From Candidatus Doudnabacteria bacterium RIFCSPHIGHO2_01_FULL_46_24 (lineage in GTDB: Bacteria > Patescibacteriota > Doudnabacteria > UBA920 > O2-02-FULL-48-8): 64,000 nt of DNA. Numbering within the stretch: the first letter of the stretch is position 1; the number at the start of each line of letters is the position of its first letter. Both the position numbers and the translations under genes were made by a program. Of the stretch, positions 1-64,000 are shown in pieces. The notes under the pieces were generated by a model. It was not told where the DNA came from, made no database searches, and worked only from the letters and a program-made list of their open reading frames with translations. The stretch covers positions 8,264-72,263 of the forward strand of contig MFEL01000018.1 in assembly GCA_001777575.1 (NCBI GenBank), in the 5' to 3' direction.

Positions 1-1
1 T

Positions 2-466
2 GACGTCAGCAAAAATATTTCCCCCGATAATATCTATTCGCTCTCACTGGAGCCGCAAGGGGACCTGATCTGTCAGGGGATCATAGAGGACTACGTCGCC
101 CGGGCCTACGTCATCCAGCCGTGCGAAGGCAAAACCTACCAAGACATCCACGCGTTTTTATCGGATGCGTTGGCGGCCGGCAGACTTAATAAAGAAAAAG
201 CCGCCATCGAAATCCAAAATTCGACCGGCAAGCCCTATGCCTTGGACAGCCTGCAAACCATCATTGATACCGCCTACAGCGCCAAAGTCACCAGCTTCAA
301 AAGTAAAACCCCTTATGAGCGCACGATTCTCTACGACAATTCCAACGGCAAATTTCCCCAAACTTTAGATTACTTGAAGAATAACTTCAATTTCACCCTC
401 GCCGACATCCCTTACGCCAATTCCAGCGCTGATTTCGTCATCATCCTCGGCAAAGACGCATTGTAA
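2..466 (+). CDS. hypothetical protein, 3' portion (reading frame open from window edge)
   Basis: Frame 2 has no stop from position 2 to 466, so the track's M170 ORF is the tail of a longer gene; no recognisable motif. Confidence 0.35.
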   Translation, partial: DVSKNISPDNIYSLSLEPQGDLICQGIIEDYVARAYVIQPCEGKTYQDIHAFLSDALAAGRLNKEKAAIEIQNSTGKPYALDSLQTIIDTAYSAKVTSFKSKTPYERTILYDNSNGKFPQTLDYLKNNFNFTLADIPYANSSADFVIILGKDAL

Positions 467-540
467 GAGTAAAACGTAAAGAGAAAAACGAAAAACAACA
501 GCTCAAAACTAAAAACGTTTTTACATTTCGCTTTGTTATT

Positions 541-573
541 TTAATCTTTTCTCTTTAATCTTTAATCTCCTCT
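541..573. repeat. CTTTAATCTT / AAGATTAAAG-type short repeat block upstream of der
   Basis: ttaatcttttctctttaatctttaatctcc read directly; same 10-12-mer recurs at 20375-20413, 46486-46556, 61571-61606, 61959-61989. Confidence 0.5.
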
Positions 574-1896
574 ATGAGAATTCCCATTATCGCCATCATC
601 GGCCTGCCTAATGTCGGCAAATCCACTTTTTTCAACAAAGTCTTGGGCCTGAAGAAGGCCTTGATTTATCCCGAGGCCGGCACGACCCGCGACCGGCATT
701 TTGGGCTGACGTCCTGGAACGATCTGGCTTTCTATTTGGTGGATACCGCCGGCCTAGCGCGCCCCGGCTCTGACCTGGAGCGGAACATCCAGAAACAAAC
801 GGCCATCGCAGTTGCAGAAGCTGATCTGATTTTATTCATGGTTGACGGCAAGACCTCGCCGGGAAACCAGGATTTTGCTGCGGCTAAAAATCTCATCCGT
901 ACAAAAAAACCCGCCGTGCTCGCGGCTAATAAAATTGACGCGCGCAATGCCAAAATCGAAAGTTTGGCTTCGGAATACGTCAAGCTGGGCTTGGGCCAGC
1001 CGTTTATGATTTCTTCAATCAACGGTTCCGGCATCGGCGACCTTTTGGACTCTATTGTGGAAAAACTTAATTCGCAATTCGCAATTCGCAATTCGAAAAT
1101 TACGGATTACGGATTACGGATTGCCTTTGTCGGCAAGCCCAATGTCGGCAAATCGTCGCTGGTCAATGCTTTGTTGAAACAAGATCGCCTGATTGTCCAC
1201 GAAACCGCCGGCACCACCCGCTCGGCCGTGGATATTCCGTTCGAATATGAAGGTCAAAAATTCATCCTGATTGACACGGCCGGCATCAAAAAAAAGTGGA
1301 AGCAGGACGCGGACGTGGCAGCGGCAGCCGCTTTCCAATCCATCCGCGTCATCAGCTCAACTGAAGTCGCCCTGTTCGTGCTGGATGCCGCAAGCGACAT
1401 GACGTTCCAGGATCAGGCCATTGCCGAAGAAATCCTGGAGCAAAAAAAACCGGCCGTGATTGTGCTCAATAAAATTGACCTTTTGGACCAAGCGCAGCAG
1501 GACAGGCTTTTGGATACCTTGCCTGATTACTTGCCGCAAATGTGGTTTGTGCCCGTGCTATTTTCGTCTGCCAAAACTTCCCGGGGCTTGGATCTTTTGT
1601 TAAAATTCGCCAAGAAGGCTTTCTCGTCCGCGAGTCGGGAAATTGACCAGACAGAATTAGACCATTTTTTGGATAAAATGACCGAAGAAAACATGCCGGG
1701 TAAAATGGAAGACCAGCGCGCGCCGAAATTTTATAATCTCAAGCAGATTGCCACTAACCCGCCGGTCTTCAAACTGACCGTCAACTTCCCAGCGGCAATA
1801 GCCACCGCGTGGAAAAAATGGTTCGAAAAGCAGTTCCGCTTAAAATTCGGATTCGAAGGCAGTCCGATAATGATCCGCTATATCAGGAAAGCTTGA
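574..1896 (+). CDS. der: ribosome-associated GTPase Der (EngA), two GTPase domains plus KH-like C-terminus
   Basis: Two P-loops [12 protein letters not shown] and GKPNVGKSSLVN, DTAG and NKID motifs, 440 aa. Confidence 0.92.
   Translation: MRIPIIAIIGLPNVGKSTFFNKVLGLKKALIYPEAGTTRDRHFGLTSWNDLAFYLVDTAGLARPGSDLERNIQKQTAIAVAEADLILFMVDGKTSPGNQDFAAAKNLIRTKKPAVLAANKIDARNAKIESLASEYVKLGLGQPFMISSINGSGIGDLLDSIVEKLNSQFAIRNSKITDYGLRIAFVGKPNVGKSSLVNALLKQDRLIVHETAGTTRSAVDIPFEYEGQKFILIDTAGIKKKWKQDADVAAAAAFQSIRVISSTEVALFVLDAASDMTFQDQAIAEEILEQKKPAVIVLNKIDLLDQAQQDRLLDTLPDYLPQMWFVPVLFSSAKTSRGLDLLLKFAKKAFSSASREIDQTELDHFLDKMTEENMPGKMEDQRAPKFYNLKQIATNPPVFKLTVNFPAAIATAWKKWFEKQFRLKFGFEGSPIMIRYIRKA
1069..1119. repeat. 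tandem heptamer array (AATTCGC)x4 then (ATTACGG)x3, in frame in the der inter-domain linker
   Basis: Read directly; encodes NSQFAIRNSKITDYGLR; same heptamers recur in uvrC, the glycerate kinase gene and intergenic 40178-40232. Confidence 0.7.
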
Positions 1897-1952
1897 CAGA
1901 CCAAAATAACTAAATGTATAATTAGAATAATTAAACTATAGAGTTCAAAAAT

Positions 1953-2222
1953 ATGCCTAATGTTATTTCTGCCCTTACGGCGCGCAACAAATTCGGCCAA
2001 ATCCTAAAACAGGTTGAAAAAGACCGCCGATCTTTTGTCGTGGAAAAACGCGGCTCACCCAAAGCTGTAATTTTAAGCATCATGGATTATCTCAAGTCCA
2101 GAGCTCCCGAACCTGAAATACTAAGAGTAATTGGAGAAGAATCAAAACGCAATAAGACCAGTCGCATAAGCATGAAGCGAATCAATGCCATAATCACAGA
2201 AGTCAGGAGATCCAAAAAATAG
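1953..2222 (+). CDS. Phd/YefM-family type II antitoxin
   Basis: ISALTARNKFGQILKQVEKDRRSFVVEKRGSPKAVILSIMDY matches the Phd/YefM N-terminal pattern; stop overlaps start of downstream PIN gene. Confidence 0.6.
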   Translation: MPNVISALTARNKFGQILKQVEKDRRSFVVEKRGSPKAVILSIMDYLKSRAPEPEILRVIGEESKRNKTSRISMKRINAIITEVRRSKK

Positions 2223-2224
2223 CC

Positions 2225-2650
2225 GTGTTGCCGCTGCGACTGGTAATTGACACGAATATTTTAATTTCCGGCTTGCTCAAACCTGAGGGTTTGGAACATG
2301 CTATTTTATTTTTTAGTCTCACTCCTCCGGCAACATGGTTTATTTCCTCGCAGGTTCTGGATGAGTACCAAGAGGTTTCAAGCCGGTCAGAATTAAGAAT
2401 CAAACCCAAAAGGCGCAGAGAACTCTTTGCGCTTATTCATTCTCGAACAATCACGATCGAGCCGGATATTAAAATCAATTTTCTTATTGATCCAAAAGAC
2501 GACAAATTCTTAGAATGCGCCGAAGCGGCCAGGGCTGATTATCTGATCTCCGGCAACCTCAAGCATTTCCCTAAATTTTGGAAAACCACCAAGATCATCT
2601 CCGCTCGCGAGTTTATTGAAGGCGTAGTCCTACATTTAGATACAAAATAA
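2225..2650 (+). CDS. PIN-domain (VapC-like) toxin
   Basis: N-terminal LVIDTNILISGLL PIN signature; GTG start 2 nt after antitoxin stop. Confidence 0.65.
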   Translation: MLPLRLVIDTNILISGLLKPEGLEHAILFFSLTPPATWFISSQVLDEYQEVSSRSELRIKPKRRRELFALIHSRTITIEPDIKINFLIDPKDDKFLECAEAARADYLISGNLKHFPKFWKTTKIISAREFIEGVVLHLDTK

Positions 2651-2671
2651 ATTATAGTATAGAGATAACTC

Positions 2672-2920
2672 ATGAGAATAAAATCTTCAAGCAAAATCCG
2701 CAAATTGACGCGCGCCGGCCAGACCGGATCGACCTCAGTCGTCATTCCGGCTGAGATTATCCGCGCACTGGGCTGGCGGCAGAAGCAAAGAGTTCTGGTC
2801 AAAAAAATTTCTCGCGCTATCATCATCCGCGACGCGATGACTAAGCATAAAAAAATAAAGCATAAAATTATGAACCAATACACTTTTTTGACGGAAAAGT
2901 CAAGGGTCAGTATAATTTAG
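2672..2920 (+). CDS. small AbrB/MazE/SpoVT-type (swapped-hairpin) DNA-binding protein
   Basis: SVVIPAEIIRALGW motif, 82 aa; no partner toxin seen. Confidence 0.4.
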   Translation: MRIKSSSKIRKLTRAGQTGSTSVVIPAEIIRALGWRQKQRVLVKKISRAIIIRDAMTKHKKIKHKIMNQYTFLTEKSRVSII

Positions 2921-2958
2921 GAATAAGTAAATAGTATTACTCCTTACTAATTACTACT

Positions 2959-3504
2959 ATGAGCTATCTCATCATAGGCCTTGGCAACCCGGGCAAGCAA
3001 TACAAAAACACGCGGCATAACCTCGGCTTCCGCGTATTGGATCTGCTCGCTGATGGAGAAAACTGGCAAGACAAACATGACTCGAAGTTTATCAAGCTTA
3101 ATGATATTATCCTGGCCAAACCGCAGACATTCATGAATAAATCCGGCGAGGCTGTGAAAGAAATATTGAAATATTACCCAGCCGCGGAAATGATTGTAAT
3201 TCATGATGACTTGGATTTGCCTTTTGGCTCAATTAAAGTCCAAAAAAATATATCGTCTGCAGGACATAACGGGGTACAATCAATCATTGATGAATTAGGA
3301 ACTCAAAACTTTGTTCGGGTCAGGCTAGGCATTGATATGCCTGAAGCAAGAGGGCGGATTCCTGGTGATGTCTATGTTTTACAAAATTTTTCCGGGCTAG
3401 AAGAGGAAATTATAAAACAACAACTTCTCCCGGCAGCGGTCAAAGCTATTGAGACTATCCAAACTCAAGATTTTGAAACGGCTCAGTCACGATTTAATGG
3501 ATAG
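2959..3504 (+). CDS. pth: peptidyl-tRNA hydrolase
   Basis: MSYLIIGLGNPGKQY...HNLGF signature, 181 aa. Confidence 0.92.
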   Translation: MSYLIIGLGNPGKQYKNTRHNLGFRVLDLLADGENWQDKHDSKFIKLNDIILAKPQTFMNKSGEAVKEILKYYPAAEMIVIHDDLDLPFGSIKVQKNISSAGHNGVQSIIDELGTQNFVRVRLGIDMPEARGRIPGDVYVLQNFSGLEEEIIKQQLLPAAVKAIETIQTQDFETAQSRFNG

Positions 3505-3537
3505 TTCGTATTTCGTAGAATTTCGTAGTTCGTAGAA
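3504..3537. repeat. tandem TTCGTAG-type heptamer array directly after the pth stop
   Basis: tagttcgtatttcgtagaatttcgtagttcgtag read directly. Confidence 0.6.
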
Positions 3538-3710
3538 GGACCGCTTTGCAAGAATCAGGATTCAGGGATCCTAAAAAAACTCGCCGGCGACTGCGACGAC
3601 GAGGGTTGGCCTTGCTGGGACAAGGCCATGAAAGCAGCTTGTTCGCGCGGGCGCGCGGACTATTCTGCTCTTGCCCGTGCTGGGTAACGGGCGGGGTGGG
3701 AACGGGGAAA

Positions 3711-3986
3711 TCAGTCCCCGCCGAACTCAAGGGCCAGCAGCGCAAAGCGGATATCCACTTCTTCAGGGCTCAACCCCGCGTGTTTGCAGGCCATGAGCTC
3801 TTTGAAGTAGAGGTCCAGCTCCTGCTCGGCCATGTGCAGCAGGTCGTGAATCCGACTTGCCCGCATGGCCAGCTGTTGCTGGCATCGTTCTTTGCTGCAC
3901 TGGCTACTCACGCGGCACAGAGCGCCGCGCGCGTTCACTTCCACTACATGGAGCGGAAGTGTTCGACCCAGACTACCGTGTGGCAT
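3711..3986 (-). CDS. hypothetical protein in GC-rich segment (start uncertain)
   Basis: Long minus ORF with GGAGGAG just upstream of the ATG at 3986; GC-rich DNA gives ORFs in all six frames so support is weak. Confidence 0.25.
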   Translation of the reverse strand: MPHGSLGRTLPLHVVEVNARGALCRVSSQCSKERCQQQLAMRASRIHDLLHMAEQELDLYFKELMACKHAGLSPEEVDIRFALLALEFGGD

Positions 3987-4053
3987 GGCTCCTCCGACGG
4001 CGACTGACGTTGACATGCCGCGAGCCCGCGGCAGGGTTGGCGCCAGAGCGCCC

Positions 4054-4236
4054 TTACGAATCTTCCCTCCTTTCGTGCGAGACCCGTTCTGAGGCTCGCA
4101 TAAAAACCATGGCGGCCACGGCACTTAGCCCGAGCAGTGCCGTAAAAAACGCGGCGATGCCGCCGGCCAAGCCATAGGCCACTCCAGCCAACATTACTAC
4201 GGCCAGAAGCAGCCAAACGCTTAGGCGCTTAGGCAT
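4054..4236 (-). CDS. small hydrophobic membrane protein (60 aa)
   Basis: AGGAGG 9 nt upstream of the ATG at 4236; MPKRLSVWLLLAVVMLAGVAYGLAGG hydrophobic core; the track's TTG start at 4272 is less likely. Confidence 0.45.
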   Translation of the reverse strand: MPKRLSVWLLLAVVMLAGVAYGLAGGIAAFFTALLGLSAVAAMVFMRASERVSHERREDS

Positions 4237-4453
4237 ATGGAACTTTCCTCCTTCCTCATGAGATGCGTTCAACCCTACTTACGAGCGCCAGGATCAAACG
4301 GAAAACCGTTTGGGCCTGAACTTATGGCTACTTGCACGCAATAGGAGGGATGCTGCATGCTTTCACCGCATCGCAAGTAGGATAGAAAACACCTGCTGTG
4401 CTATATTTTATAGGAAACAACATAGGATAGCAAAAATGCCAGAAAATGTCAAC

Positions 4454-4528
4454 CCCGTTAGAAACATGCTGTTTCAGGCGCTTTAAATTAAAAATTAAAC
4501 TGACATGTCGCACGAAGTTTCTAACGGG
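4454..4528. promoter_or_regulatory. inverted-repeat element copy A (CCCGTTAGAAAC ... GTTTCTAACGGG, 51-nt AT-rich spacer) spanning the dprA start
   Basis: Perfect 12-bp arms read directly; dprA ATG at 4505 lies in the spacer; related copies at 32627-32728 and 60101-60209. Confidence 0.6.
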
Positions 4529-5608
4529 ATCAATACCGAGAATAAAGTTTACGGCAATGCCCTCAATTCAATAGAAGAACTCGGGCCAGTCAGTTTGCTC
4601 AAACTGCTTAAGTTTTTCGGCAACTTCCAGAATGCCTGGCAAGCGGGCGTAACTGATCTGGCCAAAGCAGGCCTCGACCAAAAAAAGATTGATGCCATTC
4701 TAGCAAAACATCCAAGCCTGAAGCCGGAGCAATTGTGGCAGGAAACCCAAAGACTGGGCCTTGAGGCACTGCTTCTGGGAGAAAAAGATTATCCTAAACT
4801 TCTGGCCGAAATCCCCTCGCCGCCGCCGATCCTTTATGTCCGAGGAAACAAAAAGATTTTGAATGACAATCTGCTGGCGGTGGTGGGCAGCCGCAAAATG
4901 ACCGGCTACGGCCGGCGCACAGTAGAAGATCTCATTCCCCAGCTCCTAAACGCCGGCCTGGATGTGGTTTCGGGCCTGGCCTTCGGCGTAGATGCCTGCT
5001 CTTTGCAGACAACACTTTCTGCCGGCAGTGCACCCATTGCGGTACTTGCTTCCCCGCTTGACAACTCAAGCATTTCACCGAGAATCAATTACAATTTGGC
5101 CCAAAAAATCGTTCAGCAGGGTTGTATGATATCCGAATACGCTTTGGGATCTCAAGTCTACAAAACCAATTTTCCCCAGCGCAACCGGATCATTGCCGGC
5201 CTGAGCTTGGGAACGCTCGTAATTGAAGCCGACGAAAAAAGTGGCAGTCTGATTACCGCTAATTACGCGCTTGATTTCAACCGCGAGGTGTTTGCCGTTC
5301 CCGGCCCCATCTTTTCCGATGTCAGCCGCGGCACCAACGCCCTGATCAAAAAAGGAGCGGTTTTGGTGTCTTCAGCTGCGGACATTATCCAAGCGTTGAA
5401 CCTCGACGTGACCTTGCAGATGGAGCTGGATGAAAATTACCACGATGAAACCGGAATTCTGGATTTGCTTTCCGAGCCCAAACACATTGATGAGCTGATC
5501 CGGCAGCTAAAGCTGGACGCGCCCACGGTCAGCACGAACTTAACCATGCTGGAACTCAAAGGCCGGATCAAACATGTAGGCGGGGGCACTTATGCCAAGA
5601 TCCGTTAA
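4505..5608 (+). CDS. dprA: DNA processing protein DprA (Smf)
   Basis: Rossmann-like core LLAVVGSRKMTGYGRR...GLAFGVDACS, 367 aa. Confidence 0.88.
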   Translation: MSHEVSNGINTENKVYGNALNSIEELGPVSLLKLLKFFGNFQNAWQAGVTDLAKAGLDQKKIDAILAKHPSLKPEQLWQETQRLGLEALLLGEKDYPKLLAEIPSPPPILYVRGNKKILNDNLLAVVGSRKMTGYGRRTVEDLIPQLLNAGLDVVSGLAFGVDACSLQTTLSAGSAPIAVLASPLDNSSISPRINYNLAQKIVQQGCMISEYALGSQVYKTNFPQRNRIIAGLSLGTLVIEADEKSGSLITANYALDFNREVFAVPGPIFSDVSRGTNALIKKGAVLVSSAADIIQALNLDVTLQMELDENYHDETGILDLLSEPKHIDELIRQLKLDAPTVSTNLTMLELKGRIKHVGGGTYAKIR

Positions 5609-6656
5609 GCTTATTCTGCTTATTGTCGCCGCTATCCTTATTGTTATCGTCTTGCTAACAACAAAACGGGCGATAGAGCCAGGCGACTATCAACCATCAA
5701 CTATTAACTATCAACCACAAAGCGTCACCCTCTTCTTCGCCGGCGACATTATGCTCTCGCGCAACGTCCATGACCGGATGGCGAAAGCTGGTGATTTTGC
5801 GCTGCCGTTTAACCACGTGGTTAGGCAAGTGGTTTCCGCTAATCTAAGTTTTGCCAATCTGGAATCGCCGTTTAACGACCAAGGGCCGCACTTTGTGCCC
5901 AATAGTTTAGTCTTCAACGCTGACTCAAAAAGTGTCGCGGGTTTAGTCGCCGCGGGCTTTGACATCCTCTCCACGGCCAACAATCATGCTTTTGACCAGG
6001 GCCAAAGAGGCCTTGAGTTTACGCGGGACCTGCTTGAGGCTCATGACAAAGCTCATGACATCCTGGCGGTCGGAACCGGAGAGGGTTGCCATCAGGGGAA
6101 AATCATAGAAAAAAGCGGAATCAAATTCGGCTTTCTGGCCTACTCTTACGCGGCTTACAATGACGGCGGCAAACAGTCTGATCCTTTGGTCTGCAACTGG
6201 AATGATTCCGCCCAAACTGCCGAAGATATCAAACTGTTAAAAAACAAAGCCAACTTCGTGACCGTGTCTTTCCATGCCGGCACGGAATATAAGCGCCAGC
6301 CGGATGAAAAAAATGTCGCTTTAGCCCATGCCGCGACCGATGCCGGCGCCGATCTGCTCATCGGCCACCACCCCCATTGGATCCAAACCATCGAAGAATA
6401 CAAGGGCAAATATATTTTTTACTCACTCGGCAACTTTATCTTTGATCAGATGTGGAGCCAGGAGACAAGGGAAGGATTAACGATGACGATGACAATAACC
6501 ATGACCGACCAAAAACCCGAGATCAAAAAAATCGAGCTTATGCCTGTGGTTATTGACGATTACTGCTGTCCAAGATGGGCGAATTCGTCCGAAACTGCGT
6601 CGATTTTAAAAAAGATAAACTTGACAAGCAACATTTTAGTGGATAACAATGATTGA
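5592..6656 (+). CDS. CapA/PGA-biosynthesis-family metallophosphatase with N-terminal TM anchor
   Basis: FAGDIMLSRNV, GHHPHWIQ and GNFIFDQ motifs typical of the CapA family. Confidence 0.7.
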   Translation: MPRSVKLILLIVAAILIVIVLLTTKRAIEPGDYQPSTINYQPQSVTLFFAGDIMLSRNVHDRMAKAGDFALPFNHVVRQVVSANLSFANLESPFNDQGPHFVPNSLVFNADSKSVAGLVAAGFDILSTANNHAFDQGQRGLEFTRDLLEAHDKAHDILAVGTGEGCHQGKIIEKSGIKFGFLAYSYAAYNDGGKQSDPLVCNWNDSAQTAEDIKLLKNKANFVTVSFHAGTEYKRQPDEKNVALAHAATDAGADLLIGHHPHWIQTIEEYKGKYIFYSLGNFIFDQMWSQETREGLTMTMTITMTDQKPEIKKIELMPVVIDDYCCPRWANSSETASILKKINLTSNILVDNND

Positions 6657-6796
6657 GTTAAATCCTAAGCACGAAGCACTAAATTCTAAACAATATCTAA
6701 ATTCAAAGGCTTAAATGTTCAAAACTGTTTTGAATTTAAAATTTCTGTCATTTGAATTTGTTTCGGATTTCGATATTAGGATTTCGAATTTATTTT

Positions 6797-9076
6797 ATGA
6801 ATAAGTCCCTAGTAATCGTAGAAAGCCCTACCAAAGCTAAAACCATTTCACGCTTTCTAAACAACCAATACGAAGTGGCCGCGTCTTTTGGCCATATCCG
6901 CGATTTGCCGAGCAGTAAAATGGGCGTGGACATTGAGCATGATTTTGAGCCGACTTACGTCATTCCGCCCAAGGCCAAAAAGAAAGTCGCGGAACTGAAA
7001 AGCTTGGCCAAAAACGCGGACGAGATTATCCTCGCCACTGACGAGGACCGCGAAGGCGAAGCCATCGCCTGGCATCTCGTGCAAGCCCTTGGATTAAAAA
7101 ACAGTAAACAGAAAACAGTAAACAGAATTGCCTTTCACGAGATTACCAAAACGGCCATTGAGGAGGCGCTGAAAAATCCCCGCGAGCTAGATTTGCACCT
7201 GGTGGACGCGCAACAAGCCAGGCGCGTGCTGGACCGGCTGGTCGGCTACGAACTCTCGCCCTTCCTTTGGAAAAAAGTCAAACGCGGACTTTCCGCCGGC
7301 CGGGTTCAATCCGTGGCTGTGCGGCTGATTGTGGAACGCGAGCAAGAAATCCAAAAATTCAAGCCGCAGGAATACTGGAGCATTGTCGGGACTTTCAATA
7401 AAGATTCCAATTTTGCAGGCAAACTTGCCAAAATCGATGGCAAGACTTTGGACAAGCTGGCTATCAAAAACGAAGTCGGGGCAAAAAAAATCGTGGCGGA
7501 TTTGCGCAACCGCCCAGCCGAAGTCGTGGAAGTGGCCAAAAAAGAAGTCCGCCGCAACCCGGCCGCGCCCTTCACCACCTCCACTCTGCAGCAGGAAGCT
7601 GCCAGGAAACTCGGATTTTCCGCCAAGCAAACCATGATGTATGCCCAACAGCTTTATGAAGGCGTGGAAATCGGCGATCAGGAAGCCACCGGCTTGATTA
7701 CCTACATGCGCACGGATTCAGTCAACCTTTCGGAGTTCGCGCTCAATTCCGCCAAGGAAACCATTGCCGCCCGCTATGGCCAGGATTATGTCTTAGATAA
7801 TCCTCGTCGTTTTGCGACTAAGTCGAAAAATGCCCAGGAAGCCCACGAAGCCATCCGGCCCACGGATTTTTTGCGCGATCCAGATTCAATCAAAAATTAT
7901 TTGGACCGAAATCAACATCGACTTTACGATCTAATCTGGAAACGCGCTATCGCCACGCAAATGCCGGAAGCGGTTTTTGACGCCACCAGCGTTGACACGG
8001 AAATTATCGGAGCCCCCGACGCAAAGGTCGGGGCAGGCAAAAAATATATTTTCCGCTCCACCGGCCAGGTCATCAAATTCGACGGCTTTATGAAAGTTTA
8101 TCTCGAAGGCACGGACGAGGAGGAAACCAACGGCGAAGAGGAGGGGTTGTTGCCGGAACTGAAAAAAGGCGACCAGCCCAAAGTTATAAAAATTATTCCC
8201 AACCAGCACTTCACCCAACCGCCGCCGCGCTACACCGATGCCAGCCTGATCAAAGCGCTGGAAGAGCAAGGCATTGGCCGGCCTTCAACCTACGCGCCGA
8301 CCATTACCACCATTCAGGAACGCGACTACGTGAATAAAATCGACAAAAAATTCCATCCCACGGAAATGGGCTTCATCGTCAATGACATTCTGGTTGAGCA
8401 TTTTCCCAAAGTCGTGGATCTGCAGTTCACGGCCAAAATGGAAGAAAACTTAGACGAAATCGCCAGCGGCGGCAAAGACTGGGTGCCCGTGATCCGGGAA
8501 TTCTACGGCCCGTTCCACGAAAACTTGAAAGCCAAAGAAAAAGCCGTGGAAAAGCACGTGGAAAAATTAGGCGAGAAGTGCCCGGAATGTGGTAAAGATT
8601 TAGTGCTTAAATTCGGCCGGTTCGGCAAATTCATCGCCTGCAGCAATTATCCGGAATGCAAATACACGCGCCCCATGCCGGAAGATCAAAAGATGATTGA
8701 CGAAAACAAGGGTGAGATCTGCGAAAAGTGCGGCAAGCCCATGGCGGTGAGGTTCGGCAAGTTCGGCTCGTTTTTGGGCTGCACCGGCTATCCGGAATGC
8801 AAAAACATCAAAAAAATCCAAAAAGGCACGGGCGTGGCCTGCCCCAAATGCGGCGAAGGCGAACTTGTAGAGCGGCGCGGCAAGCGCGGCCCGTTCTATT
8901 CCTGCTCCAAATATCCCCAGTGCAAATTTTTGCTGCCGACCAAGCCCACGGGCGAAAAATGCCCCAAGTGCATGAGCCTGCTAATTTACGCCAAAGGCGG
9001 CACAGTCAAATGCTCGAGCAAGGAGTGTGATTTCACCAAAGAAGTTCAAGCAGAAAATCACCCTGAGCGAGCGTAG
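6797..9076 (+). CDS. topA: DNA topoisomerase I with four C-terminal zinc-ribbon modules
   Basis: Toprim start MNKSLVIVESPTKAKTI (track start 6752 is a spurious upstream extension); EITK box; repeated CPxCG...C ribbons. Confidence 0.92.
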   Translation: MNKSLVIVESPTKAKTISRFLNNQYEVAASFGHIRDLPSSKMGVDIEHDFEPTYVIPPKAKKKVAELKSLAKNADEIILATDEDREGEAIAWHLVQALGLKNSKQKTVNRIAFHEITKTAIEEALKNPRELDLHLVDAQQARRVLDRLVGYELSPFLWKKVKRGLSAGRVQSVAVRLIVEREQEIQKFKPQEYWSIVGTFNKDSNFAGKLAKIDGKTLDKLAIKNEVGAKKIVADLRNRPAEVVEVAKKEVRRNPAAPFTTSTLQQEAARKLGFSAKQTMMYAQQLYEGVEIGDQEATGLITYMRTDSVNLSEFALNSAKETIAARYGQDYVLDNPRRFATKSKNAQEAHEAIRPTDFLRDPDSIKNYLDRNQHRLYDLIWKRAIATQMPEAVFDATSVDTEIIGAPDAKVGAGKKYIFRSTGQVIKFDGFMKVYLEGTDEEETNGEEEGLLPELKKGDQPKVIKIIPNQHFTQPPPRYTDASLIKALEEQGIGRPSTYAPTITTIQERDYVNKIDKKFHPTEMGFIVNDILVEHFPKVVDLQFTAKMEENLDEIASGGKDWVPVIREFYGPFHENLKAKEKAVEKHVEKLGEKCPECGKDLVLKFGRFGKFIACSNYPECKYTRPMPEDQKMIDENKGEICEKCGKPMAVRFGKFGSFLGCTGYPECKNIKKIQKGTGVACPKCGEGELVERRGKRGPFYSCSKYPQCKFLLPTKPTGEKCPKCMSLLIYAKGGTVKCSSKECDFTKEVQAENHPERA
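7098..7127. repeat. tandem AACAGTA/AACAGAA heptamer array in frame in topA
   Basis: aaacagtaaacagaaaacagtaaacagaa; same heptamer on the coding strand of rluB at 13202-13232. Confidence 0.6.
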
Positions 9077-9126
9077 CGAGTCGAACAACGGGTAATTTCG
9101 AGAAAAAAGCCGCAGCCTCACCTCAA

Positions 9127-9160
9127 TAAAAAATGCGCCAGACACCTGGCGCATTTTTTT
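9127..9160. terminator. bidirectional rho-independent terminator between convergent topA and brnA
   Basis: A6-ATGCGCCAG-acac-CTGGCGCAT-T7 read directly. Confidence 0.65.
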
Positions 9161-9167
9161 GTGTTGC

Positions 9168-9437
9168 TTATTTCTTCGCAACTCCTTTGGCGATATACTG
9201 CTTCATCAAAGATTGATAAGGCACGTCTAATTCATTAGCTTTTATTTTCACACGGGCCACGATATGGGATGGAATGCGCAGAGAAATAGATTGGGAAGTG
9301 GGCTTAAGATTTGGAAACAAGGGACCAATCATGGCTTTGGATAAATCAAAATATTCGGTAGAATCATGGGTATCCCAAAACTCCCGTTCTTCGTCTTCGT
9401 TCTTAAATTTAGGCAGCTTTTTTATATGTCTCTTCAT
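9168..9437 (-). CDS. brnA: BrnA-family antitoxin (ribbon-helix-helix), copy 1
   Basis: KKLPKFKNEDEEREFWDTHDSTEY ... VPYQSLMKQYIAKG, the typical BrnA pattern. Confidence 0.7.
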   Translation of the reverse strand: MKRHIKKLPKFKNEDEEREFWDTHDSTEYFDLSKAMIGPLFPNLKPTSQSISLRIPSHIVARVKIKANELDVPYQSLMKQYIAKGVAKK

Positions 9438-9717
9438 AAGTTTTCCTCTCTTTTTTATTCGCCGGGCGCGCAGATATTATTCTGATTCGCCGGGTTCTAA
9501 TTGTAAAAGCTACAAATAATAGTTTGCCTGCTTGAGTCTGGCCATACATGCCAAATCGCTTTTCGGTTTGGCTATGCCTCTGGTCTGGGAAAACTATATA
9601 AAAATTGAAAAATGATTCCTCGGTTTCCAGCTGAGTAATTCCATGTTTCTCTAAACTTTTAGCCTGATTGCCTTCATCCCACTCAAACCCTTCTGATTGA
9701 CTTAAATCTAGCCACAT
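9409..9717 (-). CDS. brnT: BrnT-family toxin (DUF497), copy 1
   Basis: FEWDEGNQAKSLEKHGIT ... IRIISARPANKKERKTYEE; start placed at M of MWLDLSQ because the track ORF to 9909 runs through an implausible hydrophobic leader. Confidence 0.65.
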   Translation of the reverse strand: MWLDLSQSEGFEWDEGNQAKSLEKHGITQLETEESFFNFYIVFPDQRHSQTEKRFGMYGQTQAGKLLFVAFTIRTRRIRIISARPANKKERKTYEETYKKAA

Positions 9718-9862
9718 AGACACAGTGTATATGGGAAACTCTACACTGTCAAGAGTATAATTAATACGCCACCCACCTATCATGATGGTTGTCAAATTTA
9801 CGTCCACGCTTGCGTATACGCAAATTACATAATTAATTACGTAATTAACACAACTGCCACGG

Positions 9863-9891
9863 TTGCCATGTTTGAAACCCAAGGCTATAAT
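9863..9891 (+). promoter_or_regulatory. sigma70-type promoter TTGCCA-17-TATAAT upstream of the 9919 ORF and glycerate kinase
   Basis: Hexamers and 17-nt spacer read directly. Confidence 0.45.
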
Positions 9892-9918
9892 GACCTTAAT
9901 TAATCTCAAAAAAATTAT

Positions 9919-10101
9919 ATGGCTTTAGAAACCGGGTACGGCCGCGAAGAACTCAAGAGCAGGCTTCAGGCGTTGGAGCAGGAAATCGCAAGGATCGAGG
10001 CCGGCAATAATCCTGATAAAAAGGATTTGGATGCCCTGCACGCAGAGTACGAGCAGCTCCAAACTCAATTGAATCAAAACGACCTAAGGGAAGCCGCTTG
10101 A
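9919..10101 (+). CDS. small coiled-coil hypothetical protein
   Basis: 60 aa, charged and helical; followed by a weak hairpin. Confidence 0.35.
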   Translation: MALETGYGREELKSRLQALEQEIARIEAGNNPDKKDLDALHAEYEQLQTQLNQNDLREAA

Positions 10102-10119
10102 AAGGGCGGTTTTTTCCGT

Positions 10120-11382
10120 ATGCAATCAAAATGGTTCAAAAATTATGATCAGATTGCCACGAGCAAACAGCGGCAAGATTTGCTGGCCATTGCGGCGGCA
10201 GGTTTGGATGCGATCGATACGGAAAGCGTAATAAAAAATTATCTAAAAATTACGGATTACGAATTACGGATTAAAAATCAAACCTTTGACCTTAAAAAAT
10301 TCAAAAACATCAAAGTCATTGGGTTTGGCAAGGTTTCCTGCGCGGCGGCTGTGGCTTTGGAGCAAGCGCTTAAGGACAAAATCTCGGAAGGCATCGCGCT
10401 TGGTATTGAACCTATCTCCTGCGAAGTCATCCAGACTTACGGCGGCACCCATCCCCAGCCTTCCGAGCACAATGTTGAAATTTCCGGGCAAATTATGGAG
10501 TTGGCAAAAAATGCGACTGAAAACGACCTGGTCATCGTTGTGGTTTCCGGCGGCGGCTCGGCCCTGCTTTGCTACCCGCAAAACGAATGCGACCAGGGGC
10601 AAATTCTCTACCACCAATTTCTCAAGGGCGGAGGAACCATCGAGGAACTAAACACGGTTCGCAAGCATATTTCGCAACTCAAAGGCGGCGGATTGGCCAA
10701 ACTGCTTTATCCCGCCACAGTTATTGGCTTGATTTTTTCCGACATCCCGGGCGATGATTATTCGGAGGTCGCTTCTGGTCCGACTTTTTTTGACCCGACG
10801 ACAGTTGCCGATGCGGAACGGATCATCAAAAAATACGGTTTAAGCCGCTTTCAGCTTAACGAAACTCCCAAGGAGCAAAAATATTTCGAACAAGTCACCA
10901 ACATCCCTTTGGTGGCCAACAGCGACGCTTTGGAAGCCATGGCTGCCCAAAGCAAAGCTTTGGGCTATTCGCCTGCCATATTGTCCAATGAAATGTATGA
11001 CGAAGCGCCCATGCTGCTTACCAAAATGCGGGCAGCGCTGGCCAAAAATTCCCTGGTTTTGGCCGGGGGCGAGCCCAGGATGTTCGTCAGAGACGGATCC
11101 GCCTCTGGCGGGCGCAATCTTTATGTGAGCTTGCGCGCGGCCACGCAAATCCGAGCTGATGAATGCTTCCTGGCTCTGGCCTCGGATGGCTTGGACAATT
11201 CCGACGCCGCCGGCGCCATTGTGGACAAACAAACCCTAGACAAAATAAAAACCGCCAAGCTTGATGTCAAAGGGCATCTTCGCCACTTTGACGGCTATAA
11301 CTTTTTTAAGCAGCTTGACGAGCTCATCTTCACCGGACCCACACAAGCCAATGTCTCGGATTTATTTATTCTGCTGAAATAA
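10120..11382 (+). CDS. glycerate 2-kinase (MOFRL family)
   Basis: VVVSGGGSALL and LKGGGTIEELNTVRKHISQLKGGGL motifs. Confidence 0.8.
   Translation: MQSKWFKNYDQIATSKQRQDLLAIAAAGLDAIDTESVIKNYLKITDYELRIKNQTFDLKKFKNIKVIGFGKVSCAAAVALEQALKDKISEGIALGIEPISCEVIQTYGGTHPQPSEHNVEISGQIMELAKNATENDLVIVVVSGGGSALLCYPQNECDQGQILYHQFLKGGGTIEELNTVRKHISQLKGGGLAKLLYPATVIGLIFSDIPGDDYSEVASGPTFFDPTTVADAERIIKKYGLSRFQLNETPKEQKYFEQVTNIPLVANSDALEAMAAQSKALGYSPAILSNEMYDEAPMLLTKMRAALAKNSLVLAGGEPRMFVRDGSASGGRNLYVSLRAATQIRADECFLALASDGLDNSDAAGAIVDKQTLDKIKTAKLDVKGHLRHFDGYNFFKQLDELIFTGPTQANVSDLFILLK
10249..10272. repeat. tandem ATTACGG/ATTACGA heptamer array in frame in the glycerate kinase gene
   Basis: attacggattacgaattacggatt encodes KITDYELRI. 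Confidence 0.6.
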
Positions 11383-11435
11383 ATATCAGCGTGACAACCA
11401 TTGAGCGATCGCATAGTGTTTGTCAAAAAATCTGA

Positions 11436-12740
11436 TTAATCATTCTTCATAAAAATTTCGTTTTCGAAAAGCCAATAGCGCAGGGCGGTAAAAAAGGGCA
11501 GCACGGACAGAAAATACCGCAAGTCAGCGGTCTTGCGGATGAGCCAGCCAAACAGGCCGTGGATGATCAGGTTGGGCGTGTACAAAATCGCGTACTTGCC
11601 GGACACGGGAATAACAAACCTCACCGGTCCGGAATGATACGGCAACAAGGGGCGTCCCTGCACCAAGCGATAAATGTTTTTGGCCGCGTGCCTGCCTTGA
11701 TGAATCGCTTCCTGGGCGGTTTGCGGCAGCGGCTTTTTGGTTTGGGGATCCAGGATGCAGGCGTCGTCGCCGGCCACAAAGACGTTCGGAAATTTTTTCA
11801 AATTCAAAAATTCCGTCGCGGCAGTGCGGTCTTTTTTATCGCGCTCCAAATCTTCCAAAACCGGCAGGCGGCAGGACCGCACTCCGCCGGTCCAGATCAG
11901 TAAATCGCAGGCAACCTGCTCTTTGTTGTTGAGTGTCAAAAAATCTTTTTCGGCATGAGTCAGCAAAGTCGAAAACCGGCCTTCTATCCCCAACCCTGCC
12001 AGCCTGGCTGCCACCAACTTGGAAACTTTCTCGGACAATCCCGGCAGATAATTAATTGCGCCCTCCACAATCATAATTTTGAAATTCTCCGGCTTTTTCC
12101 CGTGAGCCTTGCACTCGTGCTTAATTAAATTGCGCAACTCGCCGGCGAATTCCACTCCGGCAAACCCTCCGCCGCCGATAATTATCTGCCCTGAATCTTT
12201 CTTGCTAATTATATCCTCAATCCGGTTTCTTATCATGACCGCGTCTTCCAAGCTCTTGAGCGTAAATCCATACTTGTCCAATCCCGGAATGCCGTAGAAA
12301 TCGGCGATGCTGCCCAGCGCAATCAACAGATAATCAAAATACACCACGCGCGAATCAGTCATGATCTGGCCGTTTCCAAGATCAACTTTCTCGACAAATG
12401 CCTTAAACACCTTGACTGATCGCTTGCGAAAAATGTCCCCAAGCGGGATAGTCACGGTTTTCTTAACTTTCCTGGCGGCAATCTGCCGATGCTCGGTGGT
12501 GGCCGCCTCATACAGCGCAGCATGGTAGAGATGATAGTCATGCCGGTCAATCAAGACAATTTCGTATTCTGGATTGTCCCCGATATATTCGCTCAATGCC
12601 AAACTCGCCGACACGCCGGCAAAGCCGCCGCCTAAAATTACCACTCGTTTTTTTTCCTGATTTTGTTTCAATTTTGCTTTTCCAATCTTATTTATTATAT
12701 CACAAAATCTGATTTTTTTCAAGGAAAATATGCTTGCCAA
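11436..12740 (-). CDS. type II NADH dehydrogenase-like FAD/NAD(P)-dependent oxidoreductase
   Basis: Two GxGxxG Rossmann motifs VVILGGGFAG and IIIGGGGFAGVEFAGEL; hydrophobic C-terminal tail. Confidence 0.7.
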   Translation of the reverse strand: MASIFSLKKIRFCDIINKIGKAKLKQNQEKKRVVILGGGFAGVSASLALSEYIGDNPEYEIVLIDRHDYHLYHAALYEAATTEHRQIAARKVKKTVTIPLGDIFRKRSVKVFKAFVEKVDLGNGQIMTDSRVVYFDYLLIALGSIADFYGIPGLDKYGFTLKSLEDAVMIRNRIEDIISKKDSGQIIIGGGGFAGVEFAGELRNLIKHECKAHGKKPENFKIMIVEGAINYLPGLSEKVSKLVAARLAGLGIEGRFSTLLTHAEKDFLTLNNKEQVACDLLIWTGGVRSCRLPVLEDLERDKKDRTAATEFLNLKKFPNVFVAGDDACILDPQTKKPLPQTAQEAIHQGRHAAKNIYRLVQGRPLLPYHSGPVRFVIPVSGKYAILYTPNLIIHGLFGWLIRKTADLRYFLSVLPFFTALRYWLFENEIFMKND

Positions 12741-13383
12741 GAGGTAAATTACCTAAGCGTAATTTGCCGATCCTGATACGCTTAAGATTCCGGACGGTGT
12801 AGCCGAAAACTGCAAACATTTTTCGTATCTGCCGCTTCCAGCCTTCGTGAATGGTTAAATAAACTGTCTGGCCATCAACTCGAGCCTTGGCCGGCGCGGT
12901 CCTGCGTCCATCAAGCACCACCCCGGTTTTGATTTTCTCTAATCTCGAATTACTAATCTCTTTATCCAGGATCACTTCATATTCTTTTTCGTGCTCAGCG
13001 GAGGGATGAGTCAGGCTTTGTGTCAACTCCCCATCATTGGTCAAAAGCAGCAAGCCTTCGGTGTTGAAATCCAGCCGGCCTATTGGCCAGACTTTGTTAC
13101 GCAATTCCGCGGGCAGCAAATCATAAACCGTCCGCCGTTTCTGCGGATCATGCCGCGTGGTCATGTATCGCTTGGGCTTGTTCAAGGCAAGATATATCAG
13201 ACTGCTTACTGTTATCTGTTTACTGTTTACTTCAACTCTGTCTCTTTCGGGATCAATCTTAGTCCCCAAGACACGAACGACCTGGCCATTGACTTTGACT
13301 TTCCCCGCCACAATCAACTCTTCCGCGTGTCGGCGTGACGCCGCACCTGCTCGGGAAATGTATTTTTGAAGTCGCTCAAGCAT
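12700..13383 (-). CDS. rluB: rRNA pseudouridine synthase, RluB/RsuA family
   Basis: S4 domain MLERLQKYISRAGAASRR plus catalytic GRLDFNTEGLLLLTNDG. Confidence 0.85.
   Translation of the reverse strand: MLERLQKYISRAGAASRRHAEELIVAGKVKVNGQVVRVLGTKIDPERDRVEVNSKQITVSSLIYLALNKPKRYMTTRHDPQKRRTVYDLLPAELRNKVWPIGRLDFNTEGLLLLTNDGELTQSLTHPSAEHEKEYEVILDKEISNSRLEKIKTGVVLDGRRTAPAKARVDGQTVYLTIHEGWKRQIRKMFAVFGYTVRNLKRIRIGKLRLGNLPLGKHIFLEKNQIL
13202..13232. repeat. tandem AACAGTA-type heptamer array on the coding (minus) strand of rluB
   Basis: Reverse complement of ctgcttactgttatctgtttactgtttactt. Confidence 0.55.
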
Positions 13384-13397
13384 GCTATGATTATACT

Positions 13398-13886
13398 ATG
13401 TTTCAACGATTTTGGGAGTGGTATCAACGCCACTACCTGCTCAACCTCTCCATCGCGACTTTCTTGTTCCTATTCCAACTATTCCATCTCTACTGGCTGT
13501 TTACTGACGTGGTCTTGATAAAAATAACCGGGCAGAGTTATTTTGCCTTCCCGAACATTTGGGGGATGATTTCAACTTTCCTTGATTATTCTGAAATCCC
13601 GGCCATAATTTCGACAAGTGTTCTGTACATACACTTGCTTCGACAAAAATGGGCCGCCAAAAATTTCCTTTACCTCTTATTCATCAACATCCAATGGATC
13701 CACATCCTTTGGATTACGGACGAGATAATCGTTGAACGGTTTGCCACTCACATCGAATTTTTTCATTGGCCGCTGGTTGCGGCCTGGCTGGCCATCGCGA
13801 TTGATTATTTCGAACTGCCGGTCATTTATGACACAGCCAAACGGCTTGTGAGGGAAATTAAAAAAAACAAAAAAATACCGAACTGA
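13398..13886 (+). CDS. hypothetical polytopic membrane protein
   Basis: Start at ATG 13398 (track start 13335 overlaps rluB); several hydrophobic helices. Confidence 0.4.
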   Translation: MFQRFWEWYQRHYLLNLSIATFLFLFQLFHLYWLFTDVVLIKITGQSYFAFPNIWGMISTFLDYSEIPAIISTSVLYIHLLRQKWAAKNFLYLLFINIQWIHILWITDEIIVERFATHIEFFHWPLVAAWLAIAIDYFELPVIYDTAKRLVREIKKNKKIPN

Positions 13887-13897
13887 CTGGCAGTCGG

Positions 13898-14375
13898 TCA
13901 ATAGTAGAACAGGTAGTAACGACGCAGGCCGCGTATGTGTGCCTGATGGAGGATTTTGCCACCCGCCCAGACGGTCACGCGCAGCGGGTAGTAGCGGTAC
14001 GGCAAGATCTTCCAGAGCCGCCGCGATTCGATCTCGCAGTTGGCTTCAACTACCTGCTGGAACCACCCGATACAGACGGGGATAACAAAGTAGTGCTCCC
14101 CGTTAAAGCGGTGGACGATTGGGCCGCAGACAAACTGCGATCCGAGCAGGCGCAGGAGCTCACTATAAATGAGCTCTAAGGCGAATCGGTCCTTGCGGGT
14201 AACAAGCCCTCGCAGAGCTTTCTCAAGCTCTTGGTCCAAGGGCCGAAATATGGCCTCCCACAGCCTCCGGAGCCTGTTGCCACGCGGGGTGTGCGTGTTG
14301 GCGGGCCCTGGCTACGGCGCTGATTACGCGGAATATTTCTGACGGCTGCCGTTCGGCGATGTCGTCAGTCATCAT
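13898..14375 (-). pseudogene. frameshifted gene of unknown function in a GC-rich segment next to tRNA-Lys
   Basis: ORF-A 14223-14375 (GAAGGAGG then ATGATG) stops 17 nt inside ORF-B 13898-14239, which stays open upstream in the +1 frame; about 63% GC. Confidence 0.4.
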
Positions 14376-14442
14376 TGTCAGGCCTCCTTCTCGTTCACTT
14401 ACAAGTTAAAAATACCAAAATCCCGAAACGCCGTCAAAGCTA

Positions 14443-14471
14443 TTGAAAAAAACACAAAAAATCTGTATAAT
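14443..14471 (+). promoter_or_regulatory. consensus sigma70 promoter TTGAAA-17-TATAAT for tRNA-Lys
   Basis: The -10 ends 13 nt before the tRNA 5' end. Confidence 0.6.
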
Positions 14472-14484
14472 GTCTGAGTTACGA

Positions 14485-14561
14485 GGGTCCGTAGCTCAGC
14501 CTGGTAGAGCACCTGCCTTTTAAGCAGAGGGTCGAGCGTTCGAATCGCTCCGGACCCACCA
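14485..14561 (+). tRNA. tRNA-Lys (anticodon UUU)
   Basis: Cloverleaf folded by hand: acceptor GGGTCCG/CGGACCC, T-loop TTCGAAT, anticodon loop CTTTTAA, encoded CCA. Confidence 0.9.
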
Positions 14562-14568
14562 AAGAATA

Positions 14569-14901
14569 ATGATAACTTACAGCGATTTTGAAAAAATTGA
14601 CATCCGAGTCGGCAAGATTCTCCAAGTGGATGACTTTCCAGAAGCTCATAATCCTTTATATAAGCTAATAATTGATTTCGGCTCGGAGATTGGCATCAAG
14701 AAATCCGCCGGGCAATTCGTGGCCAAATACTCCAAAAATTTTCTTTTGGGCAGGCGAGTGGCTTGCGTCCTCAACTTTCCGCCTAAACAAATCGGCCCGT
14801 TTGTTTCCGAAGTCCTGACTTTGGGCTTTCCTGATAAAGATGGCCAGGCCATAATTATTACGCCCACGGAAGAAGTTCCTCTGGGCGGCAAATTATTCTA
14901 A
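14569..14901 (+). CDS. tRNA-binding protein (CsaA/Myf/EMAP-type OB fold)
   Basis: DIRVGKILQV and GRRVACVLNFPPKQIG pattern, 110 aa. Confidence 0.7.
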   Translation: MITYSDFEKIDIRVGKILQVDDFPEAHNPLYKLIIDFGSEIGIKKSAGQFVAKYSKNFLLGRRVACVLNFPPKQIGPFVSEVLTLGFPDKDGQAIIITPTEEVPLGGKLF

Positions 14902-15013
14902 CATGCTTAACCTTCATCAAAACTCCTGCCAGGTACCGCTAAACTGGTACCTGGCGCCGAGCAAATCACCTTACCCTAACGGTAAGTGATTTGCGCTTGA
15001 GATCTTCAAACTC

Positions 15014-15050
15014 AAATCCCTGGCCATTAGGGCCAGGGATTTACTTTTTT
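15014..15050 (+). terminator. rho-independent terminator (12-bp GC stem then T8), last of three consecutive hairpins
   Basis: AAATCCCTGGCC-attag-GGCCAGGGATTT-acttttttt read directly. Confidence 0.65.
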
Positions 15051-15067
15051 TGAGGAGGAACAATCTG

Positions 15068-15859
15068 ATGGACAAGCTCTCGATCGCAGTTGTGGGAGCA
15101 GGCAAGCTCGGGCGGCTGATCATCCACCGCCTGCTCACTCATGTTGATCCGGCAAGCATCCACCTCTGCCGCAAAGATCCAAACCGGCTCGGCGAACTTG
15201 CACAGGAATTTCCAGGCTGCCGCGTGCATACAAACGCCCAAGCAGCCGTAGACCGATCCGGTGTGGCTATTCTGGCAGTCAAACCTCCTGATCTGGGCCC
15301 GCTTGCGGCAATGCTTGGTTTCAACGGCCAAGCCGTGCTGTCGCTGATCACGGGCAAATCGTTTGGGACACTGATTAGCACGCTTGGCACCACCAATCTG
15401 GTGCGAGCCTCCACCAGCATCCTGCTGGAAACCGGCTCGGCGCAAACAACCTGGATGGCGCATCCGCAAGTTGAAACGCATTCGCTTAGCGTTTGCTTGC
15501 GGATCATGAAAGAGTGGGGCGAGCTGACAGAAGCGCAAACCGAGCATGACTTAGCTGTGACTATTGTCAGCTCCGGTGCGCTGCCGGGCATCTTGGCAAC
15601 GGACTTGCTCGATTATGTATATGCGCTCCAAGCTCTGGGAGAACAGAACGCGGAACAAAAAACGCTGCGAACCCTCAAGGTTCTCTGTGAGCAATGCCTG
15701 GAAAAAAACTGCTCTCTGGAGTCCAAAGTCAGCCAGGTCAAAACTCCAGGCGGCATCACAATCGCGGCAACCGATGTGCTGGAGCAAGCCAACCACCAAA
15801 CCACGATTGCCGAGGCGCTCCAAGCTTCCTTAAGCCGCGTCTATGAGCTTGATGGGTAG
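15068..15859 (+). CDS. proC: pyrroline-5-carboxylate reductase
   Basis: VVGAGKLG Rossmann and LAVKP motifs; GAGGAGG 9 nt upstream of ATG 15068; GC-rich gene. Confidence 0.75.
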   Translation: MDKLSIAVVGAGKLGRLIIHRLLTHVDPASIHLCRKDPNRLGELAQEFPGCRVHTNAQAAVDRSGVAILAVKPPDLGPLAAMLGFNGQAVLSLITGKSFGTLISTLGTTNLVRASTSILLETGSAQTTWMAHPQVETHSLSVCLRIMKEWGELTEAQTEHDLAVTIVSSGALPGILATDLLDYVYALQALGEQNAEQKTLRTLKVLCEQCLEKNCSLESKVSQVKTPGGITIAATDVLEQANHQTTIAEALQASLSRVYELDG

Positions 15860-15873
15860 CTTGTTCCATCTTT

Positions 15874-15902
15874 AGAAGACCGCCCCCGTGGTCTTCTTTT
15901 TA
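15874..15902 (+). terminator. rho-independent terminator after proC
   Basis: AGAAGACC-gcccccgt-GGTCTTCT-ttttt. Confidence 0.5.
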
Positions 15903-15927
15903 TTTTGCGAAACAAAACAGAGCATGT

Positions 15928-15942
15928 GGAGGATGCCCCTCC
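15928..15942. repeat. solo arm GGAGGATGCCCCTCC of the in-frame palindromic element family, intergenic
   Basis: Identical to the right arm of the copies in uvrC and uvrA. Confidence 0.5.
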
Positions 15943-15948
15943 ACAATT

Positions 15949-17070
15949 TTACCAAAACCAATTGCTGGCGTCGACATTCTTGCCGGACTCTTCGGCGAGT
16001 TTTTTGAAGAGTTCTTTTTCTTTCTTGGACAATTTTGTGGGCGTAACCACGCGCACGGTGACCAGGTGGTCGCCGCGGCCGGATGATCGCAGATGCGGCA
16101 CACCTTTACTTTTGAGCCGAAAAATTTTGGCAGACTGGGTGCCGGCGGGAATCTTGAGCTCAACCTTGCCGTCCACAGTTTCAATTTCCGCAATAGCGCC
16201 CAACGCCGCCTGGTAGAAACTAATCGGAATTTCCGAAAGGATATTATCTCCTTCCCGCACGAAATTTGGGTGGGGTTTGACTTTGATGCGCAAATACAAA
16301 TCGCCAAAACCGGAGCCTTTGTAGCCTGCCTCGCCTTCGCCGGCAATCCGGATGCGCTGCCCATCATCAATGCCTGCCGGAATTTTTACCTTTAGCTTTT
16401 TGGTCCGGCGCATTATCCCTTGACCCTGGCACTTGGAACAAACCCGCTCCGGCACTTTGCCGCTGCCCTCGCATTCATCGCAGGCGGAAACTTGCGACAT
16501 TTGGCCAAAAATCGTGCTCCGCGAAATTCGAATTTGCCCCTGGCCGTGGCAGCGGGGACAGGTGGAAATTTTGCTGCCTGGTTCGGCGCCCGAGCCTTTG
16601 CAGTTGAGGCAGGTGTCTTTTTTGTCCAAAGAAATCTCCAGCTCCTTGCCAAATACTGCATCCTTGAAATCAATATTCAGCTCCATTTCCAAATCCACGC
16701 CGCGCTCGCGGCGGGCTTGAGTACGAGTGCTACCGCCAAAAATGTCGGAAAACATGTCAAAGGCATCCTCAAACTCGAAACCGCCGGTGTTGCCAAAGCC
16801 TCTGGTAAAATCGCTGAAATCGAAACCGCCAGCAAATCCGCCGCCGCCTCGCCGCGCCTGGTCAAAAGTCGTGCCAAACTGGTCGTATTGCTTGCGTTTC
16901 TCCGGGTCAGACAAAACCTGGTAAGCTTCGCTGACTTCTTTGAATTTCTGCTCATTGCCCTTGTGCTTGTCCGGATGGTGCTCGTGCGCCAAACGGCGAT
17001 ACGCCCGCTTGATGTCATCAGCCGACGCACTCTTGGGCAGGCCTAATGTTGAATAATAATCTTGCGCCAT
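15949..17070 (-). CDS. dnaJ: chaperone DnaJ
   Basis: J-domain HPD, G/F-rich region, four CxxCxGxG zinc repeats. Confidence 0.95.
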
Positions 17071-17176
17071 AAAAATTGTGATACGAATTTGCGAATCTTA
17101 TGCGAATACTGCAAATATGCTAATCTTGGTCTTTATCCGCATATCCGTAGATTCGCATTTCATTCGTTGATCCGCA
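17071..17176 (-). promoter_or_regulatory. conserved leader element A abutting the dnaJ start codon
   Basis: 57-nt core 17071-17126 is about 88% identical to 18407-18462; shared GATCCGCATCA at the distal end; several ATTCGCA heptamers; no SD. Confidence 0.5.
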
Positions 17177-18103
17177 TCATATCTCCAGTTTTTCCACCTC
17201 CACCTGGACCTTGGAAATTCTAAAAAAATTAACAGCTACCAGCACTTTAAACAACAGCCAGCCGACAAGCATTGCCAGCCAATGAAGCACAAACGTCAAT
17301 GTCCGCAATAATGCCAATACCGCTACGGTGAAAATCAAAGGGAAAAACTTCTGGAACCCAGCCAGGGCATCCTTGAGCTTGCCGACCACGGCGCGGGCGA
17401 AAATAACGCTCAGCTTCTCATCCCCTCGCCCCTCCAAATTGAACTGCTGGAAGAACTGGGTGCGGCCCACAGCCAGCAATTGTTCCTGTTGAGCCCTGGT
17501 GGCGCGGGCAAAATCCGGACTTTGCTCGCTGACCTGAGCGATCAAAAATTCGTCGAGGGTTTGCTCTAAATTCAAGTCACTCGGCAAGGTGTTGTCGAGG
17601 TAAGGCAGCGTATGCGCCACTGACGTTTCCAATCGACCATAAAATTCCTCCGGGTCCTGGTTAAACTGCGTGCTGGTGCTGTAATAGAGATTAAAGCCAA
17701 ACATCAGCAGCAGAGCGTAAATCGCGGGCATAATGCCGCTGCCCATAACGCGGCGGATGGAAAAACTGGCCCGGGCCTTTTCTTCGCTTTTGATATGCTG
17801 GAAAACCAAGGCTTGCAGAAGAAAAAACGCGAGCCCGCCCAGCCAGACAAATATACTGGCCGGCGCTATGATGAGATATCCAAGCAATCCCGCTACTGTG
17901 AAAATCGAGAAAATCCGCCAGCTGGCGCTGACCATATAAAAAAAGCTAAGCAGGCTGATACCTAAACTCCCGACAATGACGGGCAGAGCCCAAGCGGCCA
18001 ACGGCTTGCCTTGGTTGAGGTTTAAGATAATGAGCCAAAATTCCAACAGCAGTAACAAAAACGCCAGCGCTGCCAGGATTGCAAGTTTTGTTTTTTTCAT
18101 CAT
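17177..18103 (-). CDS. hypothetical polytopic membrane protein inserted between dnaK and dnaJ
   Basis: At least 6 predicted TM helices, 308 aa. Confidence 0.5.
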   Translation of the reverse strand: MMKKTKLAILAALAFLLLLLEFWLIILNLNQGKPLAAWALPVIVGSLGISLLSFFYMVSASWRIFSIFTVAGLLGYLIIAPASIFVWLGGLAFFLLQALVFQHIKSEEKARASFSIRRVMGSGIMPAIYALLLMFGFNLYYSTSTQFNQDPEEFYGRLETSVAHTLPYLDNTLPSDLNLEQTLDEFLIAQVSEQSPDFARATRAQQEQLLAVGRTQFFQQFNLEGRGDEKLSVIFARAVVGKLKDALAGFQKFFPLIFTVAVLALLRTLTFVLHWLAMLVGWLLFKVLVAVNFFRISKVQVEVEKLEI

Positions 18104-18115
18104 TTTTGAGATTAA

Positions 18116-18406
18116 CTACCCCTCAGTTCGGAAGCCGATTTCCTGAGCCGGCGCCGAAGCCTCTTTGACGGTTCCAAACTGCCCTTCGTACCGTTTCAAA
18201 TTCTCCGCCAGCGCGGCAATGATCCGCTTGATATGTCCGGGGCTCGTGATAACGCGACTGACGACTATCCCCTGTGGCGGCAGGACATTCATAAAGTCAA
18301 GCACGAACTCCTCTTGGGTGTGCGTGATCATCATCATGTTCGCATACTGCCCCTTCAGCACTTCGTCCGAGATTTTGATATTGATATTTTGTTGATTGTC
18401 TGGCAT
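18116..18406 (-). CDS. DUF3467-family small protein
   Basis: INIKISDEVLKGQYANMMMITHTQEEFVLDF pattern, 96 aa. Confidence 0.5.
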   Translation of the reverse strand: MPDNQQNINIKISDEVLKGQYANMMMITHTQEEFVLDFMNVLPPQGIVVSRVITSPGHIKRIIAALAENLKRYEGQFGTVKEASAPAQEIGFRTEG

Positions 18407-18502
18407 AAAATTTGTGATACGAATCTGCGGATATTATGCGAATCTGGCCAATATGCAAATCTCAAAGATTGACATTGATTCGCCGATCCGCATCACGCTT
18501 AA
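18407..18502 (-). promoter_or_regulatory. conserved leader element B abutting the start of the DUF3467 gene
   Basis: Paralogous to 17071-17176. Confidence 0.5.
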
Positions 18503-20362
18503 TTATTTCTTATCACTCACATCTTTGAACTCCGCATCCACCGGCCCTTTATCTGTTTCCTGTTTGCTGTTTTCTGCTTCCTGGCCAGAGGGTTGGGCCT
18601 GAGAATACATGGCCGTCCCGACCTTTTGGATGCTGGCGGAGAGTTCATCCATGGCTTTTTTGATCGCGGCAGAATCATCTTTGTCTTTCACGGCCTTCAA
18701 AGCTTCAATCTTATCATTGACCTCTTTCTTGTCAGCGTCACTAACCTTATCGCCGGCGTCTTTCAAAGTCCGCTCTGACACGGCAATCAAAGTGTCGGCC
18801 TGGTTGTGCGCATCAATCGTCTCCTTGCGTTTGCGGTCTTCCTCGGCATGCATTTCTGCTTCTTTCTTCATCTTTTCGATTTCATCTTTGGAGAGGTTGG
18901 ATGAGCCGGTAATGCTGATTTTTTGCGATTTGCCCGTGCCCTTATCCTTGGCCGTGACGTGCAAAATGCCGTTGACATCAATGTCAAACGTGACTTCAAT
19001 CTGCGGCACTCCTCTGGGTGCCGGCGGAAGGCCGTCCAAATGGAACCGGCCCAGCGACTTATTGTCCGCGGCCATTGGCCGCTCGCCCTGGACCACGTGG
19101 ATTTCCACGGAAGTCTGGCTGTCCGCGGCCGTGGAGAAGACTTGCGATTTGGAAGTTGGGATAGTGGTGTTGCGATCAATCAAAGGCGTGGCCACGCTGC
19201 CCAAAGTTTCTATGCCCAGAGTCAGGGGGGTGACGTCCAGGAGCAAAATTTCCTTGCCGGAAACGTCGCCGGAGAGCACGCCAGCTTGGATCGCCGCGCC
19301 CTTGGCCACGGCTTCCATGGGATCAATGCCGTGCTCGACTTGCTTGCCGATATAGCTTTCCACGAATTTGGCAACCACGGGCATGCGCGTCGGGCCGCCG
19401 ACCAGAATAATTTTGCCGATCCCGGAGGGAGTCAGTTTGGCGTCATTTAGCGCCTGCTCCACCGGGTGCTTCATGCGCTCCACAATCGGCTTGACCAGTT
19501 CCTCGAGCTTGGAGCGGGTAATTTTTAGATTCAAATGCTTGGGGCCGGAGCTGTCCGCAGAAATGAATGGCAGGTTCAAATCTGTTTCCAAAACAGTCGA
19601 AAGTTCGATCTTGGCTTTTTCCACGGCTTCCCGCACGCGGTTCATGGCCATCTTGTCGGCGTTTAAGTCTAGGCCGGTTTCCCGCTTGAATTCTTCGGCC
19701 ACATAATTAATCAGCGCCGCATCCATGTCCTTGCCGCCCAATTGCGTGTCGCCGGAAGTTGACAGCACTTCAAAAGTCGCCTGTCCGCCCTCTTCGCCGA
19801 AATCCATGATGGTCACGTCCAGGGTGCCACCGCCCAAATCAAAGACCAGGATTTTTTGTTCCTGATGTGACTTGTCAATGCCATAAGCAAACGCAGCCGC
19901 GGTCGGCTCATTGATGACCCGCGCCACTTCCAGGCCCGCGATTTCACCCGCGTTTTTGGTGGCCTGCCGCTGGCTGTCGTCAAAATAAGCCGGAACCGTG
20001 ATCACAGCCTTAGCCACTGGCTGGCCCAAAAACGCTTCCGCGTCTTTTTTTATTTTCTGCAGCAAAAATCCCGACAGCTGCTCAGGCGTGTAGTCTTTGC
20101 CATTGAGCGTAAATTTTTGTTTGGTGCCCATTTTGCGCTTAAACTCAAAAGCCGTGCCGTCCGGATTGGTCACTGCCTGCCTTCTGGCCGGCTCGCCAAC
20201 CAGAAGCTGGTTATCCTTAGTGAACGCCACATAAGACGGGAAAGCCTTGCCCGAAGCAGTCTGGCCTTCGGCCGACGGAATAATCACCGCTGAGCCCGCT
20301 TCCATAACCGAAGCCGCGCTGTTCGATGTTCCCAAATCGATCCCAATGATTTTATTTGCCAT
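18503..20362 (-). CDS. dnaK: chaperone DnaK (Hsp70)
   Basis: [19 protein letters not shown] and other Hsp70 signatures, 619 aa. Confidence 0.97.
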
Positions 20363-20374
20363 ATTTTTATCCTT

Positions 20375-20413
20375 TCTTTAATCTTTTAACTTTAATCTTT
20401 AATCTTTAATCTC
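20375..20413. repeat. AACTTTAATCTT-type repeat block at the dnaK start / grpE 3' end junction
   Basis: ctttaatcttttaactttaatctttaatctttaatctc; encodes the grpE C-terminal EIKD. Confidence 0.5.
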
Positions 20414-20869
20414 CCTTCCTACAACCACCTTAGCCGGGATGATTACTTTATCATGCAGCGTAAATCCTGGCTGGACTTCGCGAATTACTGTGTCGCCGTC
20501 ACCCTCTTGGTGCTCTACCGCTTCGTGCAAACTGTGGTCAAATTTCGCGCCAACCGTGGCGATCTTTTTTAAGCCCAGCTCTTCCATGGCTTTCTCCAGC
20601 TGCAAAATCGTGGCTTTCAAACCATCCAGCCAGTCCTTGTATTTCTCATCATTCGGCGCGAATTTCAAAACCTGTTCCAGGCTTTGCAGGGAAGGCAGTA
20701 ATCGAACCGCGGTCATCTCCTGGATCATGCTAAACAGCTCGGCTCGTTCCGCTTCCTTGCGCTTCTTGAAGTTATCCAAATCCGCCACTGCCCGCTTCCA
20801 GTTGTTGAGCAGCTCCTCGTTTTTGGCTTGCAATTCTTCTATTGTCGGTTGTACTTGTTCGTCTGGCAT
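20399..20869 (-). CDS. grpE: nucleotide exchange factor GrpE
   Basis: Coiled-coil N-terminus and conserved C-terminal beta domain, 156 aa. Confidence 0.85.
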   Translation of the reverse strand: MPDEQVQPTIEELQAKNEELLNNWKRAVADLDNFKKRKEAERAELFSMIQEMTAVRLLPSLQSLEQVLKFAPNDEKYKDWLDGLKATILQLEKAMEELGLKKIATVGAKFDHSLHEAVEHQEGDGDTVIREVQPGFTLHDKVIIPAKVVVGREIKD

Positions 20870-20955
20870 AAATTTCTACGTAGCCTGCCCGATTTATCGG
20901 GCTTCAAAGGGCTGACCCGCCTGCCTTCGCGAACGAAGTACGGCGGGCAGGTAAA

Positions 20956-21687
20956 TCAGCGGGCTACAATAAATAAAATTACCGCTGCCCCGCTTATCAA
21001 TTTCGACAAATATTCAAGCAAAGACTGGTTCTTGGCATAGCCCATCCTCTTCGGCCCGACAATGCCAATAATCCCTTTTTTGCCGCCTTTCATTTTGACC
21101 TTGGAAACCATCAGGCTTAAATTTTTTGGCACCGGCAAAGGAGATTCGCCGCCGATGAAGGTCTGGACTTTGGAGCCAGATTTCTTCATAAGCCTGCCCG
21201 CGTGCTCTTCAATATGGTCAAATAATTCTGCCACGGCTTTGGTGGTTTTGGAATCGCTAAGCTCTGGCTCTCCAACTAAGTGTGCCAGCCCGGCTGATGA
21301 AGCTTGATGCGGCATGAGCGCAAACGCGGCCTGGCCGGAGGTGTCGGCCAACAGATGCGAAAGCTTGCGGCCCAGCAATTCATGCTCGGCGCGAAGCTTG
21401 AGCAGTTCTTCCCGCAGCATCTTGCGCTCTTTTTCCGAAAGCTCAAACCGGAGCATGAGCTGGTTAACGAAAAACCGGTAGCCCTTGTCCGTGGGCACGC
21501 GGCCCGCGGACTTGTGCGGCTGAAAGATAAATCCGGCCTTTTCCAAATCCGCCATTTCGCTGCGGATCGTGGCTGAGGATTCCTGAAAGCGGTATTTGTC
21601 CACCAATTCCTTGGACCCCACCGGATTGGCCGTTTCCGAGTATTCCTTGACAATCGCCGCTAAAATTTTTTGCTGGCGCAGTTCCAT
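20956..21687 (-). CDS. hrcA: heat-inducible transcription repressor HrcA
   Basis: N-terminal wHTH QQKILAAIVKEYSETANPVGSKEL; position upstream of grpE-dnaK; CIRCE at its own promoter. Confidence 0.8.
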   Translation of the reverse strand: MELRQQKILAAIVKEYSETANPVGSKELVDKYRFQESSATIRSEMADLEKAGFIFQPHKSAGRVPTDKGYRFFVNQLMLRFELSEKERKMLREELLKLRAEHELLGRKLSHLLADTSGQAAFALMPHQASSAGLAHLVGEPELSDSKTTKAVAELFDHIEEHAGRLMKKSGSKVQTFIGGESPLPVPKNLSLMVSKVKMKGGKKGIIGIVGPKRMGYAKNQSLLEYLSKLISGAAVILFIVAR

Positions 21688-21703
21688 GGTCTATCAACTA
21701 ACC

Positions 21704-21730
21704 TTAGCACTTAAGCGTAAAGAGTGCCAA
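21704..21730. promoter_or_regulatory. CIRCE operator (TTAGCACTT-N9-GAGTGCCAA), the HrcA binding site
   Basis: Matches TTAGCACTC-N9-GAGTGCTAA with 3 mismatches; sits between the hrcA promoter and its start codon. Confidence 0.75.
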
Positions 21731-21760
21731 TATAATACCCCTGGCACTCGGTCTTGTCAA
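21731..21760 (-). promoter_or_regulatory. sigma70 promoter TTGACA-17-TATTAT for the hrcA-grpE-dnaK operon
   Basis: Read on the minus strand; CIRCE immediately downstream. Confidence 0.6.
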
Positions 21761-21952
21761 CCCAGTATATCAACGTCGATAATGGTTTTTGTATTTGCTT
21801 TTGCCTAAAATAAAAGATTATAAACAGAAGTCACGTCAATCTATAGATTATAGATTAATTATAAAAACCATTAAAAGTAACAACATCGACGTTGTATTAC
21901 TGGGTCAAGTGCCAAAAAAATCCGGCTTGCGCCGGATTCTAATTATAAAAAA

Positions 21953-22327
21953 CTATTCCGCAGCTTTGATATCAAGCAAGGTAAAGCCGTTAAGATCGCC
22001 GTCGATGGTCAGCTCAACTTCTTGGTCATACAGGCTGGAAAAATCGCGGGAGGACGTCAGGTAAATGACCCGGTCGGAATCATCTAGCTCCAGCATAAGG
22101 TTGCCGCGTTTTTTGTCATTGGACGCTCTTAAAACACCGCGCAGGGTTTTTCCCTCTTCGGGCTGGAGGGATTCCGAGCCATTCTCACCCGCTTGGTTTG
22201 ATGGCTGCTGCGCTTGTCCCGCCGGGCTTGCCGGCTCATTCTTTTTGCCCAAAAAACCGTCCTTGTTAGCATAAGCCAAAAAAGCCACAACCGCGATGAT
22301 AATAAGCCAAATCAATTTGTTTTTCAT
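21953..22327 (-). CDS. small secreted hypothetical protein (signal peptide)
   Basis: MKNKLIWLIIIAVVAFLAYA leader; low GC. Confidence 0.45.
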   Translation of the reverse strand: MKNKLIWLIIIAVVAFLAYANKDGFLGKKNEPASPAGQAQQPSNQAGENGSESLQPEEGKTLRGVLRASNDKKRGNLMLELDDSDRVIYLTSSRDFSSLYDQEVELTIDGDLNGFTLLDIKAAE

Positions 22328-22330
22328 GGT

Positions 22331-23848
22331 TTATTCACTAGAATTTGAGATATATTTTTTCAATTCAGATTGAGGAGGATTTGCAGCAAAAGGGCATGGA
22401 CAATCTGTTTTGTCTTTTTTATAAAATTTATACACACCATCCCAATCATAATAATAATACTTAGTCCAAAGTTGATCGGGCGCATTCAAGTAAGGGACCA
22501 AAAAATACGTGGCTACTTCAAGATTGTCGTCGGCCCCTAAATTCTTAAACTCGACTTTTTGATCTCTAAATGCAGGACTTATATCGCCATATTCACTTTC
22601 ATTGTATACAATGCGATAGCCGCTATATTCCCTTTTTAATAAATATTTAATTGAACCGTCAAAATATGGCCCAGAAATTATTATCTCACTTTGACCGTCA
22701 TTATCAATATCTAGGTAATTCACAGCAATGGTTTTATCCTTATCCAAAGCAAACCAATTTCCGGCATTATCATAATTTATGCCTAATTGTATTTTTTTAA
22801 ACCATAAGCCATCAAGCACAAGGGCATAAAATCTGTAATCTTTTGTGCTCTCAATATCCTCGAATGTAATATACGTTTTACCTTGATTGGCGGCTATCCA
22901 GCCAAAAACCAAACTGGGCATTACGAGCAAAAGAAAAATAATCATCCAAAGCTTGATCTTCTTCTTTTTTTCAAGCTTAAAACCATGAGTATAAATATCC
23001 CAAACACTATCAGTATACTGCTGCGTTCCAGGGCCGTATCCATGAACGGCTTGTTTCCAGCCGTTCCAATACCTTCTGCGGTCAGTGGTGATTCCTTGAG
23101 CTTTATGATAAAGCCATCTCACACCCCAATAAATGCTGTCTTTGGCTTTTTCGACTTTTGCGTCGTACTGTAAAAGTATCTGCTCGCCATCATGAATCCA
23201 ATATTCCGGCAGCTCGCCGCGCAATGTCTTCAAAGACGGATCGCCGGGGTTGCCAACCTGCATTATGTTAATCCCGGCGGTGGGATCGTTGCCAACCCGG
23301 CTTTCTTGATAAAGAATGGCTTTGACTAAATTCGGATCCAATAACTCCTTGGGCGGATCGGTATCTTTCGCAAACTCACCGTTCCAATAATTAACAACAT
23401 CCCGGATATCATTATCGTATTGATTGTAGTTTTCCTTGCCGTAATTCAAATATTGCATCAACCCATCATGTGCCTGGACTTGAAACGTCAAAGTAAATAT
23501 AGCTGTTGATTTTCGAAAAATTCTGTTCCATTCTCTAACCCTGACCTCGGTGGTGAATTCCTGAACAGTTTGATTTTGCGGATCAAACTGAATAAGGACG
23601 CTATTTTGCCCTGTGTCTTTGAACAAACGGTCTTTCTCAATGACTTTGACCTCTAGTTGAGCATTAAGGGGTTCGTTGACTGTAAAACCGGCTATTGCAT
23701 GGTTGATTTCTACTGTTGATCCGCGCGTGATAGTCTTATCAAAGGCAAAAAATCTACCCTGGATATCGGTTTCAATGCGAACGTCTCTGCCGATCGAGTC
23801 GCCTCCGTATTGGACTTTTTTCAATTTTATACTGATTGTTTTTGACAT
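22331..23848 (-). CDS. bitopic membrane protein with possible lytic-transglycosylase-like motif
   Basis: QESRVGNDPTAGINIMQV resembles the SLT ES...GxMQ motif only partially; central TM after a KKKK stretch; 505 aa, low GC. Confidence 0.5.
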   Translation of the reverse strand: MSKTISIKLKKVQYGGDSIGRDVRIETDIQGRFFAFDKTITRGSTVEINHAIAGFTVNEPLNAQLEVKVIEKDRLFKDTGQNSVLIQFDPQNQTVQEFTTEVRVREWNRIFRKSTAIFTLTFQVQAHDGLMQYLNYGKENYNQYDNDIRDVVNYWNGEFAKDTDPPKELLDPNLVKAILYQESRVGNDPTAGINIMQVGNPGDPSLKTLRGELPEYWIHDGEQILLQYDAKVEKAKDSIYWGVRWLYHKAQGITTDRRRYWNGWKQAVHGYGPGTQQYTDSVWDIYTHGFKLEKKKKIKLWMIIFLLLVMPSLVFGWIAANQGKTYITFEDIESTKDYRFYALVLDGLWFKKIQLGINYDNAGNWFALDKDKTIAVNYLDIDNDGQSEIIISGPYFDGSIKYLLKREYSGYRIVYNESEYGDISPAFRDQKVEFKNLGADDNLEVATYFLVPYLNAPDQLWTKYYYYDWDGVYKFYKKDKTDCPCPFAANPPQSELKKYISNSSE

Positions 23849-23851
23849 TTT

Positions 23852-24118
23852 TTATTTCTTCATCACGCCTTTGGCGATATACTGCTTCATCAAGGCCTGG
23901 TAAGGAACATCCAGCTTGTTGGCCTCGACTTTCACTTGACTGATGATGTATTCGGGCAACCGGATGGAAATCGAGCGGGAAGTGGGCTTGAGATTGGGGA
24001 AAATAACATTTCGGGCCTTTGACCAATCCAGATATTCAGTCGAGTCGTGAGTATTCCAAAACTCAGCCTCTTCGTTTTCGGATTTAAATTTTGGGATTTT
24101 TTTAAATTTTTTCGCCAT
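23852..24118 (-). CDS. brnA: BrnA-family antitoxin, copy 2
   Basis: KKIPKFKSENEEAEFWNTHDSTEY ... VPYQALMKQYIAKG. Confidence 0.7.
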   Translation of the reverse strand: MAKKFKKIPKFKSENEEAEFWNTHDSTEYLDWSKARNVIFPNLKPTSRSISIRLPEYIISQVKVEANKLDVPYQALMKQYIAKGVMKK

Positions 24119-24404
24119 AGTGATAGTTCCTTTCTTTTTTATTTGCGCTACGCGCAGAAATAATTCTAATTTTATTATTTCGTATTGTAAAAACTACAAG
24201 TAAAATTCTGCCTGCGTTAGTTGATCCCAATAACTTATAACGCTGTTCTGTCTTGCTGTGCGACTCATCAAAATTCACAATCTTTTCATTAAAAAACGGT
24301 TCCTCAGCTTCTTTCGGCGTCACTCCATGCTTAAATCTAATCTTGGTTTGATTATATTGATCCCATTCAAAATCTATTGGCTCTGAAATCTCGGGATCTT
24401 TCAT
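24102..24404 (-). CDS. brnT: BrnT-family toxin (DUF497), copy 2
   Basis: FEWDQYNQTKIRFKHGVT ... IRIISARSANKKERNYH. Confidence 0.7.
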   Translation of the reverse strand: MKDPEISEPIDFEWDQYNQTKIRFKHGVTPKEAEEPFFNEKIVNFDESHSKTEQRYKLLGSTNAGRILLVVFTIRNNKIRIISARSANKKERNYHYGEKI

Positions 24405-24472
24405 AAATCCATTGTATATGAGAAAAAATACATTGTCAAGATAGAAAAAAGGCCAGGCCTTGCGGTCTTGGC

Positions 24473-24709
24473 CTACTGGGCTTTGGCCACCCGGCGCAAA
24501 CGGATCAGGATATCCTGCAGCCGATCATAGCAGACCGGACAGCGGCCAAAATGCTTTTGCAGTTTGGCAGCCCGCTTGCCTTTAACGAGATAGCGGGCGT
24601 ATGCGACAAGTTCTTGGTCACACGGGTGGGCTCTCTTGGGCATAAATCCTCCTTTTGGTTTCTCGCCTGAATTGGCAACATCCGCCTTCGCTAAAGCTTC
24701 GGCGGACAA
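24473..24709 (-). CDS. small zf-HC2-like (anti-sigma-type zinc finger) protein
   Basis: HFGRCPVCYDRL (H-x3-C-x2-C) motif; no adjacent sigma factor; GC-rich. Confidence 0.4.
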   Translation of the reverse strand: MSAEALAKADVANSGEKPKGGFMPKRAHPCDQELVAYARYLVKGKRAAKLQKHFGRCPVCYDRLQDILIRLRRVAKAQ

Positions 24710-24899
24710 GAAAAACCCCTGCTAGCAGGGGCCGGAGAATTTTGGGTTTAAGCCAAACCTTACCAACCTCTGATAGCGAGAGGTTGGTTGTTGGAGTAAT
24801 TTTGAGCGATGAGTCTGCTTAACATAACTTCAGTTATTATACTTGCGAAAAAAAATCTGTCAAACTATCATGTACAAGTCACCCATCAAGGAGGAACTC

Positions 24900-25160
24900 A
24901 TGGTTTGCATCCCGCAGGCCAGCATGTGTCGGTGCCGAGAATCACCGCGAGATTGTGAACAATACTGCATGAAGTGTGGGGAGCCAAACCCAAACTTCAC
25001 CATGAAAGCTTACCGCAGGGAGCACCCCCACACCTCATTTGGCGCGGATTGCCGGAATCAACACTTTGGGTTGCTCGAAGCAATGAAGGACTTTCCTGAG
25101 AGCCCTTATTGCGCCGACTGCGGCTGGCAAGCCGAAGTTTCCAAGCCGCAAACTCCCTAG
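24900..25160 (+). CDS. small cysteine-rich (Zn-binding?) hypothetical protein
   Basis: AAGGAGG 6 nt upstream of ATG 24900 (track start 24843 lacks SD); 10 Cys in 86 aa. Confidence 0.4.
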   Translation: MVCIPQASMCRCRESPRDCEQYCMKCGEPNPNFTMKAYRREHPHTSFGADCRNQHFGLLEAMKDFPESPYCADCGWQAEVSKPQTP

Positions 25161-25246
25161 CCGACACCAACCGCGGCTTTTTTCTTTTCCAAAAAAATAA
25201 GGCTAAAGCTTTGTGTTAAAAGCCCCAGCCTACTCATGCTAACGTG

Positions 25247-25486
25247 CTAGCATGATGTACTAATCTTCCTCCTCATTTCGAATCTCAGGCACATATCCAT
25301 CAACTGGCCGGACTTTTCAGCCAAGAGACGCGAACCGCGCTGGCGAAGATCGTACCGCCCTTCCCGAATCAGGATACTGATCGTCTCCACCGCGAGTTGA
25401 AACGCCTCGGGATCATTCTTCCACCAGTCAAGCGGGCTTGTCTTCGCCAACTTCAGTATTGCAGCCTCATCTTCTGTGTACTTCAT
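25247..25486 (-). CDS. hypothetical protein, 79 aa, possibly translationally coupled to the upstream 424-aa gene
   Basis: Starts 9 nt after the upstream gene's stop; GGAGAGGAG before ATG. Confidence 0.35.
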   Translation of the reverse strand: MKYTEDEAAILKLAKTSPLDWWKNDPEAFQLAVETISILIREGRYDLRQRGSRLLAEKSGQLMDMCLRFEMRRKISTSC

Positions 25487-25495
25487 ACTCCTCTC

Positions 25496-26770
25496 CTAAC
25501 AAGTCCCGGGTGGGAACTGCATGAGCCAGCACATGTTGGCAAGCGGCAGTTCTGGCACGCCTTCGGAGTACAGCTCGAGCGCTCGGCTGTGAATCCGGTT
25601 GCAGAAATCGCTGACGACTTCTGCGGCATCCGTATCCGTGACGGCGTTGAGATCGCCCGGAAATGGCAAGAACGTCCTGACCAAATACGAGGTCGCTTCT
25701 TCCAAACCGGGATAGCGGCGGAACTTGTCCCAGACTTGTCCCGCAGTGTCAGAGAAGAACGGAAATCCGGAATAGGGAATATCCGCGGTCTTGGGACGAG
25801 TGTACATGAGTGTGGCATAGTACGGAGTACCGGTGAGACGGCTCATGACATCCACCGCGCTATTCCACGCCGCTTCTTCCACCGGTGCCAGGAACAGCCG
25901 GAACCCGCACTTGCTAGAAAGGAACGTTTGCTCTGCCACCACCAGCGGCGTCACCCACGGGCTATACATCATGTAACGCTCGTAAGTCACGGCGCGTTTG
26001 ACCCGCCACTGCCCGTTTTCGTAGGCGCAGAAATTGGCCAGGGCGACCGAGAGGAACGAAACGAAACCGGGATCGCGCCAGACATCCAGTACGGTAAACA
26101 CTTGCGGAACGACTTTCGCCGGAAACTGCTCGGCAATCGCCCGCATGTAAGCATTGCGCTGACCCGCGATCTCGTAAACTCCGGAATCGGGTCCTTTCTG
26201 TTCGACCAGTGACCGGAGAAATCCCAGAAGTTCTTCCGCCGCTTTATCCACGGAACGGGAAGTCAGACTGATTCCTTCTTCACCCAACAGATTCACTACC
26301 CAGTACAGCGAAGCGTCGAGCACCGCGGTCTGAATCGGCCGCTTGTGGCGAGAAGTTGAAGCGACCAGGCTGTGCATGAAGGCGAAGAAGTCGAGGAGCA
26401 GGACCCACTCTCGCCAGTTCTTGCCGGCTGGGTTGTAGCTCACTCCTTTGTAGAGCGGCGGAACCAGCGAGGTCTCACCGTGCTCAAAAGCTTCAAAGCG
26501 GGAGCACAGAGCTCCCACGAGCACTGCTAGGTCGTTGACTGTCAGATCGAGGCCCACCGAAACTGCCCGGCGGTGCATCTCGATCAGCTCCCCCGTCACG
26601 GTTCCGATGGACGCCACTGCTCTGTTTCGTTCGAACACGTTCCTGATCGTTTTTCTGCGCCGGTTTTTGGGAGTGACACCACCGAGTGGCTCAAAAGACT
26701 CGATTAGAGCCAGGATCTCACCTGGCCCGCAATCAAACACCGTTGACTGCCCTTGCCCGCTGATATTCAT
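25496..26770 (-). CDS. hypothetical protein, 424 aa, no recognised domain
   Basis: GGAGG 6 nt upstream of ATG; long ORF; GC-rich. Confidence 0.55.
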   Translation of the reverse strand: MNISGQGQSTVFDCGPGEILALIESFEPLGGVTPKNRRRKTIRNVFERNRAVASIGTVTGELIEMHRRAVSVGLDLTVNDLAVLVGALCSRFEAFEHGETSLVPPLYKGVSYNPAGKNWREWVLLLDFFAFMHSLVASTSRHKRPIQTAVLDASLYWVVNLLGEEGISLTSRSVDKAAEELLGFLRSLVEQKGPDSGVYEIAGQRNAYMRAIAEQFPAKVVPQVFTVLDVWRDPGFVSFLSVALANFCAYENGQWRVKRAVTYERYMMYSPWVTPLVVAEQTFLSSKCGFRLFLAPVEEAAWNSAVDVMSRLTGTPYYATLMYTRPKTADIPYSGFPFFSDTAGQVWDKFRRYPGLEEATSYLVRTFLPFPGDLNAVTDTDAAEVVSDFCNRIHSRALELYSEGVPELPLANMCWLMQFPPGTC

Positions 26771-27022
26771 TTTGCCTCCATTTGAAACAACCCCTGCGGG
26801 CTTGACCCGTCAGACGGGTCTTGCAGGGATTTGTGAGAATCAGGATTTAAATACTTATTTTAATATGTATCTAATGCCAAACCTAACCAACCCCTTCAAG
26901 CGAGGAGTTGGAATGATGGCTAAGTTTTGAGAAAATATTTTGCATGTGCTCCATCCAGCACTTAATGCGGGATCTTAGTAAGATCCCCGATTACTTATCC
27001 TAATCCCTGCCTCGGGGATGGG

Positions 27023-27325
27023 CTAGGATTTAATCCTATTCAAAATCAACCTATACCCTCCCATGCCGTGCTTCAGCCAATGGGCTACCCTTGTAACTGT
27101 GGCCGTGGTAGTTTTGGCATCCCTAGCAATTTGCAAGTAGGGCTTGCGCTTCTTTTCATCAAGCATCCGGGCGATTTTGAAGCGGTTGGCAAACTCTCGA
27201 ATCTCTGCCAAAGTCAGCAGGTCGCGGAAAAAATCCTCGCATTCTGCCACTGTTTTGAGCTTCAACACAGCCTCAAACAGCTTGTCCGTGTCTTTATTGG
27301 TCCAACTACCCTCTCGTGCTAACAT
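27023..27325 (-). CDS. YerC/YecD-family TrpR-like DNA-binding protein
   Basis: EDFFRDLLTLAEIREFANRFKIARML ... TATVTRVAHWLKHGMGGYRL matches the YerC/YecD pattern. Confidence 0.7.
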   Translation of the reverse strand: MLAREGSWTNKDTDKLFEAVLKLKTVAECEDFFRDLLTLAEIREFANRFKIARMLDEKKRKPYLQIARDAKTTTATVTRVAHWLKHGMGGYRLILNRIKS

Positions 27326-27431
27326 GCTAGCATGTTATACTTGATCGGAAATAATGTCAAGGGCAATCGTCACTTTCAAATTATTTCTCCCCCTTTGGGG
27401 GAGATGTCCCGCTTAGGCGGAACAGAGAGGG

Positions 27432-30317
<2,886 letters not shown>

Positions 30318-30719
30318 GATTTTTGGATAAACCTATGTGTCATCCCGACCGAACTCAAAAAAATTACGTTAAGAGCGAGCAGAGGGATCCCTCGACTTCG
30401 CTAATCGCTTCGTTCGAAATGACAGGTTATGTATAGTCACTCTTGACTTCTTAAATTTCCCAACAAACTTTAGCCGTTTGGAAAAAACGGCTATTTAGAA
30501 CCCACGTAGTATATATAAAAAAAATCCCCGGCGCAAGAGGGCGGGGCTATGTGCTTTCGTCTTCCAAGGCTGGCTGGGATTCTTGCGCAGGCGCCATCAG
30601 GAGACGCATCTCATCTACCACATCACCGGGCACGTTCCTCGCCTGAAGTTCATCAGCCATGTGGATTTATCCTCCTGTTAACTCTCCTCACAACGAGGAA
30701 TTTTAAGTATAATACTCTC

Positions 30720-32576
30720 ATGCAAAAAAGCTTAACAGATAAAATCAAAGAACTTCCCAACCAACCCGGGGTCTATATTTTCAAAGACGCCAAGGGTTTG
30801 ATTTTATATGTCGGCAAGGCGATTAACCTGCACAACCGCGTGCGGTCGTACTTTCGGGAGAGGCATCCTCCTGGCAGAGCGCCAATCTTGGAGGATGCCC
30901 CTCCACGCATCCAGCTCATGATTTCTCAAATCGCTGATCTAGATTACACAATCACGGACAATGAGCTGGAGAGCCTGCTTTTGGAAAACAACTTTATCAA
31001 GCAGCTTAAACCCAAATACAATATCTTGATGCGGGATGATAAAAATTATCTGTTCATCAAGATTAACATCAAGGACGAAATTCCCACGATCGGCTATGAC
31101 CGGAAACCAAGTGATAAGAATGCCAGATATTTCGGGCCTTATACTTCCAGCATTGCCATCAAAGACAATCTGCGTCTGGTGCGCAAAATCTTTCCTTACT
31201 GCGCCAACAAAAAAATCACAGGCAAGCCTTGTTTTTATTTCCACATCGGCAAATGCCCGGGCGTGTGCGTGGGTAAAATTTCGCTGGCAGAGTATCGCCA
31301 AAACTACATCGGAAAAATTATCCAATTTTTGCAGGGCAAGCAATTGGAAATTCTCAAAAATCTAAAACTCCAAATGCAGGGATATGCGCGGAGTAAAATG
31401 TTTGAAAAAGCCGCCAAAGTCCGCGACCAAATTTATGCGCTTAACCGGGTGTTAGAACGACAAAAACTGGTCTATCCCAAAAAAGTTGACCAGGATGTAT
31501 TCAGCATCCATGTCGAAGCATCAATCGCCTGCGTCAATTTGTTTATAATCCGCGAAGGCAAGCTGATCAGGAAAGAAAATTTTATTCTGGAAAACACCAA
31601 GGGCGCTCAAGTTGCAAAAATCCTCTCGGAATTTTTGCCTAGATATTATTTGGAGGCCACAGATTGGCCGAGGGAGATTCTGGTGCCGGCCTTGGAGGGG
31701 CATCCTCCCAGACTGGCGCGCGGCGAGGAGGATGCCCCTCCACCAAAAATTCTCGTCCCCACCCGCGGGCAGAAACTCAAGCTCATCAAACTCGGCGAAC
31801 TAAACGCCAAGCAATTCCTGGAAGCTCAATCAGACAAACATCTGTTGGAGGAGGCTCGGCTGATGAGTGCTCTGAAAGAGCTGCAACGAGTCTTAAATCT
31901 CAAAAAATTGCCTGGCCGGATCGAAGCTTACGATATCTCCAACATCCAAGGCAGGCACGCGGTAGGCTCTATGGTCGTGTTTGACTATGGACATCCGAAA
32001 AAAGAAGATTACCGGCGATTTAAGATTAAACGCCAGACCGTGTCCGCCGAAGGCTCGCCGAAGGCGGATGACTTCGCGATGATGCGGGAAGTTCTCACTA
32101 GGCGCTTTGGAAAAACAATAACTGTTAACAATAACGATAACCGCTCATGGCCGCTGCCTGACCTCATTCTCATCGACGGTGGACGCGGCCAACTCAATGC
32201 CGCCCAATCCGTAATTCGTAATTCGCAATTCGTAATTCCCGCAATTGGCCTCGCCAAGCGCCTGGAAGAAATCTTCGTTCCCGGACAATCCAAATCTTTA
32301 ATCCTACAACCGAACTCAATAGCGCTATTCTTGTTACAAAGGATCCGCGATGAGGCCCACCGCTTCGCCGTCACTTACCACCGCAAACTCCGCTCAAAAG
32401 CAGCCAAGGCTTCGGCCCTGGACCAAATTCCAGGCATCGGAAATGCAAAAAAACGAAAAATCCTGGCTTATTTCGGATCTGTGGCTAAAATCCGCCAAGC
32501 TCCCTTGGGAGAACTTGCCCAAATCGTCGGCAACGCGCTGGCCGAAAAAATCAAAGCCAGCCTGCCTGACCGGTAG
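30720..32576 (+). CDS. uvrC: excinuclease ABC subunit C
   Basis: GIY-YIG start PGVYIFKDAKGLILYVGKA, UvrBC-binding region, RNaseH-like and HhH C-terminus; real start is ATG 30720 (TATAAT 8 nt upstream), not the track start 30549. Confidence 0.92.
   Translation: MQKSLTDKIKELPNQPGVYIFKDAKGLILYVGKAINLHNRVRSYFRERHPPGRAPILEDAPPRIQLMISQIADLDYTITDNELESLLLENNFIKQLKPKYNILMRDDKNYLFIKINIKDEIPTIGYDRKPSDKNARYFGPYTSSIAIKDNLRLVRKIFPYCANKKITGKPCFYFHIGKCPGVCVGKISLAEYRQNYIGKIIQFLQGKQLEILKNLKLQMQGYARSKMFEKAAKVRDQIYALNRVLERQKLVYPKKVDQDVFSIHVEASIACVNLFIIREGKLIRKENFILENTKGAQVAKILSEFLPRYYLEATDWPREILVPALEGHPPRLARGEEDAPPPKILVPTRGQKLKLIKLGELNAKQFLEAQSDKHLLEEARLMSALKELQRVLNLKKLPGRIEAYDISNIQGRHAVGSMVVFDYGHPKKEDYRRFKIKRQTVSAEGSPKADDFAMMREVLTRRFGKTITVNNNDNRSWPLPDLILIDGGRGQLNAAQSVIRNSQFVIPAIGLAKRLEEIFVPGQSKSLILQPNSIALFLLQRIRDEAHRFAVTYHRKLRSKAAKASALDQIPGIGNAKKRKILAYFGSVAKIRQAPLGELAQIVGNALAEKIKASLPDR
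30858..30905. repeat. 48-bp palindromic element in frame in uvrC, copy 1 (encodes ERHPPGRAPILEDAPP)
   Basis: GGAGAGGCATCCTCC-tggcagagcgccaatctt-GGAGGATGCCCCTCC. Confidence 0.75.
31695..31742. repeat. 48-bp palindromic element in frame in uvrC, copy 2 (encodes EGHPPRLARGEEDAPP)
   Basis: GGAGGGGCATCCTCC-N18-GGAGGATGCCCCTCC. Confidence 0.75.
32206..32240. repeat. tandem AATCCGT/AATTCGT/AATTCGC heptamer array in frame in uvrC
   Basis: aatccgtaattcgtaattcgcaattcgtaattccc encodes SVIRNSQFVIP. Confidence 0.65.
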
Positions 32577-32626
32577 CAGGCCTTTGACATATTCCAATAC
32601 TTTTGGCAAAATATCAAGGCTTATTC

Positions 32627-32728
32627 ATCCCGTTAGAAATTGATATAGCCAGTATTAATCGTAACGCAATATCTGACGAGGATCGAGAAATGGCAAGATA
32701 GCATAATTAACCAGTTTCTAAACGGGAT
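32627..32728. promoter_or_regulatory. inverted-repeat element copy B (ATCCCGTTAGAAAT ... GTTTCTAAACGGGAT) with right arm ending on the secG ATG
   Basis: The downstream arm reads tttctaaacgggATGaatc, so the secG start codon is within the arm. Confidence 0.6.
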
Positions 32729-32951
32729 GAATCTTAAAGATATTTTCACTTTCAGCCTGATTGGTGTCTCGGTGCTGCTGGTCATCGTCATTCTCCTTCA
32801 GCAGAAAGAGGGCGGGTTATCCACCGTCTTTGGCGGGGAGGGCACGGTTTACCGCCAAAAGCGAGGCTTGGCCAAAGGTTTGCATTATTTCACCGTTGTC
32901 TTGGCGGTGCTGTTCATCGCCTTAAGCATTATGGTACTGTTCATGCAATAA
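32727..32951 (+). CDS. secG: preprotein translocase subunit SecG
   Basis: Two TM helices with ILLQQKEGGLSTVFGG between them, 74 aa. Confidence 0.6.
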   Translation: MNLKDIFTFSLIGVSVLLVIVILLQQKEGGLSTVFGGEGTVYRQKRGLAKGLHYFTVVLAVLFIALSIMVLFMQ

Positions 32952-34771
32952 TGCCAAAATTTTTCTCCAATTTCCCAAAGACCCCGCAAGGTCTTTTTTC
33001 ACAAATACGGGAAGCCGCTAAACACTCTGCCCGCTTCTTAGTCAAGCTGACAATCGAAGCGATTAAGGGCTTGGGCGCGGTTAAACATTCTCGGCCGCAT
33101 CACGCGCTTAAAATCTTCAAAGGCCTTACGCGGAAAGATCTGCTCACGCTGACTGGTTTTGTTTTGCTTATCGCCTTCGGCTCAATATTGGTCCGGGCCA
33201 GTGGCCGCATTCCAGATGGGCAGCCGGATTTCGGGGGGGAATACACGGAAGGGTTAGTCGGCCAGCCACAATTCTTAAACCCAGTGCTTTCTGCCGCCTC
33301 CGGCGTGGATTCTGACATTACGCGAATCATCTACGCCCAGCTTTTGAAATTCGACAAAGACCTCAAGCTCATTCCCGATCTCGCCGAAAACTTGCCGACA
33401 ATCTCTGCGGACCAAAAAACCTATACCATCAAACTCAAGCCCAATCTCAAATGGCAGGATGGCCGGGCAATCCTCTCTGATGACGTTGTTTACACGGTCC
33501 AGACCATCCAAAATTCGGCGTTCGAATCGCCGCTTCGCGCCAATTTCAGCCGCGTCAAAATCGAAAAAGTTGATGATCTGACCATCAACTTCGTGCTCCG
33601 GGAAGTTTCGGCTTCTTTCATCATCAATCTCACTTTAGCCCCCTTGCCCAGGCACATGTGGGAAAACCTACCTCCCACCAACTTCCGGCTGACTGACCTC
33701 AATCTCAAACCTATTGGCAGTGGCCCGTTTGTCGTCCGAGAACTCAAAAAAACTTCGGACGGGACGGTCAAATCCATCACTCTCAAAGCCAATGATAATT
33801 ATTATGCCGGCCGGCCTTTCCTCGACCGCATCATTTTCAAATTTTATCTGGATTATGACGGATTGATCAACGCCTACCAGTCCAAGGAGATTCAAGGGAT
33901 TGGGTACTTGCCTTTTGACAAAAAAATGTTTGTCGAAAGCTCCGATCGCCTCAATCAGCATCGCATCAACATCCCGCAATACCAGGCCGTTTTTTTCAAC
34001 CTCTCCAAAAATTCGGTGCTGATTGACAAGGCCGTAAGGCAAGGGTTGTGGCTGGCTACAAATAGGCAAACGGTCATCGATGAAGTTTACGGCGGGTTTG
34101 CCAGAGCGGCCTCCGGACCCATCCTGGAAGGAAATCTGGGCTATAATCCGCAAGTGGCAGAACGCACTCACACCGATCTAAATGAAGCGGCGGCAATTTT
34201 GGACAAAGCGGGATGGGTTCTGGACCCCGAGACTGGGGTGCGCGCCAAGTCCGTTTCTGGCGGAAAAAAACCGCTCGAGTTCACCTTAGCCACCAACAAC
34301 TTCGTGCTCAATGTCAAAACCGCGCAAATTCTACAGAAACAGTGGGAGCAGTTGGGTGTTAACGTGCGCCTAACCATCGTCTCGGCCAATGAATTGGAAC
34401 AACAGTACATCCGGCCGAGAAACTTCGATGCCCTGCTGTTTTCCGAAAATACCGGTGCCGATCCAGATCCATTCGCCTTCTGGCACTCTTCGCAGTCGCG
34501 CGATCCTGGCCTGAACCTTTCCGGATTCAGCAACGCCGAGGTTGACCGGCTCCTGACAACGGCCCGCCAGACTTTTGACACCAATGTTCGTGACCAGAAT
34601 TACAAGCAGTTCCAGATGATCGTCACAGACTCCATCCCGGCCATTTTCTTGGACAGCGCCGTATTTGTTTACAACCTGCCCAAAAAACTGCAGGGTGTTG
34701 AATTTTCGACCATCATCGCCCCGTCCGAACGCTTCTGGAACATCCACCAGTGGTATATTGAAACGAGGTGA
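32951..34771 (+). CDS. ABC transporter substrate-binding protein, family 5 (Opp/Dpp-like)
   Basis: 606 aa, N-terminal TM/signal anchor, typical SBP_bac_5 length and composition. Confidence 0.65.
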   Translation: MPKFFSNFPKTPQGLFSQIREAAKHSARFLVKLTIEAIKGLGAVKHSRPHHALKIFKGLTRKDLLTLTGFVLLIAFGSILVRASGRIPDGQPDFGGEYTEGLVGQPQFLNPVLSAASGVDSDITRIIYAQLLKFDKDLKLIPDLAENLPTISADQKTYTIKLKPNLKWQDGRAILSDDVVYTVQTIQNSAFESPLRANFSRVKIEKVDDLTINFVLREVSASFIINLTLAPLPRHMWENLPPTNFRLTDLNLKPIGSGPFVVRELKKTSDGTVKSITLKANDNYYAGRPFLDRIIFKFYLDYDGLINAYQSKEIQGIGYLPFDKKMFVESSDRLNQHRINIPQYQAVFFNLSKNSVLIDKAVRQGLWLATNRQTVIDEVYGGFARAASGPILEGNLGYNPQVAERTHTDLNEAAAILDKAGWVLDPETGVRAKSVSGGKKPLEFTLATNNFVLNVKTAQILQKQWEQLGVNVRLTIVSANELEQQYIRPRNFDALLFSENTGADPDPFAFWHSSQSRDPGLNLSGFSNAEVDRLLTTARQTFDTNVRDQNYKQFQMIVTDSIPAIFLDSAVFVYNLPKKLQGVEFSTIIAPSERFWNIHQWYIETR

Positions 34772-34921
34772 GGAATAAGATAAAATAAGTTGTTGAGAGC
34801 CGATGGGGCACGTGGCGGAACCCGCGCACCAAAGCATAGCTTGGTGCAGCGCAGGCTGACATATTTACCCCGTACTAATTTTGCTCGAGTGGTGAAATGG
34901 CATTGGTTGTGTGCAGTTGGC

Positions 34922-35008
34922 GGGCGTGTGGCGGAACTGGCATACGCGCACGCTTCAGGAGCGTGTGGGAGCAATCCCGTGAGAGTTCAAATCTCTCCAC
35001 GCCCACCA
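34922..35008 (+). tRNA. tRNA-Leu (anticodon CAG), type II with long variable arm
   Basis: Hand fold: acceptor GGGCGTG/CACGCCC, 3-bp D stem, anticodon loop TTCAGGA, variable hairpin GGGA-gcaa-TCCC, T-loop TTCAAAT, encoded CCA. Confidence 0.85.
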
Positions 35009-35116
35009 ACTGCTCATAACACGTCCCGCCAACGACGGGATGGGAGCAATCCCGTGAGAGTTCAAATCCTCTCGTGCCCACCAAAAAAACATAAAGCTGA
35101 AGCCTTATGTTTTTTT

Positions 35117-35152
35117 ATCCCCACACCAAAATTTGGTGTGGGGATTTATTTT
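35117..35152. terminator. rho-independent terminator(s) between the tRNA cluster and the convergent surface-protein gene
   Basis: ATCCCCACACC-aaaattt-GGTGTGGGGAT-ttatttt, preceded by a second imperfect hairpin with T7. Confidence 0.55.
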
Positions 35153-35184
35153 AATCAGTCAGTGCGTAAGCCCTTAGCTTTAAA

Positions 35185-36318
35185 TTATTCCGGCCCTTTG
35201 ATCCCAGATTTGAGCGCGGTTACAAACATTACGATTAGAACTATGGCGGCAAAACCGATTCCCAACCATGGCAGCCACGGCAGGCGCTCGGTTAGCCGGC
35301 TTTCTTCGTTGTCACAAGCATCACCAATTTTATCTGAATCAGTATCTTGCTGGCCGTTGTTGGGCTGGTCCGGGCAGTTATCCTGACTATTGATCAAGCC
35401 GTCGCGGTCAAAGTCATCGCAAGCGTCACCGCGGCCATTGGCGTTAATGTCCGCCTGGTCAGTATTGGCCTCGGACACGCAATTATCATTCACGTCCGGG
35501 ATATTGTCGCCATCAATATCCGCTCTGACAAAAAATTGATTGCGTTGTGAGAAGAGTGAGCCTATTTTCAAAACATCTTGGTCGCTTGTTAGATTTGCCG
35601 ATTCCCCGACTGTCATTGAAACCCACCTGTCGGAATCAAAGTAAATTTGATACTCGCGGTTGGGCTGAGCCAAAAATCTCAAGGCGTCTGCTTTGACTTG
35701 TACAGCGTTTTCTTGAGCCAACCGCAGTTCGGCGATTCGCAGAGGCTGGCTGTAGGTAAAATTAATAAACCACTGGCTCGCCGAGGTTTTCGGGAAGCGG
35801 ACGGTTTCCACCAGCATGGAAGTTTTAGCCAGGACTGTTTTGTACCCCGCGTTCGAGTCGAACGTCTGGATCTCGACAGTATTAGGCAAGGCCACATAGT
35901 TATCCAGCAAGGCCGACAAGGAAGAAGATGTGATCGGCGATTGGCTGTTAATCATAATTTGAGCGCTTCCCGGACCTTCTGCTGGCAATAAAAATTCGGT
36001 ATAAGTCTGGAAATTGCCATCAACCATGGATGAAGTATTGGAATTATTATCGGAGCTGACGGTGAAAACAATCTGGTTGGTCAGAGTCTTTTGCTTAAAA
36101 TAATACGGTTGAAAAGCATCAGTGCTCTTATCCAGCACGGCAAAATCAAAGCGCTCAACAAATTCCTGGTCAAACGGCACTTCCACTACAGTGGGCACGC
36201 TGATGGGAAGCTGGTCTACATCTTTAAATTGCCTAAACGCTGAAATTTCAGGGCTAGCGGCAGATGCCAATTGCCCAAAGACCAGGCTGGTTATTATGAC
36301 AAAAATTTTTGAAGGCAT
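35185..36318 (-). CDS. secreted/cell-surface protein with thrombospondin-type-3-like Ca-binding repeats and C-terminal TM anchor
   Basis: Signal peptide; DxDxDG-type repeats DIDGDNIPDVNDNC..DQADINANGRGDACDDFDRDGLINSQDNCP; C-terminal hydrophobic helix. Confidence 0.55.
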   Translation of the reverse strand: MPSKIFVIITSLVFGQLASAASPEISAFRQFKDVDQLPISVPTVVEVPFDQEFVERFDFAVLDKSTDAFQPYYFKQKTLTNQIVFTVSSDNNSNTSSMVDGNFQTYTEFLLPAEGPGSAQIMINSQSPITSSSLSALLDNYVALPNTVEIQTFDSNAGYKTVLAKTSMLVETVRFPKTSASQWFINFTYSQPLRIAELRLAQENAVQVKADALRFLAQPNREYQIYFDSDRWVSMTVGESANLTSDQDVLKIGSLFSQRNQFFVRADIDGDNIPDVNDNCVSEANTDQADINANGRGDACDDFDRDGLINSQDNCPDQPNNGQQDTDSDKIGDACDNEESRLTERLPWLPWLGIGFAAIVLIVMFVTALKSGIKGPE

Positions 36319-36321
36319 GAA

Positions 36322-38028
36322 TTATGATTTCTTGCGGCCGATGAAAGCCGTACTCATGAGCAGAGCGCCTATGAGGAAGAAAGTGATGATGCGTCCGGCA
36401 AGCTGCATTTTCCAGACATCCACAAACAACAATCTTAAGACCACAAATCCCAAAAGCAACCCGGCATAAACTCGCAGTTCCTTGCTTTCCTTTAATCCGG
36501 CGTAAATATAAATCGCCAAACCGATCAAAGTGTAGATAATCAAAGCGATCATCACCGCCAGGTCTTTATTCACAAGCCCTGCTTGCAAAGACAGCCAGAG
36601 TAGAAGGTAAAAATACATAGACCCAGCCACAAGCAAAATTACTTCCAACTGATCAGGCTTGGTCTTGATCAGCTTGGTTTCCAAAAAGAAAAACAACCCA
36701 AGGCCGAAAATCGCCAAACCTAAAATTAGTAGGACAAAAAAATCTTCATGGATAACGCCCACCGACCAAGCTCGGGAGGTGACACTCGAAAAAGACAGTA
36801 AAACTGGCCCAATTAAAAGCATGCTCAAACGCTTTGATATATCTAAATCCTTCAACAGTAGGTAAGCCACAAGGCAAATAATCGCGGCCTCAACCGTGTA
36901 AGCAATGGTTAGAGCCGCCCCTTGCAATTGGGCAGCAGTGGCAGCCGCAATCATGGCAACGCCCACGCCGGCATAAACGTAAAACGGCTCATTTCTCCGG
37001 GTCAATTTGAAAATCAAGAAAGCGCCTGACACAAATACGATCATCCAAGCACTTATGATCAGACTCTTCCATTGATCAGGGGCCGCAACCCAAATCCAAA
37101 TCAACAAAAACAAGCCGTTACCCCCGGCGGCGATGATATCAGGCAAAACATCTCCGACTTTCCTCTTCAGGATCCCCAACGTGTTGGTGAGAAAAAAAAT
37201 CGCGGCAAAGCCGTAAGCAAAAGGAAGTAGAAGACTTCTGTAAGTACTAATATATAAAAAATGCGGCGCGCTGTAAAACACAACAAGCAAAAGCGCCGCA
37301 ACAGTCAGGTCGCGCCAGCCTGTTATGGCTACAATCCAAATGGTGCCCAGTACGACCACGATCAGATATGAAAAAAGTTGGACAAAATCCGACTGGGGTG
37401 AATTAGTCAAAAACGGGGCAATGCCAGCCAAGATCAGACTGACTAAAGCCAGCGATTTGACCTTAAACTTAACGCTAGCTGTGGCCACGAAAGCAACCGA
37501 AATAAACATCACCGCCAGAGCCGTGACTGGAGTGAAGAATCCGTAAATTTCCCTGGCCGCAAAAATCGTCAACAAAATAACGGTTGAACCCAAAACCATA
37601 AACACTGAACCTTGATGGATCCAAGTCCTAATCCGCCACCAGCCCAAAATCAAAATCAACGCCCCTGCCACAATTCCGAGCGTGATCCTGCCCATGGGGC
37701 CAATCCAATTATTCAAAAACGCGTAAGTTGTCAACCAGCCAAATCCAATCAGCAACAACAGGGCTCCCAATTTCAAGAGCCAGTCTTCTTTTAGCCAATT
37801 AAAAAATAATGTCGGCCAGTTCGGCCCGAGTTGAATCGGAGCCGCGGCCGGTTGCGGTTGGGTTAAAGTAGGCGGCATCTGTCCTGGCACTTGAGCCTGG
37901 ATTTGAGATTGCTCAGCTGGGTTGTTTTGAGCTTTATGAAGCTCGCGTTCCAGCCTGCTTACCCGACCCTTAAGATTAAAAACCAGGACAAAAAGGATAA
38001 TTACACCGATAAATAGAAGGAGTTCCAT
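36322..38028 (-). CDS. large polytopic membrane protein (coiled-coil/Pro-Gln-rich N-terminus, then more than 15 TM helices)
   Basis: Hydrophobicity pattern over 568 aa. Confidence 0.55.
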   Translation of the reverse strand: MELLLFIGVIILFVLVFNLKGRVSRLERELHKAQNNPAEQSQIQAQVPGQMPPTLTQPQPAAAPIQLGPNWPTLFFNWLKEDWLLKLGALLLLIGFGWLTTYAFLNNWIGPMGRITLGIVAGALILILGWWRIRTWIHQGSVFMVLGSTVILLTIFAAREIYGFFTPVTALAVMFISVAFVATASVKFKVKSLALVSLILAGIAPFLTNSPQSDFVQLFSYLIVVVLGTIWIVAITGWRDLTVAALLLVVFYSAPHFLYISTYRSLLLPFAYGFAAIFFLTNTLGILKRKVGDVLPDIIAAGGNGLFLLIWIWVAAPDQWKSLIISAWMIVFVSGAFLIFKLTRRNEPFYVYAGVGVAMIAAATAAQLQGAALTIAYTVEAAIICLVAYLLLKDLDISKRLSMLLIGPVLLSFSSVTSRAWSVGVIHEDFFVLLILGLAIFGLGLFFFLETKLIKTKPDQLEVILLVAGSMYFYLLLWLSLQAGLVNKDLAVMIALIIYTLIGLAIYIYAGLKESKELRVYAGLLLGFVVLRLLFVDVWKMQLAGRIITFFLIGALLMSTAFIGRKKS

Positions 38029-38060
38029 ATGCCCGAATTATACCATACCAGGACGCCGGA

Positions 38061-38089
38061 TTGACTAAATCAAGAAAAGGGTGTATAAT
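38061..38089 (+). promoter_or_regulatory. consensus promoter TTGACT-17-TATAAT about 185 nt upstream of rnj
   Basis: Read directly; followed by the hairpin GCCGC-ttta-GGCGG-atttttc at 38101-38124. Confidence 0.45.
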
Positions 38090-38274
38090 ATATAAAAGAG
38101 TATTTCATGCCGCTTTAGGCGGATTTTTCGAAAGTTGACAAAAAACAGTTAATTACTGCTAATTGATTGTCTTGTGTTAACTTGAGTTTCCACAGGCCAG
38201 CGGTCCAGCCCTGCCTGAAACTCATAAACTATAATATAACCCCGCTGACACACGGGAGAAAGTGTTTTGTGCAT

Positions 38275-40059
38275 ATGATTATGCGTAGGCAAGCTGTGGT
38301 CATGCCTAGCGCCCCGCTTCGCCCGCGAAGCGAGGCGAGCAGGCAGGCTGAACGAGTTCAACAGCATACAGCCCAAAAACAGCCAGACTCCAAACTGACG
38401 CTCAAAGTAATTCCTTTGGGCGGCATTGAGGAAGTCGGGGAAAACATGACCGTACTGGAGTACGGCGACGATATCTTGGTCATTGACGCCGGCATCGGGT
38501 TTCCGGACGAAACCATGCCCGGGATTGATTACATCATCCCCAACACCAAGTACCTAGAGGATAACAAAAAGAAAATCAGGGGGATGATCATCACTCACGG
38601 CCACTTGGATCACATTGGCGCCATTCCTTACATCATGCCCAAAATCGGTGATCCGCCGATTTACACCATGAAATTAACGGGCGAATTCATCAAAAAGCGA
38701 CTGGAAGAATTCCACCTACTCGGCCGCTCCACCATCCACGAAGTCAACAAGGACGACGTACTGACGCTGGGCAATTTCCGCATCCGGTTTTTCCGCCTCA
38801 ATCACAACATTCCGGACAGCGTCGGGTTGGCCATCAACACTCCAGCCGGACTTCTGGTTTACGCCACGGACTGGAAATTTGACCACACGCCCGTAGACGG
38901 CAAGCCTACGGAATTCGGCAAACTCGCGCAATTCGGCGCGGAAGGGGTGGCGCTTCTCATGTCTGACTCGACCAACGCCGAAAAACCCGGCTATTCCATG
39001 TCCGAAAAAACATTGGGCGAAACCATTGACCGACTGCTTTTAGAAGCCAAAGGCCGCGTGATTTTTGCGACCTTCTCGACCCTTATCGGCCGGGTGCAGC
39101 AGCTTTTGGATGCTGCGCACAAAAGCAACCGCAAAGTGGTCATCACCGGCCGTTCCTTGGTCAACAGCGTAGAAATTTGCCTATCCACCAACTATCTCCA
39201 GCTGCCGGCCAAGGGCATGATCATCAAAATGGATCAAGCCAAACGGCTGCCTGACAACCAAGTTGTCATTCTCACCACGGGTTCACAAGGCGAAGAATTT
39301 TCGGCCCTGGCCAGAATCTCGCGCAGCGAGCACAAGACGATTCAGATCAAAAAGGGTGACACGGCCGTCGTGTCCGCTTCGCCCATTCCGGGCAACGAAC
39401 GCTCGATTTCCTCCACACTTTCGAACCTCGCTCGTCTCGGTGCAAAAGTCTTGTACATGAAAATTCTGGACATCCACACCTCAGGCCACGCTTACCAGGA
39501 AGATCTGAAGCTCATGGTAGCGCTGACCCGGCCAAAAAACTTCATGCCCATCCACGGTGAATACCACATGCTTGTGGCGCACGCCAATCTGGCCCGCGAC
39601 GTCGGCGTGCCGGAATCAAATATCTTCACACTCAACAATGGGCAGATGCTGGAATTAAGTTCAGCCGGAGTCGGCGTGAAAGAAGCCAGAATCCCGACCG
39701 GCTATGTTTTCGTGGACGGCTTGGGGGTTGGGGATGTCGGCGAAGTGGTGCTGCGAGATCGCCAGGTCATGAGCCAGGACGGCATGTTCGTGGTCATTAT
39801 GACCATCGACAAAAAAACGGGCAAACTGACGCAACAGCCAGACATAATTTCTCGCGGCTTCATCTACATGAAGGGTTCTGAGGATTTGCTCAAGGAAGTC
39901 AAACATGAAGTCCGTAAGGTCGTGGAGACCAAAAACAAAAAACCCTCTGAGGCCAACTGGGCCTATATCCGCTCTGAGGTCCGCGACCAAATCGGGGAAT
40001 TCCTCTATCAGCGAACCGAAAGACGCCCAATGATACTCCCAGTTGTGATTGAAGTATAA
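38275..40059 (+). CDS. rnj: ribonuclease J (metallo-beta-lactamase / beta-CASP)
   Basis: VIPLGGIEEVGENMT, HGHLDHIGA, beta-CASP and C-terminal domain; start placed at ATG 38275 (track start 38167 adds a non-homologous leader); start uncertain. Confidence 0.85.
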   Translation: MIMRRQAVVMPSAPLRPRSEASRQAERVQQHTAQKQPDSKLTLKVIPLGGIEEVGENMTVLEYGDDILVIDAGIGFPDETMPGIDYIIPNTKYLEDNKKKIRGMIITHGHLDHIGAIPYIMPKIGDPPIYTMKLTGEFIKKRLEEFHLLGRSTIHEVNKDDVLTLGNFRIRFFRLNHNIPDSVGLAINTPAGLLVYATDWKFDHTPVDGKPTEFGKLAQFGAEGVALLMSDSTNAEKPGYSMSEKTLGETIDRLLLEAKGRVIFATFSTLIGRVQQLLDAAHKSNRKVVITGRSLVNSVEICLSTNYLQLPAKGMIIKMDQAKRLPDNQVVILTTGSQGEEFSALARISRSEHKTIQIKKGDTAVVSASPIPGNERSISSTLSNLARLGAKVLYMKILDIHTSGHAYQEDLKLMVALTRPKNFMPIHGEYHMLVAHANLARDVGVPESNIFTLNNGQMLELSSAGVGVKEARIPTGYVFVDGLGVGDVGEVVLRDRQVMSQDGMFVVIMTIDKKTGKLTQQPDIISRGFIYMKGSEDLLKEVKHEVRKVVETKNKKPSEANWAYIRSEVRDQIGEFLYQRTERRPMILPVVIEV

Positions 40060-40177
40060 AGTCACTCAGCGTGAGTCTCGCCCCGCACCGGAGCGACAGC
40101 GACTGGTGCGGGGTATCAGCGCACCGAGCGCCGGCCGATGATTCTTCCTGTGGTAATTGAGGTATAATTAAAAAAAC

Positions 40178-40232
40178 AATTACGGATTGCGGATTAACGA
40201 ATTGCCAATTCGTAATTCGTTAATTCGTAATT
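40178..40232. repeat. intergenic tandem heptamer array (ATTACGG/ATTGCGG/AATTCGT family) upstream of the trpS promoter
   Basis: caattacggattgcggattaacgaattgccaattcgtaattcgttaattcgtaatt. Confidence 0.65.
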
Positions 40233-40264
40233 TTTTAATTTTAGAGTTATAATAAACTCACTCT

Positions 40265-41275
40265 ATGACAGAAAAGAAACAAACAATTCTTTCAGGAATC
40301 AGGGCGACGGGCAAGCTCCATATCGGCAACTATCTGGGGGCGTTGAAGCAGTTTGTAGATCTGCAGAATGGCAAGGGTAACTTGTCCGCCGAAGCTTCAG
40401 CGAAGGCGGACTGCTTCTTTTTTATAGCTGACCTCCACGCTTTGACCACGCCGTTTGAAGCTAAAGAGTTATCCCAAAATACTCTGGAAGTGGCTGCGGA
40501 TTACTTGGCCGCGGGCATTGACCCGAAAAAATCCACATTTTTTTTGCAGAGCCAGGTTTTGGAACACGCCGAGCTCGGATGGATTTTTAACTGCCTAACT
40601 CCATTGGGAGAGCTGAATCGGATGACGCAATTCAAAGAAAAATCAGAAGAACAGAAAGGCCAAATAAGCGGCGGCTTGCTGACGTATCCCACACTCATGG
40701 CCGCGGACATTTTGATATATAAGCCGACTGCCGTGCCAGTGGGTGAAGACCAGACCCAGCACGTGGAACTTGCGCGGGATACGGCCCGCAAGTTCAACAA
40801 CCGTTTTGGGCAAACCTTTCCTGAGCCGAAAACGTATTTGAGAAAACCGCTCCGCGTCATGAGCCTCACTGACCCAACTAAAAAAATGAGCAAGTCAGGA
40901 GACGAAGCTCTGATGCTCGACGATCCTCCTGCGGAAATCCTGCGCAAACTCAAAAAAGCGCCCACAGCCACCGATGCCACCAAAGAATCTCCCGGGGTCA
41001 AAAACCTGTTTTTGCTCCTCGAGCACTTCGGGAGTGAAGAGCAAATTACTGAGTATAGTCATGAACAAAAAAACAATACCATCAAGTACAGCGAACTGAA
41101 GGAAGCACTGGCAAAAGCAATCGCCGAACACTTCGCCGAATTTCGAGATCAGAAGCAGGAGCTGCTGGCCAATCCCAAAACAATCATGGACGCTCTGGAG
41201 CAAGGAGCAACCAAAGCCCGCAAGATTGCCAGCCAAACCCTGGCAGAGGTAAAAGAAAAAGTTGGCCTGTTATAA
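40265..41275 (+). CDS. trpS: tryptophanyl-tRNA synthetase
   Basis: Class I HIGN (GKLHIGNYLG) and KMSKS motifs. Confidence 0.92.
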   Translation: MTEKKQTILSGIRATGKLHIGNYLGALKQFVDLQNGKGNLSAEASAKADCFFFIADLHALTTPFEAKELSQNTLEVAADYLAAGIDPKKSTFFLQSQVLEHAELGWIFNCLTPLGELNRMTQFKEKSEEQKGQISGGLLTYPTLMAADILIYKPTAVPVGEDQTQHVELARDTARKFNNRFGQTFPEPKTYLRKPLRVMSLTDPTKKMSKSGDEALMLDDPPAEILRKLKKAPTATDATKESPGVKNLFLLLEHFGSEEQITEYSHEQKNNTIKYSELKEALAKAIAEHFAEFRDQKQELLANPKTIMDALEQGATKARKIASQTLAEVKEKVGLL

Positions 41276-41303
41276 AAAGTCGTGATAGACTAAAATATTA
41301 TTC

Positions 41304-42701
41304 CTAGGCCGATTCCCATTTGGTGGCCACTTCCGGAAACTTCGCCAGTTTTTGCTTAAAAATTTCCTGGATCTTGTCCAAATCTTCCTGAGTTTTTGCC
41401 TCAAAGCGCAAAACCAAGGCCGGCAAATTGGAAGAAGCGCGCACCAATCCCCAACCGCTCAACAGATACACCCGCGCGCCATTGATATCTATCACCCGAT
41501 GCCCTTCGGCCTTGAATTCTTCCGTGAGTTTTTTCACGATCTCATATTTGGCCTCATCCGGCACGTGCGCGTGCAAAGCCGGGGTAGAAATATAGTAAGG
41601 CGTCTTGGCAACCAATTCCGAGAGGAGTTCACTTTGCTGCGAAATATATTCCAGAAGTTTCAGCCCGGCGAAATTAGCATCGTCAAAACCGTAAAAATCA
41701 TCCACGAAAAAAGTATGCCCGGACTGCTCGCCGCCAAAACTGCCGTCTTCTGTCTTTAATCTTTCTTTGACATACATATAACCGGTCGGGCTCATAATAG
41801 GGACGCCGCCGTGAGCCTTAATATCCTCAGGAAGAGCTTCTGAAACTTTGACGTCAAACACGATTTTGGCTCCGGGTTTTTTGGCTAAAATCAAGCGCGA
41901 TAAAAGAATCAGCCATCGGTCCGGCCAGATAATTTGTCCCTTTTCATCCGTAACACCCAAACGATCGCCGTCTGCGTCAATGCCGATACCGAGGTCGGCT
42001 CCATGCTCAACCACTTGTTTCCCGGTATCTTCCATCATCTCAACATTCGCCGGGTTGGGCACATAATTAGGATAGCTCGAGTCGAGATTGGTATTATGCT
42101 CAATAACCTCACATCCGAATCGGCGGAAAATTTCCGGAGAAAAAATGCTGCTGGTGGCATTGGCGGTATTGAGCAATATTTTCAGCTTCCGGTGCAATTT
42201 GGCGCGAGAAAGCATATCGCTGATATACGCTTCTCTGATATTTTCTTTCCGTAAGCTGCCAGTGCCGCTAGCAAATTCTCCTGATTGCGCTATCTGCAGC
42301 ACTTCTCGGATTTGCGCCCCGTCCAGGGTCTTGGAATAATCAATTCCCAGCTTCAGGCCATTCCAGCCTGCCGGGTTATGGCTGGCAGTGACCATTAGCC
42401 CGCCTTTGACCTGAAAATGGTACGGCGCCCAATAAACCATGGGGGTGAGGCAAGTTCCAATGGCGATGACATCAATGCCGGTTGCCCGCAACGCTTCAAT
42501 GGAGGCTTGATAAAAGTCTTCCGAGCTTTGGCGGTTATCATGCCCGACAATTACTTGGCCGATATTCTTTTTGCGCAAAAAAGTACCGAAAGCTTTGACG
42601 ATTAAGCCGACAGATTCGGCGTTGAGTTCGTCACTAGACTCACGGCCGCGAATATCGTACTCGCGGAACATGTATTGATTTAACTTATTCATGACAAGCA
42701 A
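41304..42701 (-). CDS. phosphomannomutase/phosphoglucomutase family enzyme
   Basis: Active-site TASHNPAGWNG, metal loop GIDADGDR, sugar-binding GEQSGH. Confidence 0.8.
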   Translation of the reverse strand: MLVMNKLNQYMFREYDIRGRESSDELNAESVGLIVKAFGTFLRKKNIGQVIVGHDNRQSSEDFYQASIEALRATGIDVIAIGTCLTPMVYWAPYHFQVKGGLMVTASHNPAGWNGLKLGIDYSKTLDGAQIREVLQIAQSGEFASGTGSLRKENIREAYISDMLSRAKLHRKLKILLNTANATSSIFSPEIFRRFGCEVIEHNTNLDSSYPNYVPNPANVEMMEDTGKQVVEHGADLGIGIDADGDRLGVTDEKGQIIWPDRWLILLSRLILAKKPGAKIVFDVKVSEALPEDIKAHGGVPIMSPTGYMYVKERLKTEDGSFGGEQSGHTFFVDDFYGFDDANFAGLKLLEYISQQSELLSELVAKTPYYISTPALHAHVPDEAKYEIVKKLTEEFKAEGHRVIDINGARVYLLSGWGLVRASSNLPALVLRFEAKTQEDLDKIQEIFKQKLAKFPEVATKWESA

Positions 42702-42728
42702 AAAAAGGCTTAACCTTTTTTTATAAAA

Positions 42729-42875
42729 TTATGGCTGTTCTCGCCAACGTTCTGGTTCGTTAGTTAGATCGCCCGGTTTGGGCTGTTCCCAAGCTGGTGT
42801 AGGGCCCTTTGATTCCCTCTTTTCCTCCCTACGAGGAGGTTCCTGCATTGGAGAACGCCGTTCTTGGTCTGACAT
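42729..42875 (-). CDS. small highly charged hypothetical protein (48 aa), absent from the ORF track
   Basis: GGAGAAAGG 9 nt upstream of ATG at 42875; MSDQERRSPMQEPPRREEKRESKG... Confidence 0.3.
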   Translation of the reverse strand: MSDQERRSPMQEPPRREEKRESKGPTPAWEQPKPGDLTNEPERWREQP

Positions 42876-42989
42876 GATTTTATTCCTTTCTCCGCCACTG
42901 ATATTAATTTTTTGAAGCGGGATCCCGCCTTCGGCGGTGGCAAATAAAGTCTAGCAACGCTAAAATAGTTTGGCAATATGGCTGACCTA

Positions 42990-43018
42990 TTGACAGCCTT
43001 AAATCCATGTGATACACT
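42990..43018 (+). promoter_or_regulatory. promoter TTGACA-17-TACACT for the RHH-RelE operon
   Basis: Read directly. Confidence 0.4.
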
Positions 43019-43047
43019 TTTGGCACACTTAGAATTAACTTAAACTT

Positions 43048-43272
43048 ATGCCCACAGCCAAAACTCGAATCAACGTCAGTTTATCCGATGAATTAAACTC
43101 CGCTTTGAAAAAGTTGGCTTTGCGCGATCAAGTCCCCACCGCCACCAAAGCCGAACGGCTTTTGGAAATTGCTTTGGAAATCGAGGAAGACGAAGTCTGG
43201 GATAGAATCGCCAGGAATCGGCAAGATTCCAAAAGTACCCCTTATCTTACTCATAATCAAGCCTGGAAATGA
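43048..43272 (+). CDS. ribbon-helix-helix antitoxin (RelB/ParD-like)
   Basis: Small acidic protein; 4-bp overlap with downstream RelE/ParE gene. Confidence 0.5.
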   Translation: MPTAKTRINVSLSDELNSALKKLALRDQVPTATKAERLLEIALEIEEDEVWDRIARNRQDSKSTPYLTHNQAWK

Positions 43273-43544
43273 ACTTCGAGATTATTTATCATCCGTTGGT
43301 GGTGGGTGATGATATTCCTAAACTTTCGATTGGGTGGAAAACAAAAATTCAGAAAAAGATTGAAGAACGTTTAACTACTCACCCGGAAACTTACGGCAAG
43401 CCTTTGCGTAGATCGCTGAAAGGATATCGCAAACTGCGCGTCGGAGATTATCGCGTAATTTTTTTATTGGAAAAAAATATTGTCAAAATTCTCGTCATTC
43501 AGCACCGTTCAATCGTGTATGATAGAATTAACAAACGAATATAA
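43269..43544 (+). CDS. RelE/ParE-family toxin
   Basis: KLRVGDYRVIFLLEKNIVKILVIQHRSIVY C-terminal pattern. Confidence 0.65.
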   Translation: MNFEIIYHPLVVGDDIPKLSIGWKTKIQKKIEERLTTHPETYGKPLRRSLKGYRKLRVGDYRVIFLLEKNIVKILVIQHRSIVYDRINKRI

Positions 43545-44632
43545 TGTCATTTTCCATCGGCATTGTGGGTCTCCCCAACGTAGGCAAATCCACATTATTT
43601 AACGCACTCACGAAGCAGCAAGCCGCTGCTTCGAATTTTCCATTTACCACGATTGAGCCCAATGTCGGCGTGATTAATGTTCCAGATGAGAGACTGGCTA
43701 AACTGGCAGTACTTGAAAAATCCGAAAAAATTGTGCCAACCAGCATTGAATTCGTGGACATTGCCGGCTTGGTCAAAGGGGCGGCGGAAGGCGCGGGCTT
43801 AGGCAATAAATTCCTCTCTCATATCCGAGAAGTGGATGCCATTGTCCAGGTTGTGCGATTTTTTGAAAACAGCGACATTATCCATGTGGATGGTTCAGTC
43901 AACCCACAACGCGACATTGACGTCATCAACACGGAGTTGATGCTGGCGGATTTGGCTGCGGTTAGCAAACGGTTGGAAGGATTGCACCGAGATGTGAAAT
44001 CCGGGGACAAAGAGGCAATAGCGTTGAAAGATGCCTTGGAAAAAATCAAACAAGCTCTGGATTCAAGCCGGCCGGCCAAATCCGTGCAATTAACAGACGA
44101 ACCTTTGAGGCTGGTTAAGCAATTACAGCTTTTGACCATGAAGCCGGCGCTTTACGTGGCCAATGCCACGAACCAAGGGCCGAGCCAGGAGGGGCGCCCT
44201 CCCAGCAGAGCGCCAATCTTGGAGGGCGCCCCTCCAATCATAGCTCTCGACGTTAAGCTGGAATCAGAACTGGTGGAACTCAAGGACGAAGAACGGGCGG
44301 AATACATGAAAGAACTGGGCATCCAAGAATCAGGCTTAGACAGATTGGCAGCCGCAGCTTACAAGCTCCTGGATTTAATCACTTTTATCACGGCCGGACC
44401 GAAAGAATCCAAAGCCTGGACCATCAAGCGCGGCACCAAAGCGCCGCAGGCGGCAGGTATCATCCACACTGACTTTGAAAAAGGCTTTATCAAAGCCGAG
44501 GTCATTCAGTGGGACAAGCTTTTGGAAGCCGGCGGCTACGCGCAAGCAAGAGATAAGGGCTGGCTGCGGCTCGAAGGCAAAGAATATGTCATCACTGATG
44601 GCGACGTCTGCCATTTTAGATTTAATTTATAA
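43544..44632 (+). CDS. ychF: ribosome-binding ATPase YchF (Ola1)
   Basis: [22 protein letters not shown]-terminal domain. Confidence 0.92.
44188..44235. repeat. 48-bp palindromic element in frame in ychF (encodes [16 protein letters not shown]), variant with compensatory arm changes
   Basis: GGAGGGGCGCCCTCC-cagcagagcgccaatctt-GGAGGGCGCCCCTCC; spacer nearly identical to uvrC copy 1. Confidence 0.75.
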
Positions 44633-44753
44633 AAAATCGGCTGAAGATCTCCCTCAAATCTTCAGCCGTCGATCGATCGCTACAACCCTTGACCGTCAAG
44701 GCTTATTTTGATATATTTACTGGCCAGTTTCGGCAACAACCTGGGAGGAGGAA

Positions 44754-45857
44754 ATGGCGAACAAATCTCATCTCGAGACCGAGATTGACCGGCTTTTGGT
44801 TGCTCGGCAGACCGTGCGGCAAATCGCCAGCAGTCTGGGCATCCCGCGTCTGGTGGTGGAGGAAAGAAAAAAACAACATGTCGCGCGTATTCGCGCGAGG
44901 CGTAGTCTGGGATGGGCATTCCTGGGGCTGACTGCGATTGTGGTCGCACTGGCTATCGAGGTACCGCATCTCTATCGCAGTTTCGAACAAGATTCAATAA
45001 TCGAAGAGTTAAGAAAAACAGCCTTATCGGTCGAGCAAGACAAGCCGGCCGCCACTTCCACTTGGCTGGTCAGCGAGGAGTTCCAAGGTCCTCAATTGCT
45101 TGCAATCAGGGCCGGCCAGATTGATCAACTTGCAGACGAACTCGACCGCAGCGTGGCGCGTGTAGAAGAGATTCCTGAAATCCAGGCCATGATCGCAAAA
45201 TCAGGAAAAAAATTCCTGGTCAGCATCTTTAGCCCGCCCAACGGGATCATGCATATCGCAAAAGAGTCCGAAGCGTTTGATCCTGCCGGAAAGATCGAGG
45301 TCACATTCTTCGGCCCGGCCGGATTCAACACCCCCATAGTCCAAGGCCTTTACCTGTCTTACCAAAGCGGCTTTGGGTCGGTGTTCGTGGCAGCGCTTCG
45401 TTACCCCGACCCCCGCTGGTTCGACGCGTTTCTCTGGCATGAACTGCTACATCGCCAGAAGCATCTCGACCACGCCGCTTCGGCCACCGCGCCTTTCCTG
45501 TCAGACGTTTGGGCCAGTGAAGAAGTGCAGGGCCATGAATTGGCTCGTAAAATCCTCGACCACCACACCCGACAAGCCTATAGCCGCACACTTGCAGAAA
45601 TCGCCCGGAATAAGTGGGCGTGGAGCCTGAAAAACTTCCTACGGCAATTACGCGCGCGCGACCTCGAATCCCTGGAGGACTTGTTCGTCCCGGGATCTAA
45701 GGATGAGTCTCGCTTCCGCAGCTCGCAATACCTGCTAGATTTGTCCTTCGTCTGGCTGAAACAGCGCCAGCAGGGACAGAAGCTGATCCAAGCCAAGATA
45801 GAGGCCTACCGACTGCTTGCCACCAAACTTGGCAGGATATCCCCCTCGACCAGATAG
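44754..45857 (+). CDS. hypothetical protein with N-terminal HTH-like segment and one TM helix, in a GC-rich segment
   Basis: RQIASSLGIPRLVV then LGWAFLGLTAIVVALAI; about 57% GC. Confidence 0.45.
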   Translation: MANKSHLETEIDRLLVARQTVRQIASSLGIPRLVVEERKKQHVARIRARRSLGWAFLGLTAIVVALAIEVPHLYRSFEQDSIIEELRKTALSVEQDKPAATSTWLVSEEFQGPQLLAIRAGQIDQLADELDRSVARVEEIPEIQAMIAKSGKKFLVSIFSPPNGIMHIAKESEAFDPAGKIEVTFFGPAGFNTPIVQGLYLSYQSGFGSVFVAALRYPDPRWFDAFLWHELLHRQKHLDHAASATAPFLSDVWASEEVQGHELARKILDHHTRQAYSRTLAEIARNKWAWSLKNFLRQLRARDLESLEDLFVPGSKDESRFRSSQYLLDLSFVWLKQRQQGQKLIQAKIEAYRLLATKLGRISPSTR

Positions 45858-46028
45858 GAAGCACTTGACTCCTATCTGTTTTTTTGCTAGGCTATTCAGG
45901 CTAATCCGCCTTCGCCAACCTCCTTCGCTCTTTGAGCTTCGGTGGACAGGTCGGCGGACAAGACAATTTAAGCTTTATATTCGGCCCCTGAAAATACGGC
46001 GGCTGATAACAAAAGGATTATCCTTGTT

Positions 46029-46481
46029 ATGCCAAAATATGAGCTGATGTATATTTTATCTTCAGCCGTTTCCGATAACGACGTGCCAGGCATCGCCTCT
46101 GAACTAGATAAATTCCTCCAGGAACAGGGTGGGGTGATTTTGACCCAGGAAATGCTGGGCAAGAAAAAACTGGCCTACCCGATCAAGAAAACCCGGAACG
46201 GTTTTTATGTTTTGCAAACTTTCAACCTCGACGCCGGCAAGGTCGCCGCTTTCGACGCCAAAATCCGTAGCCTCGATTCCATTATCCGCTATATTATCGT
46301 CAATTTGGAACAACTGGAACAGCGCAGAGCCAAAGACGTCAGAGAACGCGAAAAAATGAAGCCTTTAAGGAAACCAAGGCCGATGGAAACCATACCTCAG
46401 GCTCCGGAGATTAAGTTGACGGAAACCGAATTGGAGAGCAAAATTGAAGCAGCGTTAGGCTCCGAGGATTTGGCAAAGTAA
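46029..46481 (+). CDS. rpsF: 30S ribosomal protein S6 with C-terminal extension
   Basis: MPKYELMYIL...FYVLQTFNLDAGK. Confidence 0.8.
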   Translation: MPKYELMYILSSAVSDNDVPGIASELDKFLQEQGGVILTQEMLGKKKLAYPIKKTRNGFYVLQTFNLDAGKVAAFDAKIRSLDSIIRYIIVNLEQLEQRRAKDVREREKMKPLRKPRPMETIPQAPEIKLTETELESKIEAALGSEDLAK

Positions 46482-46556
46482 TTGTAAGTTGCCAGATTAA
46501 AGTTGAAAGTGCTACAGTAAATTGTAACTTAAATCTTTAATCTTAAATCTAATTTT

Positions 46557-47003
46557 ATGGACCTCAATAAAGCCATGATTATCGGGCGCCTAACCCGCGA
46601 CCCGGAAATAAGAACCACTCCCAGCGGCGCCAAGGTCACCTCATTCGGCGTGGCCACTAATTTCCGCTGGACCGACCAACAGGGGCAAAAAAAGGAACAA
46701 GTGGAATTTCACAACGTCGTGCTATGGCGCGGACTGGCTGACGTGGCCGAGCGGTTTCTAAAAAAAGGTTCGATCGTGTACGTCGAAGGGCGGCTGCAGA
46801 CCAGGTCTTGGGACGGCCAGGACGGCAAAAAAAACTACCGCACGGAAATCATTGCGGAAAAAATGCAGCTCGGACCCAAGACGTCTGGAGGCTCTACGGC
46901 TTCTGGAGGCTCTGCGGCAACCGAACAAGTGTCGGCAGAACAACCAGCGGCGACAGAAGAAATCCCGACTATTCAAATCAGTAACGACGATATTCCATTC
47001 TAA
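46557..47003 (+). CDS. ssb: single-stranded DNA-binding protein
   Basis: OB fold MIIGRLTRDPEIRTT; acidic C-terminal tail DDIPF. Confidence 0.88.
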   Translation: MDLNKAMIIGRLTRDPEIRTTPSGAKVTSFGVATNFRWTDQQGQKKEQVEFHNVVLWRGLADVAERFLKKGSIVYVEGRLQTRSWDGQDGKKNYRTEIIAEKMQLGPKTSGGSTASGGSAATEQVSAEQPAATEEIPTIQISNDDIPF

Positions 47004-47005
47004 AT

Positions 47006-47227
47006 ATGGCTATCCCCCAACAGATCAAAAAAAATTGCATCTTCTGTCAGGAAAAAATTTCCTGCGTTGATTACAAGGACATCCAGTTTCTGCGCCGGTT
47101 CATGAGCCCTCACGCCAAAATTTTGTCCTCGGTTAAAACCGGAAACTGCAACAAGCACCAGCGCGTGGTATCCCAGGCCCTCAAGCGGGCGCGTCATATG
47201 GCACTATTACCTTTTGTTAGCACTTAA
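47006..47227 (+). CDS. rpsR: 30S ribosomal protein S18
   Basis: CIFCQEKISCVDYKDIQFLRRFMSPHAKI. Confidence 0.88.
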   Translation: MAIPQQIKKNCIFCQEKISCVDYKDIQFLRRFMSPHAKILSSVKTGNCNKHQRVVSQALKRARHMALLPFVST

Positions 47228-47347
47228 CAGTTAAGCGTTTAACGGCAGCGCAGCGCGTATCGGTAAGCGTCTTACGTTAAGCGTCAGGAAAACCGCCAGA
47301 CGCTGCCGTAAGACGATACGCGCAGCTCCGACGAATAACGAATTACC

Positions 47348-47914
47348 ATGAGTGTCCTCGACTTCTCCGACCTCAAATCCACCGGCGTCATCATCAAATA
47401 CCAAGACCAGCCTTATCAAATAATCTGGTCTAATTTTATGCGCACGGCGCAAAGAAAGCCGGTGATCCAGACCAAACTGCGCAACCTCATCACCGGCAAG
47501 GTAATGGAGTACTCGTTCAAGTACGGCGAAAAGGTGGAGGGCGCGGACGTGGTTAAAAAAAAGATGCAGTATCTTTACTCTGACGAATCAGGCGGATCTT
47601 TCATGGACCCGGAAAACTTTGAAACCATAGTGCTATCCAAAAGCCTGATTGCCGACCAGTTGGGATACTTGAAAGAAGGCACGGAAACAGTCGTGATTTT
47701 GTTTGAGGACAAGCCGATTGGCCTTGACCTGCCCGTAAAAATCGATCTCAAGGTTGTGGAAGCGGCACCCGGCATCAAAGGCGACACGGCCACTGGCGGA
47801 TCAAAACCGGCCAAACTGGAAACAGGAATCACGGTAAATGTTCCTCTGTTCATCAAAGAAGGCGACAGTATCCGGGTAGACACCCGCGACGGCTCATATG
47901 TCGAACGAGCCTAG
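47348..47914 (+). CDS. efp: elongation factor P
   Basis: KOW/OB architecture; MEYSFKYGEKVEGADV; 188 aa. Confidence 0.92.
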   Translation: MSVLDFSDLKSTGVIIKYQDQPYQIIWSNFMRTAQRKPVIQTKLRNLITGKVMEYSFKYGEKVEGADVVKKKMQYLYSDESGGSFMDPENFETIVLSKSLIADQLGYLKEGTETVVILFEDKPIGLDLPVKIDLKVVEAAPGIKGDTATGGSKPAKLETGITVNVPLFIKEGDSIRVDTRDGSYVERA

Positions 47915-47982
47915 GTTGACACTGAAATTTCTAGGAGCCAAGATTAAATTTCCAAGATTAACTGGCGGCAGAAAGGCATAAT

Positions 47983-48207
47983 ATGGCAAAAGAGGTTACC
48001 AATGAAGATCTGGCCGTGATGATCAAGAACCGCTTTGACGCGGCAGCCGGCGACTTAAGCGATCTAAAGGACGAACTTAAAACCGACATTAGCCGAATAG
48101 AAGCCAAGGTTGACAAGGCTTTACATGTGGAATATGTCAGCCTGGAAGTCCGGGTTAAGAGATTGGAACAAAAAGTCGGCCTGAAGCCATTGAACAATCC
48201 GGCCTAG
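47983..48207 (+). CDS. small coiled-coil hypothetical protein
   Basis: 74 aa; terminator follows. Confidence 0.35.
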   Translation: MAKEVTNEDLAVMIKNRFDAAAGDLSDLKDELKTDISRIEAKVDKALHVEYVSLEVRVKRLEQKVGLKPLNNPA

Positions 48208-48212
48208 AAACC

Positions 48213-48241
48213 AAAACCGCCCTCTCGGGCGGCTTTTTTTA
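48213..48241 (+). terminator. rho-independent terminator
   Basis: AAAACCGCCC-tctc-GGGCGG-cttttttt. Confidence 0.65.
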
Positions 48242-48336
48242 TGGCCTTAGCGTATACTTATTTCTCTAATTGCGGCAACCAGCGTCCTCATAATACCCAA
48301 CATTTTTACTTACTTCGTGCATATTTCTCTGCTTAA

Positions 48337-49602
48337 TTATTGCTTCATTTCGGTTATTGGGCCCAGAGGCAATCGGAGGTCATGCTCGTTGGCTGGGACG
48401 ACTTGAGCAAAGCTGTGGCCCCAGGAGAAGAAAACTTCAGCCGAGGGGAAGGCGTAGCGCAGATCCGCGCCTAGGAAATAAATAGTGCCTTTATCATTAA
48501 CCACGCTGCCTCTCGCGTGGCGCTGCGAACCGGTAAATATGCCGGAGCCCAAGGGAAGATTCTGCGTTTGCCCGAGGATGGCATTTTTTGTCTTATATCC
48601 AAATTCAGCAAACACCGGCATGGAAACAAACGGCCGCTTCTTCCCATATTCTATAACATATATCGTGCCAGAGTCCAAAACCAGAACGCCGTCAAGGTAC
48701 GCCGGGGCAGGCGCGGGGGTTGGTGTCGGCGCGGGCTGAGGCGTTGGAACAGGCACTGGGGTCGGGCTACCGCCTCCTCCGCCAGGCGGACTTGGCGAAG
48801 GAGCCGGGGCAGGTGATGGCGCAGGAACCGGTGTTGGTGTTGGTGAAGGAGTCGGGGTAGGCGCGGGACTTGGTGCCGGAGTTGGACTTGGCGCCGGACT
48901 CGGAGCAGGAACTGGTGTGGGCGCTGGAGCCGGTGTCGGAGAAGGAGAAGGCGCCGGATCTGGTGTAGGAACAGGCGCTGGAGAAGGCGCCGGACTCGGT
49001 GCTGGAGTCGGAGAAGGAGCGGGGACAGGCGCCGGAGAAGGCACGACCGCTGCCGTAACCGAAGCGTTAATAACCTCGGACAAAATATCGCTGCCCGAAA
49101 CCGCGACGTTGGAATCATTGGTTTGGCCCGGCGTAAAATCAAAACTTATCGCCCCGGCGCCTGCCTTGAGAGCCTTAAACCGAATTTCCGCCAACGTCTG
49201 GGTGGATATTCCCGTGCCGGACGCAAACAAGGAGAGCTGGACAAAACCCGCCTGATTATCGAAATGATTGGCAAAAATAGTCAGCAGCGGGTCTGCCTTG
49301 ACCTCTTTTACTTCCAGCAATTCCGGATTGAACCTTAAAGAATAGACATCTACGGCATCAGCCGCGACCGTTGTTTCCAAATTGACGTTAAGCCAGAACT
49401 CGTCATTGACCAAAACTTCCTTGCTTGCCGGACTGACGGCGAGTATGGCCTGCCCCACATCGGCGTTGCCAAAATTAAACGAGGTTTTTTTCGCCCGGTT
49501 CGAAAGATTATTCAGGGCAAAAAATGCGGCAACAAAAAATCCAGCCACCAGCATGACCGCGATTAAATTTTTGTATTTCCAAAGCAGGGGTCTCATCATC
49601 AA
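48337..49602 (-). CDS. membrane-anchored surface protein with PT-rich linker and conserved C-terminal domain
   Basis: N-terminal TM; (PSPAPVPT)n linker; C-terminal ~120 aa shared with the 1517-aa protein. Confidence 0.6.
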
Positions 49603-52556
49603 TCGCCGGTTGAATTCCAGTTTGTTCGAAGCAGGGAGTAATCCAGGCTGTTGACGATGCCGTCGCCCGTCAAGTCAGCGCCGGAATCCGCTTGGAACCA
49701 TTTCTGCGCCAATCTTGCGACGTCCAAAGCGTCTATGCGGTTGTCGTTGTTCAAATCCCCGGCTTTCAGGCTGCCAAAATCAACGGTTAACCCCGGTTCC
49801 AAATCGATCCTGACCGCGCGCGACAAGTAGCCGTCGGGTTTAATCACCGCGCGGATCGGCTGGGCCAAAAGATTTATATTCAAGGACTGCCTGCCGGTTT
49901 CAGGGGCTGACAGCTCAAATTCGCCCAGGCTGTTTCCGGATAAGTCGTAAAAAGTGATGGTCCCGGAAGCGCGATGCTGCTGCCGGCCTTGCAAAGTCAG
50001 TCTGACGGCAACCGAGTTCACGATTGGCGGCGGCGGAGGTGGAGGCGGAACAGGTGCCGGCGCTGGAGTCGGAGCCGGTGTTGGAACCGGGGACGGAGAA
50101 GGAATAGGGATGGGAACAGGCGCTGGCGAGGGTTGGGGACTGGGAACTGGCACAGGCTGTGGCGCAGGAACGGGAGCGGGAGTAGGCGTTGGTTGCGGTG
50201 TCGGCTGCGGCACGGGTGTTGGCGCGGGAATAGGAACCGGAACGGGTTGAGGTGTCGGAACCGGGAGTTGCGGAGCGTTGCCGTTAATCTGGCGGAGCGC
50301 CGCCTTGAAACTTTCATCCGGTATGAAATTTTCCGTTGCCCACGGCCAGATTTCAAAGCCAACACTGGCATCCCGGGGATTGATAGTCGGCCCCCACCAG
50401 GCAATCCCCTGTAAGCCGTTTTGCCAGGTCAGATCCGCAAAATATTGCAACTCGTCTGGGTTCGGGGAAGAATCGCCGGAGAGGACAATGCCCTGATGGA
50501 CAAACCAGGCGTCCCGTCCGGCGGCTACCTCCTTGACAATGTTCATTGAAGCAGTCATGGCGCCGGACCAGGCAGAAGTGTTGTGGTCCGGAAAGAAAAA
50601 GTAAGGATAAAAATCCATACTAAAGATGTCGGTCCAATCCCAGCCCCTGATTTTTTCCGCGCTGTCTTGAGATTCATTTTGCCAAACCAACTTGCTCGGA
50701 TAAATTTCCTTAAACAAATTATATCCTTCCTGCATACTTTGCTGATCCCAATCAGTATGACCTAAAGAAACATTTCCACTTACCTCATCAATATTATGAA
50801 TACCCAAAACCCACGGCGAATCAAAGCAAGGCCGAAGTTGATTCAAGGCCTGGCGTTTGTAATCAGCGGAATATTTTTTTTCAAAGGGAACAACAATCTG
50901 CCAAAAAAGATAAGTGTTGGCCGCCGGCGCCTCGGCGATTCTGGCTCGGCAAAACTCGTTGTAAACCTCGAGATCAAAAGCACGGGGCGTGGAATTCCAG
51001 TTGCCAAAAAGAGAGTCTACGCTGTACATCACGACTTTGGCGCCGAAATCATTCCTCAATTCTCCTAATGTTTGAGTATTGTTTCTACGAAACCACGGCC
51101 CCAGCCAAAGCACGGACATTTTTTCCGGAAGTTCATTGCGCACTTTCACGAACACCCGCTTACTGATCTGGGCCCCGCCGGGAGCCTGAGCGGTAATGTT
51201 AAACAAGGTGCTGCTCTGAACCGCCGCGCCGAAACTCGTTCTTCTGGTCACATCAATATTGCCGGGGTTGAGTGTCAGCTTGCTGTAGCCCTGGGCAGCC
51301 CAGGAAAAAGTCACGGTCTCGCCTTTAGCTATCTCTGTTCTGTCCGCAGTCAAAGATTCTATGTCCAAAGGCGGAACGCCGAATTCCGAGATCGTAACCG
51401 TCATGCCTTTCGGTAAAACCAAGCTTCGATACGAAAAATCCCCTGATCCGTCCGCGATTGCCGTAACCGCGGCACCGGTCTGCGGATTATAAAGCAGCAG
51501 GTCAGTTAGGCGGTCTGAATTGATATCAGTGGTGGACACCTGCCAGTTCGCGTCCCAGCGGCCGCGGTGATAATCAAAATCGGCCCTGGATCGGTCAAAA
51601 AGCAAGGTAAACCACGAACCGTTTTGCTTATTGTGCAAAATTAAATCAGCCGCGTTATCGGCGTTAAACTGTCCGGTTATGACAGTCCAACCGGCCGACC
51701 ATTTGCCCGAAATGGCATCAGTGGCAAACCCTTGATCCGTGGAAGTTAGCGCAAACCAATTAGAGGTATCGGACGCCGCTCCGTCCACTTCCGGATTATA
51801 AACCAAGAGATCGGAAAGTCCGTCTTGGGAAAAATCCGCGACAGTCACCTCCCAGCCCGGAGACATTTGCCCGCTTTGGCTGTAATCAAAATCGCTGCCG
51901 CCGGAATCAATGACTTTGTACCAACTGCCGGAAGCTTTGTTGTATAAAAAGAAATCCGTCAGCGAATCGCGGCTGAACCGGCCGGGAAAAATTTCCCAAC
52001 CCGGGGACCAGGCCCCTTGCTTTGGACAACTGAATTCCGACTCGCTGGTCGTAAAACATTCATACCAGGCTCCCGAGCTTTCGTTATATAAAAACAAATC
52101 GGTTTTTTGGTCGCCGTTAAGATCCTGAACATGAGATTGCCAGCCGGGGCTGAAACTGCCCCGATGATAAACAAAACCTTCGGGGGTGCCGATAACTTTG
52201 TACCAGCTGCCCTGTTCAAAACTGTAAATGTACAAATCAGCCAATCCGTCATTATTAAAATTGGCCGCCGAGACCTCCCAACCGCTGTCCCAACGACCGC
52301 TGCTGCGGCCCTGCGGCTCCGCAGATCCTGTGCCATAATTGATGAGCCAATCACCCGTTGATTTATCGTATAAAAAAATATCCAGGGCGTCTCCGAATGC
52401 CGCATTAGACGTGGTGAAGTCCACCGTGATGGCGCGCTGTCGTAAAAATTTAACCCCTAATATTGCCCCCGATCCGGCCAAAATCAAAACAATAGCGCCC
52501 AACGCCATCCGCCCTGCTGGTCCAAGTACGGCAAGCCTGCTCGATATTCTCATCAT
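49599..52556 (-). CDS. large surface protein: FG-GAP/VCBS-like repeats, TIM-barrel glycoside-hydrolase-like region, PT linker, dockerin-like C-terminus
   Basis: Repeated GxWYKV/GSWFTL blades; PVPTPQPVP... linker; C-terminal [16 protein letters not shown]...[16 protein letters not shown] dockerin-type duplicated Ca-binding segment. Confidence 0.65.
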
Positions 52557-52578
52557 ATTTTTTTTGTTTTTTTTGGGC

Positions 52579-55500
52579 TTATTGCTTCATTCCCAACACC
52601 GGGCCGATGGGCAGAGCCAAATCATGCTCGTTGGCTGGGACGACTTGAACAAAGCTGTGGCCCCAGGAGAAGAAAACTTCAGCCGAGGGGAAGGCGTAGC
52701 GCAGATCCGCGCCTAGGAAATAAATAGTGCCGTTGGACTCTACCAGCACGCCGCGGGTATGCCGGGCATCTGATGTGAACAGTCCCTCGCCCGCGGACAA
52801 AACGCTGACGTCAGCTTCGATGACGTTGCGAAGCTTAAAACCCAAGCCCGTGAATACGGCTAAGCTTGCAAACGGCCGCTTTTTGCCGAACTCAATGATG
52901 TAGATGGTGCTGTGGTCCAAAACCAGAGTCCCATCTTTCAGCGCCAAGGTATTGACCGTAACTGTGATATTTTGCGTCACTTGCTGGCCCTGGCTGTTTT
53001 GGGCAGTAAGCGTGTAAGTTGCGGTTGCCGCAGGAGAAATATCCTTAAAACCGGTTAGTACCACGGCCCCGACCCCCTGATTCAACGACACAGATGAGGC
53101 GTTGGCCGTCTGCCAGGTCAGCCTGACTGATTCGCCCTTGTTGATCGAAACGCTTGAGGCGGTAAACTGATTAATTAACGGCTGCGGCACGGAAGTGACG
53201 ACAATCGTGACATTGGCCGAAACAGAAGTTACTGAATTAATAGCTGTCAAAGTGTACGTGGCGGTTTGGCTTGGGGTAACGATAGCCGGGCTTGTACCAT
53301 TGCCGACAATAGTGCTGCCTTGCTTCAAGGTCACAGTTGTGGCATTGGACGTATTCCAAGAAAGCGTAGACGATTGCCCGCTAGTAATCGTCGCCGGAGT
53401 TGCAATAAACGAACTGATAACCGGCGCTTGCGGCTGCGGGTTCACGGTTACCGTAACTGAGCCTGTGACCGACTCGCCGGTGGATGAGGAGGCAGTCAGG
53501 ACATATGTCGAAGTTTGGGTCGGAGAGACTACCACGGATGTACCGCTGCTCGCGATATTGGTTGAACCAAGCTTCAGGACAATATTATTGGCATTGGTCG
53601 TGGTCCAGGAAATCGTGGAGTTTTGACCGGCGGTAATACTGCTTGGATTGGCACTAAGCGAAGTGATAACCGGCTGACCAACATTAACCGTAACGGTAAC
53701 GCTTGACGAAACTTCCTTACTGCCGTTGTTGGCGGTTAAGGTATAAGTCGTGGTCTGAAAGGGACTGACATTCAGGGAATTGGATGGGGCAGTCGAGATG
53801 ATGGCACTGCCGGCTTTCAAGGTCACGGTCGTGGCATTGGAGGTAGACCAGGAAAGAGTAGTACTTTGGCCAAAATTAATGCTTGCAGGCAGGGCGGCAA
53901 AGGAGCTGATGACCGGATTGCCAGGCTGAGGCGCGCTGATGCTGAAATAATTGTCGCTCAAGTCTTCCGCAATTTTGTTACCTCCGTCATAGAGGACGAC
54001 CCGGATGCGGTAATCGGCAGCCGGCGACACTTCGATCAGGCCAGTCTTGCCGCTGTCATAATAATAAGTCTGACCCCAGCCCAAACTCCAAGTGTAGGAA
54101 GCCGCGGTAACGCTCATAGGAGAAGGCACCAAAGCGCCAAGAGTGCTGCTGCCTTTCACCAGTTCAAAATCCAGTCTGGGGTTGCTTAGGCTTGAAATGT
54201 TGGTGATACCAGCAAGAATTGAGAAGGCGGTTTGGGTGCCATCCTCGGTGGCCATGACCAACTGCTCGCCGCCGTTGGGGGAAGTCAGGGTAATGCTGGG
54301 AGTCAGAACATTATTGACGGTTATGGTGTAAGATTTGTTTCCGGAGAGTGATCCGTTACTGGCGCTTAAGGCAAACGTATAGGTTCCGGCCGTAGTCGGA
54401 GTGCCGGTGATATGACAAAAACTCGTGCCCCCGGCACAATCAGTGGTCTGAAGCCCCGGAGGAAGGCTGCCGGAAAGCGTCCAGGAAAATGCGCTGGAGT
54501 ATCCAAGCGGCACAATGCCCATGATCGTTCCGGTATAATAAGTACCCACAGTGCCGTTTGACAAACTGTCTGGCGAGAAGCTGATAACTGGTATGCTCAC
54601 GGTCATGACATTGCCTGGGCCGCCGAAATTCAGAATGGTGCCGCTGGGGTGGCCTGCGGAATAAAACTGCAAAGCAAAAGTGCTGCCCGACTGGGCCGAT
54701 TGGGCCAGGTCAACCTTTATCGCCACGGTTTTGCTGGAATCAGACGGGATGACAAGGCTGAAGTTATTAAAGTCGAGGTAGCAGGTTTTATCGTAATCTA
54801 AGAAAGTCGCCGAACCCAGCACCACTCCCGAGGTGACGTCAGTCAGTGTGGCTTTGCTAAATGCGCAAAATCCCGGTGTGCCTAGGCTAGTGTTGGTGGC
54901 CGCGCCCAAACTAGTCAGGACAAAATCGCCGCCGATTGACGACAGTTTGGTGCGCAGCACTTCCACTCCTGTCATGCCCGGTTGGATGGTTTTGGCAATC
55001 GGCGTGTCCGCAGCAAGCTTAAGGTCAAGCTGAGGGTAAGCGCTGACAATGCTAAACGGCGCGTCGGATTGGTCATAATTGCCGCCGCCATATTGCTTGA
55101 CCACTTGAATATAATAATCCGATCCTGGCGGCACCGTGCTGCCATCTCCCAACGTGCCTACAGATTGCCAAGCTAGAGACGTGTCATAAACCAACGAAGA
55201 CCCAATCCAGCCGTAGGAACTGCCGTTGGCCGCAGTTAAGTGAACTGTATATGCATCTCCGGTTTTATAATTCGAATCCTCCCAGTCAATCATCGCCGCT
55301 GACCCCTTGGTCCAAATCTCGCCGCCGTTTGGCGAGATGATTCGGATTGCCGCTGGCGGCGAGGTCAGGACAGATAATCTAAAATCACGATATGCTATTT
55401 GCGAACCGGATTTGACCTGGACGGTAAAGTTATAATTTCCAGTCGCGGTCGGCGTGCCGGCCAAAACCAGTTGGGTCTGGCAATAAAAATCATCATAGCC

Positions 55501-57132
55501 TAACCCCGAAGGGCACGCCGGATACCAGCCCAAGCCCGGCGGCAGACTGCCGCTTGTGATATTCCATTCATAATAGTAGGCGCCGCCGGTGGCTGCGATG
55601 CTGGCAGAATAAGGCGTGTTGGTGTAAGCCAGGGGCATACTTTGAGTGTAAATCTCCAGCTGAGGAACTTCGAGAATGAATATGCTCGCCGGCAGGAAAA
55701 TCCGCTGTCGCCCGCTTTCCAAGGTCAAAGTGAAGTAGAATGAGCCGGCCTGGGTGGGCTTGCCGTAAAACACGGCCGGTAATTGGTCACATTTGATGCC
55801 GGCGACCAGGTAGCAGTCGATTGAGCGCACAGCCGATGACGGGATGCTTAAATTGGCTGATGACTTTTCGCCCAGCTGCTCAAACACCGGGCAAGGCCAC
55901 TGGATACACTGGACCTGTTCATTGGCCAGATAAATTCCCGGCGGCAACTGGCCTTTGATTCCCCAGCGGTAACTTCCTGAGCCGCCGCGGGCAAACACGG
56001 CGCCTAAATACTGTTCGCCCTCATACCCTAACGGCACATAAATATCCGTGAATTCCAAATTTTCTTCCTGAATCGGAATGACCTTGACGTCCAGGCTTTG
56101 GGAAATCGGCTTTTTATCAGAGGCAAAAACCGTGAGCATAAATAAGCCGGATTCTTCCGGCGCGTACCCAACCAAGCCGGAGCCGGATTCCGTAGCATAA
56201 ATAATCTCAACCGCCGGGTCAGCTTTTTTTTGATAAGACAATTCCGAAGCCGAACCGTTGGATGACCACTTGAAGCCAACTTCATCGCCTTGGCTGATTT
56301 CCCTGGCCGTGGCCGTAAATGAATATATTTGCAATTTGTCTTCTGTCCGCAAAAAATCCGCGGTGCCGCAAAAGACGTTTTGATAAACGTCATTGCTTAA
56401 ATAAACATGGACATTGATCGGGCCGATGCCGGGATGCTTGGCTAAATCCAATTTCGCGAACCAGCCCTGCTCTTTTTCGCCGCGTTGGCCCTGGTACCAG
56501 ACAATGTCATCCTGGCCGTTCTCGGAAGACCAGGTTGGGAAAAAAACAGAAGTCGCGTCTGTGACCCCGTTGGCATAGACCAAAAACTCGCCGGAGGTCT
56601 TGGAAGTTTCCGGAGCTTCGGGTGAGGTGTTTAAGCATGACGGCCACACTGCAGGCGGCGGGCAGCTGCTGGTGTCCAAAAATTGTCGATTAGTAAATAA
56701 AGTATTGCTGCCCGTGGCCGTGTCCTGGGCATAAACCCAGATCTCGTGCGTGGCCCCGTCCTTGAGGTCATCGGGAATTCTGAAGCTAAAGCCGTGCTGT
56801 TCGCTGGCCGGCCTACCCATAAATTCATTGACATCCGGCCGCGCCATGGCCGTGACATCCGCGGCAATCAGGCGACCGATGCCTTCCGGCCCGTCGGCAA
56901 ACACGGCCACGCGCACGGCAGCTTCGGGCGTGTCAGTATCCAAAACCCAACCACTGATCGAGTCACAAGTGGCCAGCTCAAAATTGCCCTCAACGCCATT
57001 GGCCCCGCTGCTCGCTGAGCCGAAATTAAAATCTACAATCCCCTTTTGATCCAAAACGTAAACCAAGCCAACCACATTGGCCATAATCGATATGGCAAAC
57101 CCCATTGCCATAACTTTGGCAAATTTATCCAT
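52579..57132 (-). CDS. giant surface protein (1517 aa) with tandem ~80-aa Ig-like repeats and the shared C-terminal domain
   Basis: N-terminal TM; at least 4 near-identical repeats (PVISSF...[15 protein letters not shown]...YTLTA); C-terminus about 80% identical to the 421-aa protein. Confidence 0.65.
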
Positions 57133-57206
57133 ATATTAAGTTGTTTTTTGTGTTTATTTCTTAGAGAAACGACTTTTATTACATATATTATAGCACACTT
57201 TTCAAT

Positions 57207-57845
57207 TTAGGTCAAGCGAAGAATCAAAAGAAAAGCGATGACGAAGCCGACGATGGTAAACATAATACTGGTGATAAACCACAGCCTGGTATTGCGTTTA
57301 CTGACAACCACAAATTGGTGTTCGAAATCTTCGATAAAATTATCTATTTGTTTGTCGATCTCGCGCGTTTTGAAATTGGTGCGCAAATTGACGCCGTAAA
57401 GTTTTGTTAAGTCTGAGAGCGAAAGAATGCCGACCAATTTGTTCTGCCCGTCCACCACGGGGATGGGATTGACTTTCGGGTCGGCGAACAGGATCGCGGC
57501 GTTCTCGACGTAAGCTTGGGGGCTGATGGTGGTCGGGTGCGGATCCAAGACATCGGAAACTTTCATGGACAGAATTTTTTCCAAATCCTTGCGGATGGGA
57601 TGGTTGCGGTCTTTTTTGTAAAAATTAACTTCTGAAAACAAACGCAGCAAAGTTTTGAGGTGCATGTAGGAACCTTCCGCAATCATGCTCCGCTCAGTCA
57701 GCAATCCTTTGAGTCTTCCAATGTCGTCAATGACTGGCAAACCGGAAAAGCTATACTTGGTTAAAATATTAACAGCATCAATCAAGGCAGTTTCGGGATG
57801 GACCGAAACTACCTTTTGCGTCATGAGATCTTCAACTGTGGTCAT
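57207..57845 (-). CDS. CBS-domain pair protein with C-terminal TM helix
   Basis: Two CBS motifs (VVSVHPETALIDAVNIL, PIPVVDGQNKLVGILSLSDL). Confidence 0.65.
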   Translation of the reverse strand: MTTVEDLMTQKVVSVHPETALIDAVNILTKYSFSGLPVIDDIGRLKGLLTERSMIAEGSYMHLKTLLRLFSEVNFYKKDRNHPIRKDLEKILSMKVSDVLDPHPTTISPQAYVENAAILFADPKVNPIPVVDGQNKLVGILSLSDLTKLYGVNLRTNFKTREIDKQIDNFIEDFEHQFVVVSKRNTRLWFITSIMFTIVGFVIAFLLILRLT

Positions 57846-57855
57846 TATTCACAAT

Positions 57856-58320
57856 TTACTCAACTGTGATCGCGCCTCGACGGGCCGGATTTAGGTGATC
57901 ATGGAATTTCCAAGTGCCTGTTTTGTCGAACGTGAATGCCCAGCTGCCACCGGCGGCGATTCCCTGTTTGGGATCAAACTCGGAATAATCAGTGTGCGTC
58001 GGATGTGGCGCGGACGCCGGCCAATGCAGTCTGTTGTCGTTGTTGACGAATTTCACGCTGTCGCCTTTATTGATGGTCAGCTCAGAAGGTGAGTAGCCAT
58101 CGGCTGTGATGGCGACTGTGACAATTTTGGGCTGAGGAGTTTGAGTAGGCGCCGGCGCTGGAGTGGGCGCCGGTGATGGAGCTGGGGTTGGGGGCGGCGC
58201 AGGAGTTACCGATTGCTCGCTGCCTGGAGTATCTTCTGCCGGGGCTTGCGGTTGCTTATTGCATGCCGCCGCCAGAAAAACTAAGGCGAACAAAGGCACA
58301 AGGATTTTTAATTTACGCAT
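57856..58320 (-). CDS. lipoprotein with PT-rich linker and cupredoxin-like C-terminal domain
   Basis: Lipobox LAAAC; HxH and single Cys pattern suggests a cupredoxin/EfeO-like fold (weak). Confidence 0.5.
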   Translation of the reverse strand: MRKLKILVPLFALVFLAAACNKQPQAPAEDTPGSEQSVTPAPPPTPAPSPAPTPAPAPTQTPQPKIVTVAITADGYSPSELTINKGDSVKFVNNDNRLHWPASAPHPTHTDYSEFDPKQGIAAGGSWAFTFDKTGTWKFHDHLNPARRGAITVE

Positions 58321-58344
58321 AAATTTAGGGCTTGAGATTTTTTA

Positions 58345-59586
58345 TTATAACCCCCTCGCTTTCATGGCCTCCATGATCCTGGACACAGCCAGAATGAATG
58401 CGCCGGTGCGGAGATCCTTCAGTTTGTATTCTTCTGAAGTATTCACGACTGCGGCGGTGGCGTCAATCATATATTTTTCCAATTTCTTCAAAACTTCTTC
58501 TTTTGACCAATAATAGCCGCTGAGATTCTGCGTCCATTCCAGATAGGAAGTCGCCACACCGCCGGAATTGGCCAGCACGTCCGGCACCACCGTAATCCCG
58601 CGCCGGTTCAAGATCGGGTCTGCTTCCGCGGCAGTGGGGCCATTGGCCATCTCCACGATAATTGAGGCTTTGATTTTTTTGGCGTTGCGCGCATGAATTT
58701 GGTTTTCCAGCGCGGCGGGCACTAAAATGTCAACAGGCAATTCGAGCAATTTTTCATTGGTGACTTCCGCCGTGCCCGGATAACCCTTGAGCTGGCCCAT
58801 CTGTTTTTTCCATTCCATGACTTTCTTGACATCCATTCCTTTGGGCGAATAAATGCCGCCTTTGGAATCAGACAATCCCACAACTTTCAAGCCTGCCTTC
58901 TGGGCAAACAACGCAAAGAAGTGGCCGACATTGCCAAATCCCTGAATGGCTATGCTCTGGGATTTCTTTCGGCCTCTCCTTTTCAGGATTTCTCTCAAAA
59001 CTACCATGCCGCCAAAGCCTGTGGCTTCTTCCCGGCCTTGCGAGCCGCCCATGCTCAACGGCTTGCCCGTAATTACCGCCGGCGTAAACTTGCCGACCAG
59101 CTGGGAATATTCATCCACCATCCAGGCCATAATTTCCGGCGTGGTGTTGACGTCGGGTGCTGGCACATCCACATACTCGCCAATATTTTTATAAATCAAA
59201 TCAATGAATTTCCGGCTCAAGCGCTCCAGCTCGCCTTTGGACAATTGTTTGGGGTCAACAATAATGCCTCCTTTGCCGCCGCCATAGGGTACTCCGACCA
59301 CGGCGTTTTTGATGCTCATCCAAAACGCTAAGGCCTTGACTTCATCCATGTCCACCTGGGGATGGAAGCGCAAGCCACCTTTGTACGGGCCGCGGGCGTT
59401 GTTGTACTGCACGCGGAAACCATCAAACACTTTCTTTGCCCCATCATCCATGCGGACCGGAATACTGACATGCAGAATTCGGTCAGGCTTTTTGAGTTGA
59501 GATAAAATTTCAGGGGCTAACTTCATTTTTTCCGCAGCATGGGACAGCTGTTCCATGGCGGTTTTGAACGGATTGATTTTTAGCAT
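58345..59586 (-). CDS. gdhA: glutamate dehydrogenase (Glu/Leu/Phe/Val dehydrogenase family)
   Basis: GGGKGG active-site lysine box and GFGNVG NAD(P) motif. Confidence 0.85.
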   Translation of the reverse strand: MLKINPFKTAMEQLSHAAEKMKLAPEILSQLKKPDRILHVSIPVRMDDGAKKVFDGFRVQYNNARGPYKGGLRFHPQVDMDEVKALAFWMSIKNAVVGVPYGGGKGGIIVDPKQLSKGELERLSRKFIDLIYKNIGEYVDVPAPDVNTTPEIMAWMVDEYSQLVGKFTPAVITGKPLSMGGSQGREEATGFGGMVVLREILKRRGRKKSQSIAIQGFGNVGHFFALFAQKAGLKVVGLSDSKGGIYSPKGMDVKKVMEWKKQMGQLKGYPGTAEVTNEKLLELPVDILVPAALENQIHARNAKKIKASIIVEMANGPTAAEADPILNRRGITVVPDVLANSGGVATSYLEWTQNLSGYYWSKEEVLKKLEKYMIDATAAVVNTSEEYKLKDLRTGAFILAVSRIMEAMKARGL

Positions 59587-59592
59587 AATTTT

Positions 59593-60102
59593 TTAATCCA
59601 CCCTTTCCGGCCCCTTGTCATAATAGGCCTCGATAAATTTAATCATAGCCAGTTCGTCAAACTGCGCAAAGGTCTGTAGACGCGTCCAGGCGCAAAAGGC
59701 AATCGGCGCTTCGTTGGTCTCTCTTGGCTCAATAATCACCTTGCGATACCGTTTGGTAAAATCTTGAAGCTTGTCAATCGTAGTTTGATCGACTGTCCCC
59801 GGCTTATAAGAAATCCAAATCCCGCCGTGCTCCAAGTTATGGATCAGCTGCTCGTCAGGTAGTGTCGATGAATACACGCCCCAAGCTGCCGGCTGCGGCC
59901 AGTGCCAACCCGAGGTCGGCGGGTTGGAATTATAGGCCGGATGATCGGTGGAGCCTTCAGTCAAATGCTCATTGCCCTGGTTTTCAAATGTCTGCCCAGG
60001 TAAATTCTCAGGCGCCTGCGCCTGCTTGGAAGCTTGGAACAACCAGAATCCGATGCCCAGAACTATAACAATGACGATAACGATAATAATAATATTTTTC
60101 AT
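59593..60102 (-). CDS. DUF3105-family membrane-anchored protein
   Basis: N-terminal TM and HNLEHG motif. Confidence 0.55.
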   Translation of the reverse strand: MKNIIIIVIVIVIVLGIGFWLFQASKQAQAPENLPGQTFENQGNEHLTEGSTDHPAYNSNPPTSGWHWPQPAAWGVYSSTLPDEQLIHNLEHGGIWISYKPGTVDQTTIDKLQDFTKRYRKVIIEPRETNEAPIAFCAWTRLQTFAQFDELAMIKFIEAYYDKGPERVD

Positions 60103-60209
60103 CCCGTTAGAAATAGTGATAGTTAATTAATAAGCTATTTTTATTATAATCATCTCGTTTTAGTATAATTTTGGCCATAAACTCAACTACGTAAAATTTC
60201 TAACGGGAT
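60101..60209. promoter_or_regulatory. inverted-repeat element copy C (ATCCCGTTAGAAAT ... ATTTCTAACGGGAT) whose left arm covers the DUF3105 start codon
   Basis: Minus-strand reading atttctaacgggATGaaaaat; 14-bp perfect arms, 81-nt AT-rich spacer. Confidence 0.6.
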
Positions 60210-60227
60210 TCATAGCTTGGGTATTAT

Positions 60228-60259
60228 AAACTATCAACTATCAACTATCAACTATTGAC
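60228..60259. repeat. tandem (CAACTAT)x4 heptamer array immediately upstream of, and overlapping, the -35 of a promoter
   Basis: aaactatcaactatcaactatcaactattgac. Confidence 0.65.
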
Positions 60260-60283
60260 TCGAAGAATCCGAAAGGCTATAAT
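60255..60283 (+). promoter_or_regulatory. consensus promoter TTGACT-17-TATAAT ending 7 nt before the ATG (leaderless-type transcript)
   Basis: Read directly. Confidence 0.55.
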
Positions 60284-60289
60284 TTTTTT

Positions 60290-60484
60290 ATGAGCGAACC
60301 GATTACGAAACAAGAACTAGTCAAAACTTTGGGCGAGTTTACGGAAGAAACCCTGCTGCCGGCTCTTTCTGCCATGATGGATGAAAAATTCAAAAATTTC
60401 AGTCTCAAAAGAGATCTTAAACAAGTCATTTCCGAAACCGACGCCAAGCAAATTCTCTCGCTGGAACCGTTCCCAAAATCATAA
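60290..60484 (+). CDS. small hypothetical protein
   Basis: 64 aa downstream of a consensus promoter; terminator follows. Confidence 0.35.
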   Translation: MSEPITKQELVKTLGEFTEETLLPALSAMMDEKFKNFSLKRDLKQVISETDAKQILSLEPFPKS

Positions 60485-60492
60485 AAATAAAA

Positions 60493-60526
60493 TAAAAAAA
60501 CCGCCTGGCATCTCCAGGCGGTTTTT
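60493..60526. terminator. bidirectional rho-independent terminator
   Basis: A7-CCGCCTGG-catct-CCAGGCGG-T5. Confidence 0.6.
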
Positions 60527-60646
60527 AGTTCTCTTATCCCTTACTTCTTAATTCTAACTCCTTTATTCTAATTTCCTCCCGCAACTGCCGGGGAGCTTGC
60601 CCGCCGAAGGGCGTCTTTCTAATTACTTATTACTATTTACTAATTA

Positions 60647-61570
60647 CTACCCCTGGTCCATCCCCAGATATTTTTCCGCGTCCAACGCGGCCATGCAGCC
60701 CATGCCGGCCGCGGTCACGGCCTGGCGATAGCGGTGGTCGTGGACATCGCCGGCCACAAAAACTCCAGTCACGCTCGTCTTGGTCTGATCAAAAACTTTT
60801 ACAAACCCTTTTTCATCCAGATCAACCTGGCCGACAAATGCATCGGTTGCCGGCTTGTGGCCGATGGCGATAAATGCGCCGCCGATTTTTCGCTCTTCCA
60901 CTTGATTGGTTTTGACATCGCGGATTTTAACGCCGGTCAATTTATCATCGCCCAAAAATTCTTCCACAGTCTTATTGTATTCAACCGTTATCTTGGGGTT
61001 TTGTCTGGCTCTGTCCTGCATAATCTTGGAAGCGCGCAAAATTTCGGTTCGATTCAAAATATTAACTTTCAGCGCGAACTTGGTCAAATAAGTCGCCTCC
61101 TCCATGGCTGCGTCGCCGCCGCCGACCACCACGATCTCTTGGTCTTTGAAAAAAAATCCATCGCATGTTGCGCAGGCGGAAATACCGTGGCCGCGAAGTT
61201 TCTGTTCAGAAGGAATGTCCAGCCATTTATAGCTCGCTCCGGTGGCAATGATGACACAATCAGCCGAATATTGATTCTGGCCCGTATCCAAGAAAAATGG
61301 CTTTTTTTTGAAATCGACTTTGCTCACGTCTTCATAGACGATCTGCGCGCCGAACCGTTCGGCTTGCTCGATCATTTTCTGCATCAACTCCGGGCCCTGC
61401 ACCCCTTTGGGAAAGCCGGGATAGTTTTCCACTTCTGTCGTGGTCATCAGCTGCCCGCCAAAAGTCAGGCCAGCTAAAACTAAAGGCTTAAGTTCCGCTC
61501 TGGCGGCATACAGCGCGGCAGTGAGTCCCGCCGGACCGGAGCCGATTATGATTAACTTATGATGATTCAT
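60647..61570 (-). CDS. trxB: thioredoxin-disulfide reductase
   Basis: FAD motif IIIGSGPAGLTAALYAARA, redox CATCDG, NADPH motif VVGGGDAAMEEA. Confidence 0.88.
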   Translation of the reverse strand: MNHHKLIIIGSGPAGLTAALYAARAELKPLVLAGLTFGGQLMTTTEVENYPGFPKGVQGPELMQKMIEQAERFGAQIVYEDVSKVDFKKKPFFLDTGQNQYSADCVIIATGASYKWLDIPSEQKLRGHGISACATCDGFFFKDQEIVVVGGGDAAMEEATYLTKFALKVNILNRTEILRASKIMQDRARQNPKITVEYNKTVEEFLGDDKLTGVKIRDVKTNQVEERKIGGAFIAIGHKPATDAFVGQVDLDEKGFVKVFDQTKTSVTGVFVAGDVHDHRYRQAVTAAGMGCMAALDAEKYLGMDQG

Positions 61571-61598
61571 ATTTAAGATTAAAGTTGAAGGTTGTAAG

Positions 61599-61958
61599 TT
61601 AATTACTTTTATTAACTAGGGATTTTTCAAGACCAAATAACATTTTCGAGCATTCAGTGTAAGCGTTAATGAAGTAGTGAAAAATTTCTTGACTCATGTA
61701 TTGCTTTTTATAAGCCATGCGCAAATGATGCAGTGTTTCTCTTAATTCGCCTTGCGCCCGGCTGATAGCTTCTGTGTAAATATTCGTATGCTTATTGCCA
61801 AAACCTTCGGCTAAAATCGCTGAAATCGCATTGGATGATCTTCTTACTTGAGAACCTATCTCGTAAAGCTCAAATTTTGGAAATTTCATGGTTAGTTCAT
61901 GAACCTCAAATGCCAACTTAACTAATTTTTGATATACATCAAGATCTTCTACCAGCAT
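61599..61958 (-). CDS. four-helix-bundle protein of the 23S-rRNA-IVS-encoded family (TIGR02436-like)
   Basis: 119 aa all-helical with ...NAISAILAEGFG... core typical of IVS four-helix-bundle proteins; bracketed by repeat blocks. Confidence 0.6.
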   Translation of the reverse strand: MLVEDLDVYQKLVKLAFEVHELTMKFPKFELYEIGSQVRRSSNAISAILAEGFGNKHTNIYTEAISRAQGELRETLHHLRMAYKKQYMSQEIFHYFINAYTECSKMLFGLEKSLVNKSN

Positions 61959-61988
61959 AACTTTAATCTTAAATCTTTCAACTTACAA

Positions 61989-62945
61989 CTATTTGATCTT
62001 TTTAATTTCCGTCCAATCCGAGGTTAGGCCTTCCCCGCTTTTTTGCCGCATCAAATAGTCAAACGCGGCCAGGGCTGCGGCTGCGCCTTCGCCGGCTGAT
62101 ATGACAGCCTGCTTATATGGGCGGTTAGTGGCATCGCCGGCCGCAAACACGCCCCTGCGGGAAGTAGCTTGATCAGGTCCAATCATAATTTGCCCCGATT
62201 CATCGAGTTTAACCAAGTCCTTCACAAAGTCCGATTTAACCACGTATCCTAATTCTACAAAAATTCCGGCAATTGGCAAAGACATCCGCTTATTGGTTTT
62301 TAAATCGAGCAACTTCAACTCTTCCACAGATTGACGCCCCTTAATTTCCTCAATCCGGACAAACGGCACGATCTGGACATTTTTTCTGCGCAACAGGGCC
62401 TTGACCAAGCTTGTGTGGCCGATTAGTTTGTCGGTTTTGGAAAGAACATAAACTTTTTTGGCAAATTTGCCGCACAGCAAAGCGGCCTCAATTGACAAAT
62501 CGCCCACGCCAACCACAGCCACACTTTTACCTTTGTAAAACGGCGCATCGCAAGTGGCGCAATAAGACACCCCCTTGCCTTTGAACTCCTGCTCACCCGG
62601 CACATCCAAATCTCTCGGTGTTTTGCCAAAAGCCAAAATAACTGCTGACCCCTTATACTGCTTGCCATAAGCGTAAACAATGAAACTCCCGGCCGCAGAC
62701 TTTATTTTTTCCACTTCCGCCATTTCCACTTGGGCGCCAAAATTGATCGCCTGCGCGCGGACGCTGTTTACCAGATTGTATCCGCCGGTTTCACTGACTC
62801 CGGGATAATTTTCAATCAAATCCGTGGAATTGGCTTGGCCCCCGATATCCTTGGCCAAAACCAAAATCGACAAGCCTCGCCGGGCGGCATAAATCGCCGC
62901 CGAAAACGCCGCCATGCCTCCGCCGATAATAATTACGTTAAACAT
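61989..62945 (-). CDS. second thioredoxin-reductase-like flavoprotein (paralog)
   Basis: VIIIGGGMAAFSAAIYAARRG, CATCDAPF redox motif, VVGVGDLSIEAA. Confidence 0.8.
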   Translation of the reverse strand: MFNVIIIGGGMAAFSAAIYAARRGLSILVLAKDIGGQANSTDLIENYPGVSETGGYNLVNSVRAQAINFGAQVEMAEVEKIKSAAGSFIVYAYGKQYKGSAVILAFGKTPRDLDVPGEQEFKGKGVSYCATCDAPFYKGKSVAVVGVGDLSIEAALLCGKFAKKVYVLSKTDKLIGHTSLVKALLRRKNVQIVPFVRIEEIKGRQSVEELKLLDLKTNKRMSLPIAGIFVELGYVVKSDFVKDLVKLDESGQIMIGPDQATSRRGVFAAGDATNRPYKQAVISAGEGAAAALAAFDYLMRQKSGEGLTSDWTEIKKIK

Positions 62946-62949
62946 AAAT

Positions 62950-63726
62950 TTATAACTTGGCCTGTTTGATGAAATCGGGAAACAGCCTGACCTTCTTGCT
63001 GTCGTTGGGTTCGAACAAGAACGGGGCGACGTCCCGCGCTAATTCTGCAAAATCAAATTCTTTGATTAATTCAAGCAATCTCGCTCTTAATTGCTCAACG
63101 TTGTCAATATCCATCTTTTGCTTCAGATATTCGTAGTTGGGCTTGGTAAATGACAGCAAAAATACAATATCATAAAAATCGCGTCCCTTTGCTCGCTTGC
63201 GGCCAACCGCGGCGTTGATTTTTTGCGATAACAATAAATCCGGCGGGGTTACAAAAATTTCCGTAAAGACATCAAACTTATTCAGTATTTTCCTTTCCGG
63301 CTTATAGGAAACTCCATGGGCCAAACTGTCAATCTGGATCAGGATTTTTTCAGTTTGGTGAGCTGAAAGTCCGCTGCCAAAAAGAAGATCAGGCAAGCGG
63401 ACATTGCAGCGATAGGCCTCTTGGCCCACAATATCTATTTCAACCTTAAATCCGTCCGCTTCCAATCCTGCCTTAATCTTTTGGGCAACAGTCTCGAACG
63501 CTTGTTCTGATAAACCAAAATTATCAAAATCAATATCTTCCGAAAAGCGATTATTATCATAAACAATTCTCAATGCCGTGCCGCCTAAAAATGAAAGCTT
63601 CCCGGCATATTCTGAAGCGAAAATTATTTCTAAAATTTTATACTGCAAATATTCCCGAAGGAGAGAGCGCTTAAACGCTCTTAAGTTTTGCGGATATTGC
63701 TGTTGTATTTGTTCTATGGTTAGCAT
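62950..63726 (-). CDS. AbiEii/AbiGii-family nucleotidyltransferase toxin (DUF1814)
   Basis: LSFLGGTALRIVYDNNRFSEDIDFD motif. Confidence 0.7.
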   Translation of the reverse strand: MLTIEQIQQQYPQNLRAFKRSLLREYLQYKILEIIFASEYAGKLSFLGGTALRIVYDNNRFSEDIDFDNFGLSEQAFETVAQKIKAGLEADGFKVEIDIVGQEAYRCNVRLPDLLFGSGLSAHQTEKILIQIDSLAHGVSYKPERKILNKFDVFTEIFVTPPDLLLSQKINAAVGRKRAKGRDFYDIVFLLSFTKPNYEYLKQKMDIDNVEQLRARLLELIKEFDFAELARDVAPFLFEPNDSKKVRLFPDFIKQAKL

Positions 63727-64000
63727 TAGTGCTGTTGCTTAACAAAATTCATAAACTGTTTAGCCCGCTTTTCCAGAACAGGGCTGTTGAATGCCTTGAC
63801 ATACCGATTAAACTTGGATAGATCAGCTCGCGCCAGAAAATCCCGGCCGTTAAATCGCCATTCCTGCAAATCCGCCGGTCTCGCGCTCTTGGAGTTAAGA
63901 TACAAGTAATCCAAAACCGCTTTTTCCATTTCGGCCAGCTTGAGTGGCTGCTGGCCTATCTTCCGTAAGGCATAGCCGAAGAAAAGTTGCGGCTTTAGGT
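63726..64000 (-). CDS. putative AbiEi-like antitoxin, C-terminal part (gene continues beyond window)
   Basis: ORF open upstream to the window end; adjacent to and overlapping the AbiEii gene. Confidence 0.4.
   Translation of the reverse strand, partial: LKPQLFFGYALRKIGQQPLKLAEMEKAVLDYLYLNSKSARPADLQEWRFNGRDFLARADLSKFNRYVKAFNSPVLEKRAKQFMNFVKQQH

Follow-up and report, generated by a model that had tools for sequence, protein, structure and literature searches.

Three adjacent genes of Candidatus Doudnabacteria, an uncultivated, ultra-small member of the CPR/Patescibacteria from groundwater, probably specify a minimal, non-cellulosomal form of cohesin-dockerin surface display; in this arrangement, a C-terminal module replaces SLH or sortase as the device for envelope anchoring. 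We put the probability of this reading at roughly 0.55. The plug-and-socket system formed by dockerin and cohesin is known from cellulosomes. Here, a 421-residue protein (p421) would be the anchor, with one cohesin, a Pro-rich spacer of ~120 residues, and the C-terminal module. A 985-residue protein (p985) would be the cargo, carrying an FG-GAP beta-propeller and an orphan domain; its Ca2+-type dockerin would plug into the cohesin of p421. The module, which is also attached directly to a 1517-residue protein (p1517), most likely attaches non-covalently to a polymer of the cell envelope, the candidates being peptidoglycan or a glycopolymer attached to it. It would thus fill the role of SLH modules or sortase in cellulosomal anchoring scaffoldins.

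The genes are co-directional on the minus strand of the window (the whole 64-kb stretch of DNA that was analyzed), in the order p1517 (52579..57132), p985 (49599..52556), and p421 (48337..49602). These open reading frames bear out an earlier, sequence-only reading of the same DNA, which had described an operon of three surface-protein genes. An A-rich spacer of 22 nt separates p1517 from p985, and the first ATG of p421 overlaps the stop codon of p985 (TGATG). About 55 nt 5' of the p1517 ATG lies a candidate sigma-70 promoter (57187..57215, minus strand; TTGACC-17-TATAAT with an extended -10 TG), and ~105 nt past the p421 stop codon is a GC-rich hairpin (48217..48232; GCCGCCC-GAGA-GGGCGG) that T-runs border on both strands, a candidate bidirectional terminator that may close the operon; the promoter, which agrees with the consensus at 11 of 12 positions, and the terminator are consensus matches only. 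Because of the short spacer, the overlapping codons, and the hairpin after the last gene, the three genes are probably co-transcribed from this single strong promoter.

The protein p421 comprises an N-terminal signal-anchor, a cohesin-like domain (aa ~41-187; 49042..49482, minus strand), a Pro-rich linker of 122 aa (aa 180-301; 48700..49065, minus strand), and the C-terminal module. The cohesin-like domain scored 22.6 bits against PF00963, just below the cutoff of 24.1 bits. Seven of 10 members of the p421 family do match PF00963 (best E-value, 1.4e-10), the only chains in the PDB matched by a profile of the domain are cohesins, and the UniRef name of the protein is “Cohesin domain-containing protein”. 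Single-sequence AF2 did not yield a usable model of it (pLDDT 41). By these sequence criteria, the operon's cohesin appears to belong to the small p421, in a single copy. The earlier suggestion that the operon encodes its own scaffold partner would hold, although not for p1517, to which that role had been given and which has no cohesin.

Following its N-terminal hydrophobic segment, p985 has FG-GAP repeats (aa ~50-390; 51387..52409, minus strand), an Ig-like domain, the orphan domain, a Pro-rich linker (aa 765-846), a small beta-rich region, and the C-terminal dockerin. The FG-GAP region, in which about seven repeats were counted by eye, matched PF01839 (47 bits) and PF13517 (42 bits) and likely forms the beta-propeller that had been anticipated. 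The compact, type-I-like dockerin (aa 930-985; 49602..49769, minus strand) scored 29.8 bits against PF00404 in the whole protein and 35.1 bits as a segment, both above the cutoff of 22.9 bits. It contains two 12-residue Ca2+ loops, 27 aa apart, and both loop motifs are intact; on these grounds we regard it as a genuine dockerin, as the duplicated Ca-binding segment noticed earlier had suggested. The orphan domain (aa ~480-765, ~285 aa; 50262..51119, minus strand) had been read as a glycoside-hydrolase-like TIM barrel. No homologue was detected in Pfam, NCBIfam, PDB sequences, or a search of 5.8 billion proteins, and nothing pointed to a glycoside hydrolase. Nothing supported polysaccharide degradation by the complex either; the idea of a dockerin-type surface complex itself is retained.

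The pairing of the p985 dockerin with the p421 cohesin would follow from their family memberships and from conserved gene adjacency elsewhere. When 24 related loci were annotated with HMMs made for this analysis, a recurring co-directional cluster emerged: dockerin-bearing cargo genes, an adaptor with both cohesin and dockerin, and an anchor with cohesin and module. In many of these loci, a separate, membrane-bound protein of ~215 aa that contains only a cohesin is encoded between cargo and adaptor. For 7 of 10 anchors, the gene immediately upstream encodes a dockerin; for 8 of 10, such a gene is no more than two genes away. One related locus (L006) shares with the window an upstream gene for a 212-aa CBS-domain protein.

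The remaining protein, p1517, is a giant, adhesin-like protein. From N- to C-terminus, it has a hydrophobic anchor, an N-domain outside any Pfam family (aa ~45-150; 56683..57000, minus strand) that also occurs in other surface proteins from related clusters, a GBS_Bsp-like repeat, two He_PIG domains, a sub-threshold Kre9_KNH-like domain, four tandem Ig-like repeats, and the module. The Ig-like repeats (aa 1073-1397; 52942..53916, minus strand) measure ~81 aa each, in agreement with the number and length first reported; they are not near-identical, however, as their mutual identities are 37-59%. Long Pro/Thr/Ser linkers, ascribed earlier to all three proteins, are found in p421 and p985 but not in p1517, which also lacks a dockerin.

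The module occupies 119 aa at the C-termini of p421 (48340..48696, minus strand) and p1517 (52582..52938, minus strand), as the sequence-only reading had recognized; the two copies are 66% identical, and no others were found in the window. It matched no family in Pfam or NCBIfam. A profile search nonetheless returned 1,718 representative clusters (E<=1e-3), and this widespread, uncatalogued module is the likely anchor. An AF2 model (pLDDT 97.7) predicts two tandem repeats of ~55 aa, each running beta-beta-beta-alpha-alpha-beta and folded like the periplasmic repeats of EccB. Indeed, the periplasmic domains of EccB1/3/5 were the only significant PDB matches (Foldseek E-values of 6e-4 to 3e-2; probabilities of 0.72-1.0); TM-scores were low because the repeats are differently arranged, and the sequence profile did not reach EccB, so the likeness is at the level of fold only. 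The EccB repeats are reported to resemble PlyCB, a phage subunit that binds cell walls, and that EccB itself binds peptidoglycan has been put forward only as a hypothesis (PMC4769845). The domains that accompany the module vary widely and are extracellular: besides Big_7, fn3, beta-helix, PA14, cupredoxin, and cohesin, they include polysaccharide deacetylase and, in one Actinomycetota protein, the peptidoglycan enzyme domain SpoIID. An N-terminal hydrophobic segment is present in 98 of the 128 module proteins that start with M. We looked for a phage lysin bearing the module and found none. Overall, the behavior of this folded double repeat is that of a module for binding or anchoring.

To what would such a module bind? 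Each of the three proteins has one hydrophobic segment, located at the N-terminus (in p1517, aa ~7-29; 57046..57114, minus strand; likely a signal-anchor), which would mediate export and which agrees with the membrane anchors noted earlier. Because the h-regions are long and devoid of an AxA site, all three proteins appear to keep these anchors. A second self-anchor would therefore be partly redundant, leaving room for an outward-facing adhesin tip. It is accordingly possible, though distinctly less probable than envelope anchoring, that with the same cohesin-dockerin architecture the module is a lectin-like tip that binds a host or prey wall, host or prey glycans, or an environmental polysaccharide. 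The N-terminal anchors would keep the proteins attached to the Doudnabacteria cell, and the Pro-rich spacer of p421 or the 1,350-aa Ig stalk of p1517 would hold the module at a distance. Those CPR bacteria that have been brought into culture live as epibionts. In Saccharibacteria, an envelope protein with a dockerin domain is essential and has been proposed to target host glycans (PMC10633639). The occurrence of the module's fold in uncharacterized actinophage proteins as well as actinobacterial EccB, and the precedent of substrate-binding CBMs on cellulosomal scaffoldins (PMC12484212), are also compatible with a distal tip. Against it, a classic AxA signal-peptidase site stands immediately before the cohesin in 8 of 9 anchors from other loci; the module would therefore be the sole retention device of the mature protein, and an outward orientation would leave the assembly cell-free unless it were tethered via the membrane-bound ~215-aa cohesin proteins. 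Moreover, cohesin and module are just 14-44 aa apart in two homologues (P0043 and P0027), and the SpoIID fusion, with its peptidoglycan-remodelling domain, fits binding to the cell's own wall.

We consider it unlikely that the module is instead a protein-protein interaction or oligomerization domain, docking for example to an S-layer, a pilus, or itself. The EccB repeats do lie within a multiprotein complex, and the module matches no carbohydrate-binding family. Yet arrays (up to 16 matched stretches in a single protein) and promiscuous fusion to unrelated secreted cargo typify wall- or glycan-binding repeats, and no partner genes other than those for cohesin and dockerin conservedly adjoin the module genes. 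The earlier suggestion of a sorting or interaction domain survives in its second half; it is very improbable that the module is a C-terminal secretion or sorting signal that specialized machinery recognizes and cleaves off, as with a T9SS CTD, PEP-CTERM, or LPXTG. Although no more than 15 aa follow it in 97 of 150 homologues, and a Pro-rich linker often precedes it, the module is internal or N-terminal in 35 of the 150 (about one-quarter) and frequently multi-copy; it is a stable double domain, and the protein ends (...GPITEMKQ and ...GPVLGMKQ) have no LPXTG, hydrophobic tail, or charged tail.

The two module genes share a tract of 110 nt (48380..48489 in p421; 52622..52731 in p1517, module codons 70-106; both minus strand), reported earlier as 109 nt, with a sole mismatch at 48407/52649 (A vs. 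V). Nucleotide identity is 99.1% in the tract and 52% across the remainder of the module, whose divergence had also been noted. The tract overlies the part of repeat 2 that, at the protein level, is best conserved across the module family. Among degenerate codons for the same amino acid, 34 of 34 are identical within the tract vs. 15 of 41 outside it (Fisher p=6.5e-10), which indicates recent gene conversion between the two copies, as first surmised, and exceeds what amino-acid conservation explains. An assembly chimera, or selection on an embedded nucleotide-level element, is a very doubtful substitute despite the apparent short-read metagenomic origin of all source assemblies and the coincidence with the conserved segment: identical p1517 sequences were deposited from three MAGs and occur on 13 contigs, p421 was deposited from two MAGs (419-aa form) and occurs on 14 contigs (420-aa form), the p1517 tract recurs unchanged in two ENA contigs, its 110 nt fall short of the k of 141 implied by one contig's name (L001, k141_719895), both reading frames are intact across the tract, and no Rfam family matched there.

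Like R1-R4 of EccB in mycobacterial ESX/type VII secretion (PDB 4kk7, 3x3n, 5cyu, 7np7; PMC4769845), the module's repeats of ~55 aa combine a four-stranded sheet with two helices and reside in the cell envelope. Unlike EccB, it lacks detectable sequence similarity, a central domain, and the four-repeat pseudo-symmetric arrangement, and it is a mobile unit on many cargoes rather than part of a secretion machine. In sequence, it matches none of the non-covalent Gram-positive wall-binding repeats (SLH, LysM, CWB2, choline-binding repeats, and the phage subunit PlyCB), but it behaves like them: it is terminal, occurs in tandem copies, is joined to a wide range of secreted enzymes and adhesins, and in one case is fused to a peptidoglycan enzyme domain (SpoIID).

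[quoted passage not shown] Similarly, p421 would be secreted and would combine a cohesin, a flexible linker of the Pro/Thr type, and, at its C-terminus, a device for attachment to the envelope; the partners bear C-terminal Ca2+ dockerins, and related loci are tiered into cargo dockerin, cohesin-dockerin adaptor, and anchor. In contrast to those scaffoldins, p421 has a single cohesin and, in place of SLH or LPXTG, the uncatalogued EccB-repeat-like module; the operon lacks a CBM, and no glycoside hydrolase was detected as cargo. The cargo is made up of beta-propeller, Ig-like, and orphan domains, and the host is a reduced-genome CPR bacterium rather than a cellulolytic Firmicute. The organism shows no sign of cellulose degradation, in common with other non-cellulosomal cases. 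Such cohesin and dockerin modules are scattered across Bacteria and Archaea and were reportedly surveyed by Peer et al. (2009); here, by contrast, they are arranged in multi-gene clusters that are conserved and co-directional and that show an explicit adaptor/anchor hierarchy, along with a putative new module dedicated to anchoring.

The three surface proteins are encoded on the minus strand in the order p1517 (1,517 aa; 52579-57132), p985 (985 aa; 49599-52556) and p421 (421 aa; 48337-49602). A 22-nt, A-rich spacer separates the first two genes, and the first ATG of p421 overlaps the stop codon of p985 (TGATG). About 55 nt upstream of p1517 lies a candidate extended -10 promoter (TTGACC-17-TATAAT; an 11/12 consensus match), and a GC hairpin with T-runs on both strands, likewise identified by consensus match, is found about 105 nt after p421. 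From these consensus signals and the spacing, an operon of three genes is the simplest reading. Rfam placed no RNA family within it. Each protein carries a short motif after its N-terminal hydrophobic segment: VDFNFGSA in p1517 (57020-57040; aa ~32-38), TSFNFGNA in p421 (49470-49490; aa ~39-45) and a counterpart in p985 (52410-52440; aa ~40-50). Paralogy alone could explain the motif, as could a shared processing or juxtamembrane element.

Immediately upstream of the surface-protein cluster, a gene at 57207-57845 (-) encodes a 212-aa protein whose CBS domains are accompanied by a TM segment at the C-terminus; the candidate promoter overlaps its 3' end, and a 212-aa CBS-domain gene is also upstream in the related metagenomic locus L006 (L006:2845-3483), an instance of conserved synteny with the window. 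Two genes upstream of the operon (57856-58320, -), a cupredoxin-like protein of 154 aa is encoded; it has a Pro-rich linker, and its N-terminus (…LAAAC) is of the lipoprotein type. Elsewhere in the window, a 119-aa ORF (61599-61958, -) resembles, by eye, the four-helix-bundle "23S rRNA intervening sequence protein" family; it is flanked by two ORFs (60647-61570 and 61989-62945) that resemble thioredoxin-reductase paralogues. A ParE-toxin gene and a small upstream partner (~43048-43544, -; annotation of L004:16053-16549), a putative toxin-antitoxin pair, adjoin ychF. Between ychF and rpsF (44754-45857, +), an ORF of 367 aa has one internal hydrophobic segment and no recorded Pfam family.

The last 119 residues of p421 and p1517, a double repeat that we refer to as the module, align without gaps at 66% identity. 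Within the module, a 110-nt tract (48380-48489 vs. 52622-52731) differs at one position (48407/52649), whereas the remainder has 52% nucleotide identity. Degenerate codons for the same residue are identical at 34 of 34 positions inside the tract vs. 15 of 41 outside it (Fisher p=6.5e-10). Judged from the codons, selection at the protein level cannot produce such a synonymous pattern, which marks a patch of recent gene conversion between two paralogous segments separated by 4.2 kb. The family is most conserved in the stretch that the tract covers, and homology-dependent exchange is easiest there. An assembly collapse, which the sequence-only reading had named as one outcome that would undo its interpretation, is unlikely: at 110 nt, the tract is below the k of 141 that the contig name of L001 (k141_719895) implies. 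The p1517 copy of the tract is found again in two ENA contigs, one at 100% identity over 1,158 nt and the other with 2 mismatches. By exact sequence matching, the window belongs to Candidatus Doudnabacteria MAGs of the Rifle aquifer (GCA_001779995.1 and relatives). The p1517 sequence was deposited identically from three MAGs and was seen on 13 contigs; that of p421 was deposited from two MAGs, and a 420-aa form occurs on 14 contigs. P0156 and L002, strain variants that do not reach the tract or differ in it, are uninformative on the timing of the conversion.

The N-terminal domain of p421 is a probable cohesin. Residues ~41-187 score 22.6 bits against Pfam Cohesin (PF00963), just under the cutoff of 24.1, and nine related domains turned up in proteins that bear the module (for six of these proteins, the phmmer E is 1e-12 to 2e-23). 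In this family of ten, seven members match PF00963 at E<0.01 (best, 1.4e-10), and the homologue P0027 reaches 35.6 bits. A profile of the family retrieved only three matches from the PDB, all of them cohesins and all weak (4ums_A, 0.028; 1g1k_A, 0.13; 2vn5_A, 0.14), and UniRef names p421 a "Cohesin domain-containing protein". The p421 N-domain alone found nothing significant in a PDB sequence search and nothing in a word-indexed homologue search. A single-sequence AF2 prediction of the whole protein (pLDDT 41) was unusable for checking the nine-stranded beta-sandwich (jelly-roll) fold. This is the single cohesin of the window. The sequence-only reading had offered p1517 as the scaffold partner of a dockerin; the cohesin-like domain sits in p421 instead, and p1517 has neither cohesin nor dockerin.

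The dockerin of p985 proved to be bona fide. A PF00404 dockerin is a duplicated segment with two EF-hand-like, 12-residue Ca2+ loops that have D/N at positions 1, 3, 5 and 12; p985 carries two such loops 27 aa apart at its extreme C-terminus, and its score is 29.8 bits for the whole protein and 35.1 bits for the segment alone (cutoff, 22.9). Seven dockerins from neighbour loci align with it and have the same compact layout, the one from L007 matching the regular expression for one loop only. The beta-propeller repeats proposed for p985 were also borne out as FG-GAP repeats above the Pfam threshold (PF01839, 47.2 bits over three stretches; PF13517, 41.8 bits); four motifs were found by strict regular expression (aa 101-357) and about seven by eye. 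The supposed glycoside-hydrolase-like region of ~285 aa fared otherwise: without a match in Pfam, NCBIfam, PDB sequences or a collection of 5.8 billion proteins, the claim lacks support but is not disproved. p985 matched no GH or CAZyme family, and its middle domain retrieved nothing in the PDB sequence search or the word-indexed homologue search; the PDB sequence search with p985 matched just the Pro-rich linker and weak dockerin chains. An X-dockerin dyad was considered, prompted by tblastn similarity of p985 aa 851-985 to proteins in the adaptor position (31-33% over ~135 aa), and was rejected: the 84-aa region preceding the dockerin, taken alone, finds nothing by jackhmmer.

The largest protein, p1517, is an adhesin-type chain of domains: GBS_Bsp-like, two He_PIG, a sub-threshold Kre9_KNH-like match and four Ig-like repeats. 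These repeats (aa 1073-1397), described earlier as near-identical, are just 37-59% identical to one another. Of the long linkers ascribed to all three proteins, Pro-rich ones are present in p421 (aa 180-301) and p985 (aa 765-846), and none is present in p1517. An uncurated domain of ~100 aa near the p1517 N-terminus (aa ~45-150; window 56683-57000) recurs in many of these surface proteins, including P0007, P0010 (two copies), L006:6049-6327, L008:8778-9044 and L005:1571-1783. Its pattern is GW..D.D ... RPDVN ... G..GNHGF.F..P....DG.H.I.VYA.D; having no Pfam match, it is a candidate for another new family.

We assembled 24 related loci by looking up the contigs of related proteins with a cohesin and a module and by scanning metagenomes with their alignment, and annotated them with HMMs for the cohesin, the compact dockerin and the module that were built in this analysis. 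A scan of GTDB genomes with near-exact peptide patterns yielded one locus, L003. A recurrent cluster emerged, on a single strand and with short gaps: one to five genes for dockerin-tagged proteins (cargo) are followed in many loci by a protein of ~215 aa, then by a protein of 425-707 aa with both cohesin and dockerin (adaptor), and then by a protein with cohesin and module (anchor). Clear examples are L023, L008, L006, L011, L025, L024 and L010. Among ten anchors, counting that of the window, seven have a dockerin gene directly upstream, and eight have one no more than two genes away. Dockerins of this type would bind a cognate cohesin in a Ca2+-dependent manner; the pairing proposed here draws on this genomic adjacency and on family membership. 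The cluster type is present in more than 20 metagenomic loci, from Doudnabacteria and further uncultivated bacteria of groundwater and soil in which no sign of cellulolysis is seen; the cargo in some of them has PA14, CBM9 or beta-helix domains. In L027 (1-7882), a cohesin gene truncated by the contig end comes after five dockerin-bearing genes in a row (276-662 aa), and one of the dockerins is internal (aa 359-412 of 631).

Most of the ~215-aa proteins are made up of a cytoplasmic tail, which is basic and in several cases also rich in His, followed by a TM helix and a cohesin. Small cohesin-only proteins of ~200-220 aa are encoded at L008:5779-6429, L010:4252-4917, L012:7272-7913, L019:1114-1761, L023:2724-3380 and L022:1611-2204, positioned between cargo and adaptor genes; one His-rich basic tail reads WHEHPHHKKVHW. 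From their composition they look like membrane-tethered cohesins. In L015 and L016, the equivalent proteins of ~211 aa bear a signal peptide in place of this arrangement. The window has no small cohesin-only gene, and p421 appears to combine the role of a membrane-tethered cohesin with that of a module anchor. We read the window as a reduced cluster with p985 as cargo and p421 as anchor, p1517 having a module of its own. A large upstream protein in L005 likewise carries the module directly, together with a cohesin.

Neither the window copies of the module nor 85 homologues match a Pfam or NCBIfam family. A word-indexed search returned only a fragment of p1517 itself, whereas an exhaustive HMMER profile search retrieved 1,718 representative clusters at E<=1e-3, of which 901 reach E<=1e-10. 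Among 150 proteins, the module ends within 15 aa of the C-terminus in 97 and is internal or N-terminal in 35; proteins often carry more than one copy, and as many as 16 matched stretches were counted in a single protein. The module is joined to a wide variety of extracellular domains: Big_7, fn3, beta-helix, RGI lyase, PA14, cupredoxin, FG-GAP, cohesin and polysaccharide deacetylase. In P0013, from a related organism, a cupredoxin is fused to the module. A protein from an Actinomycetota MAG (P0049/P0162; MGH2813229.1) combines three full modules (aa 478-847) with a SpoIID/LytB domain, SpoIID being a peptidoglycan-remodelling domain; the module is thus not restricted to CPR bacteria. L003, on a contig labelled as a Verrucomicrobiia MAG (DASPKQ010000096.1), encodes at 1381-3528 a protein with beta-helix, Pro-rich linker and a module 60% identical to the Doudnabacteria one. 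The protein is closely similar to the Doudnabacteria protein P0016, and the contig may be mis-binned or the gene transferred.

AF2, supplied with a 59-sequence alignment, predicted the module with high confidence (pLDDT 97.7, pTM 0.88) as two repeats of ~55 aa, each with the order beta-beta-beta-alpha-(alpha)-beta. Foldseek matched this model in the PDB only to the periplasmic domains of EccB1, EccB3 and EccB5 (E 6e-4 to 3e-2, prob 0.72-1.0), components of mycobacterial type VII secretion whose family, T7SS_ESX1_EccB, we take to be Pfam PF05108. In BFVD, it matched uncharacterised actinophage proteins (single-repeat rmsd 1.6-3.1 Å). The predicted repeat has the EccB repeat fold, a four-stranded sheet and two helices in ~55 aa. 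The module differs in having two repeats and no central domain, whereas EccB has a central beta-sheet domain flanked by four repeats and is encoded in a T7SS gene cluster; the low global TM-scores reflect a different arrangement of the repeats. The module has no Pfam match even at E<=10, and its profile does not pick up the PDB chains of EccB, so that the two are linked by fold only; against PDB sequences, the profile reached nothing beyond insignificant beta-hairpin matches to designed "Pizza" propellers. The precomputed Pfam annotations over ~21 kb around the operon list no Ecc or ESX family, and a search of IMG/VR for the module on phage lysins found no relatives. The reported structure of EccB1 contains four repeats, each a four-stranded sheet with two helices; its authors report a weak similarity to PlyCB, a phage wall-binding subunit, and offer peptidoglycan binding only as a hypothesis (PMC4769845).

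What might the module do? In eight of nine anchors from other loci, a signal-peptidase site (...AxA|ATLxLSP) immediately precedes the cohesin. After cleavage of such a signal, nothing but the module is left that could hold the anchor's cohesin. Cellulosomal anchoring scaffoldins are built analogously, as cohesin-linker-SLH or as cohesin plus sortase motif (PMC12484212). Given the cleavable signals and this architectural logic, the best-supported model is that the module would serve as a non-covalent envelope anchor: p421 would display p985 through a cohesin-dockerin interaction, and p1517 would be anchored directly by its own module. The main rival holds that the module is an adhesin, facing outward to a host or substrate surface. 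In its favor, p421, p985 and p1517 appear to retain their N-terminal membrane anchors, judging by long h-regions and the lack of an AxA site, and the idea agrees with the life of cultivated CPR bacteria as epibionts (PMC10633639); the cleavable signals of the other loci speak instead for the envelope anchor. The sequence-only reading had suggested a sorting or interaction domain. That the module is a cleavable sorting signal is unlikely because it is often internal or repeated, whereas LPXTG, PEP-CTERM and T9SS CTD signals are strictly C-terminal and single-copy, and because the C-termini (...ITEMKQ and ...VLGMKQ) have no LPXTG and no hydrophobic and charged tail motif.

Cohesin-dockerin assembly is textbook knowledge for cellulosomes, cohesin-dockerin systems that include non-cellulosomal ones are already known, and p421 itself is already flagged as a cohesin protein in UniProt. 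Our literature search found no description of conserved cargo/adaptor/anchor clusters in this lineage, of membrane-tethered mini-cohesins, of the module as a family or of its fold link to EccB. With its high-confidence predicted fold, at least 1,718 sequence clusters and no Pfam/NCBIfam entry, the module is a candidate third anchor, and "novel anchoring mechanisms" are listed as an open problem in a recent review (PMC12484212). Its ligand, once found, would also inform the enigmatic repeats of EccB. For CPR biology, the model offers a concrete, testable account of how surface proteins are organized on contact-dependent cells. The module and the very compact, ~55-aa dockerins are also possible parts for surface-display engineering.

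A bolder interpretation, to which we assign a probability of roughly 0.3, is that the module represents a large, uncatalogued family of EccB-fold, envelope-binding modules, serving as a third anchor besides SLH and sortase for a hierarchical cohesin-dockerin machine in ultra-small CPR bacteria; its cargo would be adhesin-like and orphan proteins, not cellulases, and the machine may be what these epibionts use to hold on to, or work on, a host-cell surface. We know of only two established anchoring routes for cellulosomes, SLH modules and sortase. The locus is not a cellulosome: p421 has a single cohesin and no CBM, whereas a primary scaffoldin has multiple cohesins and a CBM; p985 carries its dockerin without a detectable CAZyme, whereas cellulosomal dockerins are borne by CAZymes; and the operon proteins have no SLH match and C-termini without LPXTG, whereas cellulosomes are anchored by SLH modules or through sortase and LPXTG.

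Follow-up and report, generated by a model that had tools for sequence, protein, structure and literature searches.

The inverted repeat that covers the start codon of the DUF3105 gene in the window (here the whole 64-kb stretch of DNA that was analysed) very probably represents the 13-bp terminal repeats of a miniature, non-coding, non-autonomous MITE-like mobile element of ~107 bp, termed copy C, and the family to which this element belongs is large, extends through many bacterial phyla and is apparently undescribed. The repeat itself is genuine and lies far above chance expectation: as an earlier note on this DNA had stated, the arms ATCCCGTTAGAAAT (60101-60114) and ATTTCTAACGGGAT (60196-60209) form a perfect 14-nt inverted repeat across an 81-nt gap, compared with 0.075 such repeats (perfect, at least 14 nt, gap 10-120 nt) per 64 kb on average in first-order Markov simulations. 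Read on the minus strand, the left arm is ...atttctaacgggATGaaaaat, and a 169-aa ORF with a match to Pfam DUF3105 begins at the ATG 60102->60100; homologues cover 100% of its length. This is the gene start that the earlier note had placed in the arm. The 11-mer TTTCTAACGGG occurs exactly five times in the window (1.31 occurrences are expected even with one mismatch permitted), without exception in outward-facing pairs, which make up copy A (4454-4464/4518-4528), copy B (32629-32639/32715-32726, the right arm carrying one additional A) and copy C. The observation that a TTTCTAACGGG-ATG unit is common to copies B and C was likewise correct.

Table 1. Coordinates of the three element copies in the window and of the parts of copy C.
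Feature	Position	Strand	Basis or remark
Copy C, miniature element, 107 bp	60102..60208		T 60102 ... A 60208, 4-bp duplication model
Copy C, left terminal inverted repeat TCCCGTTAGAAAT, gene-proximal 'extended' end	60102..60114		continues as AGTGATAGTTAATTAATAA to ~60133
Copy C, right terminal inverted repeat ATTTCTAACGGGA	60196..60208		
Target-site duplication, left, TTCA (gene orientation TGAA)	60098..60101		register-specific repeat; L144 empty site ATGAAA
Target-site duplication, right, TTCA	60209..60212		register-specific direct repeat; L144 empty site
DUF3105 start codon	60100..60102	-	A = element terminal base pair, TG = duplicated target
Upstream duplicate ATG (60213-60211) and 8-codon ORF (MNPVRNFT, then stop)	60187..60213	-	read from sequence
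Probable original DUF3105 promoter, TTGATA-17-TATAAT, 11/12	60223..60251	-	similar layout at relatives' empty sites
Degenerate inner third arm CTCGTTTTAGTA; subfamily consensus CCCGTTAAGTA	60154..60165		subfamily alignment
Internal TATAAT, directed away from DUF3105	60145..60150	+	conserved in most of ~28 subfamily copies
Copy B, 100 bp, between uvrC stop and secG ATG (32727)	32628..32727		
Copy A, 77 bp, within dprA codons 5-6	4453..4529		TCAA flanks 4449-4452, 4530-4533

The case for insertion is carried by orthologous presence and absence, which was found in two independent pairs of empty and filled sites. At the DUF3105 locus (a slash marks the joint), L144 is empty (gctataatttttaagctt/ATGAAAacc), as are L142 and L143, while L141 is filled (gctataattcttgagcttATGAAT/element/ATGAAAgtc), as is the window, and the presence of the element does not track the GDH tree. 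At a tRNA-synthetase gene, the empty arrangement TATAATACTCTC/ATGAAAGAA in L144 is to be compared with TATAATACCTTC ATGAAT/element/ATGAAT/element/ATGAAAGAA in L141. The empty DUF3105 site in other Doudnabacteria has the layout TATAAT-N10-ATGAAA, and over the empty sites of relatives at both genes the layout is TATAAT-N6-10-ATG. At the level of sequence comparison these sites show that the element inserted at TGAA in the first codons of the DUF3105 gene with duplication of the target, that its terminal A and the duplicated TG rebuild the DUF3105 ATG, and that the original start lay 6-10 nt past the -10 box, such that the element now sits between promoter and start codon. The empty site expected at the copy C locus would read ...CCCAAGCT-ATGAAAAATATT.

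The same register of duplication is apparent in the family as a whole. Across 122 elements the direct-repeat signal is confined to a single register (0.68 versus ~0.27 elsewhere), with flank identities per position of 0.48/0.81/0.76/0.75/0.84/0.43, and the terminal Y/R bases are 93% complementary; models with a 2-bp or a 6-bp duplication fit these per-position statistics more poorly than 4 bp plus the terminal Y/R, while a recombinase overlap of 6 bp whose outer positions are mismatched may provide an alternative to the 4-bp duplication. Matched duplications flank copy C (TTCA/TTCA) and copy A (TCAA/TCAA), whereas the flanks of copy B (ATTCAT/ATGAAT) contain no direct repeat and no matching duplication. 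In agreement with the rebuilding of start codons, the rebuilt ATG becomes GTG in lineages with a terminal G. Triple duplications are seen in tandem arrays (L014, L083 and L152, the last with three tandem copies), and L040 contains a nested copy.

The insertion may also affect the expression of DUF3105. The only strong DUF3105 promoter (11/12, 60251->60223) is located upstream of both arms and 9 nt upstream of the duplicate ATG, and is of a leaderless or near-leaderless type. Since it precedes both arms, both are expected in one leader when judged by the test that the earlier note had set. In the predicted minimum free energy fold of this leader (-28.9 kcal/mol, z = -3.55), the AU of the DUF3105 start codon is paired within a stem of 14 bp, and this hairpin, along with the 8-codon upstream ORF (ATG AAT CCC GTT AGA AAT TTT ACG TAG), which crosses the promoter-proximal arm, may well be present in the DUF3105 mRNA. 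Transcripts from the displaced promoter would begin with the leaderless upstream ORF entering the 5' arm, followed by the 14-bp stem, whose 3' arm would end in the AU of the true DUF3105 AUG. Initiation at DUF3105 would be damped, and would need either ribosomes on the upstream ORF that melt the stem or transcripts whose 5' ends arise within the element by initiation or processing. The hairpin and the upstream ORF are a consequence of the insertion, and their regulatory role is putative.

The start-sequestering stem of the earlier note is thus retained as a predicted fold that takes in the start codon, but not as a conserved regulator of local origin. That a riboregulator- or thermosensor-like hairpin arose in situ as a conserved leader of these genes is very unlikely, despite the pairing of the start codon, the position of both arms downstream of the best promoter and the similar arrangement of copy B at secG, as orthologues of both genes entirely lacking the element already contradict it. 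The flanking target duplications, the tandem and nested arrays, and the presence of the same arms inside a coding region (copy A in dprA), at tRNA 5' ends and beside unrelated genes in other phyla also speak against this explanation, as does the lack of an Rfam family and of conservation in the spacers. No Rfam match at the gathering threshold was obtained for the window and 12 loci, and a search of the copy C region at E <= 10 returned chance-level matches only, far below gathering scores, with none overlapping the element at E < 2. A hammerhead-like CTGACGAG...GAAA in the copy B spacer was judged a coincidence (it lacks stem II and an Rfam match).

The family ends, Y-CCCGTTAG...CTAACGGG-R, also bound copies A and B, and comprise an invariant 8-bp core (CCCGTTAG) with covarying flanking pairs, giving 13-bp matched ends in all copies. 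Covariation of the arms is 100/94/94/76% and then falls to chance level, complementarity ending past 13 bp; the ~120 loci were chosen by exact arms, and the conservation estimates are consequently biased. More than 120 exact two-arm matches were found versus ~2 expected (a rough estimate), in CPR bacteria, Planctomycetota, Desulfobacterota, Omnitrophota and Nitrospirota, where they form lineage-specific subfamilies. The elements are 24-280 nt long and lack an ORF, with the arms intact and the interiors diverged among copies and not conserved between subfamilies; one end carries a small sub-terminal hairpin, and one end often contains a single bulged base (as the gene-proximal end of copy B, TTTCTAAACGGG, a subfamily feature). 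The family is multicopy, with identical copies in DX4.bin27 and ~28 copies of the ~100-nt Doudnabacteria subfamily to which copy C belongs (L157 is the same sequence). Literature searches with the exact arm sequences matched only primers and shRNAs, and the literature on MITEs and CPR bacteria, including a 2024 review of prokaryotic MITEs, contained nothing similar.

These properties bear on a second proposal of the earlier note, a palindromic operator, here considered as a pair of sites through which a transcription factor loops the DNA over the divergent promoter region. AT-rich DNA resembling a promoter does lie between two identical half-sites, and three loci carry the motif, but the distance from arm to arm varies between 5 and >250 nt, a poor fit to a dimeric operator. 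Furthermore, both strong promoters lie outside the arms, the adjoining genes are unrelated in several phyla, target duplications and tandem arrays accompany the arms in different phyla, and the covariation of the arms is unexpected for a fixed protein-binding motif, leaving the operator highly improbable.

In contrast to random positions, of which 19/2140 are associated with start codons, 42/107 elements show such an association. Within the Doudnabacteria subfamily all informative copies (15/15) adjoin the ATG of a gene in a single orientation, and the orientation relative to the gene is identical in ~27/28 copies. A test for orientation bias gave an odds ratio of 17 (p = 0.0017). Other sites of the family ends include tRNA 5' ends, -35 boxes and the interior of dprA, and non-start targets such as GTTTAC occur in other phyla. 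Self-complementary central dinucleotides are nearly absent (6%). Copies B and C are identical across ~17 strain assemblies, all of which are filled at both sites with no strain-level empty site among them, and so give no sign of current activity in this population. An invertible promoter switch, in which a site-specific invertase would flip the segment between the inverted repeats, has a certain resemblance to this locus, where both strands of the 81-bp segment between the repeats carry TATAAT-like boxes and the repeats recur at several loci, as does the inverted repeat of the Bacteroides Mpi-type systems. However, the single orientation in the ~17 assemblies and the shared orientation of the subfamily copies relative to their genes, together with a segment very short for synapsis and the lack of an invertase nearby (Pfam, window ORFs), make such a switch barely credible.

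Copy A illustrates how an insertion inside a gene can be accommodated. The old dprA ATG (4436-4438) now starts an ORF of 16 codons, and DprA is at present read from an ATG within the element (4505), such that the element supplies DprA with a new start codon and 8 codons; removal of the element and one TCAA restores AGGA-N8-ATG CCA GAA AAT GTC AAT ACC GAG... with the DprA frame intact.

A different and less easily dismissed, though still unlikely, explanation is that the elements arrived by transposition but are now host-selected 5' cassettes that tune leaderless genes through an internal promoter, an upstream ORF and a hairpin, their ends being conserved for RNA or DNA function rather than for mobility. 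The contrast between intact, covarying arms and diverged interiors could signal host-level selection, and the fixation of invariant copies across strains, the common position and orientation of all informative subfamily copies at an ATG, the internal TATAAT and inner arm conserved in the subfamily, the significant leader fold and the tolerance of elements before essential genes (secG, a tRNA synthetase, rpsB, prfA and nusG) are also consistent with this explanation. Position and orientation may nevertheless reflect purifying selection alone, with only those copies surviving that spare expression. Against host tuning, the same ends are found at tRNA 5' ends, -35 boxes, inside dprA and at the GTTTAC targets of other phyla, and the tandem duplicates, three copies in the case of L152, appear selfish and not tuned.

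For the mobile element favored here, the mobilising enzyme was sought in the window and in related sequence. No transposase or recombinase was detected among 30 window ORFs searched with Pfam and in precomputed Pfam lists, and neither the window nor 1.25 Mb of related loci nor the metagenome matches contained a parent insertion sequence or transposase with the same ends; as no enzyme with matching ends was found, we only infer the mode of movement. When 950 ORFs from 120 loci were clustered all against all, no recurrent neighboring gene family emerged (at most 5 loci), the ORFs interior to solo arms were ordinary enzymes, and Pfam searches of 20 ORFs from element-dense loci returned housekeeping genes only. 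A metagenome scan for an autonomous parent with the Doudnabacteria extended end gave only ~65-105-nt copies. A full site of the phage or plasmid attP type was rejected, the abutted form being absent from viral contigs, which held only 3 paired matches.

Comparison with known small elements places the family near several of them. Correia elements of Neisseria (CREE/NEMIS) are non-coding, ~100-150 bp in length, with terminal inverted repeats and a short target duplication, are found near gene starts, where they are co-transcribed and form mRNA hairpins, and can create or carry promoters that alter adjacent expression (PMC2649163). The present family shares their size class, non-coding nature, terminal repeats, short duplication and proximity to gene starts. 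Correia elements are, however, restricted to one genus, with 26-bp repeats, a TA duplication and binding of IHF and RNase III, whereas this family has a 13-bp end, a 4-bp TNNA-like duplication, members in several phyla and subfamily-specific interiors, and the start codon itself is targeted and rebuilt. Rickettsia palindromic elements, which insert in-frame within genes and are genus-restricted, are similar in being small and palindromic and in surviving in or at coding sequence with the frame kept open (as copy A in dprA), but the family described here lies mainly at first codons or at the 5' edge.

REPINs (REP-BIME), mobilised by RAYT enzymes of the Y1 HUH type, are long-lived, non-autonomous, hairpin-forming inverted repeats around a non-conserved spacer (PMC3337134, PMC3116915), and the present family resembles them in lacking an adjacent transposase and in preserving complementarity between its ends. 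Each REP is an imperfect palindrome, and a whole REPIN pairs almost perfectly, whereas the arm CCCGTTAGAAA is not palindromic, pairing ends after 13 bp and a target duplication is present. REPs are marked by a 5' GTAG. The only RAYT-like ORF or fragment encountered (L018) is flanked by its own classical GTAG-GGTGGGC REPs, which are unrelated to the family arms, and a REP/RAYT origin was rejected on this basis and on that of the non-palindromic arm. The family also differs from IS200/IS605-type elements, which insert 3' of a fixed tetra- or pentanucleotide without target duplication and have asymmetric sub-terminal hairpins, while a duplication on both sides and symmetric terminal repeats are found here, along with the small sub-terminal hairpin at one end.

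The boxes TTCTAAC and GTTAGAA of the family resemble the RYYYAAC and GTTRRRY of integron attC sites, which likewise have short conserved boxes at the base of a hairpin with a center variable in sequence and length; the bulged base often found at one end is a further similarity. An attC identity was rejected, as the box order is reversed (GTTAGAA...TTCTAAC, i.e. GTT...AAC, versus AAC...GTT in attC) and the duplications put the joint outside the boxes rather than at G/TT; cassette ORFs, an integrase and an array context are also lacking.

The piggyBac transposons excise seamlessly, which would suit the clean empty sites. The family resembles piggyBac/IS1380 elements and their MITEs in a 4-bp TNNA duplication and asymmetric sub-terminal repeats, and in part in its CCC...GGG tips, where CCC is offset from the duplication by one covarying base; the piggyBac duplication is mostly TTAA, with TCAA, TAAA and GTAA variants (PMC10813416). 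The central dinucleotide of the family is almost never palindromic, in contrast to TTAA. The ISEcp1 end (CCTAGATTCTACGT) matches the family ends only loosely, and phmmer found no ISEcp1 transposase homologue at E <= 1 in the window and the 1.25 Mb of loci, a weak test that reaches only the closer homologues within these sequences. The link to IS1380/piggyBac is, on these sequences, a resemblance only.

An enzyme encoded elsewhere in the genome would recognise the two ends, either paired into a hairpin or as a matching pair. A first guess would be a piggyBac/IS1380-like DDE transposase, based on the CCC tips, the 4-bp TNNA duplication and seamless loss, although the 6% of self-complementary central dinucleotides and the strict orientation are both atypical of DDE transposition; a second would be a hairpin-specific single-strand DNA transposase or recombinase. 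More speculatively, and with some doubt on our part, the elements could form a cross-phylum superfamily of hairpin-ended miniature mobile DNA, recognised at its 13-bp paired stem by a class of enzyme with no previous association with MITEs, which might act on single-stranded DNA at transcription start sites, and which in CPR bacteria provides portable 5' leaders (upstream ORF, hairpin and promoter) with the start codon rebuilt by the terminal base. Such an enzyme would explain why insertion is directional and falls exactly on the +1/ATG in leaderless genes and on the 5' ends of tRNAs, as well as the asymmetric 4-nt joint and the existence of 24-27-nt elements, which are hard to synapse as duplex.

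The genomes of CPR bacteria (Patescibacteria) are considered to be streamlined and poor in mobile DNA. The density of elements in the window, with 3 copies in 64 kb or ~1 per 21 kb, situated on the start codons of housekeeping genes, contrasts with this view, and the single 8-bp core common to CPR, Planctomycetota, Desulfobacterota, Omnitrophota and Nitrospirota indicates a widespread mobilising enzyme. The targeting of start codons and their rebuilding as ATG, or as GTG with a terminal G, is an unusual route to transposon tolerance. Insertions of this kind also generate upstream ORFs and hairpins at the 5' end, and can go as far as to supply a new N-terminus (dprA). At such sites annotation pipelines will place gene starts wrongly, the present dprA ORF beginning inside an element, and the elements are easy markers of strains and rearrangements in uncultivated lineages. 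If the enzyme recognises the hairpin and the 4-nt joint directionally, it may offer a compact new tool for DNA insertion.

Comparison of empty and filled orthologous sites proves, at the level of sequence, that copy C, one of three members in the window of a miniature non-coding element family, was inserted at the start of the DUF3105 gene. The window comes from a Candidatus Doudnabacteria MAG of the Rifle aquifer and, because about 17 strain-level assemblies are all filled with copies B and C, the comparison was moved to other Doudnabacteria sharing the gene order folD-TrxR-TrxR-DUF3105-GDH-cupredoxin. By GDH identity, the filled L141 is nearer to the empty L142 (0.80) and L143 (0.78) than to the filled window (0.74), and the element is therefore distributed patchily on the tree, through either clean loss or more than one insertion at the same target. 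Upstream of a class-I tRNA synthetase gene lies another pair of empty and filled sites, independent of the first.

Coordinates of elements and other features, with orthologous sites. L-numbers are loci or contigs from other genomes or assemblies; E is one element; slashes mark element boundaries.
Feature	Locus	Position	Strand	Remarks
Copy A element	window	4453-4529		at dprA; arms 4454-4464 and 4518-4528; TCAA on both flanks
Copy B element	window	32628-32727		between uvrC and secG; arms 32629-32639 and 32715-32726; subfamily architecture; extended, bulged end at secG ATG
Copy C element	window	60102-60208		TTCA duplications 60098-60101 and 60209-60212
Predicted promoter TTGATA-17-TATAAT	window	60251->60223	minus	ends 9 nt before duplicate ATG
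Predicted promoter TTGACT-17-TATAAT	window	60255-60283	plus	drives 64-aa ORF
64-aa ORF	window	60290-60484	plus	leaderless-type spacing from own promoter
Strong bidirectional terminator	window	60496-60526		beyond 64-aa ORF
GC-rich palindromes	window	15928; 29554-29610; 30890; 31693-31745; 44188-44236
Upstream of DUF3105, empty	L144			gctataatttttaagctt ATGAAAacc
Upstream of DUF3105, empty	L142, L143
Upstream of DUF3105, filled	L141			gctataattcttgagctt ATGAAT/CCCGTTAGAAAC...TTTCTAAACGGG/ATGAAAgtc
Upstream of DUF3105, filled	window			tttataatacccaagct ATGAAT/CCCGTTAGAAAT...ATTTCTAACGGG/ATGAAAaat
Class-I tRNA synthetase, empty	L144			TATAATACTCTC ATGAAAGAA
Class-I tRNA synthetase, filled, two elements	L141			TATAATACCTTC ATGAAT/E/ATGAAT/E/ATGAAAGAA
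Class-I tRNA synthetase, empty	window
Tandem arrays, two or three ~100-nt elements	L152 (rc)	5565-5860
	L163	5628-5854
	L141	19407-19614
Insertions on or within a few nt of tRNA 5' ends	L099	5090-5189
	L016	1916-2019
	L044	4621-4697
	L106	3471-3558

The arms of copy C lie where the earlier note had placed them, ATCCCGTTAGAAAT at 60101-60114 and ATTTCTAACGGGAT at 60196-60209, perfectly complementary over 14 nt and separated by an 81-nt spacer. Its placement of the DUF3105 start at the left arm also holds, the arm continuing on the minus strand into the ATG (60102->60100) that opens the 169-aa DUF3105 protein; the A of this codon is the terminal base of the element. The stem measures 14 bp rather than 13 because the duplication starts with T and ends with A. 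Perfect inverted repeats of at least 14 nt with a gap of 10-120 nt are expected 0.075 times in simulated 64-kb sequences that keep the dinucleotide make-up of the window. Furthermore, the 11-mer core TTTCTAACGGG occurs exactly five times in the window (1.3 expected even with one mismatch), which contains three outward-facing arm pairs, counting one bulged variant.

The pattern CCCGTTAGAAA-N53-83-TTTCTAACGGG returned more than 120 listed exact matches among one-genome-per-species bacterial contigs, compared with about 2 expected by a rough calculation. The hosts, labelled as in the MAG records, include many CPR/Patescibacteria lineages, Planctomycetota, Deltaproteobacteria/Desulfobacterota, Omnitrophota, Nitrospirota, KSB1 and others. 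Different lineages carry different subfamilies, CPR copies having mostly a terminal A and spacers of 31% GC, and deltaproteobacterial copies a terminal G (12 of 13) and spacers of 48% GC; mis-binned contigs are therefore not the explanation of the cross-phylum spread. Spacers are mostly unrelated between elements, and identical copies occur several times in one genome, for example DX4.bin27. Since the approximately 120 loci were gathered by exact arms, arm conservation among them is a circular result; copies found independently of that set underlie the covariation, empty-site and subfamily analyses. A search with the 8-nt core alone gave element lengths of 24 to about 280 nt and found nested copies in L040 and tandem arrays in L014 and L083.

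The invariant part of the arms is CCCGTTAG / CTAACGGG. The four positions on its inner side differ among elements (AAA, AAG, AGA, AGT, AGG, ATA, ACC), and the two arms of one element agree at them in 100/94/94/76% of unselected cases; inward of these, arm identity is at chance level. One further covarying pair lies outside the core (left pyrimidine, right purine; 93% complementary). A flanking direct repeat is present at one register only, with identities over the six bases outside each core of 0.48/0.81/0.76/0.75/0.84/0.43, and about 0.27 at other registers. The best model of the element is thus Y-CCCGTTAG...CTAACGGG-R with a 4-bp target duplication, usually T-N-N-A. This duplication is tested by tandem arrays, in which the same tetranucleotide occurs three times (GTTCAT/E/ATTCAT/E/GTTCAT in L014, GCTCAT/E/ACTCAT/E/ACTCAT in L083), and L152 carries a triple array. 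A second test is the rebuilt start codon: where an element with terminal G met a target ATGAA, the gene side reads GTGAA and the promoter side keeps ATGAA (6 genes). The central dinucleotide of the target is self-complementary in only 6%.

Removal of copy A together with one TCAA restores AGGA-N8-ATG CCA GAA AAT GTC AAT ACC GAG AAT AAA..., in frame with DprA, the insertion therefore lying in dprA codons 5-6; the Pfam domain of DprA begins at residue 82. The old ATG (4436; AGGA Shine-Dalgarno 8 nt upstream) is now separated from dprA and begins a 16-codon ORF, and ATG 4505, the annotated start, falls within the element; gene callers will consequently assign DprA a chimeric N-terminus (MSHEVSNG...). 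The flanks of copy B (ATTCAT / ATGAAT) are mutual reverse complements and form no direct repeat, which about 75% of family members have; a later rearrangement, for example between copies, or insertion into the palindrome TTCA/TGAA may account for this. Copies B and C are unchanged across the strain-level assemblies; a C->T change in the left arm of copy B was seen in one of them (L134).

Copies B and C form, by alignment, one subfamily with three copies from L141. The extended end, CCCG(T)TTAGAAATARTGATTAGTTAATAA, leads into AT-rich sequence that contains a conserved TATAAT; an inner third arm, CCCGTTAAGTA, comes next, and variable sequence separates it from the short end TTTCTAACGGG. When metagenomes were scanned for the extended end, 23 stretches with about 28 copies were recovered, each copy 65-105 nt long; several shared one contig, and no long member of the subfamily was among them. 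In each of the 15 informative unique copies, the extended end adjoins the ATG of an ORF that is 65 aa or longer, with a duplicate ATGAAT on the opposite flank; several have TATAAT 6-10 nt upstream of the duplicate. The units of the L152, L163 and L141 arrays are spaced by exactly ATTCAT, between the TATAAT box and the ATG of the gene; the third L152 unit is without its distal arm. Across phyla, 42/107 elements have at offset 0 the start codon of an ORF that is 80 aa or longer, versus 19/2140 random positions, and RTGAR opens a long ORF at 76% of arm-adjacent sites versus 22% of all sites. Orientation, read from inner-arm polarity, an intrinsic but noisy marker, tracks the purine- or pyrimidine-rich target centre (17/3 versus 3/9, odds ratio 17, p = 0.0017). 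Insertion sites also include tRNA 5' ends: the arm supplies CGGG as nucleotides 1-4 of tRNA-Pro in L099, where the opposite flank contains a near-duplicate of the first 9 nt of this tRNA, and nucleotides 1-2 of tRNA-Leu in L016.

Two back-to-back promoters, each matching 11/12 consensus positions, are predicted to the right of copy C, and the one on the minus strand is, by analogy with the empty orthologous sites, the putative original DUF3105 promoter, of a near-leaderless type. Its transcript would begin ATG AAT CCC GTT AGA AAT TTT ACG TAG (MNPVRNFT, then stop), a short ORF passing through the 5' arm; the 14-bp stem would then form, its 3' arm ending in the AU of the real AUG. The predicted leader fold has an MFE of -28.9 kcal/mol (z = -3.55). 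From this model we infer that copy C would lower DUF3105 initiation, with relief either by a ribosome on the upstream ORF melting the stem or by transcription starting within the element. Family members precede essential genes (secG, a tRNA synthetase, rpsB, prfA, nusG), so the arrangement must permit expression. No Pfam family matches the 64-aa ORF, and four related Doudnabacteria lack it in their TrxR-DUF3105 gap, which measures 25-105 nt there versus about 545 nt in the window.

Palindromes of another, unrelated family in the window have the GC-rich arms GGAGGGGC(A/G)(T/C)CCTCC ... GGAGG(A/G)(T/C)GCCCCTCC; two lie in frame within uvrC (protein ..EGHPPRLARGEEDAPP.. and ..RHPPGRAPILEDAPP..) and one within ychF, and they resemble a family of RPE-like palindromes inserted in frame. 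Adjoining copy A, a GC-rich region of about 900 nt (3500-4450) has only overlapping, implausible ORFs and no tRNA, tmRNA or Rfam match at E <= 1; either a decayed gene or a so far undescribed structured RNA could account for it. At 48337-57132, the cupredoxin / EF-P synteny kept in related Doudnabacteria is broken by three minus-strand ORFs (421, 985 and 1517 aa) that are very large or unannotated, with FG-GAP, dockerin, GBS_Bsp-like and He_PIG repeats; together they probably represent a surface-protein island specific to this lineage.

Neither a transposase nor a recombinase was found within the window or adjoining elements in the nearby loci scanned in other genomes, and how the elements move is something we infer weakly. 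The clean empty sites recall the piggyBac / IS1380 mechanism. Likeness to these families, IS1380 being the bacterial relatives of piggyBac, extends to the CCC tips, 4-bp TNNA duplication and asymmetric sub-terminal repeats (PMC10813416). However, the element tips are displaced by one base, the centre of the target is not palindromic, the ISEcp1 end matches only loosely, and no IS1380-like ORF occurs in 1.25 Mb of related-locus sequence. What is recognised may instead be a hairpin or a directional recombination joint, as arm covariation, the occurrence of 24-27-nt elements and the strict orientation all suggest. An integron attC identity was rejected by box order, and REP/RAYT on failure of its defining tests; a degraded RAYT-like (Y1 transposase) fragment at L018 97-522 (Desulfovibrionales MAG) is bordered by classical REPs (GTAG-GGTGGGC...GCCCACC), which have no relation to the CTAACGGG arms lying 2 kb away.

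The closest functional analogues are the Neisseria Correia elements (PMC2649163), MITEs that lie at gene starts and are co-transcribed as hairpins, and REPINs (PMC3337134), doublets that form hairpins and whose transposase is remote; both differ from the present family in ends, duplication and host range. Searches of the literature, a 2024 review of prokaryotic MITEs and Rfam turned up neither these arms nor a comparable family. We therefore class the family as MITE-like mobile DNA with three unusual properties: a mobilising enzyme not found near the elements, an 8-bp core conserved across phyla with covarying flanks, and a start codon that is both targeted and rebuilt.
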